From: Escherichia coli
GTDB taxonomy: Bacteria > Pseudomonadota > Gammaproteobacteria > Enterobacterales > Enterobacteriaceae
DNA length: 64,000 bases
Assembly (NCBI RefSeq): GCF_011045215.1
Contig: NZ_CP049201.1
Reading direction: 5' to 3' (one strand)
The notes below the pieces were generated by a model. The model saw nothing but the letters and a program-made list of their open reading frames with translations, made no database searches and had not been told where the DNA came from. Shown here piece after piece: positions 1-64,000 of this stretch (positions within the stretch are counted from its first letter, which is position 1; every line of letters starts with the position of its first letter). The position numbers and the translations under genes were made by a program.

Positions 1-1311
1 CGGATGTGGACGAGAGTTCAGTATATGAAGCACATAACTATGAGTTTCACTGCCTATGTGCCCCGCCCATTCCAGAAGACGCTCTGGCGTCCAGGTGGCA
101 TGCTGTCGATGAGCTTCAGGCATGTGCTCGTTGCGGGTACTGTAGCCATAAGTACGCTTGCGCGGGTGCACAGCAACCTCCTGCCCCTGATTGAAGAGTC
201 TTACCAGTTCTCCGGAGATCCATGCTTCCAGTTGCTGGCCTAACAGCGAACATGGAACCGAGTAGTAATGTTTGTCGATTTCCACGTGGTAATCGGCATG
301 AACTCTGACTTTCTTCACCAGGGTGTAACTGTAACTGGCTTCAGGAAGAGGCTTCAGTGCGGGTTTATCAAGCTGGATGAAGAGTTCTGCACGTGAATAA
401 CCCAACTTCTGCATTATTTTGTTATTCAGTCTTTCCAGCAACTCCCGAATGCGCTGATTAAGCGATGCAAGGCTGTAGAAGATCTCATGCCTGATTCGGG
501 CCATGATCCAGCGTTCAACAACCTGAACGCCAACTTCAGCTTTGGCTTTATCTTTCGGTTTACGTGGCCGCGCAGGCAAAACTGCGACATTATAATGCTC
601 AAGCATCTGCTGGTAGGTAGGGTTAACGTCAGGATCATACTTACATGCCCTGGATGTGGCGCTTTTCAGATTGTCCGGAACAACAAGTTCAGGAACGCCA
701 CCCAACCACTGGAAGCAGCGAACATGACTCATCACCCAGTCTTCAAGCTGCTGAGACCAGGTGGCCTCTGCCCATGTGTAACTTGATGCCCCGAGAACAG
801 CTACGATGACCTGAGCAGTTCTTATTTCTCCGGTCTCAGGGTCGGTAACGCCAACGGTAGGTCCACAGTAATCAACGAAAAGTTTTTCGCCAGCTTTATG
901 TACCTGACGCATTGATGGTGAAGTGGTTTTGAGCCATTCACGGTACATCCGGCAGTAATGGTTATAGCTGTAAAAACCGCCTGGATTACGCTCACAGTAT
1001 TCTTCCCAGAGTAGCTGCAGCGTCACGCATTTATTACGCAGTTCCCGGTGTACTGTAGCCCAGTCAGGCAGAGAGTGCTTCTTCATCTTAACCTGGGTCT
1101 GAAGGAACGCATGTTTTAGTTTTGTATCATCCCATCCTGTAGGTAAGGGCCACTGCTTTATGCCAAGTTGAGCCGCCCGATTAGCATATCTGGATACAAC
1201 GGAAGGGGAGATTGCAAGACTACGACCAATTTGTCGATGGCTGAGTCCAACACCGTATTTAAGCCTAAGAATTTCTTTAAGTTTTCTCATAGAAATTGGA
1301 ACTGTTGGCAT
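1..1311 (-). CDS. istA: IS21-family transposase IstA, C-terminus truncated by window start
   Basis: Manual translation of minus strand: MPTVPISMRKLKEILRLKYGVGLSHRQIGRSLAISPSVVSRYANRAAQLG...VDYCGPTVGV...RPRKPKDKAKAEVGVQ...; N-terminal HTH plus IstA-type DDE integrase core, no stop through position 1. Confidence 0.8.
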   Translation of the reverse strand, partial: MPTVPISMRKLKEILRLKYGVGLSHRQIGRSLAISPSVVSRYANRAAQLGIKQWPLPTGWDDTKLKHAFLQTQVKMKKHSLPDWATVHRELRNKCVTLQLLWEEYCERNPGGFYSYNHYCRMYREWLKTTSPSMRQVHKAGEKLFVDYCGPTVGVTDPETGEIRTAQVIVAVLGASSYTWAEATWSQQLEDWVMSHVRCFQWLGGVPELVVPDNLKSATSRACKYDPDVNPTYQQMLEHYNVAVLPARPRKPKDKAKAEVGVQVVERWIMARIRHEIFYSLASLNQRIRELLERLNNKIMQKLGYSRAELFIQLDKPALKPLPEASYSYTLVKKVRVHADYHVEIDKHYYSVPCSLLGQQLEAWISGELVRLFNQGQEVAVHPRKRTYGYSTRNEHMPEAHRQHATWTPERLLEWAGHIGSETHSYVLHILNSRPHP

Positions 1312-1371
1312 AGGTATCCTTTACCGGAATGGCAAAAGATACAGATCAACACACCTGTGAAGTTCCAATAA
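1..1371 (-). mobile_element. IS21-family insertion sequence, partial (istA 5' part and left-end region; remainder off-window)
   Basis: Uninterrupted minus-strand frame from ATG at 1311-1309 to the window edge (absent from the ORF track because no stop lies in the window). Exact IS terminus not resolved. Confidence 0.6.
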
Positions 1372-2993
1372 CATTGATGGAGATCACTGAATAACAAAAT
1401 GAGTCAAAAGTGATCTCCATCGATGTTATCATATCCTTACCCATAAATCCGAGTGATGTTATTCTGTTGATAAATTAACCATAATTTAGAGGAACTATGG
1501 AAAACTGGGTTATTAAGGAGCTGGAATCTCTGAATGTTGGTGATATCAGGCTCGAAAAGCGAATAAAGCACGTTCTCAGTGTGCTTAGCCGTTCACCAAA
1601 GGAAAGTATTCCCGTATCCTGCCGTACCTGGAGTGAGACAAAAGCTGCTTATCGTTGCTTTTCCAGTGATAAAATTTCAGCCGATAAAATCATGGCTCCC
1701 CATAAGAAAAATATCATCGAAAGGACTAAACAGTTTAAACGGGCTCTGGTTTTACAGGATACGACTGAACTAAATTATTCTGGTCAAAAAAAGAAACAGG
1801 GCGTCGGTCCCAGACGACATGAAAATGAGCGAGATTTGTTTATTCACCCTCAATTGGTTATAAGTGATTCAGGTATTTGCTTAGGGGTTTATGATGATTA
1901 TCAATGGTTCAGAAAAGAACTCAAAACTCAGAAACAAAGTCGTAAAGAAATAACTAATGATTCACTTCACAGGAAACATATCAGTGAGAAAGAAACAGGA
2001 CGGTGGATAGAAGGATATAAAAAAGCAACAGAACTGGCTAGGTCCTGTCCTGATACCCAGATAATTTCTGTTTCAGACCGTGAAGGTGATATTTACGACC
2101 TCTTTGAGAGTGCAGAAAATGAAAGTGGGATAAAGGCTGACTGGCTCGTAAGAATGAAGAGCATTAACCGGGCTATACTGAATTCATCAGGAAAAAGAGA
2201 CTCATTACTCCTGAATGAAAAAATGATGCAGATTTTGCCACAGCAGATAATTGAGTTTACCCTTCCGGAAGGACGAGGACAACCTTCCCGCAAAGTCCAG
2301 CAGGAGCTACGCTTAGCAAGGTTGACGCTACATCCACCCACCGGTCGAAGAGGAAAGTTACGTTGTTCTCCGGTAACGGTAACTGTATTACTTGCAAAGG
2401 AAATAAATGCTCCAGAAAGTGTCCAGCCATTAGTATGGTGGCTAATGAGTAGTGTACCTCCAGAAAAGCTGACGGAACCCGCACAGCTTATTCAATGGTA
2501 TTTATTACGCTGGCAGATTGAAGTTTTCTTTAAGGTATTAAAAAGCGGATGTCAGGTTGAGAAATTACAACTTGAGACATTTGAACGCACAAGGAACTGT
2601 CTGGCCTTATACCTTATAATCTCATGGAGAATACTTTATCTTAGCTCATTGTATAAAATGGTTCCGGAGGAACCCTGTGATTTAATTTTCGAAAAGAAAG
2701 AATATGAGTATCTCTGGATATTGGTAGAGAATACGCCTCCACCTGAAAACATACCGAATATAAGAACGGCGGTTTTAATGCTTGCAAGATTAGGAGGATA
2801 TCTGGCAAGAAAAAATGATTCGCCTCCAGGCCCTAAGACTATATGGTCAGGATTAACACAATTAATGCTGTCAATTAATGCCATAGAAATAGCCCAGAAA
2901 ACTTGTGGGTAAGGGTATGCGATGTTATTCAGCGATCTGTTCAAATGTTATTACCCGATCTCGATGGAAGTTATTGAGTGATCTCCTTTCATG
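1372..2993 (+). mobile_element. IS4-family insertion sequence (IS50/Tn5-like transposase)
   Basis: 24-bp imperfect terminal inverted repeats: CATTGATGGAGATCACTGAATAAC (1372-1395) versus reverse complement of 2970-2993 CATGAAAGGAGATCACTCAATAAC (20/24 identical), bracketing the transposase ORF. Confidence 0.75.
1497..2912 (+). CDS. IS4-family DDE transposase (Tn5/IS50-like)
   Basis: 471 aa, ATG preceded by GAGGA; motifs LQDTTELNY, VSDREGDIYD, YLLRWQIEVFFK, ARLGGY match the Tn5 transposase catalytic regions. Confidence 0.85.
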   Translation: MENWVIKELESLNVGDIRLEKRIKHVLSVLSRSPKESIPVSCRTWSETKAAYRCFSSDKISADKIMAPHKKNIIERTKQFKRALVLQDTTELNYSGQKKKQGVGPRRHENERDLFIHPQLVISDSGICLGVYDDYQWFRKELKTQKQSRKEITNDSLHRKHISEKETGRWIEGYKKATELARSCPDTQIISVSDREGDIYDLFESAENESGIKADWLVRMKSINRAILNSSGKRDSLLLNEKMMQILPQQIIEFTLPEGRGQPSRKVQQELRLARLTLHPPTGRRGKLRCSPVTVTVLLAKEINAPESVQPLVWWLMSSVPPEKLTEPAQLIQWYLLRWQIEVFFKVLKSGCQVEKLQLETFERTRNCLALYLIISWRILYLSSLYKMVPEEPCDLIFEKKEYEYLWILVENTPPPENIPNIRTAVLMLARLGGYLARKNDSPPGPKTIWSGLTQLMLSINAIEIAQKTCG

Positions 2994-3271
2994 AAAATAC
3001 GCACCTCCTTCTCGCTCCTGAAAGATGGACAGTTTTGTATTCTTCGTTCATATTCACAGGTAACCTGCCCCAGAATATCCTCCGGCGGTGTCAGCCACTT
3101 ATTCCTGAGCAATACACTGGTTGATGAATGGCAGCAGGCTATTTCAGCAATAATTTCATGTAATATCTCCGGCCTGAATTTCTTCAGTTCATTGTGATGT
3201 TCCCGGGTAAAACCATGTTCATCGAACAAAAGCTGCCATATCATTGATATACTTCCTTTATTCATCATCAA
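2951..3271 (-). CDS. hypothetical protein (106 aa); 3' end overlaps the IS4 right inverted repeat
   Basis: ORF whose start overlaps the stop of the upstream PerC-like gene (ATGA overlap at 3268-3271). Last codons (RIFMKGDHSIT) are encoded by the IS terminal repeat, so the native C-terminus may be replaced. Confidence 0.3.
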   Translation of the reverse strand: MMMNKGSISMIWQLLFDEHGFTREHHNELKKFRPEILHEIIAEIACCHSSTSVLLRNKWLTPPEDILGQVTCEYERRIQNCPSFRSEKEVRIFMKGDHSITSIEIG

Positions 3272-3597
3272 TACCTGTTATCTGAATATCTACAGGTCAA
3301 TATACCTTTTCTGAATACCTCTCCGGACGGGCTGGCAATCCCCATTCGCCTCAGCGTGGCATCTGCAGCTTTTACCACTTCGCTGATATCCAGCTTTTCA
3401 GGTAGCGGCGGGGACGATATCTGCGTCAGGCAATAATTCCTGCGTAACAACAACCACTCCCGTTGTACTTCTGTACATTCAAAATTGCCCATAACAAATA
3501 GCCAGCGGGCAGAAGCTCTGCGCCAGTAACCTGCAGCCTCCAGTTTCTGTGCAACCGCGTCTTCCACAACCTCCGGGGTTCTCTTTTTCCTACTCAA
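3268..3597 (-). CDS. PerC-family transcriptional activator-like protein
   Basis: 109 aa; motif LEAAGYWRRASARW...QREWLLLRRNYCL resembles the conserved core of PerC/Pch regulators (from memory, not searched). Confidence 0.5.
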   Translation of the reverse strand: MSRKKRTPEVVEDAVAQKLEAAGYWRRASARWLFVMGNFECTEVQREWLLLRRNYCLTQISSPPLPEKLDISEVVKAADATLRRMGIASPSGEVFRKGILTCRYSDNRY

Positions 3598-4348
3598 AAC
3601 ATCAACTCACTGAAATAATACACATATCTGACGCTATCAGCGAACCGTCCATGCCAGGTTCAGTACCAATGCGTTCATCCGGCCAGCCCAGACGTGACAG
3701 GTCCCTGACAATATCAGGCATTGAGGTTATCTGATATTTTTCCTTTTCACTGCGTATTTAATCTACAGAATTTCCGGAACAGTCAGAAATTATAAGGTTA
3801 CGTGAAACGCTGCTCTAGATAACCTCTTCAGTAGTATTATCCTCTCATTATAAGTTACTATTTTTAACAACATTTTATCTCTGATTTACATGTTTATTTT
3901 AAAACATATAATATCTCTATATTGGTACTGAAACTGACAAAAACGAGACATGTTCTGACTACCGAACATCACCGGAATTTTCTCAGCAAATTTCCCATGT
4001 AGTCGAAAATGCCAAACTAAAGATGAGTTTATCTCTGCCATTAACCATGATTAATTGTGGATTTGTCTCTCCCCATGGATTTAAACACAATCATTATAAA
4101 CGTCTCGCAGTTATCTCCAGTTTGGTTGCCACTGTAACGGAATTATTTCCTGATAAATTTTATTCACTACGAAATTACTAACAACACCATTTTCTTTTAG
4201 CTATTGCGCAATAGCACTTATTTTATATGTCTCAGGAATATGCTGATGTGACTCAACTAAAGAAGTCTGTACCCATGGATTCCGTACAATAATATGAGCG
4301 CATTGTTCGAATCAGGTTTGTGTCTCCCGATACAATGTTTTTCAGACT

Positions 4349-7030
4349 TTAGCCCAACAGGCCTGACAGAAACGTTCCCAACTTCCCTTCTATATCACTG
4401 TCTATAGTACGTAATCTTAGCAATGGCAGGCCACATTTCTTCAGTATACTGTTTTTAAGTTCATCACGTTCAGCCTGAACACTGGTCAGATGATAACCTC
4501 CATCCACTTCAATAACCCCTAACGGAGCCTTCCCGACCTTATAGTAAACAACAAAGTCACAACTGGCACGGTTACGCATGAATAACTGTTCACGGTGTGT
4601 AAAATCCCCCCGCTCCAGCAACACCAACTGATTCAGCGCTATTTGTGAATGAAACATCATACTCCGATAACTATCCTGCGACAGGATATCCCGCAACAGG
4701 CAGGCCACAATCTGTTCTGACTTAAAGTGTGAATCATTTGAATTCAATCTACTATTCAGTCGTTCCAGTGATTTGTCATACTCACTGTACAGCAAATCAA
4801 ATGCTGATATGACCGGGCTCTCGAAAATCTCTCCGTCATCAGCGTAGTATTTGATGTAACGAATCAGCGCCGCAATATGTCCAGCGTGGCGTTCAAATAC
4901 ATCATTACCAGTCACCAGCGTAAATTTATTTCGGGCCCTTGAAACAGCGACATTCACCAGTTCAGGATTATCAACAAACGCGATGTTCCGACTTTGCTGG
5001 CTGCTGCGTTTCTTATCCAGCACAGTGGAAAACACAATTTCATCGCACTCCCGTCCCTGAAATTTATGCACCGTCGATTTCACAAAATCAGCAGGCAGCA
5101 CTTTTTCAGCCAGATTAACCTGTGCATTATATGGGGCAATGTATCCCCTGCTACTTTCTTCATCCCAGTAATGACCTTCCAGAGATTCAAGCTCCCTGAG
5201 ATTTGAAAAATTACGGGTATGGTTTCCTTTTGCCGTGATGACCAGAGATAATGAGGCTTCACCGGAATCAACCGTTAGCGGTATCAGAGCATTATCATAA
5301 AACTGCTTATTACAAAATTGAATGATTTTAGGATGACAGCGATAATGCTCTTTAAGAAGAGTTACTGGCACCATGTTCCTGAACAACATACAAACCGAAT
5401 CAAGTAGACTATATTTCTCACAATTATAGTATTCTGCCGGTGGAGATGGGCTGTTCGGGAGTAATACAGGAACATGTGGAAGTTGCTTACGATCCCCTAC
5501 AACGATTACATTACGGGCACATCCCAGTCCCAGAATGCCCGGAATAATATCCTGCTGTGAGGCTTCATCAATAATCACATAATCAAGAAGGGCACCCTTA
5601 CCGATTGAGTTAATAATCGAATGCGTGCTGCTACCAATAACCGGAAAACGCTTTATAAAATGGTCAAATTCATCCCTGTATGCTTCTGTCGAGAATGAAT
5701 TTCTTGTTGAAATATTTCTTCGCAGATGTTGCTTTAAATAAAGCATAGACCATGATATCAGGCGTTCCAGTAAAATTTTAAAATCAGATTCCTTTAATAC
5801 TTTCTCACATTCATTCAGAGAAAATTGCTTTTCCCGGATAGCTTTTTCATAATAAGAAAGCTGAAGAGAAGTAAATAGTGCCTGCCTTCTCTCCGGAATC
5901 ATCAATGGTTTGACTTTCAGTATCCTGAAGTTTAACAATAAATCAATTCTGTTTCTGAATCCAATCCGCCTGTCAGAAAGGTAATGAATATAAGCCATCA
6001 GGTCGGTTGTTTTTCGTGAGGAAAACCGATATTTGTGAGAAAAAAACTCCTCCGGTCGAAGATTCTGACTCTGCCATTGTTGCAGGTATTTATACTCAAT
6101 ACTCAGTTCATCAATTTCTGCTTTTAACGAAGCAACCTGGTTGATGGCATTCAGGTGTTTTTTCACTTGTTGAAGTACATCATCAATCGCATTTGCAGAC
6201 GGTGAATCAGATAAGGCTTCCTCAGAACGCGAAATCGACGTTGAAAAAAACTGTTGCCTGTTCTCCGTACTCCCCAGTCGTGCCACCACATATCCCAGTT
6301 GCTGTTTGTCCATCTTTTCATAAACATTACTGACAGCTGAGTTATTATTGGACAAAATTGCCACTGTTTTATTCTGAATTAATATATTAGCAACAATATT
6401 GAGTATAGTCTGTGTTTTACCTGTTCCAGGTGGTCCTTCAATAACTGAAATCTGTGAGGAAAATGCCCGTTCGACAGCCAGCAACTGACTTTCATTAAGA
6501 CCAAACGGAAAAATCAAACTCCATGGCGAATCACGTTTTTTACTCTGTCCTGAACAGTATGCATGCAAGGCGGTATCCGGATGAGGAACTATTTTCTTTA
6601 TCTGCCTAAGGATATTCTCATCGATATTTCGGTTATTACCACGAGCATAAAAAATACGTTCATTAGCCACCCTACACAAGTAATTAAACACGGCATGCTC
6701 TGTAAATGCTGAACACTGTTGAAAGTCAAGGCCGGTCGTTTTCATAATGTAGGGTCGTTCACCCTCGCGGTAATAAACAGCAGCATATTTATCACCATAT
6801 ATAATAACCCGTTCAGCCCGGGATGTTACAGCGTCCCCTTTCCTTTCGAGGAAAACATTTCGCAAATTTACAGTTGGCGTTATCTGACATACAGAAAGCG
6901 GACGAGTATATTTTTTCCCGCTGCGAAAATGACAGGTCAGCATAACCTCTCCGTCGTCATTTCCAGCCCACAGCGTCCAGTCGGTAATTTTATGAGTCTT
7001 ATTTTCACCGTCAACACAAATCGTGACCAT
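4349..7030 (-). CDS. SF1B (Upf1/DNA2-like) helicase fused to a C-terminal Vsr/DUF559/DUF2726-like endonuclease domain, with an uncharacterised ~180-aa N-terminal domain
   Basis: 893 aa; Walker A GPPGTGKT, Walker B IIDEASQ, VVGDRKQLP, HYRCHP, SRAR helicase motifs; C-terminal IEVDGGYH...ERDELK...GLPLLRL resembles PD-(D/E)xK Vsr-like nuclease folds. Confidence 0.75.
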   Translation of the reverse strand: MVTICVDGENKTHKITDWTLWAGNDDGEVMLTCHFRSGKKYTRPLSVCQITPTVNLRNVFLERKGDAVTSRAERVIIYGDKYAAVYYREGERPYIMKTTGLDFQQCSAFTEHAVFNYLCRVANERIFYARGNNRNIDENILRQIKKIVPHPDTALHAYCSGQSKKRDSPWSLIFPFGLNESQLLAVERAFSSQISVIEGPPGTGKTQTILNIVANILIQNKTVAILSNNNSAVSNVYEKMDKQQLGYVVARLGSTENRQQFFSTSISRSEEALSDSPSANAIDDVLQQVKKHLNAINQVASLKAEIDELSIEYKYLQQWQSQNLRPEEFFSHKYRFSSRKTTDLMAYIHYLSDRRIGFRNRIDLLLNFRILKVKPLMIPERRQALFTSLQLSYYEKAIREKQFSLNECEKVLKESDFKILLERLISWSMLYLKQHLRRNISTRNSFSTEAYRDEFDHFIKRFPVIGSSTHSIINSIGKGALLDYVIIDEASQQDIIPGILGLGCARNVIVVGDRKQLPHVPVLLPNSPSPPAEYYNCEKYSLLDSVCMLFRNMVPVTLLKEHYRCHPKIIQFCNKQFYDNALIPLTVDSGEASLSLVITAKGNHTRNFSNLRELESLEGHYWDEESSRGYIAPYNAQVNLAEKVLPADFVKSTVHKFQGRECDEIVFSTVLDKKRSSQQSRNIAFVDNPELVNVAVSRARNKFTLVTGNDVFERHAGHIAALIRYIKYYADDGEIFESPVISAFDLLYSEYDKSLERLNSRLNSNDSHFKSEQIVACLLRDILSQDSYRSMMFHSQIALNQLVLLERGDFTHREQLFMRNRASCDFVVYYKVGKAPLGVIEVDGGYHLTSVQAERDELKNSILKKCGLPLLRLRTIDSDIEGKLGTFLSGLLG

Positions 7031-7471
7031 ATTCTCACTCAGAAATTATCATTTAACTTACGGAAAATTGTTAAGGCACTCCCGATATTAGCTCCGGAGG
7101 ATTTTCCACAACCCCGGGACTGTTAACATATTTCTGCCTGCCATATATACATTGAATTCAGTCATAACAGTCAATACCAGAATTACAGGAACGCGATGCC
7201 GATACGCTCGTTATTGAATACAGATAGCCCTGGCACTAATTCATCACGATACTCTGTATTTACTATTTTCACTGCTTTTTACAACCATTCCCCCAGGTAA
7301 AAAAGTCCATTTATCATGCTCCTCTTTAACGCCTGTCAGCCTAATTTAAGAATGGATACCGTGGGTGGAATTAACAATACTTACTCAGGCCAATGCCATG
7401 TAACCGCCTCACTGAAAAAGCCAGATCAGCTAACCAGGCACAGACCAACATCGCAAAAATTACCATGCAGC

Positions 7472-7507
7472 ACGCGCGTATTTTCATGGAAGGAGATCAT
7501 CCAATAA
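7472..7507 (+). repeat. Solo copy of the IS4-element terminal repeat plus 9-bp outside flank
   Basis: 7484-7507 CATGGAAGGAGATCATCCAATAAC matches the IS right-end repeat 21/24; the preceding GCGTATTTT also matches the sequence just outside the IS right end (2994-3002, complementary strand). Confidence 0.6.
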
Positions 7508-7656
7508 CGGCGTTTTTCAAGGAAACGAATCTCTTTGATTATCTATGGTGTGTACATTCTTTTGGGTTTATTTTCCATTACCATGTTTTATCAGCCATTA
7601 TGGCTGCCTCACTGGTTTGCCAGCGTGTTCCACCTGATAACGATTAATCAACTGAT

Positions 7657-8874
7657 TCAGTGCCATTTCAGCCTGTTTTTGATGCTAAACACCTCCGTTT
7701 TCAGTTCACTGACCGTCATGTATTTTCCCCGCTGTTCATCCAGACGGTTCAGGCGCTCAGCCAGCTGCTGTAAGCGGGTCATGCCTTCGTTCCAGCCCGT
7801 CATTGCCTCTTCCGGGAGCGCACGACTCCTTATGCTCTTCTGCCAGTTATCCACCATTTCCTGAACACGGGGATTGCCGGGGAAAAGTCCCCTCAGTTGC
7901 TGCAGCAGCTGCGCACTGCGTTGCAGATTGTATGCCGGGGGTAATTGTGTCAGCCGCGTTATCTGCTGACCGGAAAGGGTTATCCACTCTGACGCATGAT
8001 TTAACAATGAGGATGTTCTGCTGAGCTGTGTCATCTGGTCTGCTGAAAGCACATCCGGTGGTGGTGTCAGCAGCGCCCTGAGTTGCTGCTCTGCCGGTGA
8101 TGACTGTGTCAGAAACTGCCATCCCGGAATGACCACGCTGACAGTCAGCAATGCCGCACAGACACCAGCCAAAAACGGCTTCAGAAACATGGACGGGAAT
8201 TTCTGAAGGGAGGGTGTGGGCTCTGTTTTTGTTTCAGAAACAACATACACCAGACGGGAGTGCGGCAGGGGCTGATGTTCCTGTACGTCCCGAGCATCAG
8301 ACCGGAGTGCCTGAGCCGGAAGGGTTACCGGAGACGACGCTTCGCCCTGTACAGGCTGGTTCTCCAGACGGGTGATATATCCCTTCACCATGGCTTCCGG
8401 CAACGCCACTTTACTGCTCTGTTTAAGTTCGTGCCGGGCCAGTGTGTCACTCAGTGCCTTCAGGAATGTTTCGGTCTGATACAGCAGGGGCAGATTGTCA
8501 CGGTCGTCCGGTGGCATGGCCCGGAGCGTTTTTTGCAGACGGTTGAACAGACCGGTAATAATTTCCAGCCGGGCATGGGTATTCAGCGGCCACATCACTG
8601 ACCAGTGATGCCGGGTCAGCGCCACAATCAGAGCCAGCCCTTCATTCAGGCCACTTAACCCTGTTGTATGCATCCGGGCAATGGTGTACCAGGATGCCGT
8701 CTGCAATTCCACGCCATTGTGTTCATACAGACGCAGGCAGAGCGTTTCCACGTAACGCCAGTCAACATCCGGGCGTGCCGGGTGGGTCAGTTTGCTGATT
8801 TCATCGCGCAGGGCAGCATAATCCGGTAATGACCGGGGGTCACCACCGGTTTTTAGTTTCACTTCAGAAGTCAT
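7657..8874 (-). CDS. ImpA_N-domain (TssA/VasL-like) protein with a central transmembrane helix
   Basis: 405 aa; N-terminal DWRYVETLCLRLYEHNGVELQTASWYTIARMHTTGLSGLNEGLALIVALTRHHWSVMWP follows the ImpA_N pattern; hydrophobic segment FLKPFLAGVCAALLTVSVVIPGW. Confidence 0.55.
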   Translation of the reverse strand: MTSEVKLKTGGDPRSLPDYAALRDEISKLTHPARPDVDWRYVETLCLRLYEHNGVELQTASWYTIARMHTTGLSGLNEGLALIVALTRHHWSVMWPLNTHARLEIITGLFNRLQKTLRAMPPDDRDNLPLLYQTETFLKALSDTLARHELKQSSKVALPEAMVKGYITRLENQPVQGEASSPVTLPAQALRSDARDVQEHQPLPHSRLVYVVSETKTEPTPSLQKFPSMFLKPFLAGVCAALLTVSVVIPGWQFLTQSSPAEQQLRALLTPPPDVLSADQMTQLSRTSSLLNHASEWITLSGQQITRLTQLPPAYNLQRSAQLLQQLRGLFPGNPRVQEMVDNWQKSIRSRALPEEAMTGWNEGMTRLQQLAERLNRLDEQRGKYMTVSELKTEVFSIKNRLKWH

Positions 8875-8928
8875 CGGCAGATTCAGTGTTGCTGTATTAA
8901 ATCATGATTAACAGTTACGGAAAGAATG

Positions 8929-9234
8929 TCAGTGTGATACCGGGACCCGGGAAAGGTATTCCACTGCACGGATGATTGCCGGTGTCACATCCCACCGCCG
9001 TTTCAGAACCGGTAACAGCTCATTAAGGTTTCTGATATAACGCTCAGTGAACAGCCGTTGTCCGTCCCGGGTTAAATGAAAACCTGACTGATTACAGGTA
9101 ATGGTGATATGACAGGTATCGTTGCCAATATATACGGCTTCCTGAGGTCTGAATCTGACATTCCAGTGCCAGGAGTACGGAGAGTGGTTCAGATAAAAAA
9201 GACGCATCTGAATATCGTTAAATAACGGGTTCAT
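8929..9234 (-). CDS. hypothetical protein (101 aa), same strand as and tightly spaced between its two neighbours
   Basis: ORF with 54-65 bp gaps to flanking genes; no recognisable motif. Confidence 0.4.
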   Translation of the reverse strand: MNPLFNDIQMRLFYLNHSPYSWHWNVRFRPQEAVYIGNDTCHITITCNQSGFHLTRDGQRLFTERYIRNLNELLPVLKRRWDVTPAIIRAVEYLSRVPVSH

Positions 9235-9299
9235 GGCGAATTAAATAAACCTGATAATAACAGTATGGTGAAAGCCCGGAATAAAGAAATAATCCGGTA

Positions 9300-11126
<1,827 letters not shown>

Positions 11127-11222
11127 ATTCCGTCTGAAGGGAATATGTCGAATACTTCATTAAAATACAAACATTCAGTAAACTTCACTACGCAAGTGCA
11201 ATTATCCAGTCCCGTCTAATGA

Positions 11223-11798
11223 TTAAAAACGATAACCAACTCCAACAGTAAATCCATTGACCGAATGTTTTCCATATATATCTGCTTTAGTTCCCTCATA
11301 CCCAACATTTACAGACATATTGCCCCACGGATTAATAATAACACCAGCTGCATAAGCAAAATCAGTGGATTTTTTTGATACAGACTCACTTAAATATCCA
11401 TCAGATTCATCAGCACCCACACTGTTTCTCCACTCATAATCTCCCTTCGCTTTAGTATGAGATATCCCCACCAAACCATAAAAACTGATATAGTCATTCA
11501 GACGATAAGCTGGGCCTGCGAGAAATGAATAATATTTAATATCAGCCTGCTGTCTGTAAAAATCGTCAGCTTCATCGCGATGACTGTCCGCCCAGTCACC
11601 TTTCATATACGAAAAACTCCCGACAACACTGACCGGAGAATCCCACTCATATCGATATTGCAGATTCACTCCTTTAATATTCTTAAAGTCCTGTACCTTA
11701 CTCTGAGCATAACCAGCCGATAGCGTATGATTATCAGCCAGTGTTGAACCACTCATAACAGATAATATCATTACTGAAATTATAACGAGTTTTTTCAT
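11223..11798 (-). CDS. Ail/Lom/PagC/OmpX-family outer-membrane beta-barrel protein
   Basis: 191 aa, signal peptide MKKLVIISVMILSVMSGSTLA, alternating aromatic beta-strand pattern, C-terminal GVGYRF. Confidence 0.8.
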   Translation of the reverse strand: MKKLVIISVMILSVMSGSTLADNHTLSAGYAQSKVQDFKNIKGVNLQYRYEWDSPVSVVGSFSYMKGDWADSHRDEADDFYRQQADIKYYSFLAGPAYRLNDYISFYGLVGISHTKAKGDYEWRNSVGADESDGYLSESVSKKSTDFAYAAGVIINPWGNMSVNVGYEGTKADIYGKHSVNGFTVGVGYRF

Positions 11799-12380
11799 TT
11801 AACCCTCCTTCATTAATAAATGATTTCTGAAAATCAAAAAGGACCACACATCACAAAACATTATTTGAAATCATCATCAAAAAACTATAAATATATCACC
11901 TGACGATTTGAACACACTGACAAAAAACCAGGCATGGTAATAAACCGAACTCCCCACAAACTTCTGTTGCCTCAGATACCACAGCCACTTTCCTCAGGTA
12001 TAAATGTTGTTCCATAACGAACCAGCCCTGTATCGTTAAATCCTGCCTCAGTGACATAATGTAACTCACCAGACTGAGTCTTCGCCTACATCATCATTTC
12101 AATACGCTTAATACATTATTCATAATATCCAGAATTTCCTATAGAATATTTACTTTGCTATATCAGTCGGTCCATAATCAGGCAAATCATTAATGCTTCC
12201 TGACTGAATATTTAAAATGCGTCACATGTTATCAAAAATTTAAAGAATACCCTATTCTTCTTCATTGGCCGGATTTAGCTCAATCTTGTCAACAAAACTA
12301 ATATAAAGCCGTTCATAAAGAGAAGGATGTAGCTTCGTTATTTATCTTTTACATGTAACAGTACCAGGGGATATTCCGCA

Positions 12381-12453
12381 CATCTCTGTGGCTATCATCC
12401 CCACCACATCGCCGGTGGCAGCACCTGCGGCACCAGCAAGAACGTTATTTCCC
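12381..12453 (-). other. Remnant of cdiA pretoxin-region sequence (second, degenerate orphan module)
   Basis: 73 bp about 89% identical to cdiA 14621-14693; encodes ...GNNVLAGAAGAATGDVVGMIAT then diverges and stops after about 15 codons. Confidence 0.7.
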
Positions 12454-12467
12454 AATGTCCGGATTAC

Positions 12468-12728
12468 TCAGGATCCTGACGAGGGCGTTTTTCGAGCCTT
12501 GCGTTCGTCCAATTTGGTGAAGATCCACGATCTAAATGCTGCTGCAGTTCCAACAATAACACTAGCAACTAAAATATTTTCAAGATCTGATTGCTTAATA
12601 TTCACTTCATGGCTAATAACAAACTTAACTACTATCAGAGTCAAGGAGAAGAATATTAAGCAGCAGAAAATCATGTACATAATACTTAGGAGCAGTAAAC
12701 CTACAGTAGCTTTATTTTTTCGTTCCAT
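12468..12728 (-). CDS. Orphan CdiI-type immunity protein (small two-TM membrane protein)
   Basis: 86 aa, two hydrophobic helices, overlaps the end of the orphan toxin ORF by 17 bp; position directly after a VENN-toxin module. Confidence 0.55.
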   Translation of the reverse strand: MERKNKATVGLLLLSIMYMIFCCLIFFSLTLIVVKFVISHEVNIKQSDLENILVASVIVGTAAAFRSWIFTKLDERKARKTPSSGS

Positions 12729-13314
12729 TTATCTCATCTTTAACTGCATTGCTGATAAATTCACCACCTATAGCACCAATAATATCACCTGAAGGCACTG
12801 AACCTGGACCTAAAACAGGGCTAAATACCGGCGGTGCAACTACTCCAACTACAGTACCGAATACCCAACCAGCTCCCGTACCAGCTAAAGCACCTTTATC
12901 TGGTCCATCAATAAATAGAGTTCCACCTGCCGCTATCCCTGCGTTCTGCCATATATTTCGACCTGGAGCCAGCGCTCCAGTAATGCCTGCCGAGGCACTT
13001 CCCCAGTAATCCCAGCTCTTGTTTTCATTGCCTGGTTTGCTCAAGTCGTACCACTGATACGTACCATTGGCAATGGCTGAGATGACTGCGCCACTGACTA
13101 CTTTACCTGTTGATGCTGCAGGTCCTAAATACCAGGCACCTGCAATCAATACGCCATCTTTATAGCCATCAACTATCACTTTACTTATATTGGCACCTTC
13201 AGGTAACTCACCTTTGGCAAGTTTATCCAGTCCTGCCTGCTTCTGTTCCGGGGTGAGATTATTGGCATCAGCATACTGATTCCATGAGGAAACCGCCTGA
13301 CCATAACTCACCAT
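12712..13314 (-). CDS. Orphan CdiA C-terminal toxin module (glycine-rich, membrane-active type)
   Basis: Reading frame opens just after the main cdiI stop; in-frame VVVENN (VENN at 13336-13347) precedes the first ATG (13314); Gly/Ala-rich hydrophobic segments as in the main CdiA-CT. Confidence 0.65.
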   Translation of the reverse strand: MVSYGQAVSSWNQYADANNLTPEQKQAGLDKLAKGELPEGANISKVIVDGYKDGVLIAGAWYLGPAASTGKVVSGAVISAIANGTYQWYDLSKPGNENKSWDYWGSASAGITGALAPGRNIWQNAGIAAGGTLFIDGPDKGALAGTGAGWVFGTVVGVVAPPVFSPVLGPGSVPSGDIIGAIGGEFISNAVKDEINGTKK

Positions 13315-13352
13315 TCCTGATGGCAGACTGAGCGCATTATTCTCAACAACAA

Positions 13353-13571
13353 CTATTTACGATAGTATCTTCGCATTTGTAGATAGAGTTGTAACCAAAT
13401 CCCAGCACCTCCCCATAAGCCAACTACTGCGCCAATTATTCCGTATTTTACATACACCTCAGAAGGTATTGGTTCCCGAGCTATAAACCAGATACTAACC
13501 ACTATTCCAATAGAGCAAGTAGCTATAGATATAAGTAACAACTTAATAAGAAGTAGTAGATGTTTTTTCAT
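13353..13571 (-). CDS. cdiI: CdiI immunity protein (72 aa, two TM helices)
   Basis: Start overlaps the cdiA stop (ATGA at 13568-13571); hydrophobic two-helix protein. Confidence 0.7.
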   Translation of the reverse strand: MKKHLLLLIKLLLISIATCSIGIVVSIWFIAREPIPSEVYVKYGIIGAVVGLWGGAGIWLQLYLQMRRYYRK

Positions 13572-16500
13572 TTTTTGTCTCCATCAACTTCTTTTTGCGT
13601 TGCGCTGCTTGCACCTTCTGATACGAATGAACCAACAAATCCACCAAATGTTCCTGGTATAGAACTCATTTGGCCGCCTTGATACATACCGTATCCGATA
13701 GACTTTTCCGAATATTGCAGTGAATATTTACTGGCGTCCATTCCCAGTTGATTTTTGATGTATTGAGCTTCTAACTTATTAGTAATTGAAGCGCCAATGT
13801 TATAGCCAAGGCCTGTACCAGCCATGCTACCCACTACTGATGCGGTACTGTCCTGGCCTTCAATCTGGCTGCTCATGTAAGCGCTACCGGCACCCAACAA
13901 CTGGTTAGCGTAATATCCTTTCCCGGCTGTACCTACACCAGTCAAGCCTGACATCATGAAACTGAGATAATCGAACTTATCACCGATATTTCCCGTACCA
14001 ATTTGTACCGCACCATTAGCCCCATAGCTCAGCCCGGCACTAACAAATTTTTCCGTCAGCGTGGCTGATGACGTTAACAACGAACCCGCTCCGGCAACCG
14101 TACCCCAGTAATTTTCCGGTTCCCCGAAGAAAGCCAGAGCCCTGTCACCCTTCGACGTATTACTGTTCAGATAATTCAGGTCGTAGCTGTTGCCTTCAGC
14201 CACGTAATCCTTCACCTCCTGATTAGTCAGTGAACCATACAGCCAGCTAGGTCGGCCCGCCGCGCTGAGCCCGCCCTCAATATTCCATTTATCTTCCCCG
14301 GACAGAGCCGTCAGAGGATCTGCGGCCACATCAATGTGTAATTTCTGTCGGTTCTCTGCGCTTAATACAGCATATTTATTCTGAATATCGCCGCAGTCTC
14401 CACCCGCTTTACGACAGGCCGTCATTTCTCTGTCAAAAGCATGCGCCTCGTCGTAGCTGAGGTAGTTATTCTCAACTGTTGTCTTACCTGACTGTGCGCC
14501 GGCTACCGCTGAAGCCCCCGAGTCGCCCACCAGACCACCGGCCAGGCCGGCAGCAACCGTTGCCAGCGTGGAGACCGTCTGTTTCTCTGTCTCACTCAGT
14601 TCACTCACCGGTTTATCGTACATCTGTGTGGCTATCATTCCCACCACCTCGCCGGTGGCTGCACCTGCAGCACCGGCAAGAGCATTATTTCCCTGTGCCA
14701 GAGACAGTGCGGCATTCACCACGGCATGGGCGGCCACATTTGCAGCCTTATTCACCTCACCTGTAACCGGGTCTGTGGTCATGGTTTTCACCACTTCAGC
14801 CAGATACGGTGCTGCACCACCTGCCAGGGCTGCACTCAGATTACCGCCGGCCAGCCCCTGTACTGCTGCCGTTGCGGCCTGTATCGCCTGCTGGTATTTG
14901 CCTCCCGTTCCAAAACCGGAGGCCGCCATACCGTTATTGTAAGCCCGCTGTGCCACATCCTGTTCCGTGAACGGTTTTCCTGCTGCCTCAAGCTCTGCAC
15001 GGGCCTGATTCAGTGCTGCCGGGTCCCGTTTCGCTTTCTCACCGGCTATCTGTCCTTCCGTTCTGGCAATATCTGCCACCTGGTTACCAATCTCACCAAT
15101 GAGTTGCGCCTGCTGCAACCGCTGCTGCTCTTTTTCCCTGTCAAAGATGGGGGACAGCGTCTGGTTTGCATGCGCAACGTCACGGTTCAGGTCTGCCACA
15201 TCCTGTTTCTGGCTCTGTGTATCCCGGATAGTGATATTCCCGGCAGACACAGCCGACTGCGTGGTACTGTCCGCATGGCCTTCATGATTTGCACCGACCA
15301 GCAGATTGTTTGCCATGTTCCCCAGGAAATTTCCGGCAACACTGCCACCGGTACTGAGCCCTGCACTCTGATGTTCCGTTTTAAAGTCAGCCCGGTTTTC
15401 AGTGTCACTGAAGCCCAGTGTGCCGGTATCCAGCCTGTTTTTATCTGCCGTTGCCGTGGACGCAATCACCGCACCGTTCAGTTGTGTATGCTGTCCGGTC
15501 GTGACATCAAACCCGCCCCTGCCGGCAAAAATCCCTGTCTGCTCCTGCACACTGTCGTGGTTACTGTGCATTTTATCCCGGCTGAGGCTCACACTCGCCG
15601 AACCGCTCATGGACCCGAAAGTGAAGCTGCCTCCGGCGCTGGCATTCTGCTGTTTACTGTCATAATGGTCACTGTCCTGCTCACTGGTCAGTGTCAGATG
15701 GCGACCGGCATCCACTTTCACGGTTTCTCCACTGGCCTGCGCCCCGGTAAGTGTGGTGTCACGCCCACTGATAATGGTCAGCTGTTTTCCCGCATCCACC
15801 GTGGTTTCTGTATGGGTGGTACCGTTGCCTTTTTCACTGCCCTTACCCTGGTTTGCGCTGGCTGACAGACTGAAACCAGGCCCTCCGGGCCCCACACCGA
15901 TACCGACACCCACGCTGCCACCACTGGATGTGTTCTTTCCTTCCAGCTTTGACGTGTTTTCTGCTGATACCAGATTCACGTCACGGTTTGCCTGCAGCAG
16001 AACGTTGTTCCCGGCCTTTATCTGACCGCCCTGTATCGTCAGGTCACCATCCACGCCCTTCACGCCGGAGCCGGTGGCCTGAATACTGAGGTTATTACCT
16101 GCGGTCAGTGTACTGCCCTTCGCCACCGTCTGCTCTGACTGCTGTTCTGATTTCGAAGACTGGCTGCCGTAAGAGAGGCTGATACCCACGGTATTGTTAT
16201 TCTCTTTCTGGTTGCCCTGTGCTTCTGCCAGTCGTCCGGCCTGCACGGCCTGAGCCCCCGAGAGCGCGGCCTTCACCCCCTGCAGGGCTTCAAGCCGGCT
16301 GTTTCCGGCAGATTTCGCCGCCTGTACGGTCTCCACCGTCGTGTTCAGGGCGCTGCCCGCTGTGCCGGACAGGGCAAGCGTCAGACCGGAGGTTTTCTGC
16401 TCCACCGTATGTGTCTGCACATGCCGGTCAGTGGCGGCGGTAATGCTGACCTCCTTACCACTGAGTGCCATGTCCCTGCCGGCAATCAGGTCAGAGCCGT

Positions 16501-19500
16501 TGACGGTCAACCGGTTACCTGCCTGAAGGGAAACATCACCGTGAACACTCCCCACCGTGCTGCCTTTCTGCGTGGTGTCTGTTGCGGTGTCCGTGACCTT
16601 CAGACTCTGGCTGCCCACGCTGAATCCCACACCTCCGGAGCTCATCAGTCCGGATTTTTTCTCCTGTTTCAGGTGTGTTTCACGGTTGCTTTCTGTCAGC
16701 GTTCCGATACTCAGGTTATTTCCGGCAGCCAGGGAGACACGGTTATCCCCGGCCACACTGCTGCCCGTGACGTTCAGATTATGTCCGGCACCGATACTGA
16801 CCGTATCCCCGTTCAGTTCACTGCCCGTCATGGTCCGGCGGTCAGTGACATCATGCGTGGTAGTGGTGGTTTTCGATAACATCCCGCTGTTGCCGGTCAC
16901 TTTATGGTATTCATCCAGCGAGCGGGTATTCTGTGCACCGGTCAGCGTCACGTCATGACCCGCCATCAGGGCCAGGCCTTTCTGAGCTGACAGCAATGCC
17001 GCCTGTGACGTCATATCCCGTCCGGCGGTCAGCGTGACATCACCGTTACCGGCAAGCGTGCTGCCCGTACTCTGTGTGACGCCCTGCGACAGACGATTAT
17101 TTTTATCCCAGATAATATTGTCCTGCGCGGATGTGGTCACTGTGGAGAATGTCATATCCCTGCCGGCACTGAGTTGCGTCAGACTGTCCTTACCCTGGTT
17201 CACCACCGTTGCTGCCGTCAGGTTTATGTCCCGTCCGGCCTGCAGCACCAGTCTGCCCTGGTCATTCTGCACATATACGCCAGCCACACTGTCGATGCTG
17301 GTACGTTCAAAATGGTTCTGTCCGGCGTCACTCTGTGCCGTACGGGTGGTGGTGGTCAGACTGATATCCCGTCCGGCCATCGCCAGCAGGCTGTCCGTGG
17401 CCTGCAGCAGCCCGCCGGTACTGTTAATATCCGTCCGGGCCGTCAGGCTGACATTTGCTCCCTGAATGGTGCCGGCCTGGTTGTGAATGTTTTCTGCACT
17501 GAGCTGCACGGCCTGCTTCCCGGCCAGTTTACCGCTGTTAAACAGGTCACCATCCAGCTTCATCACCATGTCCCTGCCGGCAATCAGCGCACCGGCACTG
17601 TTCACATCACCGGGTTTTACACGGGCATACACCTGAGGTACCTGAACCGTCTGCGTGCTGCCGTCCGGCAGTGTCACCGTGGTGTTAACCAGCCAGACAA
17701 TATCACCGGTCAGTAACGCCATCTGCTCAGCAGTCAGCGCCACACCTGGTGTCAGGTTGTATTGCTTACCAAATGCAATACCCGCATCCATTAACGCCTT
17801 AAACTGCTCTTCATCATTACTGTATCCGTCCAGGTACCGTTGCCCGGTCAGAGCGACAACCTGCTCACGAATCAGACGCTGTTCGTAAAAACCATCCCCC
17901 AGGCGTTTGAGCATGTTATCCCCGTTCTGAGAAAACGCCTTCTGCATGTAATCACTGCCCAGCCACGTCTTCTGGTTCGTAAAACGCGGGTCCGTTTCAA
18001 CCAGATATGGCACATTCACTGCCGGATTTGTTTTAAACAGGCTGCTGTCCGGCAGACGGGTATCCGGCCCGGCAACATGGATACTGCCCTGAGGTGCGCT
18101 GACTTCAAACTGCTGCCCCGGCAACAGAATGACCGGTTCACCGGCTGACACCACCGGGCGAAGCGGTATCCGGTCAGTAACGGCTACTGTCGCATCCACA
18201 TTTCCGGTCAGTCCTGTCTGTACATCCGTTCCCTGTGGCTTCAGGGGAGAAAGCGTGACCTGGCTGCCCTGAACCTGTCCGTGGCTGGTGAGCTCTCCCG
18301 GCTTCAGCGTGATGGTCTGAATGACGGGGGGCGGCTCGTAAGGGGAAATTCTTTCCCCCTGCCTGTCATTTTTATTTTTTCTTTTTATCCGGTAATAATA
18401 TGTGGATGTCCCTTTATCAGTAACATGGCGCTCTCCGCTGACACTGACGTTTTCCACATCACCGGCCTGCATATCCAGCAGACCACCTGCAACCACCTGG
18501 CTCTTGTCATTAAGCAGTTTGTCTGCCACAACCGTCATGCCGGCACCGGACAGTATTTTCCCCGGGTCGGAGTCTTTTACCCGGGTTTCCTCCACGGTAC
18601 GGGTGTATTCATATTTTGTGAACCGGTCGTTGTTATGTCCGGTATCATCCGGCGTGTTCAGGTTCAGCAGTCCATCAGAGGAGTTGTTATCAATGAACAC
18701 CCCCTCATCTTTTGCATTCCAGCGGACATCTGACCCGCGATGCTGATACTCAGTCACCTTTTCCGTGGAAACCACCACGCGCTCCGTGGTGAAATGGTCA
18801 TTGACGTTATTGATTTGTCCGGCACTCAGTACCAGATATCCGGCGGCTTCAATAGTGGCACTGTGATTATTCAGTACACCGGTTTTACCTGTGGCGGTGC
18901 CATTCGCATCCAGCGTGCCACCGATATGCATATCACCTGCACTGTAAATCAGGCTGTGCGTCCGGTTATTCAGGGTCTGTACCCCCAAGTCCACACGCTC
19001 ACGCCCGGCCAGCGTCGCCGCCACGCCATTTTCTTCCAGATTATTAAATGTGGCAGCACTGACACCAACAGCATCGCCGTAGATTCGCCCGGTACCGGAA
19101 TTCGTCAGGGTGTTCGCCTGAAGATGCGTATATTTCCCGTCAATCAGCCCACGGTTCAGCAGTGTGTCCGTCACGTTAAGCCAGGTCTGCCCGGCACTGA
19201 TTTCACCTTTCCCGGTGTTTTCAAGGCGGATGCTGTTCAGGTCAAGTCGGCTGCCTGCCAGCAGGCTGCCGGTATTAGAGACATCGCCATTAACGGAAAG
19301 CGTAAGGTTTCCGTTCGCAATAGTCTGACCACTGTTACTGAACGCTGTGTTACTTTTCAGCGTTATATCGCCCGGGGAAAGCAGTTTCCCGTCACCACCG
19401 AGCTGACCGGCATCCACAGAGACTGACTGCCCGGCCTTAACCACACCGTCACGGTTCGAAAACGCCAGCTGACGGCCACTGACAGACAATGTCGCGCCGG

Positions 19501-22500
19501 AAGAGAGCACGCCATCATTATTACTGAGCGTCCTGTCTGCCATAACCGTAAGCGCCCTGTCTGCCAGAATACTGCCCTCCTGGTTATCAAGGTCCTGCGT
19601 CGTGATGTGTATTGTCTGCGCTTCCAGCCCCTGGCCGGTATTCTGCGTGTGGCGATTGATAAACTGCAGGGCGTTCAGCGTAATGGCAGAACCACTGCGA
19701 ATCAGACCAGAGACGTTGTCCACAACGCCCCGTACACTGTCGAACAGAATGTCGCCCACAGACTGTATCTGTCCGTGGCTGTTCTGCAGGCCTCCCGTAT
19801 GCAGACGGAGTTCACCTTCACTGACCAGCCGGCCACCCTCACGGTTATCCAGCGAGGTGGTGCTCAGGTCAGCTGTCGTTTTCGCCCCCACGGTCCCGCC
19901 CCGGTTATCCATTGCTCCGGTACTGACAGTCAGTTCCTGCAGGCTGTTCAGCGTACCCCCTCTGTTATCCAGCGTCCGGCCTGCGCTATTAATGCTGATG
20001 CCTTTCCCCTGAATAAGACCGGACTGATTGTTCAGCGCCAGACTGTTCCGGCCGGGCAGACCGGTCGCCACAATCTGACCATTCGCCACCACCTGACCGG
20101 ATGTATTGTTAACCACGCCTGCAGTCAGGGACAGCGCATCTCCCGACAAAAGCACACCGGCAGTGCTGTCCAGTGTGCCGGCATTCAGCGTCATCGGGCC
20201 CTGACTGATAACCCCGCCCCGGTCACCACTGTTACGGTTGCTCAGTGTGTCAGCACGGAGATTCAGTGTGGCACCGCTCTGTATCAGACCACCTGCATCA
20301 TTGCTGATATCCGTCGAGGAAAGGGTCAGTGACTGCTGTGCCACCAGTCTGCCGCCCTGATTATCAGAGCGGGTGACATCCAGCCTGCTGTTACCGTTGC
20401 TGACCACCGTCCCCTGCTGATTTTCCAGCACATTCAGGTGCGCATTCAGGTCCCCGCCGGCGGCAAGCGTCCCTTCCTGATTACTGACATCGCCACCACT
20501 CAGCAACATATCCGTCCCGGCCTTCAGTGCGCCTTTCTGGTTCATCAGCGTACCTGACGATATCTGTAATGACGCCTGACTCCCCAGCACGCCCTGACGG
20601 TTATCGAGCGTTCCGGCGTTCAGGGTCATATCCTTCTGACCCGCCATAAATCCCTGCTGGTTATTCAGCATACCGGCCCGTACTGTCAGGGTACCGGCGC
20701 TGCTGATACCACCCCGTGTTTTCGTGTTCCGGTTACTGAGAACCCCGTCCTGTACATCCAGCGTCATGTCACTGCCGGACTGAATCAGACCATCATCAGA
20801 GACCAGTTCGCTGCCTGACACAGACAGCGTTTTCTGTGAAAGCAGTCTGCCGGACGTATTATCCAGCGCACCATCCAGCGTCACGGACAGCCCGTCAGAC
20901 ACCACCGTACCCTGGTGGTTATTCAGACTCCCTGCCGAAATATCCAGCCTGCCGGCGGACTCCATTCGTCCCTCAGTATTGCTGACAGCCTGCTGTGTTT
21001 TTATCCTGCCCGTTCCGGCAGCAGCTGAAATCAGTCCGTTGTCGTTATTCAGTGCCTGTGTATTAATCAGGATGTCACGGCTGGCAATCAGACTTCCCTG
21101 CTGGTTATCCACGGCGCCGGTTGTCCTCACCTGCAGACTACCTGACTGCGCCGCCTGCACTTTCCCCCTGCGATTATCAAGGCTCAGTGCATCCAGGCGC
21201 ACCGCGCCATTTGCCGCAAGCAGCCCTTCCCGGTTATCCACGCTTCCCGGCAGACTCAGCGAAAAATCCCCTGTTCCCGTCTGAATCAGACTGCCTTTAC
21301 GATTTGACAGGCTCTGTGCCGATATCTGCAGTGTGTCGGCATTTACCGTGCCACCATTATTGCTGAACTGCCCGGCAGTCCGGGCGGAAAGCGTACCGGC
21401 ACTCAGTTGTGCATTCTGTGTGGACAGATTTCCGCTGCCTGCATCCAGCTCAGTATGTTGTCCCTGTATCCGGCTGTTGCTTAAATCCAGCCCCTGCCCC
21501 TTCAGTTGCATGTCCCCACCGGACAGAACCTGTCCGTGTGCCGCCAGTTCGCCGGTGGTACTGACAGTCAGGTTGCCCGCTGCCGCCAGACGTCCGTCAT
21601 CTTTCACCCCGGCGGCCAGCAGACTCCGCTCACCGCCGGTCAGACGCGCTGTCTGAATCCGGGTGTTGCGGCGTGATGCCACAGAGCCTGTATGGGTGAA
21701 TGCACCATCACTCTGTATCTGCGTATCCTGCCCCGCATAAACAGAACCACTGTTATGCAGCTCCCGGGTTGTCGCCAGATGCACATCCGTTTTCGCACTG
21801 ATACTGCCACTGTTTTCAATACGTCCGTCAGCCGTCAGGGTAACCGCCCCTGCCTGCGCACCAATATGACCGGCGTTACGAACCCCCACCCCCGTTTCCG
21901 TACCGACAAGGCGAATTTTTCCGGCATACATTCCACCAAGGCTGGACACATCCAGCGCCACCTGTGGCTGCGAAGAGGCATCAGCGGCTTTTTTCTCAGT
22001 CTGCCCGTGTGCAATATCCACATTGTTACGTCCGGTGGTCACTTTCAGGTCCTGCGCCCAGATACCCGCATTAATCTTCACAGACCGGGCAATGATATCG
22101 GTATAATCCGTGCGCGAGGCATCCATCCCTTTGCCCGTAATCTGAATCTCACCACGTTCAACACTGAATCCGGTCAGACTGCCGTTTTTCATCTGAGGCT
22201 GCCCCGTGGTCAGCGTGGCCCGGTTCGCATTAATAAAACCGCACCCGTCGCAACTGATGCCGGCCGGGTTCGCAATCACCACCTGCGCCTTTTTCCCGGC
22301 AACCTCAACAAAACCGTTCAACTGGCTGGGATTGCGACTGTTCACTTCATTAAGAATGATTCGGGCCTCTCCCTTCGCCAGCCACGGGTTACCGGCAACC
22401 ATGCCGCCCAGTTGGGTCTGCACATTTTTATGCGAGTTATTCAGAATGACACCCTGATGACTGACATCAAACTGACTGTAAGTATTGTGCGATACCCCAC

Positions 22501-22804
22501 CTGCAGAAGGTGTCTGGATATTGACCTGAGGAATGCCGCTGGCTGTCTGCGTAATCGTGGGCTGCTGATGCCCCGGTGCGCCATGGTCTGCGACAATGCC
22601 TGCAGCACTGACAGAATGCACCATCCCCGAGGCCAGCCACAGGGAGAATGCAAGCGATGTGACACGGCAGATACGTTGCCTGCGTGGATATCCTGTACGG
22701 GAGGAGGGTGATGCACCGGCGCGACCGGAACGGGCAATATCTGCCACCACCATCAGCATTCCCCGGGCTTTGTTAAAAATAATGCGGTAACAATTTTTGT
22801 TCAT
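13568..22804 (-). CDS. cdiA: CdiA contact-dependent inhibition toxin / TpsA exoprotein (3078 aa)
   Basis: Extended signal peptide MNKNCYRIIFNKARGMLMVVADIARS, TPS domain, long filamentous-haemagglutinin repeat region, VENN motif at 14465-14476 followed by a 298-aa Gly-rich C-terminal toxin domain. Confidence 0.95.
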   Translation of the reverse strand: MNKNCYRIIFNKARGMLMVVADIARSGRAGASPSSRTGYPRRQRICRVTSLAFSLWLASGMVHSVSAAGIVADHGAPGHQQPTITQTASGIPQVNIQTPSAGGVSHNTYSQFDVSHQGVILNNSHKNVQTQLGGMVAGNPWLAKGEARIILNEVNSRNPSQLNGFVEVAGKKAQVVIANPAGISCDGCGFINANRATLTTGQPQMKNGSLTGFSVERGEIQITGKGMDASRTDYTDIIARSVKINAGIWAQDLKVTTGRNNVDIAHGQTEKKAADASSQPQVALDVSSLGGMYAGKIRLVGTETGVGVRNAGHIGAQAGAVTLTADGRIENSGSISAKTDVHLATTRELHNSGSVYAGQDTQIQSDGAFTHTGSVASRRNTRIQTARLTGGERSLLAAGVKDDGRLAAAGNLTVSTTGELAAHGQVLSGGDMQLKGQGLDLSNSRIQGQHTELDAGSGNLSTQNAQLSAGTLSARTAGQFSNNGGTVNADTLQISAQSLSNRKGSLIQTGTGDFSLSLPGSVDNREGLLAANGAVRLDALSLDNRRGKVQAAQSGSLQVRTTGAVDNQQGSLIASRDILINTQALNNDNGLISAAAGTGRIKTQQAVSNTEGRMESAGRLDISAGSLNNHQGTVVSDGLSVTLDGALDNTSGRLLSQKTLSVSGSELVSDDGLIQSGSDMTLDVQDGVLSNRNTKTRGGISSAGTLTVRAGMLNNQQGFMAGQKDMTLNAGTLDNRQGVLGSQASLQISSGTLMNQKGALKAGTDMLLSGGDVSNQEGTLAAGGDLNAHLNVLENQQGTVVSNGNSRLDVTRSDNQGGRLVAQQSLTLSSTDISNDAGGLIQSGATLNLRADTLSNRNSGDRGGVISQGPMTLNAGTLDSTAGVLLSGDALSLTAGVVNNTSGQVVANGQIVATGLPGRNSLALNNQSGLIQGKGISINSAGRTLDNRGGTLNSLQELTVSTGAMDNRGGTVGAKTTADLSTTSLDNREGGRLVSEGELRLHTGGLQNSHGQIQSVGDILFDSVRGVVDNVSGLIRSGSAITLNALQFINRHTQNTGQGLEAQTIHITTQDLDNQEGSILADRALTVMADRTLSNNDGVLSSGATLSVSGRQLAFSNRDGVVKAGQSVSVDAGQLGGDGKLLSPGDITLKSNTAFSNSGQTIANGNLTLSVNGDVSNTGSLLAGSRLDLNSIRLENTGKGEISAGQTWLNVTDTLLNRGLIDGKYTHLQANTLTNSGTGRIYGDAVGVSAATFNNLEENGVAATLAGRERVDLGVQTLNNRTHSLIYSAGDMHIGGTLDANGTATGKTGVLNNHSATIEAAGYLVLSAGQINNVNDHFTTERVVVSTEKVTEYQHRGSDVRWNAKDEGVFIDNNSSDGLLNLNTPDDTGHNNDRFTKYEYTRTVEETRVKDSDPGKILSGAGMTVVADKLLNDKSQVVAGGLLDMQAGDVENVSVSGERHVTDKGTSTYYYRIKRKNKNDRQGERISPYEPPPVIQTITLKPGELTSHGQVQGSQVTLSPLKPQGTDVQTGLTGNVDATVAVTDRIPLRPVVSAGEPVILLPGQQFEVSAPQGSIHVAGPDTRLPDSSLFKTNPAVNVPYLVETDPRFTNQKTWLGSDYMQKAFSQNGDNMLKRLGDGFYEQRLIREQVVALTGQRYLDGYSNDEEQFKALMDAGIAFGKQYNLTPGVALTAEQMALLTGDIVWLVNTTVTLPDGSTQTVQVPQVYARVKPGDVNSAGALIAGRDMVMKLDGDLFNSGKLAGKQAVQLSAENIHNQAGTIQGANVSLTARTDINSTGGLLQATDSLLAMAGRDISLTTTTRTAQSDAGQNHFERTSIDSVAGVYVQNDQGRLVLQAGRDINLTAATVVNQGKDSLTQLSAGRDMTFSTVTTSAQDNIIWDKNNRLSQGVTQSTGSTLAGNGDVTLTAGRDMTSQAALLSAQKGLALMAGHDVTLTGAQNTRSLDEYHKVTGNSGMLSKTTTTTHDVTDRRTMTGSELNGDTVSIGAGHNLNVTGSSVAGDNRVSLAAGNNLSIGTLTESNRETHLKQEKKSGLMSSGGVGFSVGSQSLKVTDTATDTTQKGSTVGSVHGDVSLQAGNRLTVNGSDLIAGRDMALSGKEVSITAATDRHVQTHTVEQKTSGLTLALSGTAGSALNTTVETVQAAKSAGNSRLEALQGVKAALSGAQAVQAGRLAEAQGNQKENNNTVGISLSYGSQSSKSEQQSEQTVAKGSTLTAGNNLSIQATGSGVKGVDGDLTIQGGQIKAGNNVLLQANRDVNLVSAENTSKLEGKNTSSGGSVGVGIGVGPGGPGFSLSASANQGKGSEKGNGTTHTETTVDAGKQLTIISGRDTTLTGAQASGETVKVDAGRHLTLTSEQDSDHYDSKQQNASAGGSFTFGSMSGSASVSLSRDKMHSNHDSVQEQTGIFAGRGGFDVTTGQHTQLNGAVIASTATADKNRLDTGTLGFSDTENRADFKTEHQSAGLSTGGSVAGNFLGNMANNLLVGANHEGHADSTTQSAVSAGNITIRDTQSQKQDVADLNRDVAHANQTLSPIFDREKEQQRLQQAQLIGEIGNQVADIARTEGQIAGEKAKRDPAALNQARAELEAAGKPFTEQDVAQRAYNNGMAASGFGTGGKYQQAIQAATAAVQGLAGGNLSAALAGGAAPYLAEVVKTMTTDPVTGEVNKAANVAAHAVVNAALSLAQGNNALAGAAGAATGEVVGMIATQMYDKPVSELSETEKQTVSTLATVAAGLAGGLVGDSGASAVAGAQSGKTTVENNYLSYDEAHAFDREMTACRKAGGDCGDIQNKYAVLSAENRQKLHIDVAADPLTALSGEDKWNIEGGLSAAGRPSWLYGSLTNQEVKDYVAEGNSYDLNYLNSNTSKGDRALAFFGEPENYWGTVAGAGSLLTSSATLTEKFVSAGLSYGANGAVQIGTGNIGDKFDYLSFMMSGLTGVGTAGKGYYANQLLGAGSAYMSSQIEGQDSTASVVGSMAGTGLGYNIGASITNKLEAQYIKNQLGMDASKYSLQYSEKSIGYGMYQGGQMSSIPGTFGGFVGSFVSEGASSATQKEVDGDKK

Positions 22805-22819
22805 TCTGATAAACCTGAC

Positions 22820-23347
22820 TTATCTCTCCGGCACATCCACAGCAAGCGGGTGCTGCACACGCCACTGGCGCGCCTCTTCACGACTGACCTGTGCACCCCG
22901 GAAATTCATCACCCGCAACCCGGTCTGCTGCCCACGGTGGTACAGCGAACGCCAGCACAGACGGGGAAAAATATCCTGCCGGACAAGACGACTCATATCC
23001 GGGGTATGTCCAAAAGGGGCAATCCAGTCACAGACCCACATCCGGTCGCCGCTGTTCCAGTCCGACTGAGGCATGAGAATTGCCGGCTGCGTAAGATAAC
23101 GCGCCTCTGCCTCCGGGCTGAGCCAGGCCTGGCTCATGAAGAAAACCGGTCGCCCCTGCTCTGTTGCCACCACATACTGTCGGTGCTTAATCACCGGCAG
23201 CAGCAGGTCCGGCAGGGTATGCAGTGGCGCATCACGATGCAGGGGGGAGTGCATCCACAACCAGACGGCCGCCCCCAGAACTTCCGCCTCATTGACCGGC
23301 TCACCGGAATACAGGGGACTCAGAACGTCATATTTCCCGTTACGCAT
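22820..23347 (-). CDS. cdiC: CdiC, HlyC-family toxin-activating lysine acyltransferase
   Basis: 175 aa; VWLWMHSPLHR and SGDRMWVCDWIAPFGH match HlyC/CyaC acyltransferase motifs; sits between cdiB and cdiA. Confidence 0.85.
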   Translation of the reverse strand: MRNGKYDVLSPLYSGEPVNEAEVLGAAVWLWMHSPLHRDAPLHTLPDLLLPVIKHRQYVVATEQGRPVFFMSQAWLSPEAEARYLTQPAILMPQSDWNSGDRMWVCDWIAPFGHTPDMSRLVRQDIFPRLCWRSLYHRGQQTGLRVMNFRGAQVSREEARQWRVQHPLAVDVPER

Positions 23348-23356
23348 GAAATTTTC

Positions 23357-25096
23357 TCAGAAATCCCGGAACAGATTAAAACCGGCTGTCACATCACTCG
23401 TCATAAAACCCGCCGGTTTTGAAAACGGACGACCGATGAAAACGTCATAATCCGTACTGAACAGTTGCCCCCTCAGCCCCACAACACCACCGGCCAGATG
23501 ACGTCCCACCAGGTATTCACTGCCGGCTCCCCCCACCTCGCCGTAATCCATTCCCAGATATAACGCCTGCTCCGGCAGTGGCGTACGCCAGGCCAGGTCG
23601 TTGCGGATATACCAGCCGTTACTGGCATTCAGCGTTCGCTCCCCGTCAAAACCACGAACCGTCCAGCGGTTACCGATGGCAAACTGTTCCTGTGGGGTCA
23701 GCGGGGTATTGCTCAGCTGGCGCTGATACCGGAAGGAATAACTGAAGGGCTGCCCTGCAAGGGTAAAGGGCAGATTAAAGGATGCATTCAACTGCAGGAT
23801 CTTACTGAGCGCCGTTGCCTCACCGAACGTTTCTTCCGGCGCCGGCTGTGCACCAAACCAGCGGGTTCCCCGTTGCCAGCTGACACCAGCATCCAGTGTG
23901 GCCTGAGAAATATAATGACGGTGCTGCAGCCCAAGTCGCCAGGCCGCTGTCTGCCGGCGCTGCACCTGGATTTCCGTATCATTAATGTAGTTACGCGACC
24001 TGCGGGCCTGAACATCGTAGGTCAGCACCGTTTTCTGCGTCCCGTTACGGTGCAGTACCCGGCTCAGCTGCATACCCAGATTCTGACTCTCGCCACTGTA
24101 CTGGTAATCCTCAACCGCACCAGCTACCGTCTGATGGTAATCGTAATCACTGGCGGTGACGGAAAACTGCCAGTAGCCGAAAGGCACAGAGTAATGGGCC
24201 GTGTAGTTTTTACTGCCCTTACCCCCGTAATGTGGAAAATTACGGGTGGCAGAAACATACAGCAGGTCACTCAGGGAAAAAGGATTATCCAGAGAAAATG
24301 TTATACCACCGAGATAACGCCCTGTGCTGCGGGTACCTGAATCATCAAGCGAAAACCCCAGTCGCCAGTATTTGTCCTGTTTGCGGGTAATAAGAATGTC
24401 ACTTTCCCCTGGCTGCTCACCGGGTACAATTTCCATATCAGCCTGCACACCCGGCAGTCGTTGCATATTCTCCAGCCCCTGCTCAATGTCCCGTAAATCC
24501 AGCAGAGAACCTTCGTGTGCCGGGAATGAGGAATACAACTGAATATAGTCATCACTGTCCGGTGTCAGACGCACATGTCGCACAACACCGGGAATAACAA
24601 CCAGCCGGAGGATACCGCTTTTTAAATCCTGCGAAGGTGCCAGAACACGGGTGGTGACATAACCATGATCGACCAGACGGTTCTGCAATGTACTCATCAG
24701 CAGATTAATTCCTTTCGCCCCCAGGCAATGCCCGACCGCCCCGTTGGCGATTTTTTGTAAAGGCAGCCAGTGTGGTAACGCATCAGCCCCCTCCAGTTCC
24801 GTCTGTTTAATCTGAAAACAGGGCGTTTCAACAGGAAAATTAATCTTACGGGCAAAAGAGCCAGGTGCAGAAAGGCGAACATCAGGGGCTGAAGGCGTCA
24901 GTTGTTGCTCAAGGGCTTCCTGACGCTGCTGCTGAATGATAAATGCATTATCTCCGCTACGCCGGACATCCGCGGCCTGAAGAGATAAAGGCGATAATAA
25001 AACAGACATCAGTGTCAGTGACAGCAAGGACGGACAGCGCCGGAATACGCTTTGTTCCTCAGCCCTCTCGTTCCTGCAACATAATTTTCCAGTCAA
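23357..25096 (-). CDS. cdiB: CdiB, TpsB/ShlB-family outer-membrane transporter
   Basis: 579 aa, signal peptide, POTRA plus beta-barrel, C-terminal aromatic residue; 9 bp upstream of cdiC. Confidence 0.9.
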
Positions 25097-25687
25097 ACGA
25101 AAAACCTTTTATTCATGTCATACCAACAATCACCAGCCTCCTGACGATACCTCCCACCATGTTTTGCGATGGTACGCTACCGCCCTTCCGGTATTTACCC
25201 GCATCAACCGGTACCAGAATGTTGAGTAATAAATTTGTCAACTCTGAATTGGTTTAATTTTGATCATTATAGAATGAAGATCTGAAAATTCTCAATATTG
25301 CAGACATATCGATCGATATGTAGTTATCACGTAGTTATTTATTCCAACTAATATCGCAAAAGCAGCATATTGCAAAACTTATAACCACGGAGAACAAAAA
25401 ACGACAGAAAATTATTCCGTAAGATGCTTCAAATACAGCCAGTCAACACTGAAAAAAGTGATTTTTGATTAAAATCATTGAAGTTTATGCAGTACAGAAT
25501 CTGAGCGGTTCTCAGCGAAAGTCAGAAGAAAGGGAGGTGAGGTAAAAGGCAGAAATCAGAGTGACAGGAATGCACAAAAAGCAAAAAAAAATCAACAAAA
25601 CAATAAATTAACATACCCCGAAAAAGCATCCGCAACGTACCGGGTAATAACAACAATATCGTGTAAAACAACATTGTTCCGGAAGTT

Positions 25688-25879
25688 ATGTCTGAAGATA
25701 TCCCGTTACCCAAAGTCGGTCAGCGATACAGAGACGATCATGGTGCGCTTGTCACCGTAACCAGTGTTGAGGAAACCCGGGTGGTATTTATGCGGGACGG
25801 CTATCCACATCCCTGTATGCGGCCAATGTACAACTTTCCAGGAAAATTCAAACCCGAACCCCGGGAAGAAACAGAATAA
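25688..25879 (+). CDS. hypothetical small protein (63 aa)
   Basis: ORF only; vaguely DUF1653-like pattern. Confidence 0.3.
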   Translation: MSEDIPLPKVGQRYRDDHGALVTVTSVEETRVVFMRDGYPHPCMRPMYNFPGKFKPEPREETE

Positions 25880-25931
25880 AACGAAATTCCTGCCGGCAAT
25901 CACACTGCCTGATGGCAGCATAATCCACTTT

Positions 25932-26165
25932 TTAATTCTCATCCCCGAAGACAAGCCCAGAAAACCACTCCGGGTGTTCACTGTATGCCGTGTTCAGCGC
26001 ATCCCAGGAAACGTTTATATAAAAGCTGTCCTGCAATCTGCGGGTAACAACTTCTGCCAGGCGATTCCGGTTATCCGCCAGTCCGGCATAACCTCTCTCT
26101 GCCAGCCACTCATTCAGTTCATGTTCCAGAGACAGATTGATAATATCGTAATCGGACCTTGCCAT
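25932..26165 (-). CDS. hypothetical small protein (77 aa)
   Basis: ORF only. Confidence 0.3.
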   Translation of the reverse strand: MARSDYDIINLSLEHELNEWLAERGYAGLADNRNRLAEVVTRRLQDSFYINVSWDALNTAYSEHPEWFSGLVFGDEN

Positions 26166-26251
26166 TCCCGTTTCCTTAGCACATGTTTTCAGGCACGGGT
26201 AAAAGTATAAAGAATGTCATACTGCTGCCAGAGCCCCCCCTGATGGTCGTA

Positions 26252-26911
26252 TCAGAGATGGTATGCCGGCACTTTGCGGGTTGTTCCCGTCAGGTTATCG
26301 TGCACCTCCACATTCGTTGTCACTACCGGCATTCCGCTCTGTCTTAATCTCAGGACATCAGCCGCAATACGCTGACTGCCAGACCAGAACAGCCCGTCCA
26401 GTGCGGTCACCAGTAAACCTGCTTCCAGCGCATACTTCAGCCGTTCACGGGACGCTTTCACTTCCCGGGCAACCTGCTGATATGGCAATGATGTGTTTTC
26501 ATTCCCAACCACGCGACGAATACGGTGAGACAGATGATACCGGAATGTATCTGGCACACCCGAAAGGCTGGCCTTCAGGCTGTACACGCAGCCAAAGCGT
26601 TTATCGTTAAACACCACATTTTTCTGGCTGATGCCCCATTCTTCACGCAGCGCGGCAATCAATTGCGGTGTCCGGGTAAGCAGCAAGCGAAAAGGCAGTT
26701 CAAAACTGGTGACGTAATCCACATTCAGCAGTGCAATACGCAGCCGTTCTTCTGGCCCGGCCTCTGTCTGCCGACACTCCTCCAGAACATCCTGCCACTG
26801 CCGGCGAAGACGGAGGGATTCGTTCCGTTCTGTAAAACAGTATTTATCCGCCAGATAGTCAACTCGTGTACGCATACTGAAAAGAATTCCGTATAAAAAT
26901 TCATCTGACAA
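26252..26911 (-). CDS. hypothetical protein (219 aa)
   Basis: ORF only, no recognised motif. Confidence 0.4.
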   Translation of the reverse strand: MSDEFLYGILFSMRTRVDYLADKYCFTERNESLRLRRQWQDVLEECRQTEAGPEERLRIALLNVDYVTSFELPFRLLLTRTPQLIAALREEWGISQKNVVFNDKRFGCVYSLKASLSGVPDTFRYHLSHRIRRVVGNENTSLPYQQVAREVKASRERLKYALEAGLLVTALDGLFWSGSQRIAADVLRLRQSGMPVVTTNVEVHDNLTGTTRKVPAYHL

Positions 26912-27932
26912 AACTTTATCAGTCCATAAAAATCAACGGAAGCACAGATGATTCACTCGTCCATTACCAACGGATTTTGCCAATAACCCTGGCGTTGACA
27001 ACGGGTAACATAAAAGACAAAGACTGAACAACTGTTTTTAACGGCGATACTGCATGATTTCATCGCCATCCGTCACCGTCATATCCACCAGATGAAACAA
27101 CTCTGTGCAGGTTTTATCCGCAATTTCCGGATTATCAAAACACGTCGGTCAGTTCATGTTGTACGGGGACGGGCTGCGCTCCCCATGACAGAACATTATC
27201 GATATCACCAGCATACGTGCCACTCAAAGTGTTACGGCATCGTACGGCGTGGTCATGTTCTTCTCTTTTTCCTGTTCACAATAACCTGCTTAACGGTCAG
27301 AAGGCATTTTCACCAGGATTATATTCACCTGTACAACCATGTTCAGCCATGACCGCTGATAAGTGAACATCCGGAGTATATTATTCTGCCGCTGTTGAAT
27401 TGCCAGTAAGCTCCCGGTCCTTTGCTCCGGCACACTGTTTTTGTTCCTGGCTCTCTGTCTGAGGTGAAACCTTCCAGGTATGTCGCCCCATTTTTGTTCG
27501 TCTCCATTTTTTTAAGAAGTGCTCAAGTGAAAAACTTTTTACCTCTCCGGGAGTTGTCGTATTTGCTGATATTGTTCGTTTGTTTAAAGAACCTGCTGGT
27601 CTTGCCATTAATATTACCTGCTGATTGCTTCACGCCCGGGCTCCTCGCACTGTGCGCGGGTTATTGTTTCGTTTTCAGTCCCGGGGGCGCCAGGACTCTG
27701 TTTGCAGACCATAACGGCCTGACCTGTACTGTTTCTTCGGCTCTTTGATGCCCGTTTACGCCATTTGTTCCCTGCCCCTCTGTCTGATAACGAATACGCT
27801 CACTACGCACAGCACTGAACAATACCGGCAACAGCATGTCTTACATGACATTCGCTGTGCCATCCACCGGAAAACATTTTCAGATACCGGATGAGGTACC
27901 ACTTCCATTAACAGCACGAGGTAACAATACTG

Positions 27933-28409
27933 ATGGTAACGCTGGCCATTAACCGTAAACCGCAGGGTATTTTCAGTAAGTCACCGGCAACGCCGCTGCA
28001 GGATAAAACGAACACAGTACACAACGAGAAGCCTCTTCGGGTGAGGAATCAAACACCATGGCGACATATGACAAAACGCCAGCGCAAAAACCGTAAGCGT
28101 ATAAATCGTCTTGTGGAACTCTGGCCTGAGTTATTCAACCGGGAAAAACCAAAACCGCTTAAAGTGGGGATACCTGACGACCTGATACAGGATATCGCCA
28201 TCAGAAAACTGGCGTTTGGCGCAGGTACATTACGCGCGGCAGTGGCGTCTTATGTGCAGTCTCCGCGCTATTACCGTACGTTAATGGCAGGTGGCGCCCG
28301 TTACGACCTGAAGGGGCAACCGTGCGGAGAGGTGACACCACATGAACAGAAAGAGGCAGAGAGCCGTTTAATGATGCTGAATGACCGACGAAAAGCCAGA
28401 AAGCGCTGA
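27933..28409 (+). CDS. ProQ/FinO-family RNA-binding protein
   Basis: LVELWPELFN...KPLKVGIPDDL...YVQSPRYYRTL...ARYDLKGQPCGEVTPHEQKEAESRL aligns closely with the ProQ N-terminal FinO domain; true start may be an internal Met. Confidence 0.8.
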   Translation: MVTLAINRKPQGIFSKSPATPLQDKTNTVHNEKPLRVRNQTPWRHMTKRQRKNRKRINRLVELWPELFNREKPKPLKVGIPDDLIQDIAIRKLAFGAGTLRAAVASYVQSPRYYRTLMAGGARYDLKGQPCGEVTPHEQKEAESRLMMLNDRRKARKR

Positions 28410-28410
28410 T

Positions 28411-28959
28411 TCACTGAGCTGTAATCAATGTACAGCGCTGTACCGGACGATGGATAATGGCGGTCACAACCGGTAACCCCAGAGACAATGCGACTGTTTT
28501 TAACGCAACATACTGGCCGGATGTATCACCCCGGGCAACCCGAAAACACTTTTCCACCCGGCATTGTCCGCCAGCGCTTATCACCTGCCAGGTCTGTTGT
28601 AGTAAATCCACCAGTTGTGAACATTCTTCATCAACTGTCACACTGGCTCGCGGATGGCAAATGCTCGTCTGGCTGAGCAGCAACAGGCATCGCATTGTTG
28701 CTCCTCCATGTTGTTCCCGCAACCAGCGTAATACCAGCGGCGATGATGGACTGGCCGTGTGATTACGCTCAGTAATACGTTCGTGCACCTGTCGATAAAA
28801 GGAAGTACAGAATGTCTGAACCTGTTGTCCGTTGATGTTTCCTTCAGCCGAATGGAGCGTGAAGTGGACTGCCAGCAGACGCGGCCAGTGGTCCACCGCC
28901 TGCTGAACAAAACGCCGGATGTCTCCCGGCTCTGAAAGTAATACTTCGGTTATTTGCAC
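28411..28959 (-). CDS. hypothetical protein (182 aa)
   Basis: ORF convergent with the ProQ-like gene. Confidence 0.4.
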   Translation of the reverse strand: MQITEVLLSEPGDIRRFVQQAVDHWPRLLAVHFTLHSAEGNINGQQVQTFCTSFYRQVHERITERNHTASPSSPLVLRWLREQHGGATMRCLLLLSQTSICHPRASVTVDEECSQLVDLLQQTWQVISAGGQCRVEKCFRVARGDTSGQYVALKTVALSLGLPVVTAIIHRPVQRCTLITAQ

Positions 28960-29225
28960 GAAATGTTCCTTTTCGAATCCTGTTGAATTTTACTGATCCG
29001 GTACAGACACGCAGGAAAACACGCCTGCACCGGTGTAATGCCAGTTACAAACAATAAGAACGGAAGGACGAATCAGTCAGGAAATGATGACAAACCGTTC
29101 ACTGACCGGAGGATACCACCAGGAAGGTTAACGGGAGAGTAACCGGTACCAGGGACAGGGCCGGGTTCCACAATACCAGCGCCGGCATTTCGCACATTGC
29201 CAGCGTACCGGCATCCCAACACGTT

Positions 29226-29459
29226 TCATGCTGCTGACCCTCGTGATTCTTCGATTCGCTGCTGCATCCACTGCTCCACTTCGCTTTTGTACCAGCGGCT
29301 GCTGCGACCCAGTTTGATGGGTTTAGGAAAATGGCCTTCACTGATCAGCCTGTAAAACCATTTATCGGTCATGCCGGTGAAACTGGTGATGTAGTTCATG
29401 TCGATCAGGGGATCGTCGGCACGCAGCAACACGCTGTCGTGGCTTATTGTGGTCAACAT
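29226..29459 (-). CDS. alpA: AlpA-family phage/island transcriptional regulator
   Basis: ITSFTGMTDKWFYRLISEGHFPKPIKLGRSSRWYKSEVEQWM matches the AlpA HTH core. Confidence 0.7.
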   Translation of the reverse strand: MLTTISHDSVLLRADDPLIDMNYITSFTGMTDKWFYRLISEGHFPKPIKLGRSSRWYKSEVEQWMQQRIEESRGSAA

Positions 29460-29527
29460 GGTCAGAATATCCTCTGTAAGATTTATGAAGGTTGTGCGAA
29501 TGCGGGGAAAGATGCTGAGCCGTGTTT

Positions 29528-30133
29528 TCAGAACGGCCCTGCAGATCCGGGATACCCGGGATTACCGGCGAGGCAACGGGCTTCCGGATCGCACACATCA
29601 CGACGAGCGCGGGCGAAATCACTGAACGCCCAGATAAGGTCTTTAAACAGGGCTTCGCAGTCCGGTGACCGGCGATCCAGTACCACATCCCGGGTGATCT
29701 GCTTCTGGTACGGCTTTGCTTCACCTGGTGACGCGAAGCCCAGCACGTTACTCCAGGCATCCAGAATCAACCGATCCAGCTCAGGGCCATCGAAATACTC
29801 CTGTCTGACGCACAGCACCACGTGGTATTCCGGTTTTTCAGGATGACGGGTCAGGAGCCAGCAGAGGTCACGTCCGGGTGTTGCATTCATCAGCGCACTG
29901 ACGGTTTCGATAAAATCCATACCAAACCAGGTCTTTCTGCTGCTGAAGGTATTGTCATATTCACACGGCAGACGAAGCAGGATCCGCCGTATCCGGGAGC
30001 CGGACTGCTCACGCAGCGCACGCTCAAGGACACCGATAACTTTGCTCTGATAAGATGGCCAGAAAGGTGCCAGGCTATAGTCGAAATAAGGGATAGTATT
30101 CATAAGATATGCTCCGTTATGCGCAGCCCACAA
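29528..30133 (-). CDS. Inovirus Gp2-like / YfjJ-YagK family protein (putative HUH Rep-like)
   Basis: 201 aa; RILLRLPCEYDN and EYHVVLCV (HxH-like) motifs. Confidence 0.45.
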   Translation of the reverse strand: MWAAHNGAYLMNTIPYFDYSLAPFWPSYQSKVIGVLERALREQSGSRIRRILLRLPCEYDNTFSSRKTWFGMDFIETVSALMNATPGRDLCWLLTRHPEKPEYHVVLCVRQEYFDGPELDRLILDAWSNVLGFASPGEAKPYQKQITRDVVLDRRSPDCEALFKDLIWAFSDFARARRDVCDPEARCLAGNPGYPGSAGPF

Positions 30134-30360
30134 TGCGTCCTGCCCATGAATGAGCTGACGTGTTATAGCTTGCGGATGGGGTTGATGGAATAAGTGAAGA
30201 ACCGAAGCAGAACGGAAAGATCAGGTCACCGACAAGGGACAGAACACTGGATATGGTTCAGGGCGAATAATCTCCGTTGACTTCAGTTCACATCATTAAG
30301 CAAGGTGGTAAGGTTTTACCGACGGAATGTTTCCAGGACAGGAAGCTCAGGATTTAAGTT

Positions 30361-30927
30361 TCAGAAGTGAGGCTTACGAGGACGCCCTGCAGCAGGTCGT
30401 TCAGGAACTTCATTGCAGCCGTAGGCGCACAGCCCGTCTTTTTGTTCTTCTTTCGCCAGATAATGCAGGACACCGCGAATATTATCGATGCTCCCGGGAT
30501 CGTTATGACGCACGGGGATGTTGATGTTGTATGTATAATGCGGCTGATATGTACAACGGTGCACCGAACCGCTGTTATGCGTAATAGACCGCCAGCATTC
30601 CGTAATCCGCTCCGCAAAGGGATATACTTTTTTAACCCTCTGACGATCGATCCAGAAAACCGCATGCGCATGAAAACCATGATCAACCGTCCATTCAATC
30701 ACCCAGAAGAAGCCAACCATATTTTCAAATTGTTCCGCCTGCTCCAGCAGCATACGTAACTGTAATTCAAGCCAACGATGATCAGGTTGTAAGAAATCAG
30801 GCGTATCTTTCCTGTAGAAGAAATCCATGCGTAAGGCCCGCAGGCAGGAATAGCGTGCTATCATTTGATTGATGTGATTGTCAAATAAAGCGGTAAAAAA
30901 CCAGTTTGGTGTGTAAGATTTAGGCAT
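30361..30927 (-). CDS. Inovirus Gp2-like / YfjJ-YagK family protein, second paralogue
   Basis: 188 aa; LRMDFFYRKD and HGFHAHAVFW (HUH-like) motifs. Confidence 0.45.
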   Translation of the reverse strand: MPKSYTPNWFFTALFDNHINQMIARYSCLRALRMDFFYRKDTPDFLQPDHRWLELQLRMLLEQAEQFENMVGFFWVIEWTVDHGFHAHAVFWIDRQRVKKVYPFAERITECWRSITHNSGSVHRCTYQPHYTYNINIPVRHNDPGSIDNIRGVLHYLAKEEQKDGLCAYGCNEVPERPAAGRPRKPHF

Positions 30928-32516
30928 GCTGATGACTCCTGAAAGTTAATGACGTTTTAAGTGCTGTAAGCGAATTAATGCTTTCGCTCATAATCAGATC
31001 TAAAACGGTAATAACTTACAGACGGTATTTATCAGGCATGCTGTAACAGAATGGATACGTCGGTTATTAACGACACGCAACGTTGTGCTGAAGGGAATGG
31101 GTCATCTGATGGCATTGACTAAAGAAATGAGATAAACGAGGAGTAAAAAAATACAGATTCAATAAAACACAATGAAACACTGCAAAATACGCAATAAACC
31201 CCCACTACCAGGAGATTAAGAAACATATTACGACCAATAACATCATAAACTACAAACTTGCTCTCAGTGAGTCTGAAAAAACGTGTACAAGGCCAACACA
31301 TATCTGTAACCTGATAAAATCATACACTCTCATTTAATCTGTTAAAAACAACTCATGTTCAAGATATGAACGTTAACGGGTACACGGTACCAGAATGAAA
31401 CATACCATTGATGGATAATTTTCATTTTGTTTAACATAAAAGATAATCAGAAACGAACAGACATAATCAGGAATTCACCCTGTTAATTTCATTGTTTATC
31501 CTGCGCTGTTAAACATGACGGAATCATAGACACCTTATCAAAGAGTAAACATTCAGTTAATCAGTGATGACAGAAGAATTGATGTTCACCAGAATAGTTA
31601 AAACACTTCAGATAAACAATTATTGTTAAACAATGATAACGCATGACGGACAAGATTAAAATCAATTACTGTCTCACTGAACATGAGAACAGATGAATAT
31701 CTGTCAGTAGAATGGTAGAGAATACACCTGAATATCATATGAGTTACAATCGTCATGATTGAGATATGGATGGAGAGGATATTGTTATAATAGTGACAGT
31801 GAAGACTGGAGAAGGACATGAGTGAGTATAACTGGATGAAAATAATAGTAATGGAATGTGTAAAGATAGAGAGGAGAGATGAATGACAAAGATGGATAGA
31901 AAATAAAGAGACAGATATTAATTATAGTAATAAACCTAAATTAAAATTATCCATATCTGATGAGTAAAAATAAGAAATCCTACGTCCTGAATACAAGCCT
32001 AAGAAAAACATTCTCTTACAGAAAAAGATCAAATCGTTTTTCTTCAATCTCCCATTGAAACCTGAACAGCATCTCTTGCCAGTAACAGACTGATAACCAT
32101 TCATTATTCATAATAGAGACCAACATCGTCATATACGCCGGCACTCATCACGACAAGAATCAAAAAAAGTTATATATAAAAACTCACATAATATGGTTAT
32201 ATGATTAGCTTCAGACATGTTAAAAATAGCATTTCTGTTCACTTTCTTTTTATAAAAAACGAAAGCCATTCTTCCACCAGTGCGCACACTCCTGTATTCA
32301 ACCAACTCTGACAGCAGGTCATTATGAAAACAAAATCAAATCACATATATAGTGCATGTGCTGCTACTGTTGCTACCGTAGCGATTTTTTCAGAGAAATT
32401 TTCGTTCATGCCCCATAGATGGTGAACATTTGCACAGATGCGGGATATGCAAAACGCCTTACCACCAACCTTCGAATGAAGGTTGATTTTTTTCGTTTTA
32501 TCTGTGTTAGTTTATT

Positions 32517-34142
32517 TCAAAATAAGCCATGGGTTGAAAAAGGTAACGCAAATGGCGGAATTAATTCCGGTGGAATATTAACGTGATATGTTTTCGCATT
32601 ATGGCTATTCTCGGGTGGAATAATCTCAAATGATTCGTAAGACATTGCGCCAAAAGGAGGGATGCAACCATTATTATAACGAACAGAAACATAAAGTGTC
32701 TGATGCGTTCGCATTCTGATGATACATAAATACCCCTGACAGATTAACTGATTGAGCACAGGTGTAAGTTTTTCTGCTCTTCTCAGACGATTGGGACCAT
32801 ATCTTTCAATGTCTGTTTTCCTGATAGCACACCAGTTATTCTGTCTGATTCGGGTCATAATCCATGTATACAGCTCACGGCTATCCTGTTCAAACTGGCA
32901 TCGTTCAGACATGGGATAAAATATTGTGCTCGCTTCCTCCAGATACCAGTCCATGAGATGCATAGCTTTAAAAAGCGCAATTGATTCAATTTCCTCAGCA
33001 TCTTTATAGCAATAGCAGGTGAATAAACCCGCTATCCTCAGTATATTAGAACCTGCTTTCAGCACAATATCTCTGATGTGTTCCCACTCCCCTCCTGCAA
33101 GCGTTTTTCTTTCAATTTTAATCTGGTTTTCCTGCCACTCTCCCAACGCTTTCTTCGAAAGTTTTAATGTCTTCCTTTCGCTTCTCATTCCGGGGGAATT
33201 AATGCTATGGCTTGACAGAAACCCGTTAATCTTTTTATGAAACTCCACTAGGGTTGGTATTGTTACGAACTCGCCTTTCCTATAATCACGTACCCGGGAA
33301 GAGCCTCCAACCTGACTGTAAAGAAAACGGGAAAGAAATCCGCTTCCCCATGCCAGTACATCATTTTTATTTATATAATCCATAAAAACATTCGGCTGAG
33401 ACATTAATGAAAATGTCAGGCGTGGAGTAATATGATATTTTTCGTCTGCTCTCCCAAAATCAAACGGTTGTCCACTCCATGCTTTATTCAACAGACCCGG
33501 ATTATTTTTCAGATAGCTTCTGAAAAAAGTTACCGCTTCATCAGAAATAATCCCTGCCTCCAGATGTTCGTTGAGTCCTTCCGCAAGCGCTTTAAGCGAA
33601 ACATCTTCATAGATAAAATTCGGTCGAACCGGACGTGTCGGTTTATTTCTTTCGTGATTACGCAGTGCCTCTTCTTCCTGTTCCCCCGGATACCCCCGGT
33701 TAACAGCCTTTCTTAAATTGGCAGCAAGCGCTTTCTGCCGGGTATTCCAGATCTGTAGTTCAGTCTTATAATCTTTGTTTCTCTCTTCGTATTGTTGAAT
33801 GAGTCGATCAGCAAATTCGTAACAGGGGTTCATCACCAGTCTGTTTATCGTTGTTTTTCCCGCGCCTGGCTCTGCGATTGCCAACAGATAAAGTGAGCAG
33901 GGCTCCGGCATGTTGGTGTGAGGATGAACAACGTCAACCAATGACTGACAGGAGAGTGAGAGCGTTGCCAGTACAGTATTAAAAATGAGCTCCAGCGGAA
34001 GTTGGGTACTTTCATATAAGTCGTCAATAAGATATGCAAGCTCACTAGGAAATAATCTGTAGGTTAAATCAGTTGGGAAGTGGTGGGATGTCTGCAAGGA
34101 TTGCACATAATCGGGATTCATTGTAATGGACCTCCTTCGCAT
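32517..34142 (-). CDS. YfjI-like DUF3987 P-loop protein
   Basis: 541 aa; Walker A AEPGAGKTT. Confidence 0.5.
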   Translation of the reverse strand: MRRRSITMNPDYVQSLQTSHHFPTDLTYRLFPSELAYLIDDLYESTQLPLELIFNTVLATLSLSCQSLVDVVHPHTNMPEPCSLYLLAIAEPGAGKTTINRLVMNPCYEFADRLIQQYEERNKDYKTELQIWNTRQKALAANLRKAVNRGYPGEQEEEALRNHERNKPTRPVRPNFIYEDVSLKALAEGLNEHLEAGIISDEAVTFFRSYLKNNPGLLNKAWSGQPFDFGRADEKYHITPRLTFSLMSQPNVFMDYINKNDVLAWGSGFLSRFLYSQVGGSSRVRDYRKGEFVTIPTLVEFHKKINGFLSSHSINSPGMRSERKTLKLSKKALGEWQENQIKIERKTLAGGEWEHIRDIVLKAGSNILRIAGLFTCYCYKDAEEIESIALFKAMHLMDWYLEEASTIFYPMSERCQFEQDSRELYTWIMTRIRQNNWCAIRKTDIERYGPNRLRRAEKLTPVLNQLICQGYLCIIRMRTHQTLYVSVRYNNGCIPPFGAMSYESFEIIPPENSHNAKTYHVNIPPELIPPFALPFSTHGLF

Positions 34143-34558
34143 ACTGTAATCAACGCAAAACTTAACTGTTCAGTTCAGAAACATACCGACATCGTGAGTA
34201 TGTTCGCTAACGTCGATAATAAAATGGCTTGTATCCATTCACCAGTCCCGGCGCATTTATGATGCTGACAAAAGTAAAACAACATGTGTGCACCCAGAAG
34301 TCTGGCATCGCAGCGACAAATGATGGATGCATGAAAAACAGGGAACATTACGCACCAGAGCATTGAGAGTCTTCCCCCGTGCCCAATACGAAAGTCATCT
34401 CAATCCACCAGTCTTCACTCTCTGGGATGGTTGTTTTATGAACAGAGTAAAAGTTTGAAGCAAAGCTGAGAACCTCTGTTTCCACGTAAAGGTCCGCTAT
34501 GAAGAAAAATGGGAGTTTACATGCTCAACTGATTTACCTGTAGCTGCTTGTTACGTGG

Positions 34559-35557
34559 TTATTCAACAATCCCACAAATATCCTGCATCAGATTACGGGC
34601 TGTCTGGCTAATTCCGCCAAGCTGGAAAAAACCGTGAATGACACCGAGGTAACGCTGGGCGGTACAATTTACTCCTTGTTGAATCATACGGGAAAACAGT
34701 TCCTCACCTTCATCGCGTAATGGGTCATATTCCGCTGTGATGATATGAACAGGTGGTAACCCATTGAAATCATTCCTGAATAATGGACTGGCTTCCGGAT
34801 GTTCTAAATCCAGACCGGAAAAATAAGCCTCATAACCACTAAGAAACGTGTCTTCTGTCAGCACATAATCACTACCGTTTAATTTGTAACTATCGCATGA
34901 TGCTGTTGCATCCAGCATAGGGTAAATAAGTATTAATTTTCGTGGTAACCACTGACCGATGTTTTTCACCCTCAGTGCTGTTATCAGTGCAAGATGTCCC
35001 CCTGCGCTATCCCCCATTAACGTTATTCTGTTGCGATCAACTTTCAACATTTCTGCGTGTTGCCACACAATATTAGCGGCATGTTCAGCATCGTCATGTG
35101 CCGCAGGATAAATATGTTCCGGCGCTAATCGATATTGTACAGCAATGACACGACAGCCGCTCAGGAAAGCAAGCTGTCGCAACTGATTATCATGGGTTAC
35201 AAAACCACCACTGACAAAACAGCCACCATGATAATAGACAATTGTGGATGACTCCCCATCATCGTTTAACGGCGAAAATATACGCAATAAAACATCGTCA
35301 ATAATCACATCACTGATGTTTACACGGGTTTCTGTATCGCCGGCCAGAGCAGTACTTTCTATATATCCGGCACGGCGTTCATCAAAGGTCTGGTCACGAC
35401 TGGATGGACGACCAGCCGCAACAAACTCGTTTACAAGGTTCGCGATTTCCTGTTCAAGAGCCATACGAATCATTTCCGGACGATCATATTTAAACAATCC
35501 TCTTGGAAGTATAAATACGCTGCTCAAAAAATAAAAGATGAATAACCATAGTTTCAA
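34559..35557 (-). CDS. alpha/beta-hydrolase esterase/lipase (HSL family)
   Basis: HGGG-type YYHGGCF oxyanion motif and GDSAGG nucleophile elbow; true start probably an internal Met. Confidence 0.8.
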   Translation of the reverse strand: MKLWLFIFYFLSSVFILPRGLFKYDRPEMIRMALEQEIANLVNEFVAAGRPSSRDQTFDERRAGYIESTALAGDTETRVNISDVIIDDVLLRIFSPLNDDGESSTIVYYHGGCFVSGGFVTHDNQLRQLAFLSGCRVIAVQYRLAPEHIYPAAHDDAEHAANIVWQHAEMLKVDRNRITLMGDSAGGHLALITALRVKNIGQWLPRKLILIYPMLDATASCDSYKLNGSDYVLTEDTFLSGYEAYFSGLDLEHPEASPLFRNDFNGLPPVHIITAEYDPLRDEGEELFSRMIQQGVNCTAQRYLGVIHGFFQLGGISQTARNLMQDICGIVE

Positions 35558-35709
35558 CAGGTGTAATACTGGTACTTATGGTACATAGCAGCAATAAATT
35601 CTTTATTTTCCTGAATGTTAAGGAGGTTCCTGCTCTTAGGGACTTGCGGCAAGCGATACCCGGAACAGAATTATGTTTACGGTCTGGTTTGATATTGGAT
35701 TCAATATAA

Positions 35710-36162
35710 TTAAAGCGTTCTCAAAAGTCTGACCGGATTACCCGCATACACGCCTTTTACCAGCACAGGCTTTATAACCACACTACCAGCACCAATCACT
35801 GCTCCACTGCAAATTTCTGTTGTTAAAATGGTCGCTCCGCTACCCACTGTTACAGTGTTACCTAATACGATGCGTATCCAGCTTTCTGCAGAGGCATCGG
35901 GACCACCACACTTAAAAAGATCATTAGCAAAAGTTACGCCATGACCGATGAAACAGCCATCACCTAAAATGACGTTCTCACAGATGAAACTGTGGGACTG
36001 AATTCGGCTCCGGTTGCCAATGATACATCCCTTCTGTATTTCCACAAAGGGACCGATAAAAACATCATCCCCCAGTTCACATTCATAGAGGTTTACTGGC
36101 ATGACGACTTTCACATTTTCACCAAATTTCACATCACGAATGCGGCTGTCAATAACGTTCAT
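35710..36162 (-). CDS. hexapeptide-repeat (LbH) acetyltransferase
   Basis: 150 aa with repeated [LIV]G-x4 hexapeptide pattern. Confidence 0.75.
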   Translation of the reverse strand: MNVIDSRIRDVKFGENVKVVMPVNLYECELGDDVFIGPFVEIQKGCIIGNRSRIQSHSFICENVILGDGCFIGHGVTFANDLFKCGGPDASAESWIRIVLGNTVTVGSGATILTTEICSGAVIGAGSVVIKPVLVKGVYAGNPVRLLRTL

Positions 36163-36671
36163 ATCCGTTGTATCCTCCCTCAGGATGATTCTTATCAGAA
36201 CATTTCACCTGTCAGAATATTCCCGGTAATGTGATACAAGAGCCTGTCTCACCGGGTACCACGTGTTATTGCCCGTATCCTTTTGCCCGTTACGAGTGTA
36301 CAACCGGTTTTATATTTTGCAATCCAGGCCTGTTACACCAGAGCATCCTCTCACTGCCCCCTCACTGGTCAATCCGGGATTCAAAGTCATCCTCCAGCAC
36401 TAAACCCCATACCAGTCCTGAACCTTCCCTCGCCAGCAGCCAGACTCCTACTGTTCACCACAATCCTCTTCCGTGAATGGCCGTAAGTGCGCAGCACCAA
36501 AATAAATCGGTACTTCCGATGACAGACAGTGAAAGCGTCAGAGAAATATGAACATGAGAATGGAAGCAGATACATGACTTCAGGACGACTTTTTCAGAAA
36601 ACGAGCTAAGGGCGTCAGCCAACGACCTTACCGTGGTATACGCTCAGGCGCCGGATGCCGTTTTACCCGGT

Positions 36672-37412
36672 TCACCTGCCATCCAGCAAACGCCCCGGCC
36701 CACGACTGCAACCATAATTACGTTGCCCGGAACCGTCATGCTGCTTCGTCTCATATTTCACGAGATAACTGGCTCTGTTCCGAGCTTTCTGCATCGCTTC
36801 CACATCACCACGCTTGATCCAGAGAACAGCGGCTTCACCAGACTTTTTGTCTGAAGCCTTCCTGGTTTCAGAACATTCACCAGGCACAGGCGTATCATCG
36901 GAAGAAGGGCGAGCATCAGATGATGTCGGTTTACGGAAAGGCGTTGACAGCGTCCGCCTGGAAAAATGAACCAGTCCATTACCCTGCCAAGGCTCAAGAT
37001 GCAGAGCACTGCACCATGCCAGTTGGATCAGCGTCGCCAGCGAAGAAGGAACGGTGAAATCCCCTGGCGAGCACCAGGTATCTTTGTTGAGCAGTAATAT
37101 CACGTGATAATGTTTCCTGCCTTTTTCCTTGCCAAACTCCCGACACCAGAAATAACGCAGAGTGGTTGCGCGCACACGCTTGTTGGCACGTCGTTTTTTC
37201 CGCTGGTAAGCCTGAATTTTTGCTTTCAGGGATTCGAAAAAACGAGAAATCACCGCTGAATCTAAATCGGTATCCATGATGGTGGCAGGCATATACTCAG
37301 GAAAACGTAAATCCACCCGAATTAACGAGACGGCACGGTGTTGCGCCAGGGCACTGTTGAGAATGCTTTCAAAACGGGATAACCAGTAAGCATTGTGTAT
37401 TGGTTGATTCAT
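36672..37412 (-). CDS. Inovirus Gp2-like / YfjJ-YagK family protein, third paralogue
   Basis: 246 aa; SLIRVDLRFPEY and HYHVILLLNKD (HUH-like). Confidence 0.45.
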   Translation of the reverse strand: MNQPIHNAYWLSRFESILNSALAQHRAVSLIRVDLRFPEYMPATIMDTDLDSAVISRFFESLKAKIQAYQRKKRRANKRVRATTLRYFWCREFGKEKGRKHYHVILLLNKDTWCSPGDFTVPSSLATLIQLAWCSALHLEPWQGNGLVHFSRRTLSTPFRKPTSSDARPSSDDTPVPGECSETRKASDKKSGEAAVLWIKRGDVEAMQKARNRASYLVKYETKQHDGSGQRNYGCSRGPGRLLDGR

Positions 37413-38289
37413 GATGAGAGATCTCCGTTGATTTGGATTGACTTCACATCATTAATCACTGTGGTAAAACTTTACGGCATCCCGCCATTGAGCAACGCCA
37501 ATGGCTCCTGATTAAAACAGAATGAATCCCCCACGAAGAAAAGATAAACCTACACGCAGAGTGAAACACACAACAACGGCATAAATGGTTTTTAAAAACT
37601 ACAAAGCCTGAAGGGAAACGGATCAACAAAACGTGCAAACAAAACGTCAGAAACGCAATCAGAACGCTTTCTGGCTCTGTAAATCAACAACAACACCAAA
37701 ACCTACAGCTTAACCACACAACTCAATCACAGAGCCGAATAGCGCGCTTAAAACCTGTTTACAGATAACCCCGCCACAAGAACAAAAACCACCAATATCA
37801 GAATCGATTTTCTTATCCTGAAAACGTTACTTTTCAACACACCATAAAAACGATTAACCATCAATAACGTAAATCTCATCTGAATCAAAACACCAGAACC
37901 AATCATCACGCTTTTCCTGAAAAGAGCCTTATGATGAAGATAATCACCTTGCGCTGAGAAAAAACACCAGGGCCAGTTAATCATCTCATCAATCTCATTG
38001 CTACAAAATCATCTATAAAACCATTTAACAAAATCATCGTAAGCACACAGTAAATCACGCCAGGTTATCTCAGCCGGATTTGCGTTTTACATAAAAACAC
38101 TTGTCTCAGGTTAACGACTAAAAACACGAAAACTCATAAAAGGTTAAATGTAACATCAGTAAAATCGAATAGCATATTGACTGCTTAAACAGGACAGGGA
38201 GTTTTGTAGTGACGTTAACTGATTTTAGTTAGCGTAAAGATTTACTAAACTGGATGTGTTTCAGACAAAGCAATGTGTATAACAATGCT

Positions 38290-38415
38290 TAATGAAAACA
38301 CTTGTAGAATTGTTTATGAAAACACGTGCATGTCTGGTAAAACACTTAGTAGAAAATACGTGTATAACACTTACTGAAATGCTTAGTAAAAATACTGAGT
38401 AAAATACGTGTATAT
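38290..38415. repeat. Degenerate direct-repeat (iteron-like) array
   Basis: Five or more copies of GAAAA(C/T)AC(T/G)T(G/A)(T/C)A spaced about 15-25 bp apart (38294, 38317, 38337, 38352, 38400) in an ORF-free AT-rich region. Confidence 0.4.
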
Positions 38416-39378
38416 AGTATCATACCGACATTCTCAACATCTTCAGACATCCATGCAGACTGAGTGTTGATTTCAGTTTTTCACGGCCAGCATGGATCTT
38501 TACTGGTCAAAAAACAGACAGATTTACTCTGGAATTATTTTTCCAGGCCTCCCTGAAAAGACCATCCGGAGCACCCCGTTCGTCAGCTTCCATGTTGTCT
38601 TTTACCCCCGGAAAGTGATCGCATTTTCCAGCCAGAATGACAGCCATACTGATTATGACGTCTCTCCGGCCCCTTCACATATAACATTCATGTCAGTCAT
38701 TTCTACTGTCTCACTCACCGAAATTCTCCATGCCGGATGAAGCAATTGTTCTGAACTGAGCAGAAGCATAACAGCACACACAAGGAAACGACTGTGCCAT
38801 AGATCCCGGAATCAGGATCTTAATGTCAGGAAAACAGTGACGACCGGGGATAACTAACAACAACCTGAGTACAGAAGAAAGCTTTCCCGCGCACGCCACC
38901 ATCTTATGTAAGAGGATATGATGCCCCCACCTCAGAAGAACCGTCTCCGGGAGAACTTCACTGCATCAAAAATCCTTTTGCTGAGTTCTCATTCCCCATC
39001 ATGGCAGCTACAGACATGCCCTGACAGAGCGTATGCGCATTGAGAGAAATAACCATAAATGATGAGAAGACACTCTATATGACGACAGCATGTTGAGGTA
39101 TAAAAAATATTCATCTAAATATTTTAAGAATATTTTTTATTGCAAATTACATGAAATAACATGATGTCAATATAATTTTGTCAAATGCGTGAGATTAATC
39201 ACATTGTAATTTTATGTATTTTTATGTAAATAAGAGAAAATGATCCATGAGCGTTATTGCATTTTTTCTGATGTATGGATAAAAGGGGGATTCAGGCAAA
39301 ATTTACTGACAGAGGAGATGATAAGAGGGGGTTAAAGAGTTCTATAGAGTTGGTTGTGCATTTATACCCAGGGAGTTC

Positions 39379-40233
39379 ATGTCTGTGCATTCACCAGATG
39401 AATCTGCTCATGTTTTTAGTAGGATGGAATATGAATATCACCGACATAACGATAAATTACGTTCTGTTAATGCTGATAATGCAGGCAGAGACGTTGTTCC
39501 GGAGTGGGTGCAAAAAGACCCTGTAGCCGCATTCTGGGTATGGATGTTTATATATCATGTTCCTGACAGTATTGTCCGACTCTCAGGTGAGCGATATGCA
39601 GATTACGGAACTTCCTGTCTGTATTCCAGACTGTTCGCTGCTGAAGCACTTCCGGTTGAGCATCAGGCAAGGATTAGTGTGACGAGAAAATGGCTACAGG
39701 AACTTAAAAGGCTAACCGGAACAGAAAATGTATCTGACTTCTTGTATGCCGTTCATTTTTTATGGTCATATGCTGAAAAAGTGAACCCCATGACATGGCT
39801 TGGTTCCCGGCGGATACATATCAAATGGGCATGGGCGTATCTGCAGAAACATTGCACTGACGAAGAACGTCACTGTCCTGATATTTCAGAATTTAAAGCT
39901 TCAGGGGAGTCCCGTCTGTTCATAATAGCTTATGTGCGCTGTGTCTTCATGAAAATCTATTCTGTCGGTACTGAACCTCAAAAGTTAAAAGAATTAGTTC
40001 ATCAGCAGAATGATTTTCTCAGGCGCATGAAGTGCTCATACCAGAAAATGTTCCGGTATGAGAAAACCGATTCCCGGGTACAGATAAGTGCCCTGATTTC
40101 TCCGGAAGCCAGGAATGCACTCCGGAAAATGGCAAAAAAGAATAATCTGACTCAGGCTGAAATACTGGATAAACTCATCTTATCAGCTGATCGTCTGTTT
40201 ATGCAGAAAACAACCGGGGATTATTCCCGTTAA
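39379..40233 (+). CDS. hypothetical protein (284 aa) with a possible C-terminal ribbon-helix-helix-like segment
   Basis: ORF only; C-terminal EARNALRKMAKKNNLTQAEILDKLI. Confidence 0.4.
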   Translation: MSVHSPDESAHVFSRMEYEYHRHNDKLRSVNADNAGRDVVPEWVQKDPVAAFWVWMFIYHVPDSIVRLSGERYADYGTSCLYSRLFAAEALPVEHQARISVTRKWLQELKRLTGTENVSDFLYAVHFLWSYAEKVNPMTWLGSRRIHIKWAWAYLQKHCTDEERHCPDISEFKASGESRLFIIAYVRCVFMKIYSVGTEPQKLKELVHQQNDFLRRMKCSYQKMFRYEKTDSRVQISALISPEARNALRKMAKKNNLTQAEILDKLILSADRLFMQKTTGDYSR

Positions 40234-41237
40234 TGAGTTCCACCAGAACCGTTTTTCTTTTTGCTGCTGTTTTTGCGTTTATGCTGTTCGTACCTTTCTT
40301 TTGACGTACAAAGGAATCTTCCATAAACATTGCGGATATATGAGTTGATACACTCCAGCATTCTCTCTTTTCGTGATTTCCCTTTTTCCTTCGAATCTTC
40401 ACTTTGAACATTAATGTTCATCAGTTCTTTTATAAACTTATCCAGATTTTCCATGTCATAAAGCAGCATGAAAAACATCACATTTCCCAGTGATTCCAGT
40501 AACTGAGATTCAACCCTGTACCCATATTTTCTGAAACTTAGCCCTGTTAAAAACTGTTCAAACATTACCCCTGATTCAAAAAGAGATTTTAATCCCAGTC
40601 GCTTATATTCCAGGTAAAAAAGTTCAAACGTCGGGGATGCTGAACGGCAAATAAACGAAGACAGCGCCCATGGATCAAAATATGTAACACGCTTCCCCTC
40701 CCGCACTTCCTGCGGTGTCAGCGGCGGTTCAGCAAACCAGGCGTCCAGCTCAGCCGAATCGCTGTCCCTGCTCAAAACCTCATACAAACTGCCCGTGAAC
40801 GGTTGAGGCGGATTTTTGGTTGCTTCATCTTCTGATTGTCTGGATTGTCTGAATCCGTCCACTTTTCTCCGGATATTACGCGGGATCAGCATAAAAGGCG
40901 GGACATTAAGTGATAAATGTTTACCCGTCATGCGATACCATTGCCCCACCTCAACCTTAATCCGTGTATCTGGCCTTAGCTCAAGTGCTATTATGTTAAG
41001 CAGGTACAGATAACGCACCGTATAACAGTCAAAATGTTTCTCCGGATCAAACGGCTCTGACCCTTCTCTGCACACGAGTCCTCTGCGCTTCAGTATTCGC
41101 TGGGTATCTTTCCAGGCCTTACTCTGAAGAATGGTGGTAACTCTGGCCTTATTAACAATATCACGCAGTGCATCACCTTGTTGTGCCGTCATCCAACACC
41201 TCCCGCACTCTGTCACTCCAGATTTTTTCACGCCCAT
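40230..41237 (-). CDS. hypothetical protein (335 aa)
   Basis: ORF convergent with 39379-40233, 3' ends overlap by 4 bp; lysine-rich C-terminus. Confidence 0.4.
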   Translation of the reverse strand: MGVKKSGVTECGRCWMTAQQGDALRDIVNKARVTTILQSKAWKDTQRILKRRGLVCREGSEPFDPEKHFDCYTVRYLYLLNIIALELRPDTRIKVEVGQWYRMTGKHLSLNVPPFMLIPRNIRRKVDGFRQSRQSEDEATKNPPQPFTGSLYEVLSRDSDSAELDAWFAEPPLTPQEVREGKRVTYFDPWALSSFICRSASPTFELFYLEYKRLGLKSLFESGVMFEQFLTGLSFRKYGYRVESQLLESLGNVMFFMLLYDMENLDKFIKELMNINVQSEDSKEKGKSRKERMLECINSYIRNVYGRFLCTSKERYEQHKRKNSSKKKNGSGGTH

Positions 41238-41299
41238 ATTACCTGAATGATAAGCCGGATTAGTGTGATCCGGTTAGGTAAAATCAACAGGATACCGGT

Positions 41300-42184
41300 A
41301 TGTTATTCAGCCATTCTTCCCTCTCCGCGCAAGTGAAATCACATCTGACGTTTCTTCCTGAAGAAATTCGCCAGAAAATCCTTGAACATCTCCACAGCGT
41401 TATTCATTACGAGCCCGTGATTGGCATTATGGGTAAATCCGGCACAGGCAAAAGCAGTCTGTGTAATGCCATTTTTCAGTCCCGTATCTGCGCCACGCAT
41501 CCCCTGAACGGCTGCACCCGCCAGGCTCATCGCCTCTCCCTGCAGATTGGTGAACGCAGAATGACGCTGGTCGATCTGCCCGGCATTGGTGAAACACCGC
41601 AGCATGATCAGGAATACCGGGAGCTTTACCGTCAGTTACTGCCGGAACTGGATCTGATTATCTGGATCCTGCGGGCTGATGAACGTGCGTATGCTGCCGA
41701 TATTGCCATGCATCAGTTTTTACTGAATGAAGGCGCAGATCCCTCGCGTTTTCTGTTTGTTCTCAGCCATGCCGATCGCGTATTTCCTGCTGAAGAATGG
41801 AACGACACAGAAAAATGCCCGTCCCGTCAGCAGGAACTCTCACTGGCAACAGTAACAGCCCGGGTGGTAACCCTGTTCCCTTCATCATTTCCGGTACTCT
41901 CCGTTGCCGCACCTGTCGGCTGGAACCTTCCGGCATTTGTGTCGCTGATGATCCACGCACTGCCACCACAGGCAACCAGCGCGGTGTATTCACATATCCG
42001 GGGGGAAAACCGCTCTGAACAGGCCCGGAAACACGCACAACAGACTTTTGGTGAAACCATCGGGAAAAGTTTTGACGACGCCGTTGCCCGTTTCAGTTTT
42101 CCGGCCTGGATGTTACAGCTTCTGCGCAAAACCCGGGACCGCATTATCCGCCTGCTGGTCACACTGTGGGATCACCTGTTCTGA
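41300..42184 (+). CDS. YfjP/YkfA/YeeP-family GTPase
   Basis: 294 aa; G1 motif GIMGKSGTGKSSL, DLPG switch motif. Confidence 0.75.
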   Translation: MLFSHSSLSAQVKSHLTFLPEEIRQKILEHLHSVIHYEPVIGIMGKSGTGKSSLCNAIFQSRICATHPLNGCTRQAHRLSLQIGERRMTLVDLPGIGETPQHDQEYRELYRQLLPELDLIIWILRADERAYAADIAMHQFLLNEGADPSRFLFVLSHADRVFPAEEWNDTEKCPSRQQELSLATVTARVVTLFPSSFPVLSVAAPVGWNLPAFVSLMIHALPPQATSAVYSHIRGENRSEQARKHAQQTFGETIGKSFDDAVARFSFPAWMLQLLRKTRDRIIRLLVTLWDHLF

Positions 42185-42302
42185 GCGCCCCGGAGTCCCC
42201 CGTGGCAACCGTATACCTTTACACGACAACGGATTACGGTAACCACTGCCGTATACCGTCTGTCATTATCAATAACACGCTCTTTAATTTCAGAGGTCAG
42301 TC

Positions 42303-42980
42303 ATGAATACCAGAATTCTTTTTCCCCTGCTGTTCACTGTGGCATCCTTCTCCGCCTCCGCCGGTAACTGGGCTGTCAAAAACGGCTGGTGTCAGACCAT
42401 GACGGAAGATGGTCAGGCGCTGGTAATGCTGAAAAATGGCACGATTGGTATTATCGGCCTGATGCAGGGATGTCCGAATGGCGTACAGACGCTCCTGGGC
42501 AGCCGTATCAGTATTAACGGTAACCTGATCCCCACATCACAAATGTGTAATCAGCAGACGGGATTCAGGGCTGTTGAGGTGGAAATCGGACAGGCGCCGG
42601 AAATGGTCAAAAAAGCCGTTCACTCCATAGCAGAGCGTGATGTGTCCGTTTTACAGGCATTTGGTGTACGAATGGAATTCACCCGCGGTGATATGCTGAA
42701 GGTCTGTCCGAAATTTGTCACATCACTTGCCGGTTTTTCCCCGAAACAGACGACCACTATTAATAAAGACTCCGTACTGCAGGCTGCCCGACAGGCATAC
42801 GCCCGGAAATACGACGAGGAAACAACAGAAACCGCTGATTTTGGCTCTTACGAAGTAAAAGGCAATAAGGTTGAGTTTGAAGTGTTCAATCCTGAAGACC
42901 GTGCGTACGACAAAGTGACCGTCACGGTTGGTGCTGACGGTAATGCCACCGGCGCCAGCGTTGAATTTATCGGAAAATAG
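42303..42980 (+). CDS. hypothetical secreted protein (225 aa)
   Basis: Signal peptide [20 protein letters not shown]. Confidence 0.5.
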
Positions 42981-42985
42981 CCGGT

Positions 42986-43219
42986 ATGTCGGACTGCCAC
43001 CCTGTTTTATTGCCCGAAGGCCCTTTCTCACGCGAACAGGCGGTTGCCGTCACAACAGCTTACCGCAATGTGCTTATTGAAGATGACCAGGGAACGCATT
43101 TCCGGCTGGTTATCCGCAATGCCGAAGGGCAGCTACGCTGGCGGTGCTGGAATTTTGAACCTGATGCCGGAAAACAGCTAAATTCGTATCTCGCCAGTGA
43201 GGGAATTCTCAGGCAATAA
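42986..43219 (+). CDS. DUF905 (YkfF-like) protein
   Basis: 77 aa, position and size typical of the CP4-type module. Confidence 0.5.
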
Positions 43220-43317
43220 ACGTCTTCATTTCATCCATCAGGCCGCGTCTTCTCCGGGAGACGTGGCTTTTTCATTTATTACACCAGTAAATCTTAACCA
43301 CCGATAAGGAGCAAATT

Positions 43318-44136
43318 ATGCGACTAGCCAGTCGTTTTGGTTATGCGAACCAGATACGCCGTGACCGTCCGCTGACACACGAAGAACTGATGCACTATGT
43401 GCCGGGGATTTTCGGGGAAGAGAAACACACGTCCCGAAGCCAGAACTATACGTACATCCCCACCATCACCGTACTGGAAAGCCTGCAGCGGGAAGGCTTT
43501 CAGCCATTCTTCGCCTGCCAGACCCGTGTGCGCGACCCGGGCCGCCGGGGATACACCAAACACATGCTGCGTCTGCGGCGGGCCGGAGAGATAACCGGTC
43601 AGCATGTGCCTGAAATTATTCTGCTCAACTCCCATGACGGTACCTCCAGCTACCAAATGTTACCCGGATATTTTCGTGCCATTTGTACCAATGGCCTGGT
43701 CTGCGGTCAGTCACTGGGAGAAGTGCGTGTACCTCACCGGGGAAATGTGGTGGACAGGGTCATCGAAGGTGCTTACGAGGTGGTAGGCGTTTTTGACCGG
43801 ATTGAGGAAAAGCGTGATGCCATGCAGTCGCTGGTTCTGCCGCCACCGGCACGTCAGGCACTGGCACAGGCGGCGCTGACTTACCGTTATGGTGATGAAC
43901 ATCAACCCGTCACCACTGCCGACATTCTGACACCACGACGCCGGGAGGATTACGGTAAGGACCGGTGGAGCGCATATCAGACCATCCAGGAGAATATGCT
44001 GAAAGGCGGGATTTCCGGTCGCAGTGCAAAAGGAAAACGTATCCATACCCGTGCCATTCACAGTATCGACACCGACATCAAGCTCAATCGCGCATTGTGG
44101 GTGATGGCGGAAACGCTGCTGGAGAGCATGCGCTGA
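43318..44136 (+). CDS. DUF932 (YfjQ/YafZ-like) protein
   Basis: 272 aa, conserved position after the GTPase. Confidence 0.6.
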   Translation: MRLASRFGYANQIRRDRPLTHEELMHYVPGIFGEEKHTSRSQNYTYIPTITVLESLQREGFQPFFACQTRVRDPGRRGYTKHMLRLRRAGEITGQHVPEIILLNSHDGTSSYQMLPGYFRAICTNGLVCGQSLGEVRVPHRGNVVDRVIEGAYEVVGVFDRIEEKRDAMQSLVLPPPARQALAQAALTYRYGDEHQPVTTADILTPRRREDYGKDRWSAYQTIQENMLKGGISGRSAKGKRIHTRAIHSIDTDIKLNRALWVMAETLLESMR

Positions 44137-44227
44137 TGCTGTTTCCCTGAAAGTGCAGCCCTGACTCACGTCTGTACCAGTCCCCAGGCATTCTTCCATT
44201 CATTTGCTTTTTATAAGGAATAATCTC

Positions 44228-44713
44228 ATGACAACCTCTTCGCATAATTCCACCACACCTTCTGTTTCCGTAACAACTGCATCAGGGAATAACCAGTCTC
44301 AACTGGTTGCCACTCCCGTCCCTGATGAACAGCGCATCAGTTTCTGGCCGCAGCATTTTGGCCTCATTCCACAGTGGGTGACCCTGGAGCCCCGTATCTT
44401 CGGCTGGATGGACCGTCTGTGTGAAGACTACTGCGGTGGTATCTGGAATCTGTACACCCTGAACAACGGTGGCGCATTTATGGCACCCGAACCGGATGAC
44501 GATGATGACGAAACATGGGTGCTGTTTAACGTCATGAACGGTAACCGCGCTGAAATGAGCCCGGAAGCCGCCGGCATTGCCGCCTGTCTGATGGCGTACA
44601 GCCATCACGCCTGTCGTACAGAGAATTATGCCATGACGGTTCATTATTACCGGCTGCGGGATTATGCCCTGCAGCATCCGGAATGCAGCGCCATTATGCG
44701 CATCATTGACTGA
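44228..44713 (+). CDS. KlcA/ArdB-family antirestriction protein (YfjX-like)
   Basis: ORF track start is TTG at 44204; ATG at 44228 has AAGGA upstream. Confidence 0.6.
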   Translation: MTTSSHNSTTPSVSVTTASGNNQSQLVATPVPDEQRISFWPQHFGLIPQWVTLEPRIFGWMDRLCEDYCGGIWNLYTLNNGGAFMAPEPDDDDDETWVLFNVMNGNRAEMSPEAAGIAACLMAYSHHACRTENYAMTVHYYRLRDYALQHPECSAIMRIID

Positions 44714-44728
44714 ATGGAGGCAGGGACA

Positions 44729-45205
44729 ATGCAGCAGCTTTCCTTTCTGCCCGGCGCGATGACGCCCGGCGAGCGCAACCTCATTCAGCGGGCCCTGAAA
44801 ACCCTGGACCGCCATCTTCATGAACCCGGCGTGGCCTTCACCTCCACCCGTGCGGCACGGGAATGGCTGATTCTGAACATGGCGGGACTGGAGCGTGAAG
44901 AATTCCGGGTGCTGTATCTGAACAACCAGAATCAGCTGATTGCCGGTGAAACCCTCTTCACCGGCACCATCAACCGCACGGAAGTCCATCCCCGGGAAGT
45001 GATTAAACGCGCCCTGTACCACAATGCCGCTGCCGTGGTACTGGCACACAATCACCCGTCCGGTGAAGTCACACCCAGTAAGGCAGACCGGCTTATTACG
45101 GAACGTCTGGTACAGGCACTGGGCCTGGTGGACATCCGGGTGCCGGACCATCTGATAGTCGGTGGCAGCCAGGTTTTCTCCTTTGCCGAACACGGTCTGC
45201 TTTAA
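44729..45205 (+). CDS. RadC-like JAB-domain protein (YfjY/YeeS-like)
   Basis: JAMM-like HNHPSGE motif; GGAGG upstream of ATG at 44729. Confidence 0.7.
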   Translation: MQQLSFLPGAMTPGERNLIQRALKTLDRHLHEPGVAFTSTRAAREWLILNMAGLEREEFRVLYLNNQNQLIAGETLFTGTINRTEVHPREVIKRALYHNAAAVVLAHNHPSGEVTPSKADRLITERLVQALGLVDIRVPDHLIVGGSQVFSFAEHGLL

Positions 45206-45273
45206 CCTGTCACCACCACAATCACATCACACCTGTTTTCACTTTTATCTTCTGTCTTCAGAGGCATCACACT

Positions 45274-45495
45274 ATGAAAATCATCACCCGTGGTGAAGCC
45301 ATGCGTATTCACCAACAGCATCCTGCATCCCGTCTTTTTCCGTTCTGTACCGGCAAATACCGCTGGCACGGCAGTGCCGGGGCGTATACCGGTCGTGAAG
45401 TACAGGATATTCCCGGTGTGCTGGCCGTGTTTGCTGAACGCCGTAAGGACAGTTTTGGCCCGTATGTCCGGCTGATGAGCGTAACACTGAACTGA
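45274..45495 (+). CDS. DUF987 (YeeT/YpjJ-like) protein
   Basis: 73 aa, conserved position before the toxin-antitoxin pair. Confidence 0.5.
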   Translation: MKIITRGEAMRIHQQHPASRLFPFCTGKYRWHGSAGAYTGREVQDIPGVLAVFAERRKDSFGPYVRLMSVTLN

Positions 45496-45570
45496 ATCAG
45501 GGCATTCAGATGAGCAGAATTATCGCCACCATCGAACCATTCTTAACTGATTTTTTGTGAGGATTTTATC

Positions 45571-64000: not shown

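What the first reader, a model, noticed from the sequence alone, without database searches (positions are those of the whole stretch)
1372..7507. IS4-family element inserted beside an IS21 istA, with a third solo IS-end copy bracketing the PerC/helicase segment
The IS4-type element (1372-2993) has 24-bp imperfect terminal repeats and sits 60 bp upstream of the IS21 istA start, probably within the IS21 end. A third copy of the same end (7484-7507, 21/24 match) lies 4.5 kb away. It shares an extra 9 bp (GCGTATTTT) with the sequence just outside the intact IS right end. The PerC-like gene and the 893-aa helicase-nuclease gene are therefore flanked by two IS ends in a composite-transposon-like arrangement, the second IS copy being almost entirely decayed. 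This could explain how the helicase-nuclease cargo was mobilised.
Basis: seen in the sequence. Interest (0 to 1): 0.55.

Follow-up and report, generated by a model that had tools for sequence, protein, structure and literature searches.

The report
Nested insertion sequences, not a composite transposon

Summary
The repeats exist, but they were assigned to the wrong element.

- **IS4-family element:** it spans 1430-2919 (1490 bp, 17-bp inverted repeats, perfect 9-bp target duplication CGATGTTAT), not 1372-2993.
- **Host element:** with it removed, the flanks are 100% ISEc12 (IS21 family), whose left tip is at 3003.
the "24-bp terminal repeats" are ISEc12 nt 11-34 and 110-133. The "extra 9 bp" is the ISEc12 tip.
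- **Third copy (7475-7510):** a 36-bp relic of the left end of an ISEc12-like element. It differs from ISEc12 at 4 of 34 positions. It is identical to half of a 68-bp relic that is single-copy in 555 E. coli genomes.
- **PerC/helicase segment:** about 1,500 E. coli genomes carry it, mostly once; in the three inspected it lies beside the same T6SS remnant without these ends. ISEc12 cuts a 214-aa gene and has no target duplication. The composite-transposon reading is not supported.

Unexpected result: this Tn5-like clade (52-100% transposase identity) inserts at GATC-N5-[target]-N5-GATC in 26 of 27 distinct half-sites. Most lie in IS21-family left ends, in both orientations. Two near-identical assemblies carry this copy precisely flipped.

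The parts
1..1420 (-). ISEc12 (IS21 family) body, element nt 85-1504. The istA gene runs from its ATG at 1311 down to window base 1, where the window cuts it.
   Evidence: With the IS4 element and one duplication copy removed, 1504 nt are 100% identical to the ISEc12 copy of pMG101_B. IstA matches NF033546 at 311 bits, above the cut-off of 160.
1421..1429 (.). Target-site duplication, copy 1 (CGATGTTAT), equal to ISEc12 nt 76-84.
   Evidence: Identical 9-mer at 2920-2928, directly abutting both IS ends.
1430..2919 (+). The true IS4-family (Tn5/IS50-like) insertion sequence, 1490 bp. Left repeat 1430-1446 (CATATCCTTACCCATAA), right repeat 2903-2919, transposase ORF 1497-2912 (471 aa).
   Evidence: All full-length E. 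coli matches stop exactly at these ends. Other copies have perfect 9-bp duplications (L004 TTGGCATTC; L020 and L021 TTGGCATCA). The transposase matches NF033590 at 347 bits, above the cut-off of 160, with Pfam Tnp_DNA_bind, DDE_Tnp_1 and Dimer_Tnp_Tn5.
2920..3003 (-). ISEc12 left terminal 84 nt, with the tip TG at 3003. It contains duplication copy 2 (2920-2928) and the GATC-containing terminal repeats.
   Evidence: 100% ISEc12 identity ends at 3003 in thousands of E. coli copies. The reference copy shows TG...CA termini and a 5-bp duplication CCTGG.
1372..1395 (+). It is ISEc12 nt 110-133, an internal inverted copy of the terminal repeat, and part of the palindrome 1368-1388 / 1409-1429 upstream of istA.
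   Evidence: Coordinate conversion; inverted repeats I5 and I6.
2970..2993 (-). It is ISEc12 nt 11-34, inside the 34-nt left terminal repeat.
3004..3271 (-). N-terminal part of a 214-aa hypothetical gene, cut by ISEc12. The C-terminal 371 bp present in relatives is absent here.
   Evidence: Window 3004-3658 aligns to L002 6001-6664 at 89%. The intact gene in STEC409 is L002 5630-6274.
3268..3597 (-). PerC-family regulator gene.
   Evidence: Pfam PerC PF06069, E = 1.2e-32. The orthologue is annotated PerC family in RefSeq.
3740..4129 (.). Lineage-specific filler that replaces ibrB and ibrA (about 1.9 kb) of related islands.
   Evidence: BLAST gaps against L002 and L003. Window 3660-4140 has no megablast match in 5,426 E. 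coli genomes.
4349..7030 (-). 893-aa SF1 helicase with a C-terminal DUF2726 (nuclease-like) domain.
   Evidence: Pfam AAA_11, AAA_12 and DUF2726. Partial helicase-core matches to MkoA/MkoC and Hhe, none full length.
7475..7510 (+). Relic left end of an ISEc12-like IS21-family element (CGCGTATTTTCATGGAAGGAGATCATCCAATAACGG). Its interior would point right. It replaces about 60 bp present in related genomes.
   Evidence: 4 of 34 mismatches to the ISEc12 left repeat. It is 100% identical to L003 9001-9036, the left half of a 68-bp left-end plus right-end relic. Junction comparison with STEC409, TUM13754 and CFT073. No right-end partner occurs anywhere in the window.
7657..8874 (-). VasL/ImpA-type T6SS gene, marking the conserved chromosomal neighbour of the island.
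   Evidence: RefSeq annotations of orthologous regions.

Best explanation
The region is a nest of three unrelated transposition events in a chromosomal island, not a composite transposon.

1. ISEc12 (IS21 family, 2581 bp, istA/istB) sits with its left tip at 3003 inside a 214-aa gene of a PerC / (ibrAB) / helicase island that adjoins a T6SS remnant. This copy lies on a rearrangement junction, because it has no target duplication.
2. A 1490-bp Tn5-like IS4-family element (1430-2919) then inserted into ISEc12 nt 76-84, probably by cut-and-paste with a 9-bp staggered cut. It duplicated CGATGTTAT. The site lies midway between two GATC motifs of the ISEc12 terminal repeat array (GATC-N5-[9 bp]-N5-GATC).
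3. At 7475-7510 lies a 36-bp relic of the left end of an older ISEc12-like element. The rest of that element and about 60 bp of flank were deleted.

Shown: the element boundaries, the duplication, the ISEc12 identity, the relic's identity, the synteny of the island in other genomes, and the GATC spacing rule.

Inferred: the order of events, the cut-and-paste chemistry (from Tn5 family knowledge), and that the GATC pair is what the transposase recognises.
For: - IS boundaries: 33 genomes match only 1430-2919. The element has 17-nt inverted repeats (I21) and a 9-bp duplication.
- Host element: the sequence with the IS removed is 100% ISEc12 over 1504 nt, ending at 3003. The reference copy has TG..CA ends and a 5-bp duplication.
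- Family assignments: IS4 and IS21 transposase models both score above their curated cut-offs.
- Island: present at about 95% identity in STEC409, ECL27829 and TUM13754 next to the same T6SS genes, without ISEc12 and without the relic at that junction. 1,518 genomes have a match, median one place per genome.
- No duplication for ISEc12 at this locus: GGAGG on one side, ATGAT on the other, in the near-identical locus L017.
- Relic: identical to half of a 68-bp relic that is single-copy in 555 genomes.
- Target rule: GATC lies 16-18 nt from the IS end in 21 of 22 unique flanks, which are 17 of 18 distinct half-sites. Nine further half-sites from relatives of 84%, 62%, 60% and 52% identity all fit, giving 26 of 27 by my tally.
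- Motif rarity: the only intact GATC-N19-GATC sites in the 64-kb window are the two other ones in the ISEc12 end.
Against: - The window starts inside istA, so the right end of ISEc12 and its flank were seen only in L017 and L018, not in the window's own genome.
- The origin of the relic at 7475 is unresolved. It could be an independent old insertion followed by deletion, or a displaced half of the 68-bp relic.
- ISfinder could not be queried, so the IS4-family element's name and its curated ends are untested.
- Many of the GATC half-sites are paralogous repeats of IS21-family ends and are therefore not independent observations.
Confidence: 0.85

Rival explanations
1. An IS4-type element spanning 1372-2993 with 24-bp terminal repeats, plus a decayed second copy at 7484-7507, forms a composite transposon that mobilised the PerC and helicase genes.
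For: The 24-nt repeats and the third copy are real and non-random.
Against: - The IS4 element ends at 1430 and 2919 in every other copy and has its own repeats and 9-bp duplication.
- The 24-nt repeats are ISEc12 sequence, present in ISEc12 copies that lack any IS4 element.
- The third copy carries the ISEc12-type tip.
- The cargo is syntenic in genomes lacking these ends.
Confidence: 0.02
2. A modified composite model. ISEc12 on the left and a once-complete ISEc12-like element on the right, both presenting left ends to the cargo as in an inverted-repeat composite such as Tn5 or Tn10, moved the 4.5-kb PerC/helicase block here as an IS21-type compound transposon.
For: The geometry fits. Two left-type ends at 3003 and 7475 face away from the cargo, with element bodies pointing outward.
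Against: - The block and both its neighbours are collinear in other E. coli at the same chromosomal site. Homology continues past 3004 into the rest of the 214-aa gene, and past 7474/7515.
- ISEc12 is 100% identical to current copies, while the relic differs at 4 of 34 positions and matches an old fixed relic. The two are of different element type and age.
- ISEc12 has no flanking duplication.
- No E. coli genome has the block elsewhere with these ends.
Confidence: 0.04
3. The link between the IS4-family element and IS21-family ends is hitch-hiking, not target choice. The small IS entered an IS21-family element once and has since travelled as its passenger.
For: - ISEc12 carrying the IS in the same orientation occurs in two different contexts (L013 and L017).
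- Relatives at 57% and 52% identity also sit about 100-126 bp upstream of an istA.
Against: - Perfect 9-bp duplications occur at three different sites in two different IS21-family elements (ISEc12; ISSso4 sites 1 and 2), and in both orientations, with 100%-identical IS copies.
- Non-IS21 sites obey the same GATC spacing (L014, and L038 with a perfect duplication).
Confidence: 0.12
4. The opposite orientation of the IS in the window compared with L017 and L018 reflects a real in-situ flip (excision and re-insertion, or conversion from another ISEc12 copy carrying the IS). The alternative is two independent insertions into the same hotspot.
For: The flanks are 99.8-99.9% identical, the duplication is the same, and the IS is 100% identical but reversed, including the distinguishing mismatches in its repeats.
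Against: - Independent hits of one site in both orientations are documented in one genome at two ISSso4 copies (L020 and L021, both with perfect duplications).
- Recombination between the 17-nt repeats is excluded, because the repeat mismatch 5 nt from the tip is also swapped.
Confidence: 0.35

Closest known systems
ISEc12 (IS21 family; istA/istB)
   Same: Window 1-1420 plus 2920-3003 is 100% identical to annotated ISEc12 copies. It has a TG tip, multiple GATC-containing terminal repeats, and an IstA that scores above the model cut-off.
   Different: This copy is interrupted at nt 76-84 by another IS. In the near-identical locus L017 it lacks the usual 5-bp target duplication.
IS50 / Tn5 (IS4 family, Tn5-like transposases)
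   Same: A single 471-aa DDE transposase with Tnp_DNA_bind, DDE_Tnp_1 and Tn5 dimerisation domains. Short terminal inverted repeats and a 9-bp target duplication.
   Different: Only family-level protein similarity. RefSeq gives it the generic name 'IS4 family transposase'. Its targets are flanked by GATC at fixed spacing. From memory, Tn5 has only a weak 9-bp target consensus.
Insertion sequences that target the ends of other transposons (from memory: IS231A into Tn4430 terminal repeats; IS4321/IS5075 into Tn21-family 38-bp repeats)
   Same: An IS found preferentially inside the terminal repeat region of another mobile element, which produces nested elements.
   Different: Here the host is the left end of IS21-family elements, both orientations occur, and the apparent determinant is a symmetric GATC-N19-GATC frame that also works outside IS21 ends. 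My literature searches found no description of this.
Composite transposons (Tn5, Tn10 type)
   Same: Two IS-type ends in inverted orientation bracket a 4.5-kb gene block.
   Different: The ends belong to different elements of different age. One is a 36-bp relic. No flanking duplication was found (not fully testable here), and the block is fixed at one chromosomal site in other genomes.
Solo terminal repeats and internally deleted IS relics (MITE-like remnants)
   Same: 7475-7510 is a lone IS21-type left end. Relatives carry a 68-bp left-end plus right-end remnant.
   Different: The 68-bp remnant is single-copy and positionally fixed in 555 genomes, so it does not behave as a multicopy MITE.

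Membership tests
IS4 family (Tn5-like) insertion sequence | DDE transposase of the IS4/Tn5 type | tested here: met
   NF033590 at 347 bits against a cut-off of 160. Pfam PF14706, PF01609 and PF02281.
IS4 family (Tn5-like) insertion sequence | Terminal inverted repeats at the element ends | tested here: met
   1430-1446 / 2903-2919, 17 nt, 88% complementary (I21). The same ends occur in all copies.
IS4 family (Tn5-like) insertion sequence | Target-site duplication (9 bp for Tn5-like elements) and copies in different contexts | tested here: met
   CGATGTTAT in the window; TTGGCATTC in L004; TTGGCATCA in L020 and L021; TGATGCCAG in L035.
IS4 family (Tn5-like) insertion sequence | Named ISfinder entry with curated ends | not testable with these tools
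   ISfinder is not available here. RefSeq calls the protein only 'IS4 family transposase'.
IS21 family (ISEc12) | IstA transposase, with the IstB helper downstream | tested here: met
   IstA matches NF033546 at 311 bits against a cut-off of 160. istB lies off-window but is present in L017 and L018.
IS21 family (ISEc12) | TG...CA termini with multiple repeated terminal sequences | tested here: met
   The tip TGCGTATTTTCATGAAAGGAGATCACTCAATAAC ends at 3003. Repeats occur at 2947-2963 and 2970-2986, with an inverted copy at 1379-1395.
IS21 family (ISEc12) | Short target duplication flanking the element | tested here: not met
   The reference copy has CCTGG on both sides. At this locus, seen in L017, the flanks are GGAGG and ATGAT. 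This concerns this copy's history, not its family membership.
Composite transposon | Two copies of the same IS flanking the cargo | tested here: not met
   The left element is ISEc12 interrupted by the IS4 element. The right one is a 36-bp relic of a different ISEc12-like element, with 4 of 34 mismatches and no right-end partner in 64 kb.
Composite transposon | The cargo moves as a unit bounded by the IS ends | tested here: not met
   The block has a median of one place per genome. In the genomes inspected it lies beside the T6SS remnant, and homology crosses both proposed boundaries.
Composite transposon | Target duplication flanking the whole unit | tested here: inconclusive
   The outer end of the left IS is off-window, and the right IS is deleted. 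In L017 no duplication flanks ISEc12 itself.
Target-specific IS (inserts into ends of other transposable elements) | Independent insertions recurrently at the same kind of site | tested here: met
   There are three sites in two IS21-family elements, in both orientations. 26 of 27 distinct half-sites have GATC 16-18 nt from the IS end.
Target-specific IS (inserts into ends of other transposable elements) | Experimentally shown target preference | not testable with these tools
   This needs a transposition assay.

The most novel reading that the evidence does not exclude
The 1490-bp element belongs to an undescribed clade of Tn5-like insertion sequences (transposases 52-100% identical, ends CAYATCSTTACCCATAA). 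The clade selects a symmetric target, GATC-N5-[7-9 bp duplicated]-N5-GATC.

ISEc12- and ISSso4-type IS21-family elements pack several such frames into their left terminal repeat arrays. The clade therefore behaves as a parasite of another IS. It lands in either orientation about 100-200 bp upstream of istA, where it is harmless to the host and is carried along.

GATC is the Dam methylation site, so insertion could be coupled to the methylation or replication state.
Probability: 0.55. Interest if true: 0.55.

Novelty: new member of a known kind. Interest (0 to 1): 0.33.

Why it matters
For the finding as written, the result is corrective. IS boundaries read from the longest nearby inverted repeat were wrong, because IS21-family ends carry their own repeat arrays. 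The helicase-nuclease gene belongs to a conserved island, and the evidence here does not support its mobilisation by these ends.

The by-product has more value. It is a sequence rule, GATC-N19-GATC, that predicts where a whole clade of Tn5-like elements lands, and it explains recurrent IS-in-IS nesting in Enterobacteria and in environmental bacteria. If confirmed, it would give a defined, symmetric target preference for a Tn5-type transposase. That bears on how these enzymes capture targets and on engineering more site-selective Tn5 derivatives. It would also improve IS annotation.

Tried and rejected
- **Source genome not found.** An exact-match scan of 100,044 species-representative genomes for the ISEc12/IS4 junction found nothing. 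A scan for the 24-nt core of the relic also found nothing. So neither the source genome nor a full-length parent of the relic was recovered.
- **Plasmids.** There was no match to the relic. Only fragments of the IS4-family element were found, on 4 plasmids.
- **EC31.** Its ISEc12 match appeared to run 24 nt past the tip, but it lies in an unrelated tRNA-Gly island. The extension was chance.
- **No shared junction.** No complete E. coli genome shares the ISEc12 insertion point or the ISEc12/IS4 junction.
- **Literature.** Searches on ISEc12, ISSso4, and IS4 family with IS21 and target specificity returned nothing describing this nesting.
- **Uninformative relatives.** P0107 (40% identity) is not next to an IS21 element. 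For P0016 (50% identity) too little flank was available and the right end was not located.
- **Inversion by recombination between the IS's own repeats.** Rejected, because the repeat mismatch 5 nt from the tip is swapped too.
- **The relic as a decayed copy of the neighbouring ISEc12.** Rejected: 4 of 34 differences from a 100%-conserved element, and identity to an old fixed relic.
Full report
**Observation.**
- 1372-1395 and 2970-2993 are a 24-nt inverted repeat, 83% complementary (I6).
- A third copy lies at 7485-7508, one base off the stated coordinates.
- Its similarity to the right-hand copy extends to a 40-nt inverted repeat, 2970-3009 / 7469-7508, 85% complementary (I1).
- A 33-nt degenerate version of this end occurs exactly twice in the 64-kb window, against 0.00 expected from shuffles.

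**True boundaries of the IS4-family element.** A megablast of window 1300-3100 against 5,426 complete E. coli genomes found 33 genomes with the element. Every match stopped at window 1430-2919.
- That 1490-bp stretch has its own 17-nt inverted repeats, CATATCCTTACCCATAA / TTGTGGGTAAGGGTATG (I21).
- It is flanked by a perfect 9-bp direct repeat, CGATGTTAT, at 1421-1429 and 2920-2928.
- Other copies end at the same bases and have their own 9-bp duplications, for example TTGGCATTC in strain 357900.
- The 471-aa product matches the NCBIfam IS4-family model above its cut-off (347 bits against 160) and carries the three Tn5-type Pfam domains.

I removed 1430-2928 and searched the rejoined sequence.
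- It matches ISEc12, an IS21-family element, at up to 100% identity in thousands of E. coli places. Identity ends at window 3003.
- Over all 1504 nt visible in the window there is no mismatch to the ISEc12 copy on plasmid pMG101_B.
- That reference copy is 2581 bp with TG...CA ends and a 5-bp duplication, CCTGG.
- The ISEc12 left terminal repeat is TGCGTATTTTCATGAAAGGAGATCACTCAATAAC.
The left one is nt 110-133, an internal inverted copy. The "extra 9 bp outside the IS" is nt 2-10 of the ISEc12 tip.
It sits at ISEc12 nt 76-84, 118 bp from the istA start.

**The third copy.** Window 7475-7508 differs from the ISEc12 left repeat at 4 of 34 positions.
- Window 7475-7510 is 100% identical to L003 9001-9036 in E. 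coli ECL27829.
- There it forms the left half of a 68-bp remnant, made of a left and a right IS21-type end with the interior deleted.
- That remnant, with its flanks, is single-copy in 555 E. coli genomes. In the two genomes where I placed it (ECL27829 and STEC409) it lies on the other side of the same island.
- In the window only the 36-bp half is present. It replaces about 60 bp that STEC409 and TUM13754 have at this junction, and CFT073 retains part of that stretch on the T6SS side.
- No right-end-type partner exists anywhere in the window.
- No full-length element with this end was found in E. coli genomes, plasmids or species-representative genomes.
- It is an old IS21-family relic. How it reached this junction is unresolved.

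**Is the PerC/helicase block a mobilised cargo?** The evidence says no.
- Window 3004-8000 has matches in 1,518 E. coli genomes, at a median of one place per genome and almost always chromosomal.
- In STEC409, ECL27829 and TUM13754 the block lies beside the same T6SS remnant (VasL, ImpA, TssE/J/G/F), with no ISEc12 and no relic at the helicase/VasL junction.
- Homology continues to the left of 3004 through the remainder of a 214-aa gene that ISEc12 interrupts in the window.
- Relatives carry ibrB and ibrA between PerC and the helicase. The window has an unrelated ~390-bp filler at 3740-4129; window 3660-4140 has no E. coli megablast match.
- PerC is confirmed by Pfam (E = 1.2e-32).
- The 893-aa protein is an SF1 helicase with a C-terminal DUF2726 domain.

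**The ISEc12 copy lies on a rearrangement junction.** A look-up of the exact transposase sequence recovered two draft assemblies, L017 and L018, with the same locus. Their flanks are 99.8-99.9% identical to the window. They show the ISEc12 right end that the window lacks.
- The flanks are GGAGG on the left-tip side and ATGAT on the right-end side, so there is no target duplication.
- The DNA beyond the right end is unrelated to the island.

**Unexpected findings.**
- In L017 and L018 the 1490-bp IS sits at the same site with the same 9-bp duplication and is 100% identical, but it is precisely reversed relative to the window.
- Nine of the ten places returned for this transposase lie in left-end (tip) sequence of IS21-family elements. 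The sites are ISEc12 nt 76-84 and ISSso4 sites TTGGCATTC and TTGGCATCA, each in both orientations and several with perfect duplications.
- Relatives do the same. A 57% relative from peat metagenomes is next to an IS21-family element in 5 of 6 places, in both orientations. A 52% relative and an 84% relative also lie in IS21-type left ends.
- The flanks share one geometry, GATC-N5-[duplicated target]-N5-GATC. GATC lies 16-18 nt from the IS end in 21 of 22 unique flanks, which are 17 of 18 distinct half-sites.
- Nine additional half-sites from relatives of 84%, 62%, 60% and 52% identity all fit, giving 26 of 27 by my tally. These include sites that are not IS21 ends, namely L014 and L038, the latter with a perfect duplication.
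- In the window the only intact GATC-N19-GATC frames are the two others in the ISEc12 end, against 0.85 expected per 64 kb. The rarity of the motif and its clustering in IS21-type ends explain the nesting.
- Many half-sites are paralogous repeats, and no experiment was possible. The rule is therefore strongly suggested, not proven.

**Verdict.** The finding describes real repeats but misassigns them.
- The structure is an unnamed Tn5-like IS nested in ISEc12, plus an unrelated IS21-type relic, in a conserved island. This is ordinary genome wear, not a composite transposon.
- The apparent GATC-framed target rule of this IS clade, and the flipped copy in sister genomes, are the parts worth following up.
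- My searches found no published description of them. ISfinder could not be consulted.

Noticed in passing
window 1430-2919, compared with L017 9934-11423 and L018 9934-11423: Two draft E. coli assemblies (GCA_023901375.1, GCA_012442205.1) carry the same locus with flanks 99.8-99.9% identical. The IS is at the same site with the same 9-bp duplication, but it is precisely reversed.
   Followed up: partly
window 1407-1429 and 2920-2942; L004, L008, L013-L040 IS flanks: 26 of 27 distinct half-sites next to ends of this Tn5-like clade (52-100% transposase identity) have GATC 16-18 nt from the IS end. That is GATC-N5-[target]-N5-GATC, and it includes sites that are not IS21 ends.
   Followed up: partly
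L016 9896-11461; L023 around 1175-2705; L040 around 475-2020: In three lineages the Tn5-like IS is flanked by two inverted copies of a short IS21-type tip (about 35-80 bp). This mimics an IS with long terminal repeats. It probably arose by recombination between oppositely oriented nested copies.
   Followed up: no
L003 9001-9068 (also L002 about 5521-5589): A 68-bp remnant made of the left and right ends of an ISEc12-like element with the interior deleted. It is single-copy with conserved flanks in 555 E. coli genomes and is annotated inside a 'hypothetical protein'.
   Followed up: partly
L017 9845-9849 and 13930-13960: ISEc12 at this locus has no target duplication. The sequence beyond its right end (ATGATCGATTTTGTCGATCGATTCGATCG...) looks like another GATC-repeat array and is followed by an outer-membrane beta-barrel gene.
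   Followed up: partly
window 3740-4129: A filler that replaces ibrB and ibrA of related islands. Window 3660-4140 has no megablast match in 5,426 E. coli genomes. It contains only short ORFs.
   Followed up: partly
window 9300-11126 (minus strand): A 608-aa NERD plus UvrD-type helicase that matches the PADLOC candidate defence model C3a187 over its full length (E = 2.7e-141). The 893-aa helicase has only partial MkoA/MkoC helicase-core matches. The island looks like a defence-gene hotspot beside a degenerate T6SS cluster.
   Followed up: partly
window 1368-1388 / 1409-1429: A 21-nt, 95% complementary palindrome inside ISEc12 (nt 96-137), about 60-120 bp upstream of the istA start. It is built from the same GGAGATCACT motif as the terminal repeats and may be an IstA operator.
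   Followed up: no
L013 9850-12006: A third context for ISEc12 carrying the IS, in the same orientation as L017. Here ISEc12 is truncated at nt 1924, and P4-cII, Beta_protein and Peptidase_M78 genes lie between it and VasL in place of PerC and the helicase.
   Followed up: partly
window 13568-22804 (minus strand): A single 3078-aa ORF. It was not examined.
   Followed up: no
window 47000-59000: The eilA / type III secretion translocon (ETT2-associated) region. Its best identity to any complete E. coli genome is only 97.4%, so the source is a lineage poorly represented among complete genomes.
   Followed up: no

Follow-up and report, generated by a model that had tools for sequence, protein, structure and literature searches.

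Where a PerC-family gene of Escherichia coli runs into a short open reading frame (ORF) beside an insertion sequence (IS), two questions arise: which element truncated the downstream gene, and does the PerC homologue bear on virulence? The locus lies near the left end of the window, by which we mean the whole stretch of 64,000 nucleotides that was analysed. An initial annotation had read it as a PerC-like gene overlapping a 106-aa ORF that ends in the right inverted repeat of an IS4 element, with a type III secretion system (T3SS) effector locus nearby. We consider it very probable that the locus is a decayed ibrA-ibrB-pchD-ECs1389 segment in which a pchD-like gene has stayed intact, its partner was cut by ISEc12, and an IS4-family element inserted later.

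The PerC assignment itself was borne out. The minus-strand ORF 3268..3597 contains the motif AGYWRRASARW, which includes the GYWRRASARW first singled out, and a profile search matched it to the PerC family (Pfam PF06069) at 112.7 bits (E=1e-32; curated gathering cut-off, 22.6 bits) over positions 2-87 of the 90 in the profile. The protein has no Pfam or NCBIfam match besides PerC, and at 99 aa or 109 aa, according to which start is used, it is small, as is typical of PerC proteins (~90-105 aa, no other domains). These matches solidly place the predicted product of 3268..3567 in the family. The mechanical ORF reaches a TTG at 3597 (109 aa) that is preceded by a weak Shine-Dalgarno sequence only; a second candidate start, the GTG at 3567 (99 aa), is preceded by GGAGG at a short spacing of only 2 nt. 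The PerC domain begins at residue 11 of the 109-aa ORF (Pfam), and NCBI lists both versions under the name ‘PerC family transcriptional regulator [E. coli]’.

A more specific identity emerges from comparison with PchD of strain Sakai (ECs1388), a group-2 PerC homologue from the O157:H7 island SpLE1 (OI-43/48) that has the same PerC domain: 77 of 88 residues are identical (88%, E=7e-58). The two genes also have their neighbours in common, with an SF1 helicase and ibrB on one side and an ECs1389-like gene on the other. Because this level of identity is accompanied by a conserved order (helicase, ibr remnant, pchD, ECs1389-like gene), we regard the pair as orthologues; judged by its sequence, the window gene is an intact copy of an already known, catalogued E. 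coli pchD type. It does differ from Sakai pchD at both ends. The position of the Sakai ATG is occupied by GCG in the window (alignment with Sakai and strain C5), which moves the start upstream to the GTG or TTG; and a TGA-to-AGA change lengthens the C-terminus by seven residues, with the consequence that the stop codon overlaps the ATG of the next gene, where Sakai has a gap of 20 nt.

The 106-aa ORF downstream does exist (2951..3271, minus strand; mechanical TTG start at 3271, stop at 2953-2951), and the minus strand at the junction of the two genes reads TTGATGATG. The overlap is not the ATGA that had been described. It is TGATG, in which the PerC stop TGA (3270-3268) and an ATG (3268-3266) have a single base in common; a 4-nt overlap arises only with the mechanical TTG start. 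Intact homologues are annotated as starting at this ATG, and the 1-nt overlap recurs in two of the loci compared (L001 and L021). Counted from the ATG at 3268, the ORF is a chimera: a native 5' fragment (3004..3268, minus strand) that corresponds to codons 1-89 of an ECs1389-like gene, and a tail (2951..3003, minus strand) of 16 codons (RIFMKGDHSITSIEIG) plus stop from the left terminal region of ISEc12. Comparison with uninterrupted homologues (214-222 aa, in C5, CFS3246, BEC1, Sakai and the sister assembly L021) upheld the conservation of the ORF over codons 1-89, the last 16 codons being IS DNA. Residues 1-89 are identical to the intact L021 protein, 84% identical to the 222-aa protein of C5 and 76% identical to Sakai ECs1389 (76-100% across family members), and the window DNA is colinear with the intact L021 allele down to position 3002, at 99.8% identity. 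A full-length member of the family would be an all-helical protein of 200-222 aa; the window retains only residues 1-89, ~40% of the protein, fused to the 16 IS-encoded residues, and tblastn found no C-terminal part of the gene anywhere in the window. We infer that the chimeric product of 105 or 106 aa is a non-functional pseudogene product.

Another key observation concerns the element that supplied this tail. The ECs1389-like fragment adjoins the left end of an IS21-family element, ISEc12, at 3003/3004. The outer part of that end occupies 2929..3003 on the minus strand, with its terminus (5'-TGCGTATTTTCATG) at 3003, and the inner part, together with the 5' portion of istA (start ~1310), occupies 1..1429 on the same strand and continues past the left edge of the window. 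Joined together, positions 1-1429 and 2929-3003 match the uninterrupted ISEc12 of strain M217 exactly over 1504 nt, and 1..1429 is 100% identical to copies annotated as ‘IS21-like element ISEc12 family transposase’; istA, the TG...CA termini and multiple terminal repeats are all present. Unlike the M217 copy, that of the window is split by a nested IS4-family element of 1490 bp (1430..2919, plus strand; transposase 1497-2912). The latter is bounded by 17-bp imperfect inverted repeats (1430-1446 and 2903-2919) and by a 9-bp target-site duplication (TSD), CGATGTTAT, at 1421..1429 and 2920..2928; this 9-mer occurs once in uninterrupted ISEc12 and twice in the window. RefSeq labels the element ‘IS4 family transposase’ with no specific IS name, and its transposase domains (Tnp_DNA_bind, DDE_Tnp_1 and Dimer_Tnp_Tn5; PF14706, PF01609 and PF02281, Pfam), inverted repeats and TSD are Tn5/IS50-like. 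The element is also present in two further assemblies (GCA_023901375.1 and GCA_012442205.1), where it sits at this site in reverse orientation.

This arrangement bears directly on the earlier proposal that the IS4-family element inserted into the parent gene of the 106-aa ORF, which would then end in its right inverted repeat. The proposal is understandable, in that no complete IS is nearer and only 32 nt separate the right inverted repeat of this one from the ORF's stop; we nevertheless find it scarcely credible. The stop codon is beyond that repeat, within the ISEc12 left terminal region. The IS4-family element stops at 2919, has a TSD of its own in ISEc12 sequence, and when removed restores the exact 1504-nt ISEc12 end; its 100%-identical copies elsewhere span exactly 1430-2919, leaving 2920-3003 outside the element; and homology to the intact gene ends at 3002-3004, which is the ISEc12 terminus, 84 nt from the IS4-family element. 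Thus, the initial annotation was right that an IS supplies the 3' end of the ORF, and that an IS truncated the downstream gene (codons 1-89 are left of an intact 214-222 aa), and wrong as to which one: on the sequence evidence, the ECs1389-like gene is cut by ISEc12, not by the IS4-family element.

The ISEc12 event also appears not to have been a simple insertion. The far end of ISEc12 falls outside the window, and what we can say of a target duplication rests on two sister contigs (L022 and L023), neither of which has one; the flanks in L022 read ...GAAGGAGG|IS|ATGATCGA.... Beyond ISEc12 in these contigs (L022) is an unrelated outer-membrane-protein gene, without the remainder of the ECs1389-like gene. 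Since both the target duplication and the gene remainder are missing, the sequences indicate a deletion or rearrangement accompanying ISEc12. The possibility that the ISEc12 end at 3003 and an inverted IS21-like terminus at 7469-7508 enclose pchD and the helicase as a composite transposon was considered and rejected: at 7469-7508 no more than ~35 nt of an IS end survive, and L021, in which ISEc12 is absent at 3003, has this remnant too.

Decay is equally evident upstream of the pchD-like gene. The segment 3598..3739 (minus strand) comprises the pchD upstream region and a remnant of the 3' end of ibrB (ECs1387-like), with an internal deletion of ~68 nt: relative to the locus L004, window 3550-3658 matches 9560-9668, and window 3647-3739 matches 9737-9829. 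It is followed by 390 nt of AT-rich DNA (3740..4129; 32-34% GC) that stands in place of ~1.9 kb, namely ibrA and most of ibrB. This segment has no counterpart in L004, was not matched by any of 5,426 complete E. coli genomes, and is common to the sister contigs L021-L028; a search of window 2900-4400 against Rfam returned no match. Next comes an intact SF1 helicase of 893 aa with a DUF2726 C-terminus (4349..7030, minus strand; Pfam AAA_11, AAA_12 and DUF2726), whose Sakai counterpart, ECs1383, is a pseudogene. What survives follows the SpLE1-type order (helicase, ibrA, ibrB, pchD, ECs1389), but the match is incomplete: ibrA is absent, ibrB is reduced to a ~140-nt remnant, and ECs1389 is truncated. 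Among PADLOC defence models, the helicase gave partial matches to the helicase domains of MkoA, MkoC and Hhe; neither member of the gene pair, the PerC protein or the ECs1389-like protein, gave a credible match.

We propose that the locus would have started as an ibrA-ibrB-pchD-ECs1389 segment as in SpLE1. The left end of ISEc12 would have cut the ECs1389-like gene after codon 89, leaving a frame that reads into the ISEc12 terminal repeats and meets a chance stop after 16 codons, which would yield the 106-aa ORF; the remaining 3' 60%, together with the genes downstream, would have been lost by IS-associated deletion or rearrangement. The Tn5-like element of the IS4 family would later have transposed into the ISEc12 terminal region, generating the 9-bp duplication and playing no part in the truncation. 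Upstream, the 390 nt of AT-rich DNA would have replaced ibrA and most of ibrB.

What, then, might the intact gene do? PerC (from the EPEC EAF plasmid) and PchA, PchB and PchC (from EHEC prophages) are LEE1 activators and H-NS anti-silencers, and have PF06069 and a similar size in common with the window protein. The action presumed for the latter is anti-silencing, as for these proteins (PMC4764244): if expressed, the protein would, by analogy with other Pch/PerC proteins, be a small regulator that counters H-NS silencing of horizontally acquired genes. Its setting differs from theirs, in that the gene lies on an island beside ibr genes and not within the per operon or a lambdoid prophage, and the LEE is probably not among its targets. 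It is of interest to weigh the suggestion that it activates the regulon of a T3SS in this strain, be it the LEE or the ETT2-associated eip/eilA genes. In its favour are membership of the PerC family, the relief of H-NS silencing through which group-1 Pch and PerC proteins activate LEE1 (PMC4764244), and the presence in the same window of T3SS translocon genes and eilA. Against it, pchD, unlike pchA, pchB and pchC, is reported to have little effect on LEE operons, and the pchD type to be dispensable for ler/LEE expression (PMC6265319), and the window contains no LEE genes. Nor is there an effector locus close by, as had been supposed: the first T3SS genes, comprising the eip translocon/chaperone genes, eilA and air (~52.6-64 kb), are reached only after ~49 kb, past setC-yicL-nlpA and off the island. 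We judge such a role to be improbable, which leaves little of the virulence significance first attached to this PerC homologue. Outward transcription from the IS, also raised at the outset, gained no support: a scan of 2700-4400 found five promoter-like sites against 6.0 expected, which is chance level and uninformative on IS-driven transcription, with none directed from the IS into the genes in the sense direction and no terminators. Moreover, the IS4-family transposase gene points towards the pair from the opposite strand, and any read-through from it would be antisense.

ECs1389 proteins, the family of the truncated partner, are uncharacterised (214-222 aa, all-helical) and are covered by no Pfam or NCBIfam model; the intact protein drew nothing usable from Pfam, NCBIfam or PADLOC, and PDB sequence searches with either the pchD-like or the ECs1389-like protein gave no match. 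In a profile search, the family showed a weak link to proteins of ~460 aa, at their N-termini; the C-terminal part of these proteins contains DUF6880, a domain for which we found no paper. The predicted fold is a generic alpha-solenoid, continuously helical and of one domain. The family is tiny, with 40-45 cluster representatives: among 100,044 GTDB species representatives there is a single locus, on an E. coli-like contig in a MAG; a plasmid collection held only three matching records, all E. coli and one labelled O157:H7 EDL933; a phage collection held none. Our literature search found no mention of this conserved partner of pchD. One might suppose that, on mobile islands, a PerC-family protein and an ECs1389-like protein function together as a two-gene module, and that partner loss here disables or changes PchD function. 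The genes are adjacent in E. coli pchD loci, with reading frames that overlap or nearly do so, and at a distant locus (L009) homologues of the partner (43% identical) and of PerC (55-56%) again lie together, in reversed order and with a 4-nt overlap, which offers a modest lead. On the other hand, five other distant partner homologues have no PerC neighbour, and the partner family is very small; we consider a module to be rather doubtful. Still less likely, in our estimation, is that the chimeric ORF is expressed through its stop/start overlap with pchD and yields an N-terminal fragment still able to function alongside the PchD-like protein. Its TGATG overlap is intact; conservation in the family is highest over the 89 retained residues (residues 1-100 hold most invariant columns), and an AF2 model puts five helices in this part. 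The cut nevertheless comes mid-way along an unbroken helical solenoid that is predicted to form a single domain, the exact chimera is absent from a collection of 15 billion proteins, gene callers left it uncalled in two sister assemblies (L022 and L023), and an independent interruption of the ECs1389-like gene by an IS66-family element in strain SHP24 suggests that the gene is dispensable.

Returning to the decayed pchD segment that we favour, its outcome is a correction at the level of annotation: the regulator is of a known pchD type, the ORF beside it is a pseudogene remnant created by an IS, and that IS was ISEc12 and not the IS4-family element. As such, the locus represents ordinary genomic-island decay and an ordinary pseudogene. 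Were the two genes truly a module, ISEc12 would have broken it in this window, and joint action of the two proteins could explain why pchD alone has shown no clear phenotype. The function of pchD has been elusive in O157 studies; given a conserved, translationally linked partner in the ECs1389 family, testing both genes together might show what that function is.

The minus-strand ORF at 3268..3597 (109 aa from its first possible start, TTG), described as PerC-like in the initial annotation, contains the motif AGYWRRASARW and matches the Pfam PerC family (PF06069) with 112.7 bits (E=1e-32; gathering score 22.6), the domain starting at residue 11; the profile search thus bears out the family assignment. 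In its best DNA matches among complete E. coli genomes the gene is flanked by an "IbrB-like" gene on one side and a gene for a hypothetical protein on the other, and O157:H7 Sakai has the same arrangement in its island SpLE1: ECs1383 (a helicase pseudogene), ibrA (ECs1386), ECs1387, pchD (ECs1388) and ECs1389. PchD and the window protein share 88% identity, and NCBI already lists identical proteins of both lengths, 99 and 109 aa, under the name "PerC family transcriptional regulator [Escherichia coli]". We conclude that this gene is of a known type, pchD; group-1 Pch proteins act on LEE1 by relieving silencing by H-NS/StpA/Hha/YdgT (PMC4764244). The pchD gene, unlike pchA/B/C, is reported to influence LEE only slightly (PMC6265319). 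Where Sakai pchD has its ATG start, the window allele has GCG, so translation must begin either at GTG 3567, which has GGAGG only 2 nt upstream and yields 99 aa (the annotation in strain C5), or at TTG 3597, which yields 109 aa. A TGA-to-AGA change relative to Sakai makes the C-terminus 7 residues longer, with the result that the stop overlaps the ATG of the next gene, whereas Sakai pchD is followed by a 20-nt gap.

The next gene is a second minus-strand ORF (2951..3271, 106 aa) with no match in Pfam or NCBIfam. The junction reads TTGATGATG on the minus strand: the PerC stop TGA (3270-3268) and the ATG at 3268-3266 have one base in common, and this ATG is the annotated start in intact homologues, which also show the 1-nt overlap (position 4267 in locus L001, 5300 in L021). 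The ATGA overlap described earlier is therefore inaccurate, but the notion that the two genes are coupled still stands. Comparison with these uninterrupted proteins of 214-222 aa, all hypothetical, shows that the N-terminal part of the ORF is conserved (84% identity to the C5 homologue, 76% to Sakai ECs1389), and a DNA alignment with three intact genes places the loss of homology at window 3002. A sister assembly, L021 (GCA_910592685.1), shares with the window the PerC protein, without a single difference, and the spacer between the helicase and PerC genes, and in it the 222-aa gene is intact. The two sequences are colinear at 99.8% between window positions 8567 and 3002 and diverge past 3002. 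Over residues 1-89 the ORF matches the intact L021 protein without a change; the rest, RIFMKGDHSITSIEIG and the stop, is foreign. The C-terminal part of the partner gene was not found by tblastn in the whole window, nor the exact chimeric protein in a 15-billion-protein collection, and the gene predictions for L022 and L023, two other assemblies that carry the same junction, omit the chimeric ORF. The 106-aa ORF is most probably a pseudogene remnant made by the IS21-family element ISEc12. The same gene has been split independently in strain SHP24, by an IS66-family element.

The initial annotation had considered this remodelling the probable work of an IS4-family element, in whose right inverted repeat the ORF was said to end. 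That element (1430-2919, 1490 bp) has imperfect 17-bp inverted repeats (1430-1446 and 2903-2919), CGATGTTAT on both flanks, and a transposase gene at 1497-2912 (domains Tnp_DNA_bind, DDE_Tnp_1 and Dimer_Tnp_Tn5); 100%-identical copies in other genomes span exactly 1430-2919. The ORF's stop (2953-2951), however, lies 32 nt outside the repeat, in ISEc12 sequence. Window 1-1429 is ISEc12 at 100% identity, with istA on the minus strand, and when joined to 2929-3003 it gives an exact 1504-nt match to the uninterrupted ISEc12 of strain M217, which has a single CGATGTTAT and ends ...GAAAATACGCA; the IS4-family element thus sits inside the left terminal-repeat region of ISEc12. The element that adjoins the truncated gene is ISEc12, with its terminus at 3003; the final 16 codons of the ORF and its stop are ISEc12 sequence. 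An IS did therefore truncate and remodel the gene (89 codons plus an IS tail), but the IS4-family element is a bystander. In L022 and L023 this element (5649-7138) is inverted at exactly the same ISEc12-end site, with identical flanks and all 1490 nt 100% identical; independent hits on a hot spot, inversion in situ and an assembly difference are each possible. Between the helicase and T6SS VasL/ImpA genes, 7469-7508 preserves a lone left terminus of IS21-family type, reduced to ~35-40 nt (CGCGTATTTTCATGGAAGGAGATCATCCAATAAC) and showing 85% complementarity to positions 2970-3009 at the ISEc12 end; this remnant also occurs in L021, where pchD has no adjoining ISEc12.

L022 and L023 are also informative about the event itself: they read ...GAAGGAGG before ISEc12, and ATGATCGATTT... 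and an outer-membrane beta-barrel gene after it. Neither has a target duplication around ISEc12, and past the break neither resembles the intact locus, which indicates that the truncation came with a deletion or rearrangement; precise excision could therefore not restore the gene.

Two further suggestions fared poorly. Outward transcription from the IS gains no support from a pattern scan of 2700-4400, which found no terminators and 5 promoter-like sites where 6.0 were expected; the IS4-family transposase gene in the window points towards the pchD pair from the opposite strand, and transcripts running on from it would be antisense. Nor is there support for a link to a nearby T3SS effector locus: the window's T3SS genes (~52.6-64 kb: eip chaperone, translocon and needle-tip genes, eilA and air) do not encode effectors, and lie ~49 kb from pchD, past the backbone genes setC-yicL-nlpA and unlinked to the pchD segment. 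This stretch (52600-64000) is an ETT2-associated eip locus encoding a SycD-like chaperone, SipB/YopB-like and SipD/IpaD-like proteins, the HilA-like regulator EilA and a giant inverse autotransporter (air/eaeX), and shares 98.8% identity with E. coli A16, from an otter, and about 95-97% with other strains.

The partner (ECs1389-like) family is small: 40 proteins in a word-indexed search, nearly all from Escherichia with one from Serratia, and 45 cluster representatives in a full profile search, among them proteins of ~460 aa that match weakly through their N-termini and have a DUF6880 match in their C-terminal part. An AF2 model is an all-helical solenoid (pLDDT 74, pTM 0.73) with generic structural neighbours only; no PDB relatives, credible defence-system match or phage copies were found. 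Neighbourhoods of distant members vary (PRiA4_ORF3, DUF2913, ClpX-type zinc finger, restriction or RHS islands). At one, L009 (5374-6917 of a metagenome/NCBI contig), the homologue (43% identity) has a PRiA4_ORF3-domain gene on one flank and on the other, directly after it with a 4-nt overlap, a PerC-family gene (55-56%), the reverse of the E. coli order. Adjacency kept despite the changed order hints that the two may be functionally paired, a lead only, since a PerC neighbour was not found at five other distant members. The L009 locus adjoins a 1953-aa DUF4011 Hhe-like helicase, and a PRiA4_ORF3 gene precedes the Serratia homologue too, which has no PerC gene.

Upstream of pchD, relative to SHP24, window 3550-3658 matches the pchD-ibrB junction and 3647-3739 an internal ibrB piece, with ~68 nt absent between them, and 4130-4450 matches the stretch just before the helicase. 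Between these, 390 nt (3740-4129; 32-34% GC), common to the sister contigs, stand in place of ~1.9 kb with ibrA and most of ibrB; searches of 5,426 complete E. coli genomes and of Rfam found no match to this filler, in which a promoter-like site close to consensus lies on the plus strand (TTTACA-16-TATAAT, 3885-3912). The SF1 helicase that follows (4349-7030, minus strand, 893 aa; AAA_11/AAA_12, DUF2726 C-terminus) is intact, unlike its Sakai pseudogene counterpart ECs1383. The helicase core of the window protein is similar to those of the defence proteins MkoA/MkoC (Mokosh) and Hhe, and the gene may function in defence by itself.

The pchD region lies within a large island whose end adjoins setC-yicL-nlpA and whose further contents include T6SS remnants, a haemagglutinin of the two-partner-secretion type and CP4-type modules (YfjI, antirestriction, RadC, CbtA/CbeA). 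Its T6SS and haemagglutinin ORFs (7657-8874 and 13568-22804) include an apparently intact 405-aa ImpA_N/VasL gene amid T6SS fragments, and a 3078-aa haemagglutinin-repeat ORF (two-partner secretion/CDI-type) with a ShlB/FhaC-type transporter region. Across 27000-51900, setC, yicL, nlpA and the CP4-like modules share only ~93% identity with the majority of complete E. coli genomes. Proteins identical to those of the pchD region are nonetheless labelled E. coli in NCBI, and the source strain may come from a divergent lineage. The initial annotation was partly right in its observation and partly right in its interpretation, and we regard the locus as a case of ordinary island decay, of low interest.

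What the first reader, a model, noticed from the sequence alone, without database searches (positions are those of the whole stretch)
11121..11150. Perfect 11-bp inverted repeat overlapping the start codon of the NERD-helicase gene
CGACATATTCC-(8 nt)-GGAATATGTCG spans 11121-11150 and includes the ATG (11126-11124, minus strand). In the mRNA the start codon would sit in the 3' arm of a stable hairpin with no obvious Shine-Dalgarno upstream. This suggests translational sequestration, an operator site for a repressor, or that the true start is a downstream Met (M5 or M14).
Basis: seen in the sequence. Interest (0 to 1): 0.5.

Follow-up and report, generated by a model that had tools for sequence, protein, structure and literature searches.

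The report
Conserved hairpin upstream of helicase gene
The perfect palindrome is real, but it lies in the spacer between the pagC outer-membrane gene and a NERD-UvrD helicase gene, 33 bases before the helicase's true start codon. It is therefore an ordinary intergenic stem-loop of untested function, not a switch hiding the start codon.

Summary
The inverted repeat exists and is slightly longer than reported: 12-bp perfect arms at 11120-11131 and 11140-11151 with an 8-nt loop (RNA dG -17.4 kcal/mol). About 0.04 such repeats are expected per 64 kb.

The ATG inside it (11126-11124) is not the start codon. Eighteen homologues at 29-60% identity all begin 'MA.LIP', aligned to Met14. Three unrelated upstream contexts share sequence only from 2 nt before that ATG. 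In a diverged orthologue the M1 ATG is out of frame. The true start is 11087-11085, and NCBI's M28 start is 14 codons short.

The palindrome lies at -33 to -64, in the pagC (Z4321, OI-122)-NERD spacer. It is single-copy and present in 505 of 5426 E. coli genomes.

In a diverged orthologue (L041) both 11-nt arms are identical, the 12th pair changes T-A to C-G, and the loop differs at 6 of 8 positions, although the flanks are only 67-81% identical. About 500 further genomes carry a different 12-bp hairpin at the same offset. Other lineages have lost the hairpin.

Best guess (0.35): a stem-loop acting on the transcript, either protecting mRNA or attenuating read-through. Function is untested. Rivals are an operator or a neutral palindrome.

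The parts
11120..11131 (-). Arm of the perfect inverted repeat. It is the 3' arm (GGAATATGTCGA) on the sense (minus) strand and contains the spurious M1 ATG at 11126-11124.
   Evidence: The 11 inner bases are identical in the diverged orthologue L041.
11132..11139 (-). 8-nt spacer or loop (sense strand CTTCAGAC). Its sequence is free: 2 of 8 match L041, while its reverse complement matches the UTME-7 loop at 6 of 8 and the L041 loop at 5 of 8.
11140..11151 (-). Arm of the perfect inverted repeat; the 5' arm (TCGACATATTCC) on the sense strand.
11085..11087 (-). True start codon of the NERD-UvrD helicase gene (Met14 of the maximal ORF; protein begins MAKLIN...).
9300..11087 (-). NERD + UvrD-type helicase/nuclease gene, 595 aa (PADLOC candidate family C3a187 'NERD+UvrD').
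11043..11045 (-). Met28 ATG, used as the start by NCBI PGAP (581-aa products). It is preceded by GAGGAG, but that motif lies inside conserved coding sequence, and residues 14-27 are conserved across the family.
11104..11119 (-). U-rich tract following the stem on the sense strand (CGGUUAUGAUUUUACU). An equivalent tract follows the hairpin in L041, UTME-7 and the ESY002-type loci. It includes the -10-like TATGAT (11115-11110).
11133..11138 (-). -35-like hexamer TTCAGA in the loop, paired by the scan with TATGAT (9 of 12 matches). It is not conserved in L041 or the ESY002-type loci.
11223..11798 (-). pagC-like Ail/Lom outer-membrane protein gene (Z4321 of O-island 122), same strand. Its stop codon lies 71 nt upstream of the hairpin.
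11088..11222 (-). 135-nt pagC-NERD spacer. Homology to other NERD loci stops at 11088/11089. Homology to other pagC genes stops 2 nt after the stop codon. Homology to the pagC-less UTME-7 locus starts about 5 nt upstream of the hairpin (about 11156).

Best explanation
The palindrome is an intergenic stem-loop in the leader of the NERD-UvrD helicase gene. On the sense strand it lies 71 nt after the pagC stop codon and 33 nt before the true helicase start (Met14).

Proposed mechanism (inferred, not shown): pagC, the helicase gene and the surrounding T6SS genes all point the same way and are read as one or overlapping transcripts. The 12-bp stem followed by an AU/U-rich tract forms in that RNA. 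It then acts on the transcript in one or more of three ways:
- as a barrier to 3'-5' exonucleases, as in malE-malF;
- as a protective 5' hairpin after RNase E cleavage, as in papBA;
- as a weak attenuator of read-through.

Any of these would uncouple the level of helicase-nuclease mRNA from that of the upstream genes. The stem-loop does not control translation by hiding the start codon.

Shown: the repeat itself, its position relative to the real start, its conservation pattern, and a second hairpin form at the same offset. Inferred: that it acts as RNA, and what it does.
For: 1. Position. The true start is M14, so the hairpin is intergenic, at -33 to -64. The flanking genes are co-oriented, and in L041 the whole tssG-tssJ-tssE-pagC-NERD-101aa-tssA run is intact and co-oriented.

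2. Constraint. Between the window and L041 the spacer is 48/72 columns identical 5' of the hairpin and 28-29/36 identical 3' of it, with indels. Yet both 11-nt arms are 22/22 identical, the 12th pair changes T-A to C-G, the loop differs at 6 of 8 positions, and the loop length is kept. L041's PagC was also recovered by a palindrome-independent protein search (P0271), so this is not only ascertainment.

3. A second form. About 500 E. coli genomes have an unrelated-looking upstream region with a different 12-bp hairpin (CGACATCCACGA-7 nt-TCGTGGGTGTCG, -22 kcal/mol, 0 of 150 shuffles). It ends 37-39 nt before the same ATG, is also followed by a U-rich tract, and stays with the helicase gene in three different upstream contexts.

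4. Strand asymmetry. The U-rich tail is on the sense strand in every form.

5. Precedent. Intergenic protective stem-loops reshape operon stoichiometry in E. coli (PMC5927463). Stem-loops flanking hcp4 do so within a Yersinia T6SS operon (PMC12503267).
Against: - No transcript data could be obtained. The EDL933 Cappable-seq table is truncated before this locus.
- It is not a canonical intrinsic terminator: 5 of 12 pairs are G-C, the loop is 8 nt, and the U-run starts only 4-10 nt after the stem. The scan did not call it.
- The hairpin is dispensable. It is decayed at the neutral rate in UTME-7 (arms 18/22 against flank 29/36), weakened in O104:H4 and cut in O111:H21. It is absent from the PAPS-reductase context and from a 60% homologue in an intact T6SS cluster.
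- Transitions in the stems show no preference for keeping G.U pairs on the sense RNA: 6 on the sense strand against 4 on the antisense strand.
- The arm sequence is conserved, not just the pairing. That fits a protein-binding site equally well.
- Homology between the two hairpin forms is only marginal (p = 0.009-0.14; local p = 0.2).
Confidence: 0.35

Rival explanations
1. Neutral palindrome. The perfect symmetry is a mutational product of template switching or intrastrand repair at a quasi-palindrome, which copies one arm from the other and can flip the spacer. The repeat has no function and simply sits in the spacer next to the gene.
For: - The window's loop looks like the reverse complement of the loops in UTME-7 (6 of 8) and L041 (5 of 8), against 3 of 8 and 2 of 8 in the direct comparison. 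That is the signature of a spacer inversion between the arms.
- The arms decay at the flank rate in UTME-7 and in O104/O111-type loci.
- Within E. coli the W-type region is about 99% identical throughout, so its uniformity across 503 of 505 genomes carries no information.
- The repeat is single-copy, with no partner sites.
Against: - 22 of 22 arm positions are identical between the window and L041 while the flanks are 67-81% identical. Under neutrality the expected probability is about 0.0001 to 0.01.
- A second, different hairpin sits at the same offset in the other half of the E. coli loci, each with 0 of 150 shuffles as stable.
Confidence: 0.27
2. DNA operator. A dimeric DNA-binding protein recognises the two CGACATATTCC half-sites, spaced 8 bp apart, and represses or activates the helicase promoter.
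For: - Perfect dyad symmetry. Arm sequence, not only pairing, is conserved in L041, while the spacer sequence is free and its length fixed.
- The site lies at -33 to -64 from the start codon and overlaps a sigma-70-like match in the window: TTCAGA in the loop, a 17-nt spacer, then TATGAT.
Against: - That promoter match is a 9-of-12 hit of a kind expected by chance several times in the region. It is not present in L041 or the ESY002-type loci.
- No regulator gene is adjacent. The 101-aa neighbour has no family hit.
- There are no further half-sites in the window or in L041.
- Half-site centres 20 bp apart are unusual for a simple dimer (general knowledge).
- The ESY002-type hairpin shares only the outer 5 bp.
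- Other contexts of the gene lack any palindrome.
Confidence: 0.15
3. Recombination-prone structure or cargo boundary. The hairpin marks, or promotes, the junction at which different cargo genes (pagC, a GIY-YIG nuclease, a 159-aa ORF) are swapped in front of the helicase gene, between tssE and tssA of the T6SS cluster.
For: Independent homology breakpoints fall 0-18 nt upstream of the hairpin:
- UTME-7 against L041, about 5 nt 5' of the stem;
- O111:H21, inside the 5' arm;
- ESY002 against O104/24A16, about 18 nt upstream.

The slot holds different genes in L006, L041, L047, L060 and L064. The spacer appears to have been inverted.
Against: - There are only three or four breakpoints.
- The same pattern is expected if everything from the hairpin to the gene is simply the retained functional unit.
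- There is no flanking direct repeat, no second copy of the arms at the other side of pagC, and no recombinase tied to the site.
- 32-bp palindromes are not known fragile sites (general knowledge).
Confidence: 0.08
4. Canonical Rho-independent terminator of pagC.
For: - It is the only hairpin between the pagC stop codon and the next gene.
- Related pagC genes end with hairpins 10-45 nt after the stop. One of these is a canonical hairpin plus T7 in the pagC-only locus L047.
- A U-rich tract follows on the sense strand.
Against: - The defining features are not met: the stem is AT-rich, the loop is 8 nt, and no U-tract lies within 2 nt of the stem.
- The hairpin belongs to the helicase-side segment. 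It is present, though decayed, in UTME-7, which has no pagC. Homology with that locus starts just 5' of the stem.
Confidence: 0.08
5. One reading: the hairpin sequesters the start codon of the helicase mRNA and so controls translation.
For: An ATG (11126-11124) lies in the 3' arm, in frame with the gene in this window.
Against: - No homologue extends upstream of M14.
- That ATG is out of frame in L041.
- The segment is absent from half of the E. coli loci that keep an intact gene.
- There is no Shine-Dalgarno sequence in front of it.
- The real start and its Shine-Dalgarno region lie outside the stem.
Confidence: 0.02

Closest known systems
Intercistronic protective stem-loops of polycistronic mRNAs (malE-malF, papBA, puf; hcp4-flanking loops in the Yersinia pseudotuberculosis T6SS4 operon)
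   Same: It is a stable hairpin in the spacer between co-oriented genes, next to AU-rich sequence, and conserved between lineages while the surrounding spacer drifts. It lies inside a T6SS gene cluster, like the hcp4 loops (PMC5927463; PMC12503267).
   Different: No decay, cleavage or 3'-end data exist for this locus. The arms are conserved in sequence rather than showing many compensatory pairs. The element has been lost in several lineages.
Rho-independent (intrinsic) terminators
   Same: A hairpin followed by U-rich RNA on the sense strand, downstream of a probably well-expressed outer-membrane protein gene. Related pagC genes carry true terminators at the corresponding place.
   Different: The stem is only 42% G+C, the loop is 8 nt, and the U-run is displaced 4-10 nt from the stem. 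The scan does not call it.
Palindromic operators in front of defence or toxin genes (for example sites bound by WYL/HTH regulators such as BrxR or CapW; from general knowledge)
   Same: Perfect dyad symmetry just upstream of a defence-like nuclease-helicase gene, with a fixed spacer length and free spacer sequence.
   Different: There is no adjacent regulator gene, no conserved promoter overlap and no second site. The alternative hairpin form shares only 5 outer base pairs.
Start-codon or Shine-Dalgarno-sequestering hairpins (translational control elements)
   Same: A stable hairpin near the 5' end of a coding region, with an ATG in the 3' arm.
   Different: That ATG is not the start codon. 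The real ATG and its purine-rich motif lie 33 nt downstream, outside the stem.
Quasi-palindrome template-switch mutation and spacer inversion (from general knowledge)
   Same: The arms are perfectly complementary, and the spacer matches the reverse complement of the spacer in sister lineages.
   Different: This explains how the repeat became perfect, not why its arm sequence stayed identical in a lineage whose flanks diverged by 20-30%.

Membership tests
Translational-control hairpin that sequesters the start codon or Shine-Dalgarno sequence | The functional start codon or its Shine-Dalgarno sequence lies within the stem. | tested here: not met
   The real start is M14 at 11087-11085. The stem ends at 11120, 33 nt upstream. 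The predicted fold leaves the M14 region outside the hairpin.
Intrinsic (Rho-independent) terminator | G+C-rich stem with a short loop, followed immediately (0-2 nt) by a run of U. | tested here: not met
   5 of 12 pairs are G-C, the loop is 8 nt, and the tail is CGGUUAUGAUUUU. The terminator scan did not report it in the window or in L041.
Intrinsic (Rho-independent) terminator | RNA 3' ends map at the U-tract. | not testable with these tools
   No Term-seq data are available. The only transcription-start table found is truncated.
Intercistronic protective stem-loop (malEF / papBA type) | A stable hairpin in the spacer between co-transcribed, co-oriented genes. | tested here: inconclusive
   The hairpin is stable (-17.4 to -22 kcal/mol) and the genes are co-oriented. 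Co-transcription was not shown.
Intercistronic protective stem-loop (malEF / papBA type) | The structure is conserved across lineages. | tested here: inconclusive
   It is perfect in the window and L041, with one compensatory pair. A different hairpin lies at the same offset in about 500 genomes. It is lost in UTME-7 and O111:H21 and absent elsewhere.
Intercistronic protective stem-loop (malEF / papBA type) | Differential mRNA decay or processing at the structure. | not testable with these tools
   This needs rifampicin decay and RNase mutant experiments.
Palindromic operator of a transcription factor | A dyad-symmetric site overlapping a functional promoter. | tested here: inconclusive
   Symmetry is met. 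The promoter-like overlap exists only in the window, not in L041 or ESY002.
Palindromic operator of a transcription factor | A cognate regulator is encoded nearby, or further sites exist (a regulon). | tested here: not met
   No DNA-binding protein family was found in the neighbouring genes. No extra half-sites beyond chance were found in the window or L041.
Dispersed repeat (REP/BIME, MITE, IS end) | Many copies per genome. | tested here: not met
   There is a median of one place per genome, in 505 genomes, always at the same junction. None were found in phage, plasmid or viral collections.
Any described RNA family (Rfam 15) | A match to a covariance model at or above the gathering score. | tested here: not met
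   Only chance-level hits were found (21 bits against a gathering score of 63).

The most novel reading that the evidence does not exclude
The hairpin is a functional DNA or RNA landmark of a cargo slot inside a T6SS gene cluster, between tssE and tssA. In this slot a NERD-UvrD nuclease-helicase is kept while the neighbouring cargo (pagC, a GIY-YIG nuclease, a 159-aa ORF) is exchanged right at the 5' edge of the stem. Arm-mediated inversion of the 8-bp spacer changes the -35-like sequence in the loop, so it would act as a heritable expression switch for the helicase gene.
Probability: 0.07. Interest if true: 0.5.

Novelty: new member of a known kind. Interest (0 to 1): 0.25.

Why it matters
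For this finding the result is mainly corrective. An apparent start-codon-sequestering hairpin is an artefact of taking the longest ORF.

Two practical points follow.
1. The start of this widespread E. coli NERD-UvrD gene is annotated inconsistently: 581 aa from M28 in RefSeq, and 595 or 608 aa elsewhere. Family comparison fixes it at M14.
2. The helicase-nuclease gene, a candidate anti-phage gene sitting inside a type VI secretion cluster and O-island 122, carries a leader hairpin in about 1000 of 1031 E. coli genomes, in two sequence forms. This is a cheap, testable handle on how such potentially toxic genes are kept at low or uncoupled expression.

If the hairpin proves functionless, it is still a clean natural example of a perfect short palindrome with an inverted spacer.

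Tried and rejected
- Rfam scan of 10700-12300 at E <= 10 gave only chance hits.
- Phage and plasmid collections hold only distant lom genes, matching from the stop codon inward, or nothing. The viral contig scan for the arms gave 0 hits.
- The genome-contig scan with the PagC protein returned only homologues at 58% identity or less. These are too distant to compare the 3' flank.
- The metagenome scan for the arms returned three hits with other loop lengths (L033, L040, L046). They lie in unrelated, partly coding, contexts and were taken as chance.
- Extra half-sites were sought in the window (9 found against 5 expected, none nearby) and in L041 (only the two arms).
- Published transcription-start data: the EDL933 Cappable-seq table (PMC10469882, Table S4) is stored truncated at about 0.6 Mb, far short of 3.945 Mb. 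Literature searches for Z4320/Z4321, sRNAs in OI-122, and NERD-UvrD in T6SS gave nothing on this spacer.
- Homology between the two hairpin-bearing upstream forms was tested. The local alignment is not significant (p = 0.2). Alignments anchored at the ATG are marginal (p = 0.009-0.14, controls negative). I therefore do not count their differences as covariation.
- Strand of action was tested from wobble-compatible transitions: 6 keep pairing on the sense strand and 4 on the antisense strand, so there is no signal.
- The idea that the ESY002-type hairpin is the end of an insertion sequence was rejected. It is single-copy and is retained without the IS remnant in O104:H4-type loci.

Full report
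**What is in the sequence**

The window is E. coli chromosome from an O-island-122-like island built on a decayed type VI secretion (T6SS) cluster. At 11120-11151 there is a perfect inverted repeat, TCGACATATTCC / GGAATATGTCGA, with 12-bp arms and an 8-nt spacer. Perfect repeats of this size with 3-20 nt loops occur 0.04 times per 64 kb in first-order Markov simulations of the window, and 0.30 times for 11-bp arms. As RNA the segment folds at -17.4 kcal/mol on the sense (minus) strand, with z = -4.4 and none of 200 shuffles as stable.

**The ATG in the arm is not the start codon**

The longest ORF (9300-11126, 608 aa) begins at the ATG inside the arm. Four independent lines put the real start at Met14 (11087-11085).

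1. In a search of 1.84 billion representative proteins, no homologue aligns upstream of residue 13-14. Many align residue 14, 15 or 16 of the query to their own residue 1, 2 or 3. An alignment of 18 of them (29-60% identity) shows every one starting 'MA.LIP' exactly at M14.
2. The PADLOC profile 'NERD+UvrD' (C3a187, E = 3e-141) starts at residue 14.
3. E. coli carries this gene behind at least three unrelated upstream sequences. These share sequence with the window only from 'TTATGGCGAAACTG', that is, from 2 nt before the M14 ATG.
4. In the diverged orthologous locus L041, two indels put the arm ATG out of frame. The ORF opens at M14, 7 nt after an AGGAG. A 60% homologue likewise starts MAKL behind GGAG.

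NCBI's pipeline starts most copies at Met28 (581 aa). Residues 14-27 are conserved across the family, so that start is probably 14 codons short. The palindrome therefore lies at -33 to -64 from the real start, and the start-codon sequestration idea falls.

**Where the palindrome occurs**

It sits in the 135-nt spacer between a pagC-like Ail/Lom gene (Z4321 of OI-122) and the helicase gene, both on the minus strand.

- A 48-nt probe finds it in 505 of 5426 complete E. coli genomes, at a median of one place per genome and always at this junction. It is identical in 503 of them.
- One variant carries C>T in an arm.
- It is absent from phage, plasmid and viral collections and matches no Rfam family.
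- The helicase gene itself is in 1031 genomes, so about half lack this palindrome.
- More distant pagC genes match only up to their stop codon.

**Comparative evidence for constraint**

A metagenome scan for the arms recovered L041, a diverged orthologue with an intact gene order of tssG-tssJ-tssE-pagC-NERD-101aa-tssA. Its PagC was also found by a protein search that did not use the palindrome (P0271), which limits ascertainment bias.

Between the window and L041 the comparison is as follows:

| Segment | Identity |
|---|---|
| Spacer 5' of the hairpin | 48/72 columns |
| Spacer 3' of the hairpin | 28-29/36 columns, with indels |
| Two 11-nt arms | 22/22 |
| 12th pair | T-A changed to C-G |
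| 8-nt loop | 2/8, length unchanged |

At the flank rates the chance of 22 unchanged positions is about 0.0001 to 0.01.

A third relative, UTME-7 (L064), has no pagC. Its homology starts about 5 nt 5' of the stem. Its arms have drifted (18/22) at the same rate as its flank (29/36), and the hairpin no longer folds. The element is therefore conserved in two lineages and decayed in one, and it belongs to the helicase-side segment rather than to the pagC cassette. A pagC-only locus (L047) has a different 3' flank with a canonical hairpin plus T7 terminator.

**A second hairpin form at the same place**

About 500 genomes that lack the palindrome (ESY002 type) carry a different 12-bp hairpin, CGACATCCACGA-7 nt-TCGTGGGTGTCG.

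- It folds at -22 kcal/mol, with 0 of 150 shuffles as stable. It ends 37-39 nt before the same ATG, against 32-36 nt for the window and L041, and a U-rich run follows it too.
- It travels with the helicase gene behind an IS remnant, behind a GIY-YIG nuclease gene (O104:H4, 24A16), and behind a VgrG remnant (O111:H21, where the breakpoint cuts the 5' arm).
- It is weakened in O104:H4 (-13 kcal/mol) and lost in O111:H21.
- The two forms share the outer CGACA/TGTCG pairs and some flank. Sequence homology is only marginal, so I do not treat their differences as covariation.
- No hairpin precedes the gene in the PAPS-reductase context or in the 60% homologue.

**Mechanism**

What is established is a stable, partly conserved, non-essential stem-loop in the leader or intercistronic region of a co-oriented gene run.

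*Transcript-level element (best guess, confidence 0.35).* I think it most likely acts on the transcript: as a protective or processing structure of the malE-malF or papBA kind, or as a weak attenuator that uncouples helicase mRNA from upstream transcription. Such structures are common in E. coli operons (PMC5927463) and have been shown within a Yersinia T6SS operon (PMC12503267). The sense-strand U-rich tail in all forms fits this. It is not a canonical terminator.

*Operator (0.15).* The symmetry and the conservation of arm sequence fit an operator. However, the promoter-like match it overlaps in the window (TTCAGA-17 nt-TATGAT) is missing in L041 and ESY002. No regulator or second site was found.

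*Neutral origin (0.27).* This remains credible. The window's loop resembles the reverse complement of the UTME-7 and L041 loops (6/8 and 5/8, against 3/8 and 2/8 direct), as expected from template switching between the arms. That process also makes arms perfect. Several lineages have let the hairpin decay.

*Strand test.* Transitions in the stems give no strand signal: 6 keep pairing on the sense strand and 4 on the antisense strand.

No transcript data could be obtained.

**Verdict**

The finding is a real palindrome, wrongly placed on a start codon by the longest-ORF rule. It is an intergenic hairpin of a known general kind with untested function. Interest is modest. The useful by-products are the corrected start and the observation that this defence-like helicase gene keeps a leader hairpin in two sequence forms inside a T6SS cargo slot.

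Noticed in passing
window 11043-11087 (minus strand); RefSeq proteins such as WP_021530691.1: NCBI PGAP starts this NERD-UvrD gene at Met28 (581 aa) in most E. coli genomes and at Met14 in pseudogene calls. Eighteen diverged homologues start 'MA.LIP' at Met14, so the 581-aa RefSeq products probably lack 14 N-terminal residues.
   Followed up: yes
window about 7657-12343; L006 1-6357; L041 401-6898; L047; L060; L064: The NERD-UvrD helicase-nuclease gene sits inside a T6SS cluster between tssE and a tssA/vasL-like gene. The gene in front of it varies: a 159-aa ORF with no family hit (L006), pagC (window, L041), a GIY-YIG nuclease (O104:H4, 24A16), or nothing (UTME-7). L047 has pagC in the slot without the helicase. 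This looks like a cargo or defence slot inside a secretion-system operon.
   Followed up: partly
L003 5128-5158; L060 about 3022-3053; L062: About 500 E. coli genomes lack the palindrome but carry another 12-bp hairpin (CGACATCCACGA-7 nt-TCGTGGGTGTCG, -22 kcal/mol) ending 37-39 nt before the same start codon, also followed by a T-run. It shares only the outer 5 bp with the window's palindrome.
   Followed up: yes
window 11132-11139 against L041 3265-3272 and L064 2517-2524: The window's 8-nt spacer (CTTCAGAC) matches the reverse complement of the spacers in UTME-7 (GTCTGCAC, 6/8) and L041 (GCCTGTAC, 5/8) better than it matches them directly (3/8, 2/8). This suggests the spacer was flipped between the perfect arms. 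The flipped version creates the better -35-like hexamer TTCAGA.
   Followed up: partly
window 4349-7030 (minus strand); L041 7457-10138: An 893-aa AAA/helicase-like protein hits the Mokosh defence proteins MkoA (E = 5e-44) and MkoC (E = 4e-39) in PADLOC. It stays next to the T6SS/NERD region in the diverged locus L041.
   Followed up: no
window 11180-11190 (minus strand): An 11-nt block, TAGTGAAGTTT, in the pagC 3' flank is identical between the window and L041, although the surrounding spacer is about 67% identical. In the predicted fold GUGAAGU can pair with AUUUUAC downstream of the hairpin, enclosing it.
   Followed up: no
window 1377-1420 and 39100-39140: There are two other perfect inverted repeats with 12-bp arms (ATGGAGATCACT with a 20-nt loop; ATAAAAAATATT/C with a 15-17 nt loop). 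They are unrelated in sequence to the one studied.
   Followed up: no
window 13568-22804 (minus strand): A 3078-aa ORF with a filamentous-haemagglutinin N-terminal (TPS) domain and many 20-aa haemagglutinin repeats. In strain PF9285 the corresponding region holds only ShlB/POTRA pseudogene fragments.
   Followed up: no
window 11145-11219 (plus strand): A 24-codon ORF on the opposite strand starts at the ATG in the other arm of the palindrome and ends next to the pagC stop codon. No evidence of coding was sought.
   Followed up: no
L047 1349-1401: In the pagC-only variant (tssE-pagC-tssA) the gene is followed 44 nt after its stop codon by a canonical terminator-like hairpin (AACAACTGGCA...TGTCAGTTGTT) plus a T7 run. 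The window's pagC has no such element.
   Followed up: partly

Follow-up and report, generated by a model that had tools for sequence, protein, structure and literature searches.

An orphan cdiA-CT/cdiI cassette encoding a putative group-3 ionophore toxin at the 3′ end of an Escherichia coli CDI locus

Introduction

The closest described counterparts of the locus studied here are the orphan modules reported in E. coli EC93, E. coli EC869 and other bacteria by Poole et al. (2011, PLoS Genet 7:e1002217, PMC3150448), and the type-10 CDI ionophores surveyed by Halvorsen et al. (2024, PLoS Genet 20:e1011494, PMC11630599). Poole et al. proposed that orphan modules form a reservoir and that recombination occurs at VENN; EC93 transcribes its orphan region, and its orphan CdiI is both expressed and functional. 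Halvorsen et al. found that all tested group-3 toxins depolarise their target cells and need AcrB, that group-3 ionophores produced in the cytosol are toxic (CT-U124), and that the entry domain's N-terminus needs precise processing for toxicity. The CdiI proteins of type 10 range from 72 to 100 aa in length, while the CdiA-CT of EC93 likewise lacks a family model (PMC11630599). In addition, the orphan-encoded toxin CdiA-CTo10 of EC869 is active when grafted onto full-length CdiA (Jones et al., 2021, mBio 12:e03367-20, PMC7858069).

Here, we describe an orphan cdiA-CT/cdiI cassette that follows a cdiB-cdiC-cdiA-cdiI locus and is itself followed by the truncated 5′ stump of a third cassette. Our reading, to which we give a probability of roughly 0.85, is that the orphan encodes a group-3-type ionophore toxin that is most likely silent, together with a cognate immunity protein that is probably expressed.

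Results

The CDI locus and its deployed toxin

The locus lies in the window, i.e. the 64,000-nt stretch of E. coli DNA analyzed here (contig NZ_CP049201.1, assembly GCF_011045215.1). The gene order is cdiB, cdiC-like, cdiA, cdiI and orphan, all on the minus strand:

23357..25096, minus strand: putative cdiB, outer-membrane transporter of the two-partner secretion pair; a 579-aa ORF directly upstream of the HlyC-family ORF and cdiA
22820..23347, minus strand: cdiC-like acyltransferase gene between cdiB and cdiA; a 175-aa ORF matching Pfam HlyC (PF02794)
13568..22804, minus strand: cdiA, full-length (3078 aa) in the ORF list, with an intact N-terminus reading MNKNCYRIIFNKARG... and then a TPS-like region
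13568..14476, minus strand: deployed CdiA-CT, 302 aa, VENN at 14476-14465; a glycine-zipper toxin whose entry domain differs from that of the orphan
13353..13571, minus strand: cdiI of the deployed toxin, an ORF for a hydrophobic 72-aa protein, with its TAG stop at 13355-13353

The 579-aa ORF is taken to be cdiB from its position only. The match of the cdiC-like ORF to HlyC covers the full length of the model (1-127/127, E=4.6e-32), and a search of this ORF against NCBIfam gave no match. In cdiA, the PT-VENN domain (PF04829) is found at about 14456-14608 (E=3.2e-21), along with a weak match to Pfam CdiA_helical (E=0.011); the homologous regions of other genomes are annotated as hemagglutinin-repeat protein or CdiA. 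The start of cdiI overlaps the cdiA stop (ATGA), and GGAG lies 7 nt upstream of the cdiI ATG.

The deployed CT carries the motif GxxxGxxxGxxxG at residues 216-228. The same CT, followed by an identical or nearly identical cdiI protein, occurs as an orphan in C5, C11, O111:NM and O157:H7. The S1 Appendix of Halvorsen et al. (PMC11630599) contains no 3078-aa entry by which this CT could be placed in one of the six ionophore groups. Identity of this CT with o10 of EC869 is not supported; in O157:H7 FRIK944, the CT is the first orphan after cdiI.

Sequence and intactness of the orphan cassette

A preliminary description of this DNA had placed, immediately after the cdiI stop, a frame encoding VVVENN, a 200-aa glycine-rich toxin and its own 86-aa immunity gene with two transmembrane segments. 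All of these elements are present, on the minus strand:

12712..13356, minus strand: orphan cdiA-CT, consisting of I-V-V-VENN (VENN at 13347-13336) and a 207-aa toxin, with no start codon; from reading frame and homology
12468..12728, minus strand: orphan cdiI, 86 aa with two hydrophobic segments; from ORF, hydropathy and homology

At the junction, the +2 frame reads TAA-ATA-GTT-GTT-GTT-GAG-AAT-AAT (stop-I-V-V-V-E-N-N), and the orphan frame begins one base into the cdiI stop codon. From the in-frame VENN, the frame is open for 211 codons up to a stop at 12712-12714; the 200 aa described earlier are those of the ORF that starts at an internal ATG, and glycine makes up 16% of the toxin. An in-frame TAA (13359-13357) lies three codons before the orphan VENN, and no ATG, GTG or TTG is found between the two. 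The first ATG of the frame, at 13314, is internal, and is directly abutted by AGGA with no Shine-Dalgarno spacing. The pre-toxin domain PT-VENN (about 52 residues) is missing from the orphan, which keeps only three codons before VENN.

The toxin contains a glycine zipper in which GxxxG occurs five times (G148, G152, G156, G160, G164 and G168). An AlphaFold2 model built from a 70-sequence alignment is all-helical with 7 helices, at low confidence (mean pLDDT 51.9, pTM 0.31), and gives no confirmation of the five-helix bundle that forms the C-terminal domain of type-10 ionophores. The orphan cdiI overlaps the 3′ end of the toxin by 17 nt and has its own ATG, with a weak ribosome-binding site (GAG, 4 nt upstream). 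The Kyte-Doolittle hydrophobic segments of its product span roughly residues 5-42 and 52-70. A sequence scan of 11700-13800 revealed neither a terminator-like site nor an excess of promoter-like sequence.

Assignment of the orphan toxin to the group-3 ionophores

The orphan toxin has no significant match in Pfam or NCBIfam, and none in Pfam even at E<=10; likewise, neither the deployed nor the orphan immunity protein has a significant match in these two collections. Because toxin and immunity protein lack family models, the assignment was made using pairwise and profile homology and by cross-matching accessions to the table of Halvorsen et al. Alignment to known CdiA C-termini, as proposed at the outset, shows that the orphan toxin is 55% identical over 208 residues, i.e. 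its full length, to the CT of the full-length CdiA of STEC17-183 (E=4e-66). The CdiI of this CdiA, WP_001222075.1, is listed in group 3 of the S1 Table of Halvorsen et al. (PMC11630599). Two further CTs with the entry domain of the orphan adjoin group-3 CdiIs, namely: WP_021531609.1 (RM10740) and WP_073488148.1 (C11). The orphan CdiI is 41% identical to WP_021531609.1 and to the CdiI of the pS19_141-a cdiA, and 22% identical to WP_001222075.1. By this homology, the orphan toxin is classed as a putative alpha-helical glycine-zipper CDI ionophore of type 10, group 3, and should need the inner-membrane protein AcrB.

The entry domain of the orphan is also nearly identical to that of a plasmid-borne full-length CdiA, WP_060612756.1. 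We considered whether the family occurs only as orphans, since all homologues in a first search were short (<=371 aa or <=512 aa). This was rejected because that search had missed the known full-length WP_060612756.1 and an exhaustive HMMER search recovered carriers of 2,777-2,975 aa. In proteins of 2,910-2,975 aa, the orphan domain lies at the extreme C-terminus (last ~205 residues). The RefSeq accessions of the orphan proteins had no match in the S1 Appendix of Halvorsen et al., where the entries examined are long, near-full-length effectors of roughly 2,700-3,300 aa.

The orphan toxin had also been called distinct from the deployed one. This holds for its N-terminal entry domain and for the immunity protein (22% identity), but the C-terminal domains of the two toxins are homologous (BLASTP E=1e-5; hhalign probability 95%, E about 1e-8). 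It should be noted that the hhalign values refer to alignments from which the pretoxin/VENN columns had been removed; a first comparison of the two families, at 99.8% probability, was inflated by these shared columns.

A stump of a third cassette

Downstream of the orphan cdiI, a short block repeats part of cdiA:

12377..12453, minus strand: stump of a third orphan, sharing 77 nt of co-oriented homology with cdiA 14617-14693; from repeat search
12342..12376, minus strand: out-of-homology tail of the stump frame, CGISPGTVTCKR and then a stop; from translation and comparison
11799..12341, no strand assigned: AT-rich spacer without long ORFs (35% GC over 11800-12376), joining the array to the Ail/Lom-family gene at 11223-11798

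The previously reported 73-bp block (12381-12453), said to be about 89% identical to cdiA 14621-14693, matches at 65 of 73 positions, and the full repeat is 77 nt with 68 of 77 bases identical (88%). Apart from the internal FHA-type repeats of cdiA, no other long direct repeat occurs in 11000-25500. As stated earlier, an early in-frame stop follows (12342-12344), where the stump frame reads ...MIATEMCGISPGTVTCKR*. The cdiA copy had been assigned to the pretoxin region; it corresponds to residues just N-terminal of the Pfam PT-VENN domain and is not inside it.

The block had been interpreted as a second cdiA remnant, a view that the comparison with other strains refines. In C11 and O111:NM, the stump sequence runs on across the pretoxin as far as VENN and a CT that starts VENNLLGGSELL, and in C5, the homology to the stump reaches 50 nt further upstream. 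The block is the 5′ stump of a third orphan module, complete in C11 and O111:NM, and not a decayed second cdiA. Its breakpoint at ~12376/12377 is common to the window, STEC17-183 and C5, i.e. to three lineages. Beyond it, spacer and orphan form a continuous stretch in STEC17-183 (98.3%) and C5 (95.2%); in C5, PGAP calls the spacer a frameshifted TssE pseudogene.

Exchange of modules at VENN

Toxin-domain exchange at the pretoxin/VENN boundary had been suggested for this locus, and the comparative data fit it. In five other loci, homology to the orphan ends precisely at the V of VENN (window position 13347), whatever the sequence upstream, and in several strains the VENN codons are exactly where modules meet. 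The identical junction of cdiI stop, IVV and VENN, followed by this CT, is shared by the window, C5, C11 and O111:NM; in O157:H7 FRIK944, the same junction leads into a different CT (VENNLLGGSEW...). In C5, toxin and immunity gene were exchanged jointly, the toxin over its C-terminal ~65 residues.

The deployed CT/cdiI pair and the orphan of the window form one contiguous block that is found, at 94.4% identity, further down the orphan array of C5, where the cdiA ahead of the array is Ntox25-armed. The pretoxin identities (96.2% and 95.5%) are equally compatible with promotion by deletion and with displacement by acquisition.

Among 5,426 complete E. coli genomes, 14 match the subtype-specific part (toxin C-terminus and cdiI) at 99% identity, always as an orphan, and no full-length cdiA deploying exactly this subtype is found. 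The orphan cdiI is 99% conserved in STEC17-183. In the toxin, the differing codons are mostly synonymous (synonymous:nonsynonymous 11:3 vs. STEC17-183 and 15:4 vs. C5). A frameshift breaks this toxin in C11 and O111:NM; the toxin half of the cassette is therefore dispensable in some lineages. In both of these strains, the orphan cdiI is still intact.

Discussion

A most likely silent toxin with a probably expressed immunity protein

We propose that the orphan toxin has two parts. By homology, a group-3-type entry domain would use AcrB to insert into the target cell, and a C-terminal glycine-zipper alpha-helical ionophore domain would then dissipate the membrane potential. In this strain, the toxin is most likely not made or delivered because it is without a start codon, a signal peptide and a CdiA body. 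The 86-aa two-helix membrane protein would be the cognate immunity protein; between its gene and cdiI there is no terminator-like site. By analogy with E. coli EC93, the orphan CdiI is probably expressed by read-through from the cdi operon and would protect the cell when neighbours deploy toxin of this subtype. Re-arming of the cassette could occur through a recombination event fusing the orphan to cdiA at the VENN codons. As the orphan keeps no pretoxin homology, such an event would have to use the roughly 11-nt microhomology at VENN. Recombination between the 77-nt direct repeats, on the other hand, would be expected to delete both toxin modules.

Alternatively, the cassette may be a functionless relic that was displaced when the current tip was acquired, is decaying, and gives rise to neither protein. 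The missing start codon of the toxin speaks for such a fate, as do the truncation of the neighbouring third cassette, the frameshifts in C11 and O111:NM, the lack of a promoter-like excess in 11700-13800, and the degenerate, AT-rich region beyond the cassette. However, both ORFs are intact (211 and 86 codons), the inter-strain differences are mostly synonymous at the ratios given above, the immunity ORF persists even next to a broken toxin, and the orphan region of EC93 is transcribed and yields a functional CdiI (PMC3150448). We consider this explanation unlikely.

A different suggestion starts from the 14 genomes and from the mostly synonymous codon differences of the toxin, namely that orphans may be the only form in which this exact toxin/immunity subtype persists; we regard it as quite doubtful. 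If it held beyond E. coli, the cassette would be retained for a role other than deployment, past or future. Its role might then be standing immunity against the CdiA toxins of other Enterobacterales genera. Another would be a low-level ionophore made from ATG 13314 and checked by the immunity protein, i.e. an addiction or stabilisation module for the island.

Very improbable is the idea that the 200-aa ORF from ATG 13314 is an independent gene, an ‘adhesin’ in PGAP terms, whose membrane protein is made independently. This very ORF is called by PGAP in many genomes (e.g. WP_215258030.1 and WP_205728382.1), and ionophores of group 3 made in the cytosol are toxic (CT-U124), so that an internal product could be active, which would explain the retained immunity gene. 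Upstream of this ATG, however, the frame stays open past VENN until the stop just inside cdiI; it is at VENN, not at the ATG, that homology to CdiA C-termini sets in; and the AGGA has zero spacing. The product would also lack the first 9 residues after VENN, in an entry domain whose N-terminus needs precise processing (PMC11630599), while the name ‘adhesin’ has been propagated from CdiA/hemagglutinin annotation.

Finally, the 77-nt block might resemble cdiA merely by chance or low complexity (Gly/Ala coding) and be no remnant of it, given that the block is short and its peptide (NVLAGAAGAATG) is rich in Ala and Gly. This can be dismissed, since at least 68 matches in 77 have a binomial probability of about 1e-31 (about 6e-22 when corrected for every pair of positions in the window), the block in C11 and O111:NM keeps register with cdiA across the entire pretoxin up to VENN and a toxin, and the C5 homology extends 50 nt further upstream.

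The cassette is a clean illustration, with every part intact, of the storage and shuffling of toxin tips in CDI loci. The block of two cassettes that is deployed here lies silent in other strains, with crossovers on the 12-nt VENN codons, and the C5 swap covers both the immunity-contacting C-terminal part of the toxin (last ~65 residues) and its immunity gene. For annotation, the PGAP ‘adhesin’ or ‘hypothetical protein’ at this position is really an orphan ionophore tip by the above homology, and the 86-aa immunity gene usually goes unannotated.

Comparison with known systems

The array is a textbook orphan array of the kind described in 2011, and contributes no biology that was not already in Poole et al. 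(2011) or Halvorsen et al. (2024); its architecture, its toxin family and the 99%-identical subtype-specific copies in 14 complete genomes are already public. The reservoir idea, too, is the published hypothesis of Poole et al. (PMC3150448) and is not demonstrated by this array.

With the group-3 type-10 ionophores of Halvorsen et al., the orphan shares a bipartite organization into entry and ionophore domains, a glycine zipper and a small two-helix CdiI. In these ionophores, as in the window vs. C5, it is mainly the C-terminal helices that vary, and they do so in step with the immunity protein. That survey covered full-length effectors only and does not use the word ‘orphan’ in its main text, whereas the toxin of the window is an orphan. 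Its CT/CdiI subtype was not matched to any of the seven tested subgroups, several of whose CdiI proteins are listed as ‘unannotated’. CdiA-CTo10 of EC869 (PMC7858069) is likewise an orphan-encoded, membrane-depolarising CDI toxin; o10 belongs to group 2 and is SecY-dependent, while the window's orphan has an entry domain of the group-3 type.

The relation between the window and C5 resembles that in Yersinia pestis Microtus 91001, where a deletion ‘loaded’ an orphan onto cdiA (a case discussed by Poole et al., 2011), except that the window/C5 event fits either promotion by deletion or displacement by acquisition. The orphan modules of EC93, EC869 and other bacteria (Poole et al., 2011, PMC3150448) also consist of a VENN-initiated toxin fragment downstream of cdiI, without translation initiation signals and followed by a small immunity ORF. 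Some of them lack cdiA homology upstream of VENN, as seen here, with blocks of homology running from VENN to VENN and fragments without VENN or cdiI at the array ends. There is no difference in kind between those arrays and the present one, which is short (one complete orphan and one stump), lies behind a cdiB-cdiC-cdiA-cdiI locus, and has an orphan toxin that is a putative ionophore and not a nuclease.

The orphan module in the window

The preliminary description had read an orphan toxin/immunity module, followed by the remnant of a second cdiA, behind the cdiI of the deployed toxin, and had taken them as traces of toxin-domain exchange at the pretoxin/VENN region. Everything described was found, and the reading as toxin-domain exchange is borne out by the comparative data. 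The genes concerned are as follows:

23357-25096, minus strand: cdiB
22820-23347, minus strand: cdiC-like acyltransferase gene, a 175-aa ORF between cdiB and cdiA (Pfam HlyC PF02794, full-length, E=4.6e-32)
13568-22804, minus strand: cdiA, 3078 aa, N-terminus intact (PT-VENN domain, E=3.2e-21)
13353-13571, minus strand: cdiI of the deployed toxin, 72 aa
12468-12728, minus strand: orphan cdiI, 86 aa, two hydrophobic segments, overlapping the last 17 nt of the orphan toxin
11223-11798, minus strand: outer-membrane protein gene of the Ail/Lom/OmpX family (NCBIfam E=2e-36 and 2e-31; neither hit reaches its curated cut-off)
9300-11126, minus strand: 608-aa UvrD/Rep/HelD-like helicase-domain ORF, adjoining the Ail/Lom gene

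Because the 175-aa ORF, for which there is no NCBIfam model, encodes a full-length HlyC-family acyltransferase, the gene order is cdiB-cdiC-cdiA-cdiI and not plain cdiBAI. CdiC lipidates one class of CdiA effectors.

At the cdiI stop codon (TAG, 13355-13353), the +2 frame reads TAA ATA GTT GTT GTT GAG AAT AAT, i.e. stop-I-V-V-V-E-N-N, and stays open for 211 codons from the VENN at 13347-13336; this is the VVVENN frame reported straight after cdiI. The toxin had been given as 200 aa; such an ORF does exist, starting at an internal ATG at 13314, but the open frame from VENN is longer. This ATG has AGGA directly against it, with zero spacing. The reported 86-aa immunity gene with two transmembrane segments is the ORF at 12468-12728, which has its own ATG and a GAG 4 nt upstream. 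From cdiI to the end of the orphan there is no terminator-like site, and promoter-like sites are not in excess.

The 73-bp block said to be about 89% identical to cdiA (65/73) is part of a 77-nt direct repeat, 12377-12453 versus 14617-14693, in which 68 of the 77 positions are identical (chance ~1e-31). The frame of this stump ends in ...MIATEMCGISPGTVTCKR at the early stop already noted, at 12342. The block is indeed cdiA-homologous; however, it is not a second cdiA remnant but a truncated third orphan, which runs complete to VENN in E. coli C11 and O111:NM 14614.

The same cassettes in other E. coli arrays

In STEC17-183 and nine other genomes, window 11000/11800-13347 is contiguous at ~98%, comprising the orphan CT (C-terminal toxin), its cdiI, the stump, an AT-rich spacer and the Ail/Lom-family gene. 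There the block is again an orphan, behind a different cdiA, and the homology ends exactly at the V of VENN. E. coli C5 has 12730-14476 contiguous at 94.4% (deployed CT, cdiI, IVV-VENN junction and orphan CT), farther down an orphan array whose cdiA is Ntox25-armed. C11 and O111:NM carry 12376-13752 at 99.3%, and in them the supposed 77-nt remnant goes on aligning with cdiA, with no shift of register, across the pretoxin region as far as VENN, after which comes a CT starting VENNLLGGSELL. In the window, STEC17-183 and C5, the third orphan breaks off at the identical base (~12376/12377), where the same AT-rich flank takes over; this shared breakpoint is one old deletion marking the array end. 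In O157:H7 FRIK944, cdiI and the junction (S, stop, IVV, then VENN) are the same, but another CT comes after VENN. In many orphans of these arrays, VENN lies just 1-3 codons past the stop of the preceding immunity gene. VENN-to-VENN units, orphans without upstream homology and VENN-less fragments were all described by Poole et al. 2011 (PMC3150448), and the units of these arrays are those VENN-to-VENN units.

The window's deployed CT/cdiI pair (13353-14476, minus strand) is itself an orphan in C5, C11, O111:NM and O157:H7 FRIK944; its counterparts lie at 5682-6811 in L002 (the C5 locus), at 6001-6498 and ~8520-8921 in L006/L007 (C11 and O111:NM 14614), and at 9011-10140 in comparison locus L008. 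FRIK944 has it as the first of the orphans that follow cdiI. The deployed CT is split and permuted in C11 and O111:NM, with its C-terminal ~60 codons and cdiI upstream of the group-3 orphan and its N-terminal 500 nt downstream of the third orphan, a pattern suggesting that a three-cassette unit was long ago duplicated in tandem or rearranged.

The AT-rich stretch 11799-12376 (35% GC) separates the stump from the Ail/Lom-family gene and is kept at 95-98% in STEC17-183 and C5. It holds no ORF longer than 57 aa and no convincing reading frame; its C5 counterpart is labelled by PGAP as a frameshifted 'TssE' pseudogene. The 608-aa ORF is labelled '3'-5' exonuclease' or 'NERD domain' protein in other genomes. 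The window's flanks are island-like, with IS elements. Window 1-9000 matches the best-matching E. coli genomes at 95-97%, in pieces, and its counterparts there include IS21-like (ISEc12) elements, an AAA-domain protein, PAPS-reductase-like and IbrB-like genes, and VasL/T6SS-associated genes; the genomic island that holds the CDI locus is therefore a mosaic. Among the complete E. coli genomes of the collection, none covers at least 80% of 1-9000 and none is identical to the window, the best being C5 (84% coverage, 95% identity).

Family of the orphan toxin

No Pfam or NCBIfam model matches the orphan toxin. Its place is clear from comparisons at the DNA and protein level. Residues 1 to ~80 hardly differ from the CT of the plasmid-borne full-length CdiA WP_060612756.1. 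Full-length comparison with the CT of the STEC17-183 CdiA gives 55% identity (E=4e-66), and the immunity protein paired with the latter, WP_001222075.1, is among the group-3 CdiIs in S1 Table of Halvorsen et al. 2024 (PMC11630599). The same entry domain is found in the CTs adjoining the listed group-3 CdiIs WP_021531609.1 (RM10740) and WP_073488148.1 (C11). The orphan toxin also carries an extended glycine zipper, G148-x3-G152-x3-G156-x3-G160-x3-G164-x3-G168. Such a zipper is the sole element common to all CDI ionophores, which consist of an entry domain and a five-helix ionophore domain and whose CdiI proteins are two-helix hairpins of 72-100 residues; every tested group-3 representative showed target depolarisation and an AcrB requirement (Halvorsen et al. 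2024, PMC11630599). The AlphaFold2 model of the orphan toxin is all-helical, at low confidence (pLDDT 51.9).

When 1.84 billion representatives were searched exhaustively with HMMER, the domain turned up at the very C-terminal end of proteins 2,975, 2,910 and 2,777 aa long. In a word-indexed search, neither toxin query brought up a protein longer than 512 aa, and the known ~3,000-aa WP_060612756.1 (64% identity) was missed. Because of this miss and the long carriers found exhaustively, the lack of long proteins reflects the search and not biology, and word-indexed length distributions are not readable as biology for the C-terminal domains of giant proteins. In the top exhaustive match, P0165 (635 aa, E=9e-118), three separate stretches match the orphan toxin; it is possibly an ORF reading through several consecutive VENN-delimited cassettes.

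The deployed CT is 302 aa from VENN, its N-terminal region (VENNYLSYDEAHAFDREMTACRKAGGDC...) is unlike that of the orphan, and the two immunity proteins are 22% identical. The C-terminal domains are homologous (BLASTP E=1e-5; hhalign on alignments trimmed after VENN, 95% probability, E ~1e-8, orphan 61-207 versus main 121-298). Since the deployed CT shares this domain and also has a glycine zipper, the strain carries two toxins of the ionophore type whose entry domains differ; one of them is armed and the other most likely silent. Comparison with the six ionophore groups of Halvorsen et al. 2024 (PMC11630599) gave no group assignment for the deployed CT.

Proposed working and comparison with known systems

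The toxin half of the orphan cassette is most likely silent. Transcription of the cdi operon probably takes in the immunity half, by analogy with EC93, which transcribes its orphan region and has a functional orphan CdiI (Poole et al. 2011, PMC3150448). On the same analogy, the immunity protein would probably guard against neighbours deploying this toxin subtype. The orphan toxin could be re-armed via fusion at VENN, and we infer that recombination between the 77-nt direct repeats would remove the two toxin modules together, leaving CdiA with no toxin.

The orphan toxin frame is intact in the window and STEC17-183, with synonymous to nonsynonymous codon differences of 11:3 versus STEC17-183 and 15:4 versus C5 (first 145 codons). 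In C11 and O111:NM 14614 (L006/L007 ~7638-8516), it is frameshifted past residue ~115, with the 86-aa immunity ORF intact, a pattern that fits selection on the immunity gene, not the toxin, in those lineages. The subtype-specific part occurs in 14 of 5,426 complete E. coli genomes, as an orphan in every one.

The C5 orphan (L002 4788-5682) is almost identical to window 12468-13347 up to residue ~145, and the last ~65 residues diverge; its immunity protein is 41% identical to the window's and nearly identical to WP_021531609.1. Variation in the immunity-contacting C-terminal helices of CDI ionophores co-varies with CdiI (Halvorsen et al. 2024, PMC11630599). The C5 mosaic follows the same pattern, C-terminal variation paired with a change of CdiI, and is a neat natural case of these helices and CdiI being replaced together. 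The kind of orphan module, the toxin family and the sequence were all known before.

Follow-up and report, generated by a model that had tools for sequence, protein, structure and literature searches.

An apparently functional class IV CDI locus of Escherichia coli with a putative group 4 ionophore toxin

The window, a 64,000-nucleotide stretch of Escherichia coli DNA, contains four co-oriented open reading frames, all on the minus strand: cdiB (23357-25096), cdiC (22820-23347), cdiA (13568-22804) and cdiI (13353-13571). The gaps between cdiB and cdiC and between cdiC and cdiA are 9 and 15 nt, respectively, cdiI overlaps the cdiA stop by 4 nt, and all four frames are intact, including the 9.2 kb cdiA. 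The products display the features of CdiB/CdiA two-partner secretion (a TpsB protein with POTRA and ShlB domains; TPS, FHA and PT-VENN regions preceding a variable C-terminal region, CT; and a downstream immunity gene), and the extra cistron between cdiB and cdiA, cdiC, marks the locus as class IV. These ORF and domain assignments cannot be attributed to chance. The complete cdiB-cdiC-cdiA-cdiI locus reported in the initial annotation is indeed present, and the class IV (lipidated) layout proposed there equals the published class IV gene order (PMC8510554).

The same order, with cdiC between cdiB and cdiA, is found in the class IV locus cdiBCAI-STEC4 of E. coli STEC_O31, whose expression is driven from a native promoter located 5' of cdiB (Halvorsen et al. 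2021, mBio, PMC8510554). In the window, a sigma-70-like promoter candidate (25266-25295, minus strand; TTGAGA-18-TATAAT, 11/12 matches) is located upstream of cdiB; it was the top-scoring site in a 15-kb promoter scan that overall gave no more sites than shuffled sequences.

The maximal cdiB frame encodes, from a TTG, a 579-aa outer-membrane transporter of the Omp85/TpsB family for CdiA. Its start is ambiguous, as an alternative ATG at position 25009 (M30) would yield a protein of 550 aa, the length at which homologues have been called. A signal-peptide-like stretch ends in SLQA/AD, and is followed by the Pfam domains POTRA_2 (residues 94-170), POTRA_3 (172-225) and ShlB (230-543, E=3.4e-109). 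The 175-aa CdiC is a toxin-activating lysine acyltransferase of the HlyC/TAAT family, as the initial annotation had it: the Pfam HlyC model (PF02794) is matched over its full length (1-127 of 127, E=4.6e-32), and the predicted catalytic dyad is retained as His37 (PLHRD) and Asp107 (VCDWIAPFG), the two residues that define it in CdiC-STEC4 (PMC8510554), a protein of the same length. CdiC differs at a single position (174/175 identical) from its counterpart in E. coli C5, which is annotated 'toxin-activating lysine-acyltransferase' and belongs to one of the listed class IV systems (PMC8510554).

The 3078-aa CdiA opens with an extended signal peptide and a TPS domain, both of which had been noticed earlier: ESPR spans residues 1-38 (22691-22804, minus strand; Pfam E=1.9e-10) and TPS residues 68-330 (21815-22603, minus strand; E=2.5e-57). 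The Pfam architecture continues through FHA-1 and FHA-2, with haemagglutinin repeats towards the N-terminus and Fil_haemagg_2 towards the C-terminus, up to PT-VENN; CdiA-STEC4 is built of the same five elements, and its N-terminus is ca. 95% identical to that of the window protein (281/295 residues, compared against OCR text). From residue 614 to 2783 the effector is 97% identical to the class IV CdiA of E. coli C5, as is the class IV receptor-binding domain (RBD) within it, a predicted binder of the LPS core at approximately residues 1334-1610 (17975-18805, minus strand). Compared with the published STEC4 RBD segment (Fig S3, PMC8510554), 119 of 158 residues are identical (ca. 75%). Both RBDs keep the Tyr-rich basic patch and the lysine at the acylated position: Lys1476 of the window CdiA (codon 18377-18379, minus strand) aligns with Lys1467 of CdiA-STEC4, the residue acylated by CdiC (PMC8510554). 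The context of the predicted site is YYYRIKRKNKN in the window and YYYRIRKKGK in STEC4, the lysine concerned being the one that precedes NKN and GK, respectively. This departure of RIKRKNKN from RIRKKGK may have a bearing on acylation efficiency. By analogy with these published close relatives, CdiA would bind the LPS core, and the RBD lysine would carry a 3-hydroxydecanoyl chain, 3-hydroxydecanoate being the acyl group reported for CdiC (PMC8510554).

CdiC shares its full-length HlyC match and His/Asp dyad with the RTX activators HlyC, CyaC and ApxC; these act on an RTX pore-former, whereas the substrate of CdiC is the receptor-binding domain of a CDI effector. A scenario in which CdiC acylates the C-terminal toxin rather than the RBD, as HlyC acylates the RTX pore-former HlyA, is very improbable. 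The ionophore domain described below does contain a nearly invariant Gly-Lys (TAGK), a dipeptide often modified by HlyC-type enzymes, but this Gly-Lys is also conserved in ionophores encoded by loci devoid of cdiC, including EC93. Furthermore, cdiC accompanies the class IV RBD regardless of whether the CT is Ntox25 or the window toxin, the homology break lying at VENN, and a K1467R substitution in STEC4 reproduces the delta-cdiC phenotype (PMC8510554). Acylation of the RBD thus remains by far the preferred reading.

The PT-VENN pre-toxin domain occupies residues 2733-2783 (14456-14608, minus strand; Pfam E=9e-21) and holds the only VENN of the protein (residues 2777-2780, positions 14465-14476), beyond which lie 298 residues, in agreement with the VENN-delimited region described initially. 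This CT is made of two parts, an entry domain of the first ca. 118 residues and an ionophore domain of the last 180. The entry domain (residues 2781-2898; 14111-14464, minus strand) was identified by a phmmer match to PDB 4g6u_A over CT residues 9-159 (E=5.5e-14, ca. 33% identity), in which two cysteines, residues 21 and 28 of the window CT, are conserved (CRKAGGDC in the window, CRKSGGNC in 4g6u_A). [quoted passage not shown] The two toxins differ in what follows: in EC869 o11/TA271 a C-terminal Zn-dependent DNase is paired with a soluble immunity protein, while in the window a predicted membrane ionophore is paired with a predicted membrane immunity protein.

The ionophore domain (residues 2899-3078; 13571-14110, minus strand) was delineated by homologue searches and by hhalign against the CT of EC93. 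Profiles of the domain matched the EC93 CT with probabilities of 95.4-96.2% (E=1.7e-8 to 2.5e-9) over 88 aligned columns, the 96.2% and E=2.5e-9 being obtained with a 20-sequence profile; sixty composition-matched shuffles scored 18.4 at most, compared to 54-62 for the real sequence. The alignment to EC93 suggested in the initial annotation as a check has thereby been carried out and indicates that the last 180 residues are, at the sequence level, homologous to the EC93 ionophore. The hallmark of this family is a GxxxGxxxG glycine zipper in helix 4, formed in EC93 by G168/G172/G176 (PMC11630599). A corresponding zipper is present in the window toxin as G2992-x3-G2996-x3-G3000-x3-G3004 (13793-13831, GSMAGTGLGYNIG) and aligns with that of EC93 (VGNAIGTALGNKAG); in the family alignment A2, Gly at position 97 of the toxin domain is invariant and that at position 101 nearly so. 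In members of the family the ionophore domain is a five-helix bundle that follows a helical entry domain (PMC11630599). An AF2 model built on A2 is of low confidence (mean pLDDT 61.7, pTM 0.42) and all-helical, with five long helices at 17-37, 47-60, 65-83, 87-121 and 149-178; a PDB fold search matched no solved structure. The description of the toxin as Gly-rich and hydrophobic was borne out in its first half, as glycine makes up 44 of the 302 residues that start at VENN and 18% of the final 180, the region also being rich in Ser and Ala; hydrophobicity, on the other hand, is mild, the maximum 19-residue Kyte-Doolittle score being 0.89.

The domain is covered by no Pfam or NCBIfam model, and no enzyme family was matched in either collection. 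Ntox25 (PF15530), the usual class IV toxin and that of STEC4, where it is paired with another immunity protein, gave no Pfam match in the window CT, and hhalign against the STEC4 CT returned only 1%. These results, together with the EC93 homology and the glycine zipper, agree with the initial preference for an ionophore or pore-former over a nuclease. Most characterised CDI toxins are nucleases, and a DNase toxin has the same type of entry domain; the similarity to 4g6u, however, stops before the DNase domain, the C-terminal 180 residues belong by homology with the EC93 ionophore, and the cognate immunity protein is very small and of the membrane type. A nuclease or other cytoplasmic enzyme at this C-terminus is accordingly given almost no weight in comparison to an ionophore.

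The predicted immunity protein, CdiI (13353-13571, minus strand), is the 72-aa two-TM protein previously proposed: it contains a strongly hydrophobic segment at approximately residues 3-32 (KD 2.5) and a Gly-rich one at 43-66 (KD ca. 1.5), and its size fits the 72-100 aa of the very hydrophobic, two-helix CdiIs of the ionophore family (PMC11630599). EC93 likewise has a small immunity protein with two TM segments (79 aa); a possible homology between it and the window CdiI received an hhalign probability of 44%. The EC93 toxin itself, a group 1 ionophore, shares the homologous core and the helix-4 zipper with the window toxin but has an unrelated entry domain that uses AcrB, and it is delivered by a class I, BamA-binding CdiA encoded without cdiC.

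By sequence, the window toxin belongs with the group 4 CDI ionophores (Halvorsen et al. 2024, PLoS Genet, PMC11630599), because its entry domain is homologous to the YciB-dependent type, the similarity by which this group is recognised, and its C-terminal 180 residues, homologues of the EC93 ionophore, include the glycine zipper. The group 4 pair CT/CdiI-VREC0495 likewise combines a YciB-type entry domain bearing the Cys pair with a helical glycine-zipper ionophore homologous to EC93, and the immunity protein is a 72-aa two-helix hairpin, as in the window. At its start, the window cdiI agrees in 22 of 22 nt with the 3' portion of CH6268, the VREC0495-cdiI primer listed in PMC11630599, and it is on this 22-nt match that a possible identity between the window pair and CT/CdiI-VREC0495 rests. 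The VREC0495 CdiA is, at 3337 aa, 259 residues longer than the class IV CdiA of the window, and the catalogue of PMC11630599 lists none with a length of 3078-3082 aa. Ionophores of group 4 are yciB-dependent, depolarise their targets and are blocked by CdiI, with delta-yciB resistance demonstrated for CT-VREC0495 and CT-Eict; loss of membrane potential and its block by CdiI have been published for representatives of the ionophore groups, VREC0495 among them (PMC11630599). By extension from these relatives, the window toxin would depend on YciB and would depolarise its target, and its CdiI would be protective.

Entry through another inner-membrane receptor, such as AcrB (as for EC93 and group 3) or SecY (as for EC869 o10), is unlikely. 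It would be compatible with an identity of only ca. 33% to the sole structurally defined YciB-type entry domain and with the sharing of the ionophore domain among groups that use different receptors. Receptor choice, however, is set by the entry domain, and that of the window matches o11/TA271 with the Cys pair kept; the group 4 toxins, defined by similarity to this very domain, were yciB-dependent (PMC11630599), and the start of cdiI equals the VREC0495 primer. YciB is accordingly retained as the probable receptor.

A second toxin/immunity pair lies immediately downstream. An orphan cdiA-CT module (12712-13347, minus strand) begins with a VENN (13336-13347) located directly after the cdiI stop and continues into a 207-residue CT of the group 3 (AcrB-type) ionophores; this CT matched the ionophore profile (hhalign 97.2%, E=4e-11) and the EC93 CT (BLASTP E=1e-6). 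The following orphan cdiI (12468-12728, minus strand) encodes 86 aa with two hydrophobic helices and is predicted to be cognate to the orphan toxin. Residues 1-81 of the orphan CT match CT-88-H13-A with two substitutions, and residues 1-81 of the orphan CdiI are identical to chain B of CdiI-88-H13-A (S2 Appendix, PMC11630599); as far as these sequences go, the pair is nearly identical to the group 3 pair 88-H13-A. The span of 13353-25096 given in the initial annotation leaves this module out.

The same collinear locus, with intact cdiA frames of ca. 3080 codons, was found in two E. coli draft assemblies. In complete genomes class IV loci are often broken; in C5 and GXU-23-25-310, cdiB is split and the 5' end of cdiA is pseudogenised. 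Since such decay is frequent in E. coli, expression of the window locus cannot be assumed. The locus might even be a silent or decaying remnant with no role in competition, either unexpressed or with O-antigen keeping CdiA from the LPS, since in broth culture the receptor is masked by O-antigen (PMC8510554). We consider this improbable, given the four intact frames, the retained catalytic and acceptor residues and the promoter-like candidate upstream, as well as the undamaged frames of the two further assemblies. Very probably, therefore, the window contains a complete, apparently functional class IV CDI locus together with a single orphan toxin/immunity pair.

Most class IV loci carry Ntox25 as their main toxin, and the window ionophore persists there solely in decayed orphan form, as a remnant of 101 aa whose immunity gene is intact; in the assembly collection, 433 indexed blocks contain exactly this 72-aa immunity protein. 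In the window, by contrast, the ionophore is fused to a CdiA of the lipidation type and LPS-binding type, exactly at the 11-nt VENN-coding sequence, within which homology switches from the main cdiA of C5 to the C5 orphan module. One possible, still tentative explanation is that the window records a class IV locus whose toxin was switched in nature. If the direction of this switch was from orphan to main toxin, the locus would be a field example of the recombinational promotion of an orphan toxin, and the strain's weapon would be less effective against the many E. coli in which the orphan immunity gene is retained.

Together with the published relatives, the gene content and order, domain architecture, catalytic and acceptor residues, and homologies to the EC93 ionophore and the YciB-type entry domain observed here suggest a five-step mechanism. 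CdiB would export CdiA to form a surface filament, and CdiC would take an acyl chain from acyl-ACP and transfer it to Lys1476 in the RBD. The lipidated, basic, Tyr-rich tip of CdiA would then bind the LPS core of a neighbouring E. coli, and the CT would cross into the periplasm of the target, where cleavage close to the VENN motif would set it free. The entry domain would use YciB in the inner membrane to insert the helical glycine-zipper ionophore into the cytoplasmic membrane, leading to collapse of the membrane potential; in the producer and its kin, the two-helix CdiI would bind the ionophore within the membrane and neutralise it.

The system is an ordinary one of an already understood kind, and the initial reading of it was right; beyond correct annotation, the locus matters little. 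Curation would nevertheless be useful, since the toxin and immunity genes are publicly annotated as 'hypothetical protein' and the ionophore domain lacks a Pfam or NCBIfam model: the main pair can be named a group 4 CDI ionophore and its CdiI, and the downstream pair a group 3 orphan. For the family, the pairing indicates that the class IV lipidated, LPS-targeting platform does not depend on Ntox25 as its cargo and may deliver an EC93-type ionophore by way of a different inner-membrane receptor, which illustrates a modularity that has been proposed before for CDI systems. That the matching immunity gene is widely carried in orphan form bears, in turn, on how effective this toxin may be in natural E. 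coli populations.

The span from 13353 to 25096 consists of four closely packed ORFs, all on the minus strand, and the complete cdiB-cdiC-cdiA-cdiI locus proposed in the initial annotation was recovered there, with each gene assignment backed by Pfam. The cdiB ORF (23357-25096) matched POTRA_2, POTRA_3 and ShlB (ShlB E=3.4e-109). Its start is the sole coordinate uncertainty, as the maximal ORF opens with a TTG while gene callers assign 550 aa to near-identical loci, using the ATG at 25009. The cdiC ORF (22820-23347) matched the whole HlyC model (E=4.6e-32). The cdiA ORF (13568-22804) encodes 3078 aa, with ESPR, TPS and haemagglutinin repeats at the N-terminus and Fil_haemagg_2 and PT-VENN at the C-terminus; a single VENN was found in the protein, at residue 2777, with 298 residues beyond it. 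The 72-aa cdiI (13353-13571) has a 4-nt overlap with the cdiA stop. About 170 nt ahead of the cdiB ORF, on its upstream side, is a strong sigma-70-like site (TTGAGA-18-TATAAT); because the scan as a whole performed no better than shuffled sequences, it is regarded as a candidate promoter only.

Three features mark class IV systems (Halvorsen et al. 2021, PMC8510554): cdiC is present as a cistron after cdiB and before cdiA, a diverged FHA-1/receptor-binding domain (RBD) binds the LPS core, and CdiC, by means of a His37/Asp107 dyad, attaches 3-hydroxydecanoate to the RBD at Lys1467. The CdiC of the window retains both dyad residues, in the same numbering, as His37 (PLHRD) and Asp107 (VCDWIAPFG), and differs at 1 of 175 residues from that of E. 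coli C5, one of the class IV strains of Fig S5 in the same paper. CdiA residues 614-2783 are 97% identical to C5 CdiA, and the RBD segment is ~75% identical to that of STEC4, the class IV locus of E. coli STEC_O31, when compared with the OCR text of Fig S3 (PMC8510554). A Tyr-rich basic patch in the window (YYYRIKRK*NKN) aligns to the STEC4 patch YYYRIRKK*GK, and Lys1476 is on that account the equivalent of the acylated Lys1467. The position of cdiC, its dyad, the similarity to C5 and STEC4 and the presence of Lys1476 bear out the lipidated class IV layout that the initial annotation had named. As for the possibility, raised there, that the acyltransferase is dead or unrelated to HlyC, the full HlyC match and the intact dyad point to a CdiC that is predicted to be catalytically competent.

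The 298-residue C-terminal region (CT) consists of two parts. Its residues ~9-125 matched the N-terminal domain of PDB 4G6U (EC869 o11 CdiA-CT; E=5.5e-14) at ~33% identity with both cysteines kept, and this entry-domain relative was the only match in a PDB sequence search with the CT. The 4G6U domain is a YciB-dependent cytoplasm-entry domain (PMC11630599). The last 180 residues (2899-3078) had no match in Pfam or NCBIfam; over CT and CdiI together the two libraries returned only one weak match, CdiA_helical, and family members scanned singly gave weak glycine-zipper matches only. Close homologues of these residues were found in Enterobacteriaceae only, mostly annotated 'hypothetical'.

The CdiA-CT of EC93 is the founding member of the CDI ionophores, and the toxin domain was compared with it by means of profiles. 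A narrow profile of 8 sequences gave an hhalign value of 22% against EC93, and significance was reached only once an exhaustive representative search had added distant members. That search yielded 51 representatives, of which ~22 were retrieved, including CdiA fragments and short ORFs with the domain at their C-termini. In an alignment of 20 sequences the core is conserved and successive glycines are spaced four residues apart; its profile matched the OCR sequence of EC93 at 95.4%. The alignment with characterised CDI toxins that the initial annotation had suggested gave 96.2% (E=2.5e-9) when the true EC93 sequence from plasmid pCP127 was used. As glycine-rich sequences can match spuriously, the whole EC93 sequence and its matched core were each shuffled 60 times, and EC93 was also reversed; the top control score was 18, compared to 54-62 for real EC93, which rules out a compositional artefact. 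By these sequence comparisons, the homology to the EC93 ionophore is real. Window residues G2992, G2996, G3000 and G3004 align to the EC93 glycine zipper (G168/G172/G176). An AlphaFold2 model of the domain has five long helices with a pLDDT of only 62, and a Foldseek search of the PDB with it returned nothing below E=1, a negative that says little given the low confidence of the model. Similarity to the Ntox25/STEC4 CT, the usual class IV toxin, was rejected, none being seen by hhalign. The EC93 homology, the glycine zipper and the published family thus support the initial annotation in its view of the toxin as a pore-former or ionophore and not a nuclease. The earlier description of the toxin as Gly-rich and hydrophobic held for its composition (rich in Gly, Ser and Ala), but the domain is not classically hydrophobic (maximum KD19 0.89).

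The published family comprises the EC93 homologues, whose sole common sequence element is a glycine zipper in helix 4 (Halvorsen et al. 2024, PMC11630599). Its members combine an N-terminal entry domain, which selects the inner-membrane receptor, with a predicted five-helix ionophore domain; the cognate CdiI proteins are two-helix proteins of 72-100 aa, and group 4 entry domains resemble that of the TA271/o11 DNase. Two toxins of group 4, CT-VREC0495 and CT-Eict, depolarise their targets, require yciB and are neutralised by the cognate CdiI (all PMC11630599). From its first base, the window cdiI agrees over 22 nt, without a mismatch, with the 3' part of primer CH6268 (VREC0495-cdiI-Kpn-for) from that study, ATGAAAAAACATCTACTACTTC. 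Since immunity genes of one group typically share only ~30% identity, the match is strong evidence, though short of proof, that the pair in the window is either the VREC0495 allele itself or very closely related to it. The toxin type is one already described in PMC11630599. Compared by hhalign, the window CdiI gave a suggestive 44% against EC93 CdiI and no homology (1%) to the CdiI of the orphan module downstream.

Directly behind the cdiI stop codon, VVENNALSLPSGMVSYG... is the beginning of this orphan cdiA-CT (12712-13347, minus strand), made up of a VENN remnant and, after it, an ionophore CT of 207 residues. Next comes an orphan cdiI (12468-12728, minus strand), an 86-aa two-helix ORF. The coordinates of the initial annotation end just short of this module (12468-13347). 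By hhalign the orphan CT matched the ionophore profile at 97.2%, and BLASTP of it against EC93 gave E=1e-6. When set against the residue lists of S2 Appendix (PMC11630599), the orphan toxin has two substitutions over the first 81 residues relative to CT-88-H13-A, and the orphan immunity protein is identical over the first 81 to CdiI-88-H13-A; that group 3, AcrB-dependent pair is from E. coli 88-H13-A (PMC11630599). At ~12376-12453 the window lacks ~2 kb found in the two assemblies with the same locus (L011 and L012, 11196-13264); there, the orphan cdiI is separated from the Ail/Lom gene by a DUF2569 gene and a second orphan, which encodes a PT-VENN protein of 354 aa.

Among the 5,426 complete genomes of E. 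coli, the class IV backbone is common, 178 of them covering at least 80% of the locus. The CT/cdiI module was found in 96 genomes (full-length in 40), as an orphan in those inspected. In FRIK944 (O157:H7) it is the first orphan behind a tRNase cdiA, and in C5 it sits two modules downstream of an Ntox25 class IV cdiA; homology between the window and C5 changes over within an 11-nt VENN-coding sequence. None of the 5,426 genomes had class IV contiguous with this CT. The fusion was present in two draft assemblies, GCA_009820775.1 and GCA_012442205.1, at 97.7-98.2% identity to the window across 11.2 kb with an open frame of ~3080 codons, and the downstream flank of the latter is 99.84% identical, which assigns the window to E. 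coli. Five of the 10 contexts shown (L007, L008, L010, L013 and L016; locus coordinates 9699-10219) have Ntox25 as the main toxin and the window-type toxin reduced to a 101-aa remnant with the exact 72-aa CdiI kept, which indicates that the toxin decayed while its immunity gene was retained. In the assembly collection, 433 blocks are indexed for the exact CdiI sequence.

The cdi locus has two downstream neighbours that are also present in related E. coli assemblies: an outer-membrane protein of the Ail/Lom/OmpX family (11223-11798, minus strand; below NCBIfam cut-offs) and a 608-aa NERD/UvrD-like helicase (9300-11126, minus strand). The region 1497-8874 has the appearance of a mosaic island edge, with an IS4-family transposase (1497-2912), an 893-aa SF1 helicase (4349-7030) weakly similar to anti-phage helicases and a type VI secretion fragment that is TssA/ImpA_N-like (7657-8874). 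On the other side of the cdi locus, in the upstream island, a 158-aa ORF (27933-28409) has a below-cut-off FinO/ProQ-family RNA-chaperone domain. A CP4-44-type segment (41000-47000; GTPase, DUF932, antirestriction gene, DUF5983 and a toxin-antitoxin pair) matches many E. coli genomes at 93-94% identity and is multi-copy (median 3 places per genome). The region 48822-63271 opens with core genes (setB-like, a drug/metabolite transporter, nlpA). Next is a block of low GC (~37%), which encodes needle-tip proteins of the type III kind, SipD/IpaD-like (53411-55192 and 56379-57728), as well as a regulator of the HilA/EilA family above the curated cut-off (57931-59628), after which comes a 1197-aa intimin/IatC-like inverse autotransporter (59678-63271). 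The region is similar to the eip/eilA/air island that enteroaggregative E. coli carries.

Judged from its sequence, the cdi locus joins alleles of two well-characterised modules in a new combination, the class IV platform for lipidated delivery and an ionophore of group 4 (YciB-type), and it also carries a group 3 orphan. The published mechanisms suffice for this locus, and no further mechanism is required.

Follow-up and report, generated by a model that had tools for sequence, protein, structure and literature searches.

The window analysed here is a stretch of 64,000 nt from an Escherichia coli genome. At positions 27933–28409 the ORF list shows an intact reading frame of 158 codons on the plus strand, running from ATG to TGA. 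The features of this gene and its surroundings are as follows:

27933–28409, plus strand: gene for a FinO/ProQ-family protein, a complete ORF with a match to Pfam PF04352
27918–27921, plus strand: Shine-Dalgarno-like GAGG, 11 nt 5′ of the ATG, read from the sequence
27933–27971, plus strand: N-terminal motif M-V-T-L-A-I-N-R-K-P-Q-G-I (alignments A1 and A2)
28053–28109, plus strand: Trp/basic stretch T-P-W-R-H-M-T-K-R-Q-R-K-N-R-K-R-I-N-R, aa 41–59, with W43 at 28059–28061
28089–28403, plus strand: FinO domain, aa 53–157, from the Pfam envelope, the structural model and the fold search
28411–28959, minus strand: convergent neighbour of 182 aa, UCP030791/YagK-YfjJ-like, from the ORF list; part of the context and not a conserved partner
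48163–48186, plus strand: attR, a direct repeat of the 24 nt at the 3′ terminus of tRNA-Sec (selC), located by blastn against the empty site of strain PapM-32-1

The product is a small, strongly basic protein (18.4 kDa, pI about 11, with 35 Lys and Arg residues against 14 Asp and Glu). Proteins of the FinO family are basic, range from 14 to 27 kDa and bind RNAs with a hairpin and 3′ tail as monomers (PMC9977716), and the island protein lies within this range of size and charge. The ATG at 27933 is supported as the start codon because the N-terminal peptide is conserved from residue 1 in homologues of 57–66% identity. An AGGTAA..ATG block is also kept across the aligned loci of the nearest clade (type B, below).

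[quoted passage not shown] Against PDB sequences, phmmer returned FinO-domain proteins alone (E from 7e-11 to 4e-7), led by the ProQ N-terminal domain (5nb9, 7e-11) and FinO (1dvo, 1e-10), and followed by NMB1681, Lpp1663 and RocC. It is very probable that the product is a FinO-domain RNA-binding protein.

The narrower assignments are a different matter. The NCBIfam FinO profile (NF010317) scored 60 bits, under its cutoff of 136, and the ProQ profile (NF003434) scored 50 bits, under its equivalog cutoff of 127, with positions 4–114 of 205 matched. The earlier wording, a close alignment with ProQ, is too strong: the N-terminal domain of ProQ shares about 31% identity with the protein, which is somewhat nearer to FinO (BLASTP, 61 bits, 34% over 90 aa). 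FopA of SL1344 pCol1B9 resembles it within the domain only (37.7 bits, 34% over 80 aa), the two N-termini giving no alignment. Residue 158, directly after the FinO domain, is the last of the island protein, and the linker and Tudor domain of ProQ are both missing. The description as an accessory ProQ paralogue thus stands for ‘accessory’ and fails for ProQ in the narrow sense. Judged from its sequence, the island protein is none of FinO, ProQ or FopA sensu stricto. The gene is an ordinary, uncharacterised and already annotated member of the FinO/ProQ family, and fits the known pattern of FinO-like proteins on mobile elements.

An AlphaFold2 model built on a 43-sequence alignment gave pLDDT values of 85–94 across aa 41–158, while the N-terminal 40–45 or so residues were predicted to be disordered (pLDDT below 50). 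The predicted elements (helices 48–63, 80–91, 97–108, 111–119 and 136–157; strands 122–124 and 130–133) follow the order of the FinO domain, five helices with a two-stranded beta-hairpin. A Foldseek search of the PDB with this model returned 26 matches with E≤0.001, all 26 of them FinO-domain structures, and the next match had E=1.9. The best was FinO (1DVO; E=2.6e-7, rmsd 2.0 Å over 102 columns), and RocC (7RGU) gave a target-normalised TM-score of 0.85.

In the RocC-RocR structure, Y87 and R97 line the pocket for the 3′ nucleotide, G52 lies in the turn, and R75 and S70 are found at the N-cap (PMC9674577). Contact residues were mapped onto the island protein from the phmmer alignment, a multiple alignment and the description of this co-crystal. 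The predicted 3′-nucleotide pocket consists of Y113 (28269–28271) and R123 (28299–28301), equivalent to RocC Y87/R97 and ProQ Y70/R80; the beta-turn glycine is G79 (RocC G52, ProQ G37) and the N-cap arginine R101 (RocC R75, ProQ R58). Within the subfamily (n=41), Y113, R123 and L100 are invariant, R101 is present in 40 members and G79 in 38, and all five residues are common to FinO and ProQ. In RocC, FinO and ProQ, the pocket, turn and N-cap residues grasp the 3′ end and the lower stem of a hairpin that resembles an intrinsic terminator.

Ahead of the domain lies an N-terminal extension, conserved at both ends of its disordered stretch. The subfamily consensus of the first motif is M-T-x-L-T-I-N-R-K-P-K-G-I-Y, and its counterpart in FinO is P-V-L-T-L-K-R-K-T-E-G. 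Among 41 members the motif columns are conserved as L4 (40), I6 (41), R8 and K9 (39 each) and G12 (38), where FinO has L, L, R, K and G, and the motif recurs in the distant representatives P0123, P0134, P0141, P0204 and P0192. In the Trp/basic stretch, W43 is kept in 35 of the 41 members, and K52, N53 and R56 in all of them. This stretch is a candidate equivalent of the T-P-P-K-W36-K-V-K-K-Q-K chaperone segment of FinO, a correspondence drawn by eye and not from an automatic alignment. In FinO, the flexible N-terminus and Trp36 are needed for strand exchange and duplexing, whereas anchoring the RNA is all that the core domain does (PMC3105414). In its predicted build, then, the island protein is FinO-like. 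Variants with a replaced 5′ part are common, and 114-aa versions beginning at M46 are present in many E. coli.

The DNA around the gene is accessory. From setC onwards (setC-yicL-nlpA-yicS) the window is 99.9% identical to E. coli PapM-32-1, in which about 630 bp, containing only a rhuM fragment, separate tRNA-Sec from setC, so that the selC-setC site is empty. By blastn, the homology begins at window position 48163, corresponding to position 8364 of locus L018, within tRNA-Sec (8293–8387). Since the homology starts inside the 3′ end of selC, positions 1–48186 of the window represent accessory DNA inserted at this tRNA gene. The island measures at least 48 kb: its right boundary is the attR sequence, and its left end lies beyond the window. 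Together with the empty selC site of PapM-32-1, attR bears out the earlier description of the gene as island-encoded.

The island is a mosaic, CP4-57-like in its typical content. Its genes include AlpA, several YagK/YfjJ (G2P-like) paralogues, YfjI/DUF3987 and a YfjP-like GTPase, along with DUF932, antirestriction, RadC and YeeU/CbtA genes recognised by homology to annotated relatives. It also holds a cdiB/acyltransferase/cdiA contact-dependent inhibition locus, helicase genes and a Tn5-like transposase. DUF4222-like (approximately 25679–25888) and PerC-like (3307–3570) ORFs are scattered in the island and resemble the debris of satellite modules.

The stop codons of the FinO-like gene and its UCP030791 neighbour are 1 nt apart. 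The neighbour is annotated as PF27752 in L010 and as ‘YagK/YfjJ domain’ in RefSeq. As no intrinsic terminator was detected on either strand, the 3′ ends of the two mRNAs would overlap if both genes are transcribed, forming a sense-antisense pair that the protein might itself modulate. The convergent arrangement is retained in the related loci L001, L010 and L011; however, the neighbour is frameshifted in L001 and absent 3′ of the gene in L012, L013 and all of the satellite-type loci described below, and the region of overlap shows no exceptional structure (z=−0.7). Control of this kind is highly improbable. On the other side of the gene, a 75-aa ORF on the minus strand (27381–27608) with a match to phrog_21027 was considered as a partner and rejected: it is deleted in L010, and the upstream gap is ridden with indels.

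RNA partners were sought throughout the window. Rfam gave no match across its whole length at gathering thresholds, nor between 25000 and 31500 at E≤1, and no FinP/traJ-like pair was found in it. RNA folding against shuffled sequences revealed no unusual structure in the 5′ flank (27620–27940, z=−0.5) or the 3′ flank (28395–28620, z=−0.7). A scan of positions 26000–31000 for promoters and terminators produced counts at the level of shuffled sequence, none of them placed to serve the gene; the 500 nt upstream contain no convincing promoter, and an intrinsic terminator is lacking downstream. For the earlier note's suggestion that the protein could regulate island or host transcripts, the window offered no partner RNA, promoter or terminator.

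DNA relatives of the gene are present in 1098 of 5426 complete E. coli genomes (about 20%), at 1514 places in all, every one chromosomal and none on a plasmid, with up to eight in a single genome. Among the matches listed, each is annotated as a ‘ProQ/FINO family protein’ and not as a pseudogene; a gene 97–99% identical in other E. coli encodes WP_000258198.1. Protein searches gathered 260 clusters across Escherichia, Shigella, Salmonella and Citrobacter, and of the 1697 superfamily representatives at 50% identity, only 7 scored below 1e-30. The subfamily is tight and enterobacterial. A plasmid origin was considered and rejected, the nearest plasmid proteins being FinO, which align across the domain alone with about 34% identity. 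A phage collection held six distant matches, the best at 39% identity in Sodalis phage phiSG1. In a review of the family, chromosomal and mobile FinO-like proteins are grouped as an ‘eclectic’ branch, with no mention of the present group (PMC9977716), and the literature searched yielded no characterised FinO-like protein of an island or a phage-inducible chromosomal island (PICI) in E. coli.

Homologues occur in two types of genomic context. Type A comprises proteins of 57–67% identity from E. coli, Salmonella salamae and Citrobacter, and includes 74 IMG/VR contigs, mostly of 10–16 kb. Here the gene forms part of a co-directional series: AlpA, AntA/Bro-N, small ORFs, DUF4222, primase/helicase, an optional SSB, the FinO-like gene and PerC. 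In the viral-contig loci with at least 3 kb of upstream sequence, the following were counted:

co-directional primase/helicase upstream: 67 of 67 loci
DUF4222 upstream: 66 of 67 loci
SSB directly upstream: 27 of 67 loci

PerC lies within 700 nt downstream in 55 of the 74 viral-contig loci. One complete element has an integrase at one end, followed in order by AlpA, primase, SSB, the FinO-like gene, PerC and a Nu1-like small terminase gene. This gene set corresponds to the published make-up of E. coli and other Gram-negative PICIs (int, alpA, primase, PerC; PMC11773190, PMC10111431), and PICI-type phage satellites, and within them the replication operon, appear to be the home of the subfamily. 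ProQ/FinO-like genes are known from phage satellites elsewhere, in the Vibrio satellite-plasmids (Nat Commun 2026).

The type B clade (77–97% identity) consists of the window gene and those of L001 and L010–L013. Its gene order is DUF4222 (plus strand), three minus-strand genes that include an ECs1377-family member, the FinO-like gene (plus strand), and then UCP030791, AlpA and YagK/YfjJ on the minus strand. Compared with the PICI satellites, the window copy sits among genes on the opposite strand in a mosaic island of at least 48 kb, has no primase, SSB or PerC gene alongside, and lacks the leader RNA described below; it does not belong to a satellite operon. It is orphaned from the canonical satellite module.

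The gene might be an evolutionary relic, recombined from a satellite-type element into the mosaic island with the loss of its operon, promoter and RNA partner, and now without function. Nothing remains of the synteny with primase, SSB and PerC, and tblastn detected no remnants of SSB, primase or helicase beside the gene. The gene stands as a lone plus-strand ORF amid minus-strand genes; the 1 kb upstream is broken by indels among related loci and bears no promoter or terminator signal; and the DUF4222-like and PerC-like ORFs of the island have the look of module debris. The first 40 codons are nearly neutral in the window's clade (dN/dS 0.7–1.0), and the 5′-replaced variants of 114 aa point in the same direction. 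Against decay, the ORF is intact, and the listed matches from the 1098 genomes are annotated as protein genes. The FinO domain is under purifying selection in all 28 pairs compared (dN/dS 0.09–0.40), and within the orphaned clade the values are 0.16 (with L012) and 0.22 (with L010); with dS reaching 0.55, this indicates that selection on the domain continued after the context was lost. The pocket, turn and N-cap arginine residues have likewise been retained. We consider a functionless relic rather unlikely.

The type A elements carry a second component of potential interest in the leader of their early/replication operon, which is 90–97% conserved among loci that differ far more in their genes. 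The leader motif of the PICI-type elements is TCTAACCACCAACGATA, and the leader holds two hairpins with obvious compensatory changes. Forty distinct copies were aligned on the strand opposite to the operon and analysed with RNAalifold and 500 shuffles. Three helices were predicted, with 99% of cells paired and six pairs showing double-sided (compensatory) changes; none of the 500 shuffles attained any of the five measures, and slid controls paired at 33–53%. Canonical pairing reached 99.0% on the minus (opposite) strand and 80.4% on the plus (operon) strand, the latter being lower because the opposite strand has G-U at many of these pairs. In the 12 nt that follow the terminal hairpin on its 3′ side, the mean number of U is 5.8 for the opposite strand and 1.3 for the operon strand.

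The most fitting interpretation of the element is an antisense RNA about 85 nt long. The putative RNA would comprise an anti-Shine-Dalgarno CCUC, a small stem-loop and a terminator stem-loop made of a GC hairpin and a U-rich tail, and it would span the Shine-Dalgarno sequence and start codon of the first operon gene (for example, L014:1118–1205, minus strand). By analogy this is a FinP/traJ-like geometry, and the type of ligand that FinO domains recognise. An extended −10 sequence (TGG-TATGAT) within codons 3–6 is our guess for a minus-strand promoter. Rfam gave no family match for the leader RNA save a weak SymR-like one (E=0.01), and a search of five related loci at E≤0.1 returned two weak matches only; the C4/isrK immunity RNAs reported in some PICIs were absent from these loci. 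Minus-strand ‘terminators’ in the SSB gene and the 5′ end of the FinO-like gene of satellite loci were rejected: they are weak and are not conserved in the window, and they arise from runs of Lys and Gly codons, which give an excess of T-runs on the non-coding strand.

The leader motif was found in at least 120 viral contigs. Of 85 leader-bearing elements that could be evaluated, all 85 encode a primase and 20 (24%) the FinO-like protein, so the leader RNA is general to the satellite family, the protein is an accessory present in a subset, and an exclusive link between the two is absent. In the window and in every type B locus, blastn detected no copy of the satellite antisense RNA, and the best covariance-model match had E=4. 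As a cis partner of the window gene this RNA is rejected, being absent from the window and occurring mostly in elements that lack the FinO-like protein.

The reading we prefer, to which we would give an even chance of being correct, is that the protein is a FinO-type binder of RNAs with a hairpin and 3′ tail that promotes antisense pairing, that it served ancestrally in the early or replication control of satellites, and that it now acts in trans if it is active. Binding would take place through the pocket of Y113, R123 and G79 and the helix capped by R101. The N-terminal extension would promote pairing of a structured antisense RNA with the mRNA it targets, in the manner of FinO with FinP/traJ and FopA with Inc/repZ, and the ancestral role would have been post-transcriptional control of an early or replication gene of the satellite, by analogy with FinO, FopA and PcnR. 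Because the gene has been separated from the satellite operon and its antisense-RNA leader, the present copy could act only in trans, with RNAs from the host or from co-resident elements as its targets. Several observations weigh against this reading: the window yielded no partner RNA, promoter or terminator, most leader-bearing elements lack the protein, the N-cap motif departs from the family norm, the first 40 codons are nearly neutral in the clade, and the 114-aa versions omit the N-terminal extension up to M46.

Precedents for such control by element-encoded FinO-like proteins are FinO with FinP, FopA with Inc, and PcnR (PMC9977716, PMC7491321). FinO of the F-like plasmids (FinP/traJ) is both the best structural match and the best pairwise score among the characterised members compared. 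Like the island protein it is small, basic and encoded by a mobile element, with a disordered N-terminal extension, and the two share the L-T-[LI]-x-R-K-x-x-G motif and a Trp within a Lys/Arg-rich stretch. FinO differs in having a long N-terminal helix, seen in alignment A1 as about 15 extra residues missing from the island protein, and in its location in a plasmid tra region, whereas the genes for the island protein are always chromosomal and do not adjoin tra genes. FopA (YafB, IncI pCol1B9) and PcnR (IncI2) are likewise element-encoded FinO-domain proteins with a basic N-terminal extension, and both control a replication gene via a cis-antisense RNA (PMC7491321, PMC9977716). Functionally they come nearest to a FinO-like gene placed in the replication operon of a satellite, but the similarity is limited to the domain, the N-termini are unrelated and the replicons are of other types.

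The protein could instead be directed at the host, as a global binder of many sRNAs and mRNA 3′ ends, like ProQ or the minimal ProQ of Neisseria, that competes with chromosomal ProQ or supplements it. It shares the FinO domain of the ProQ of Enterobacteriaceae, including matches to the key residues Y70, R80, R58 and G37. A FinO domain alone can act globally, as in NMB1681 and ProQ (PMC9977716), the generic residues for terminator recognition are kept, and no dedicated cis partner was found. ProQ differs in being a core protein with a linker and a Tudor-like C-terminal domain, whereas the island protein is accessory and has an N-terminal extension that ProQ lacks; the Tudor domain is critical for the chaperone activity of ProQ (PMC9977716). 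The FinO-like proteins of mobile elements that have been studied (FinO, FopA, PcnR and RocC) have narrow targets (PMC9977716, PMC7491321). Presence in about 20% of E. coli genomes, with as many as eight copies per genome, is also a pattern of element function and not of host function. A global role is unlikely, and a FinO-type promoter of antisense pairing remains our preferred reading.

A more specific version is a long shot: the orphan copy would be a trans-acting, ‘fertility-inhibition-like’ factor that binds the terminator stem-loop of the antisense leader of co-resident or incoming PICI-type satellites or related elements. Repression of their early/replication operon would then be stabilised or accelerated, and the island would police the induction of competing satellites. 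A classical parallel exists among plasmids, where the FinO of one represses the transfer of another. By itself the gene changes little for the window, although about one fifth of E. coli genomes carry this uncharacterised FinO-like subfamily. What most deserves attention is the link to satellites, together with their antisense leader RNA. If the protein and the leader RNA cooperate, FinO/FinP-style riboregulation would be added to satellite biology, with a tractable protein-RNA pair; in the searchable literature, no account was found of an RNA controlling the induction or copy number of satellites in E. coli.

The subfamily departs from the characterised members at several contact positions, as seen best by comparison with Legionella RocC, which binds the terminator of RocR. 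The pocket Tyr and Arg, the turn Gly and the N-cap Arg are conserved in both proteins; RocC differs in its long C-terminal extension and core-genome location, and its S70, K71, K73 and N115 are Gly, Ala, Thr and Glu in the island protein. The N-cap motif thus reads G96-A97-G98-T99 against S70-K71-S72-K73, with G96 and G98 each kept in 40 of 41 members: the N-cap Ser is replaced by G96, and the flanking lysines by A97 and T99, so that the basic side chains are absent. Glycine is able to cap a helix. At the position usually occupied by His or Tyr (N115 in RocC, H98 in ProQ) the protein has E141, and Glu or Asp is found there in 29 of the 41 members. These deviations (G96, A97, T99 and E141) could alter the specificity for the tail or the stem of the bound RNA.

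Within window 28407–28443, a single base separates the stop codons of the FinO-like gene (27933–28409, + strand) and of a convergent 182-aa UCP030791 gene (TGA-t-TCA), and neither strand has a terminator there. This stretch also includes a perfect 14-nt palindrome, GTACAGCGCTGTAC (28430–28443), within the last codons of the UCP030791 gene. Upstream of the FinO-like gene is an ORF-poor gap that contains one putative ORF:

27381–27608, − strand: putative 75-aa ORF

Its product begins with the AT-hook-like sequence MARPAGSLNKRT and matches phrog_21027 (E = 5e-10). The counterpart in L013, a locus of the same clade as the window gene, is 93 aa long. In L010, of the same clade, the ORF is removed by a deletion.

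Many other E. coli strains encode a 114-aa version of the FinO-like protein, starting at the equivalent of M46 (e.g., the proteins P0038 and P0067), and this version was found on hundreds of contigs. Its DNA matches the window gene only from nt ~116–121 onwards; the 5′ end with the N-terminal motif has therefore been replaced. The 114-aa version is a natural 'minimal' FinO-domain variant.

In the satellite-type loci, the leader of the PICI-type early/replication operon carries a candidate cis-antisense RNA:

L014 (satellite-type locus), 1118–1205, minus strand of the locus: candidate cis-antisense RNA, ~85 nt

It has an equivalent in 67 of 78 satellite-type loci, for instance at ~2370–2450 in L003 and ~2797–2880 in L009, and is absent from the window. 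The candidate RNA lies over the SD and start codon of the operon's first gene. Besides an anti-SD and a small stem-loop, it has a GC-rich terminator stem-loop with a U-rich tail. In the alignment, 99% of cells were paired, with compensatory changes at six pairs, and none of 500 shuffles scored as well. Pairing was 99.0% when read as the antisense strand, versus 80.4% for the operon strand. A search of Rfam gave no family, apart from a weak SymR-like match (E = 0.01). The motif is present in at least 120 IMG/VR contigs; among the evaluable elements a primase gene was always found downstream, and only 24% of them encoded the FinO-like protein.

Relatives of satellite genes, and several paralogous YagK/YfjJ-type (inovirus G2P/Rep-like) genes, are also present in the window:

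3307–3570, − strand: PerC-like ORF
~25679–25888, + strand: DUF4222-like ORF
28411–28959, − strand: YagK/YfjJ-type gene, 182 aa (UCP030791)
30361–30927, − strand: YagK/YfjJ-type gene, 188 aa
36672–37412, − strand: YagK/YfjJ-type gene, 246 aa

DUF4222 and PerC belong to the gene set flanking the FinO-like gene in PICI-type satellites; in the window they are dispersed. The two dispersed ORFs, at 31–36% identity to the satellite versions, suggest earlier recombination with PICI-type satellites. The single island carries at least three YagK/YfjJ-type paralogues, and their setting is a CP4-57-like island.

The region 13568–25096 (− strand) holds an apparently complete contact-dependent inhibition/two-partner secretion locus, listed here with the ORF that follows it:

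23357–25096, − strand: ShlB/FhaC-type transporter
22820–23347, − strand: HlyC-type acyltransferase
13568–22804, − strand: CdiA-like exoprotein, 3078 aa, with TPS, FHA repeats and a PT-VENN pre-toxin domain
12712–13314: 200-aa ORF, directly downstream of the CdiA-like gene

The 200-aa ORF had no match in Pfam, and could be an immunity gene or an orphan module.

Two large helicase genes (4349–7030 and 9300–11126, both − strand) resemble anti-phage defence genes. One encodes a helicase of the SF1 type (AAA_11/AAA_12) that carries DUF2726 at its C-terminus, and the second a UvrD-like helicase fused to a NERD nuclease domain. Between them is a lone secretion-type gene:

7657–8874: T6SS ImpA/VasL-type gene

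The island boundary and a type III secretion cluster lie further along the window:

48163–48186: attR, a repeat of the 24 nt at the 3′ end of tRNA-Sec (selC)
52666–63271: type III secretion cluster, right of yicS and outside the island

The selC site is empty in PapM-32-1, a strain with 99.9% core identity. Window 1–48186 is island DNA, of at least 48 kb, with its selC/integrase end outside the window. By homology to PapM-32-1, the type III cluster encodes a SycD-like chaperone, SipB/YopB-like and IpaD/SipD-like proteins, the EilA regulator and the EaeX/Air adhesin.
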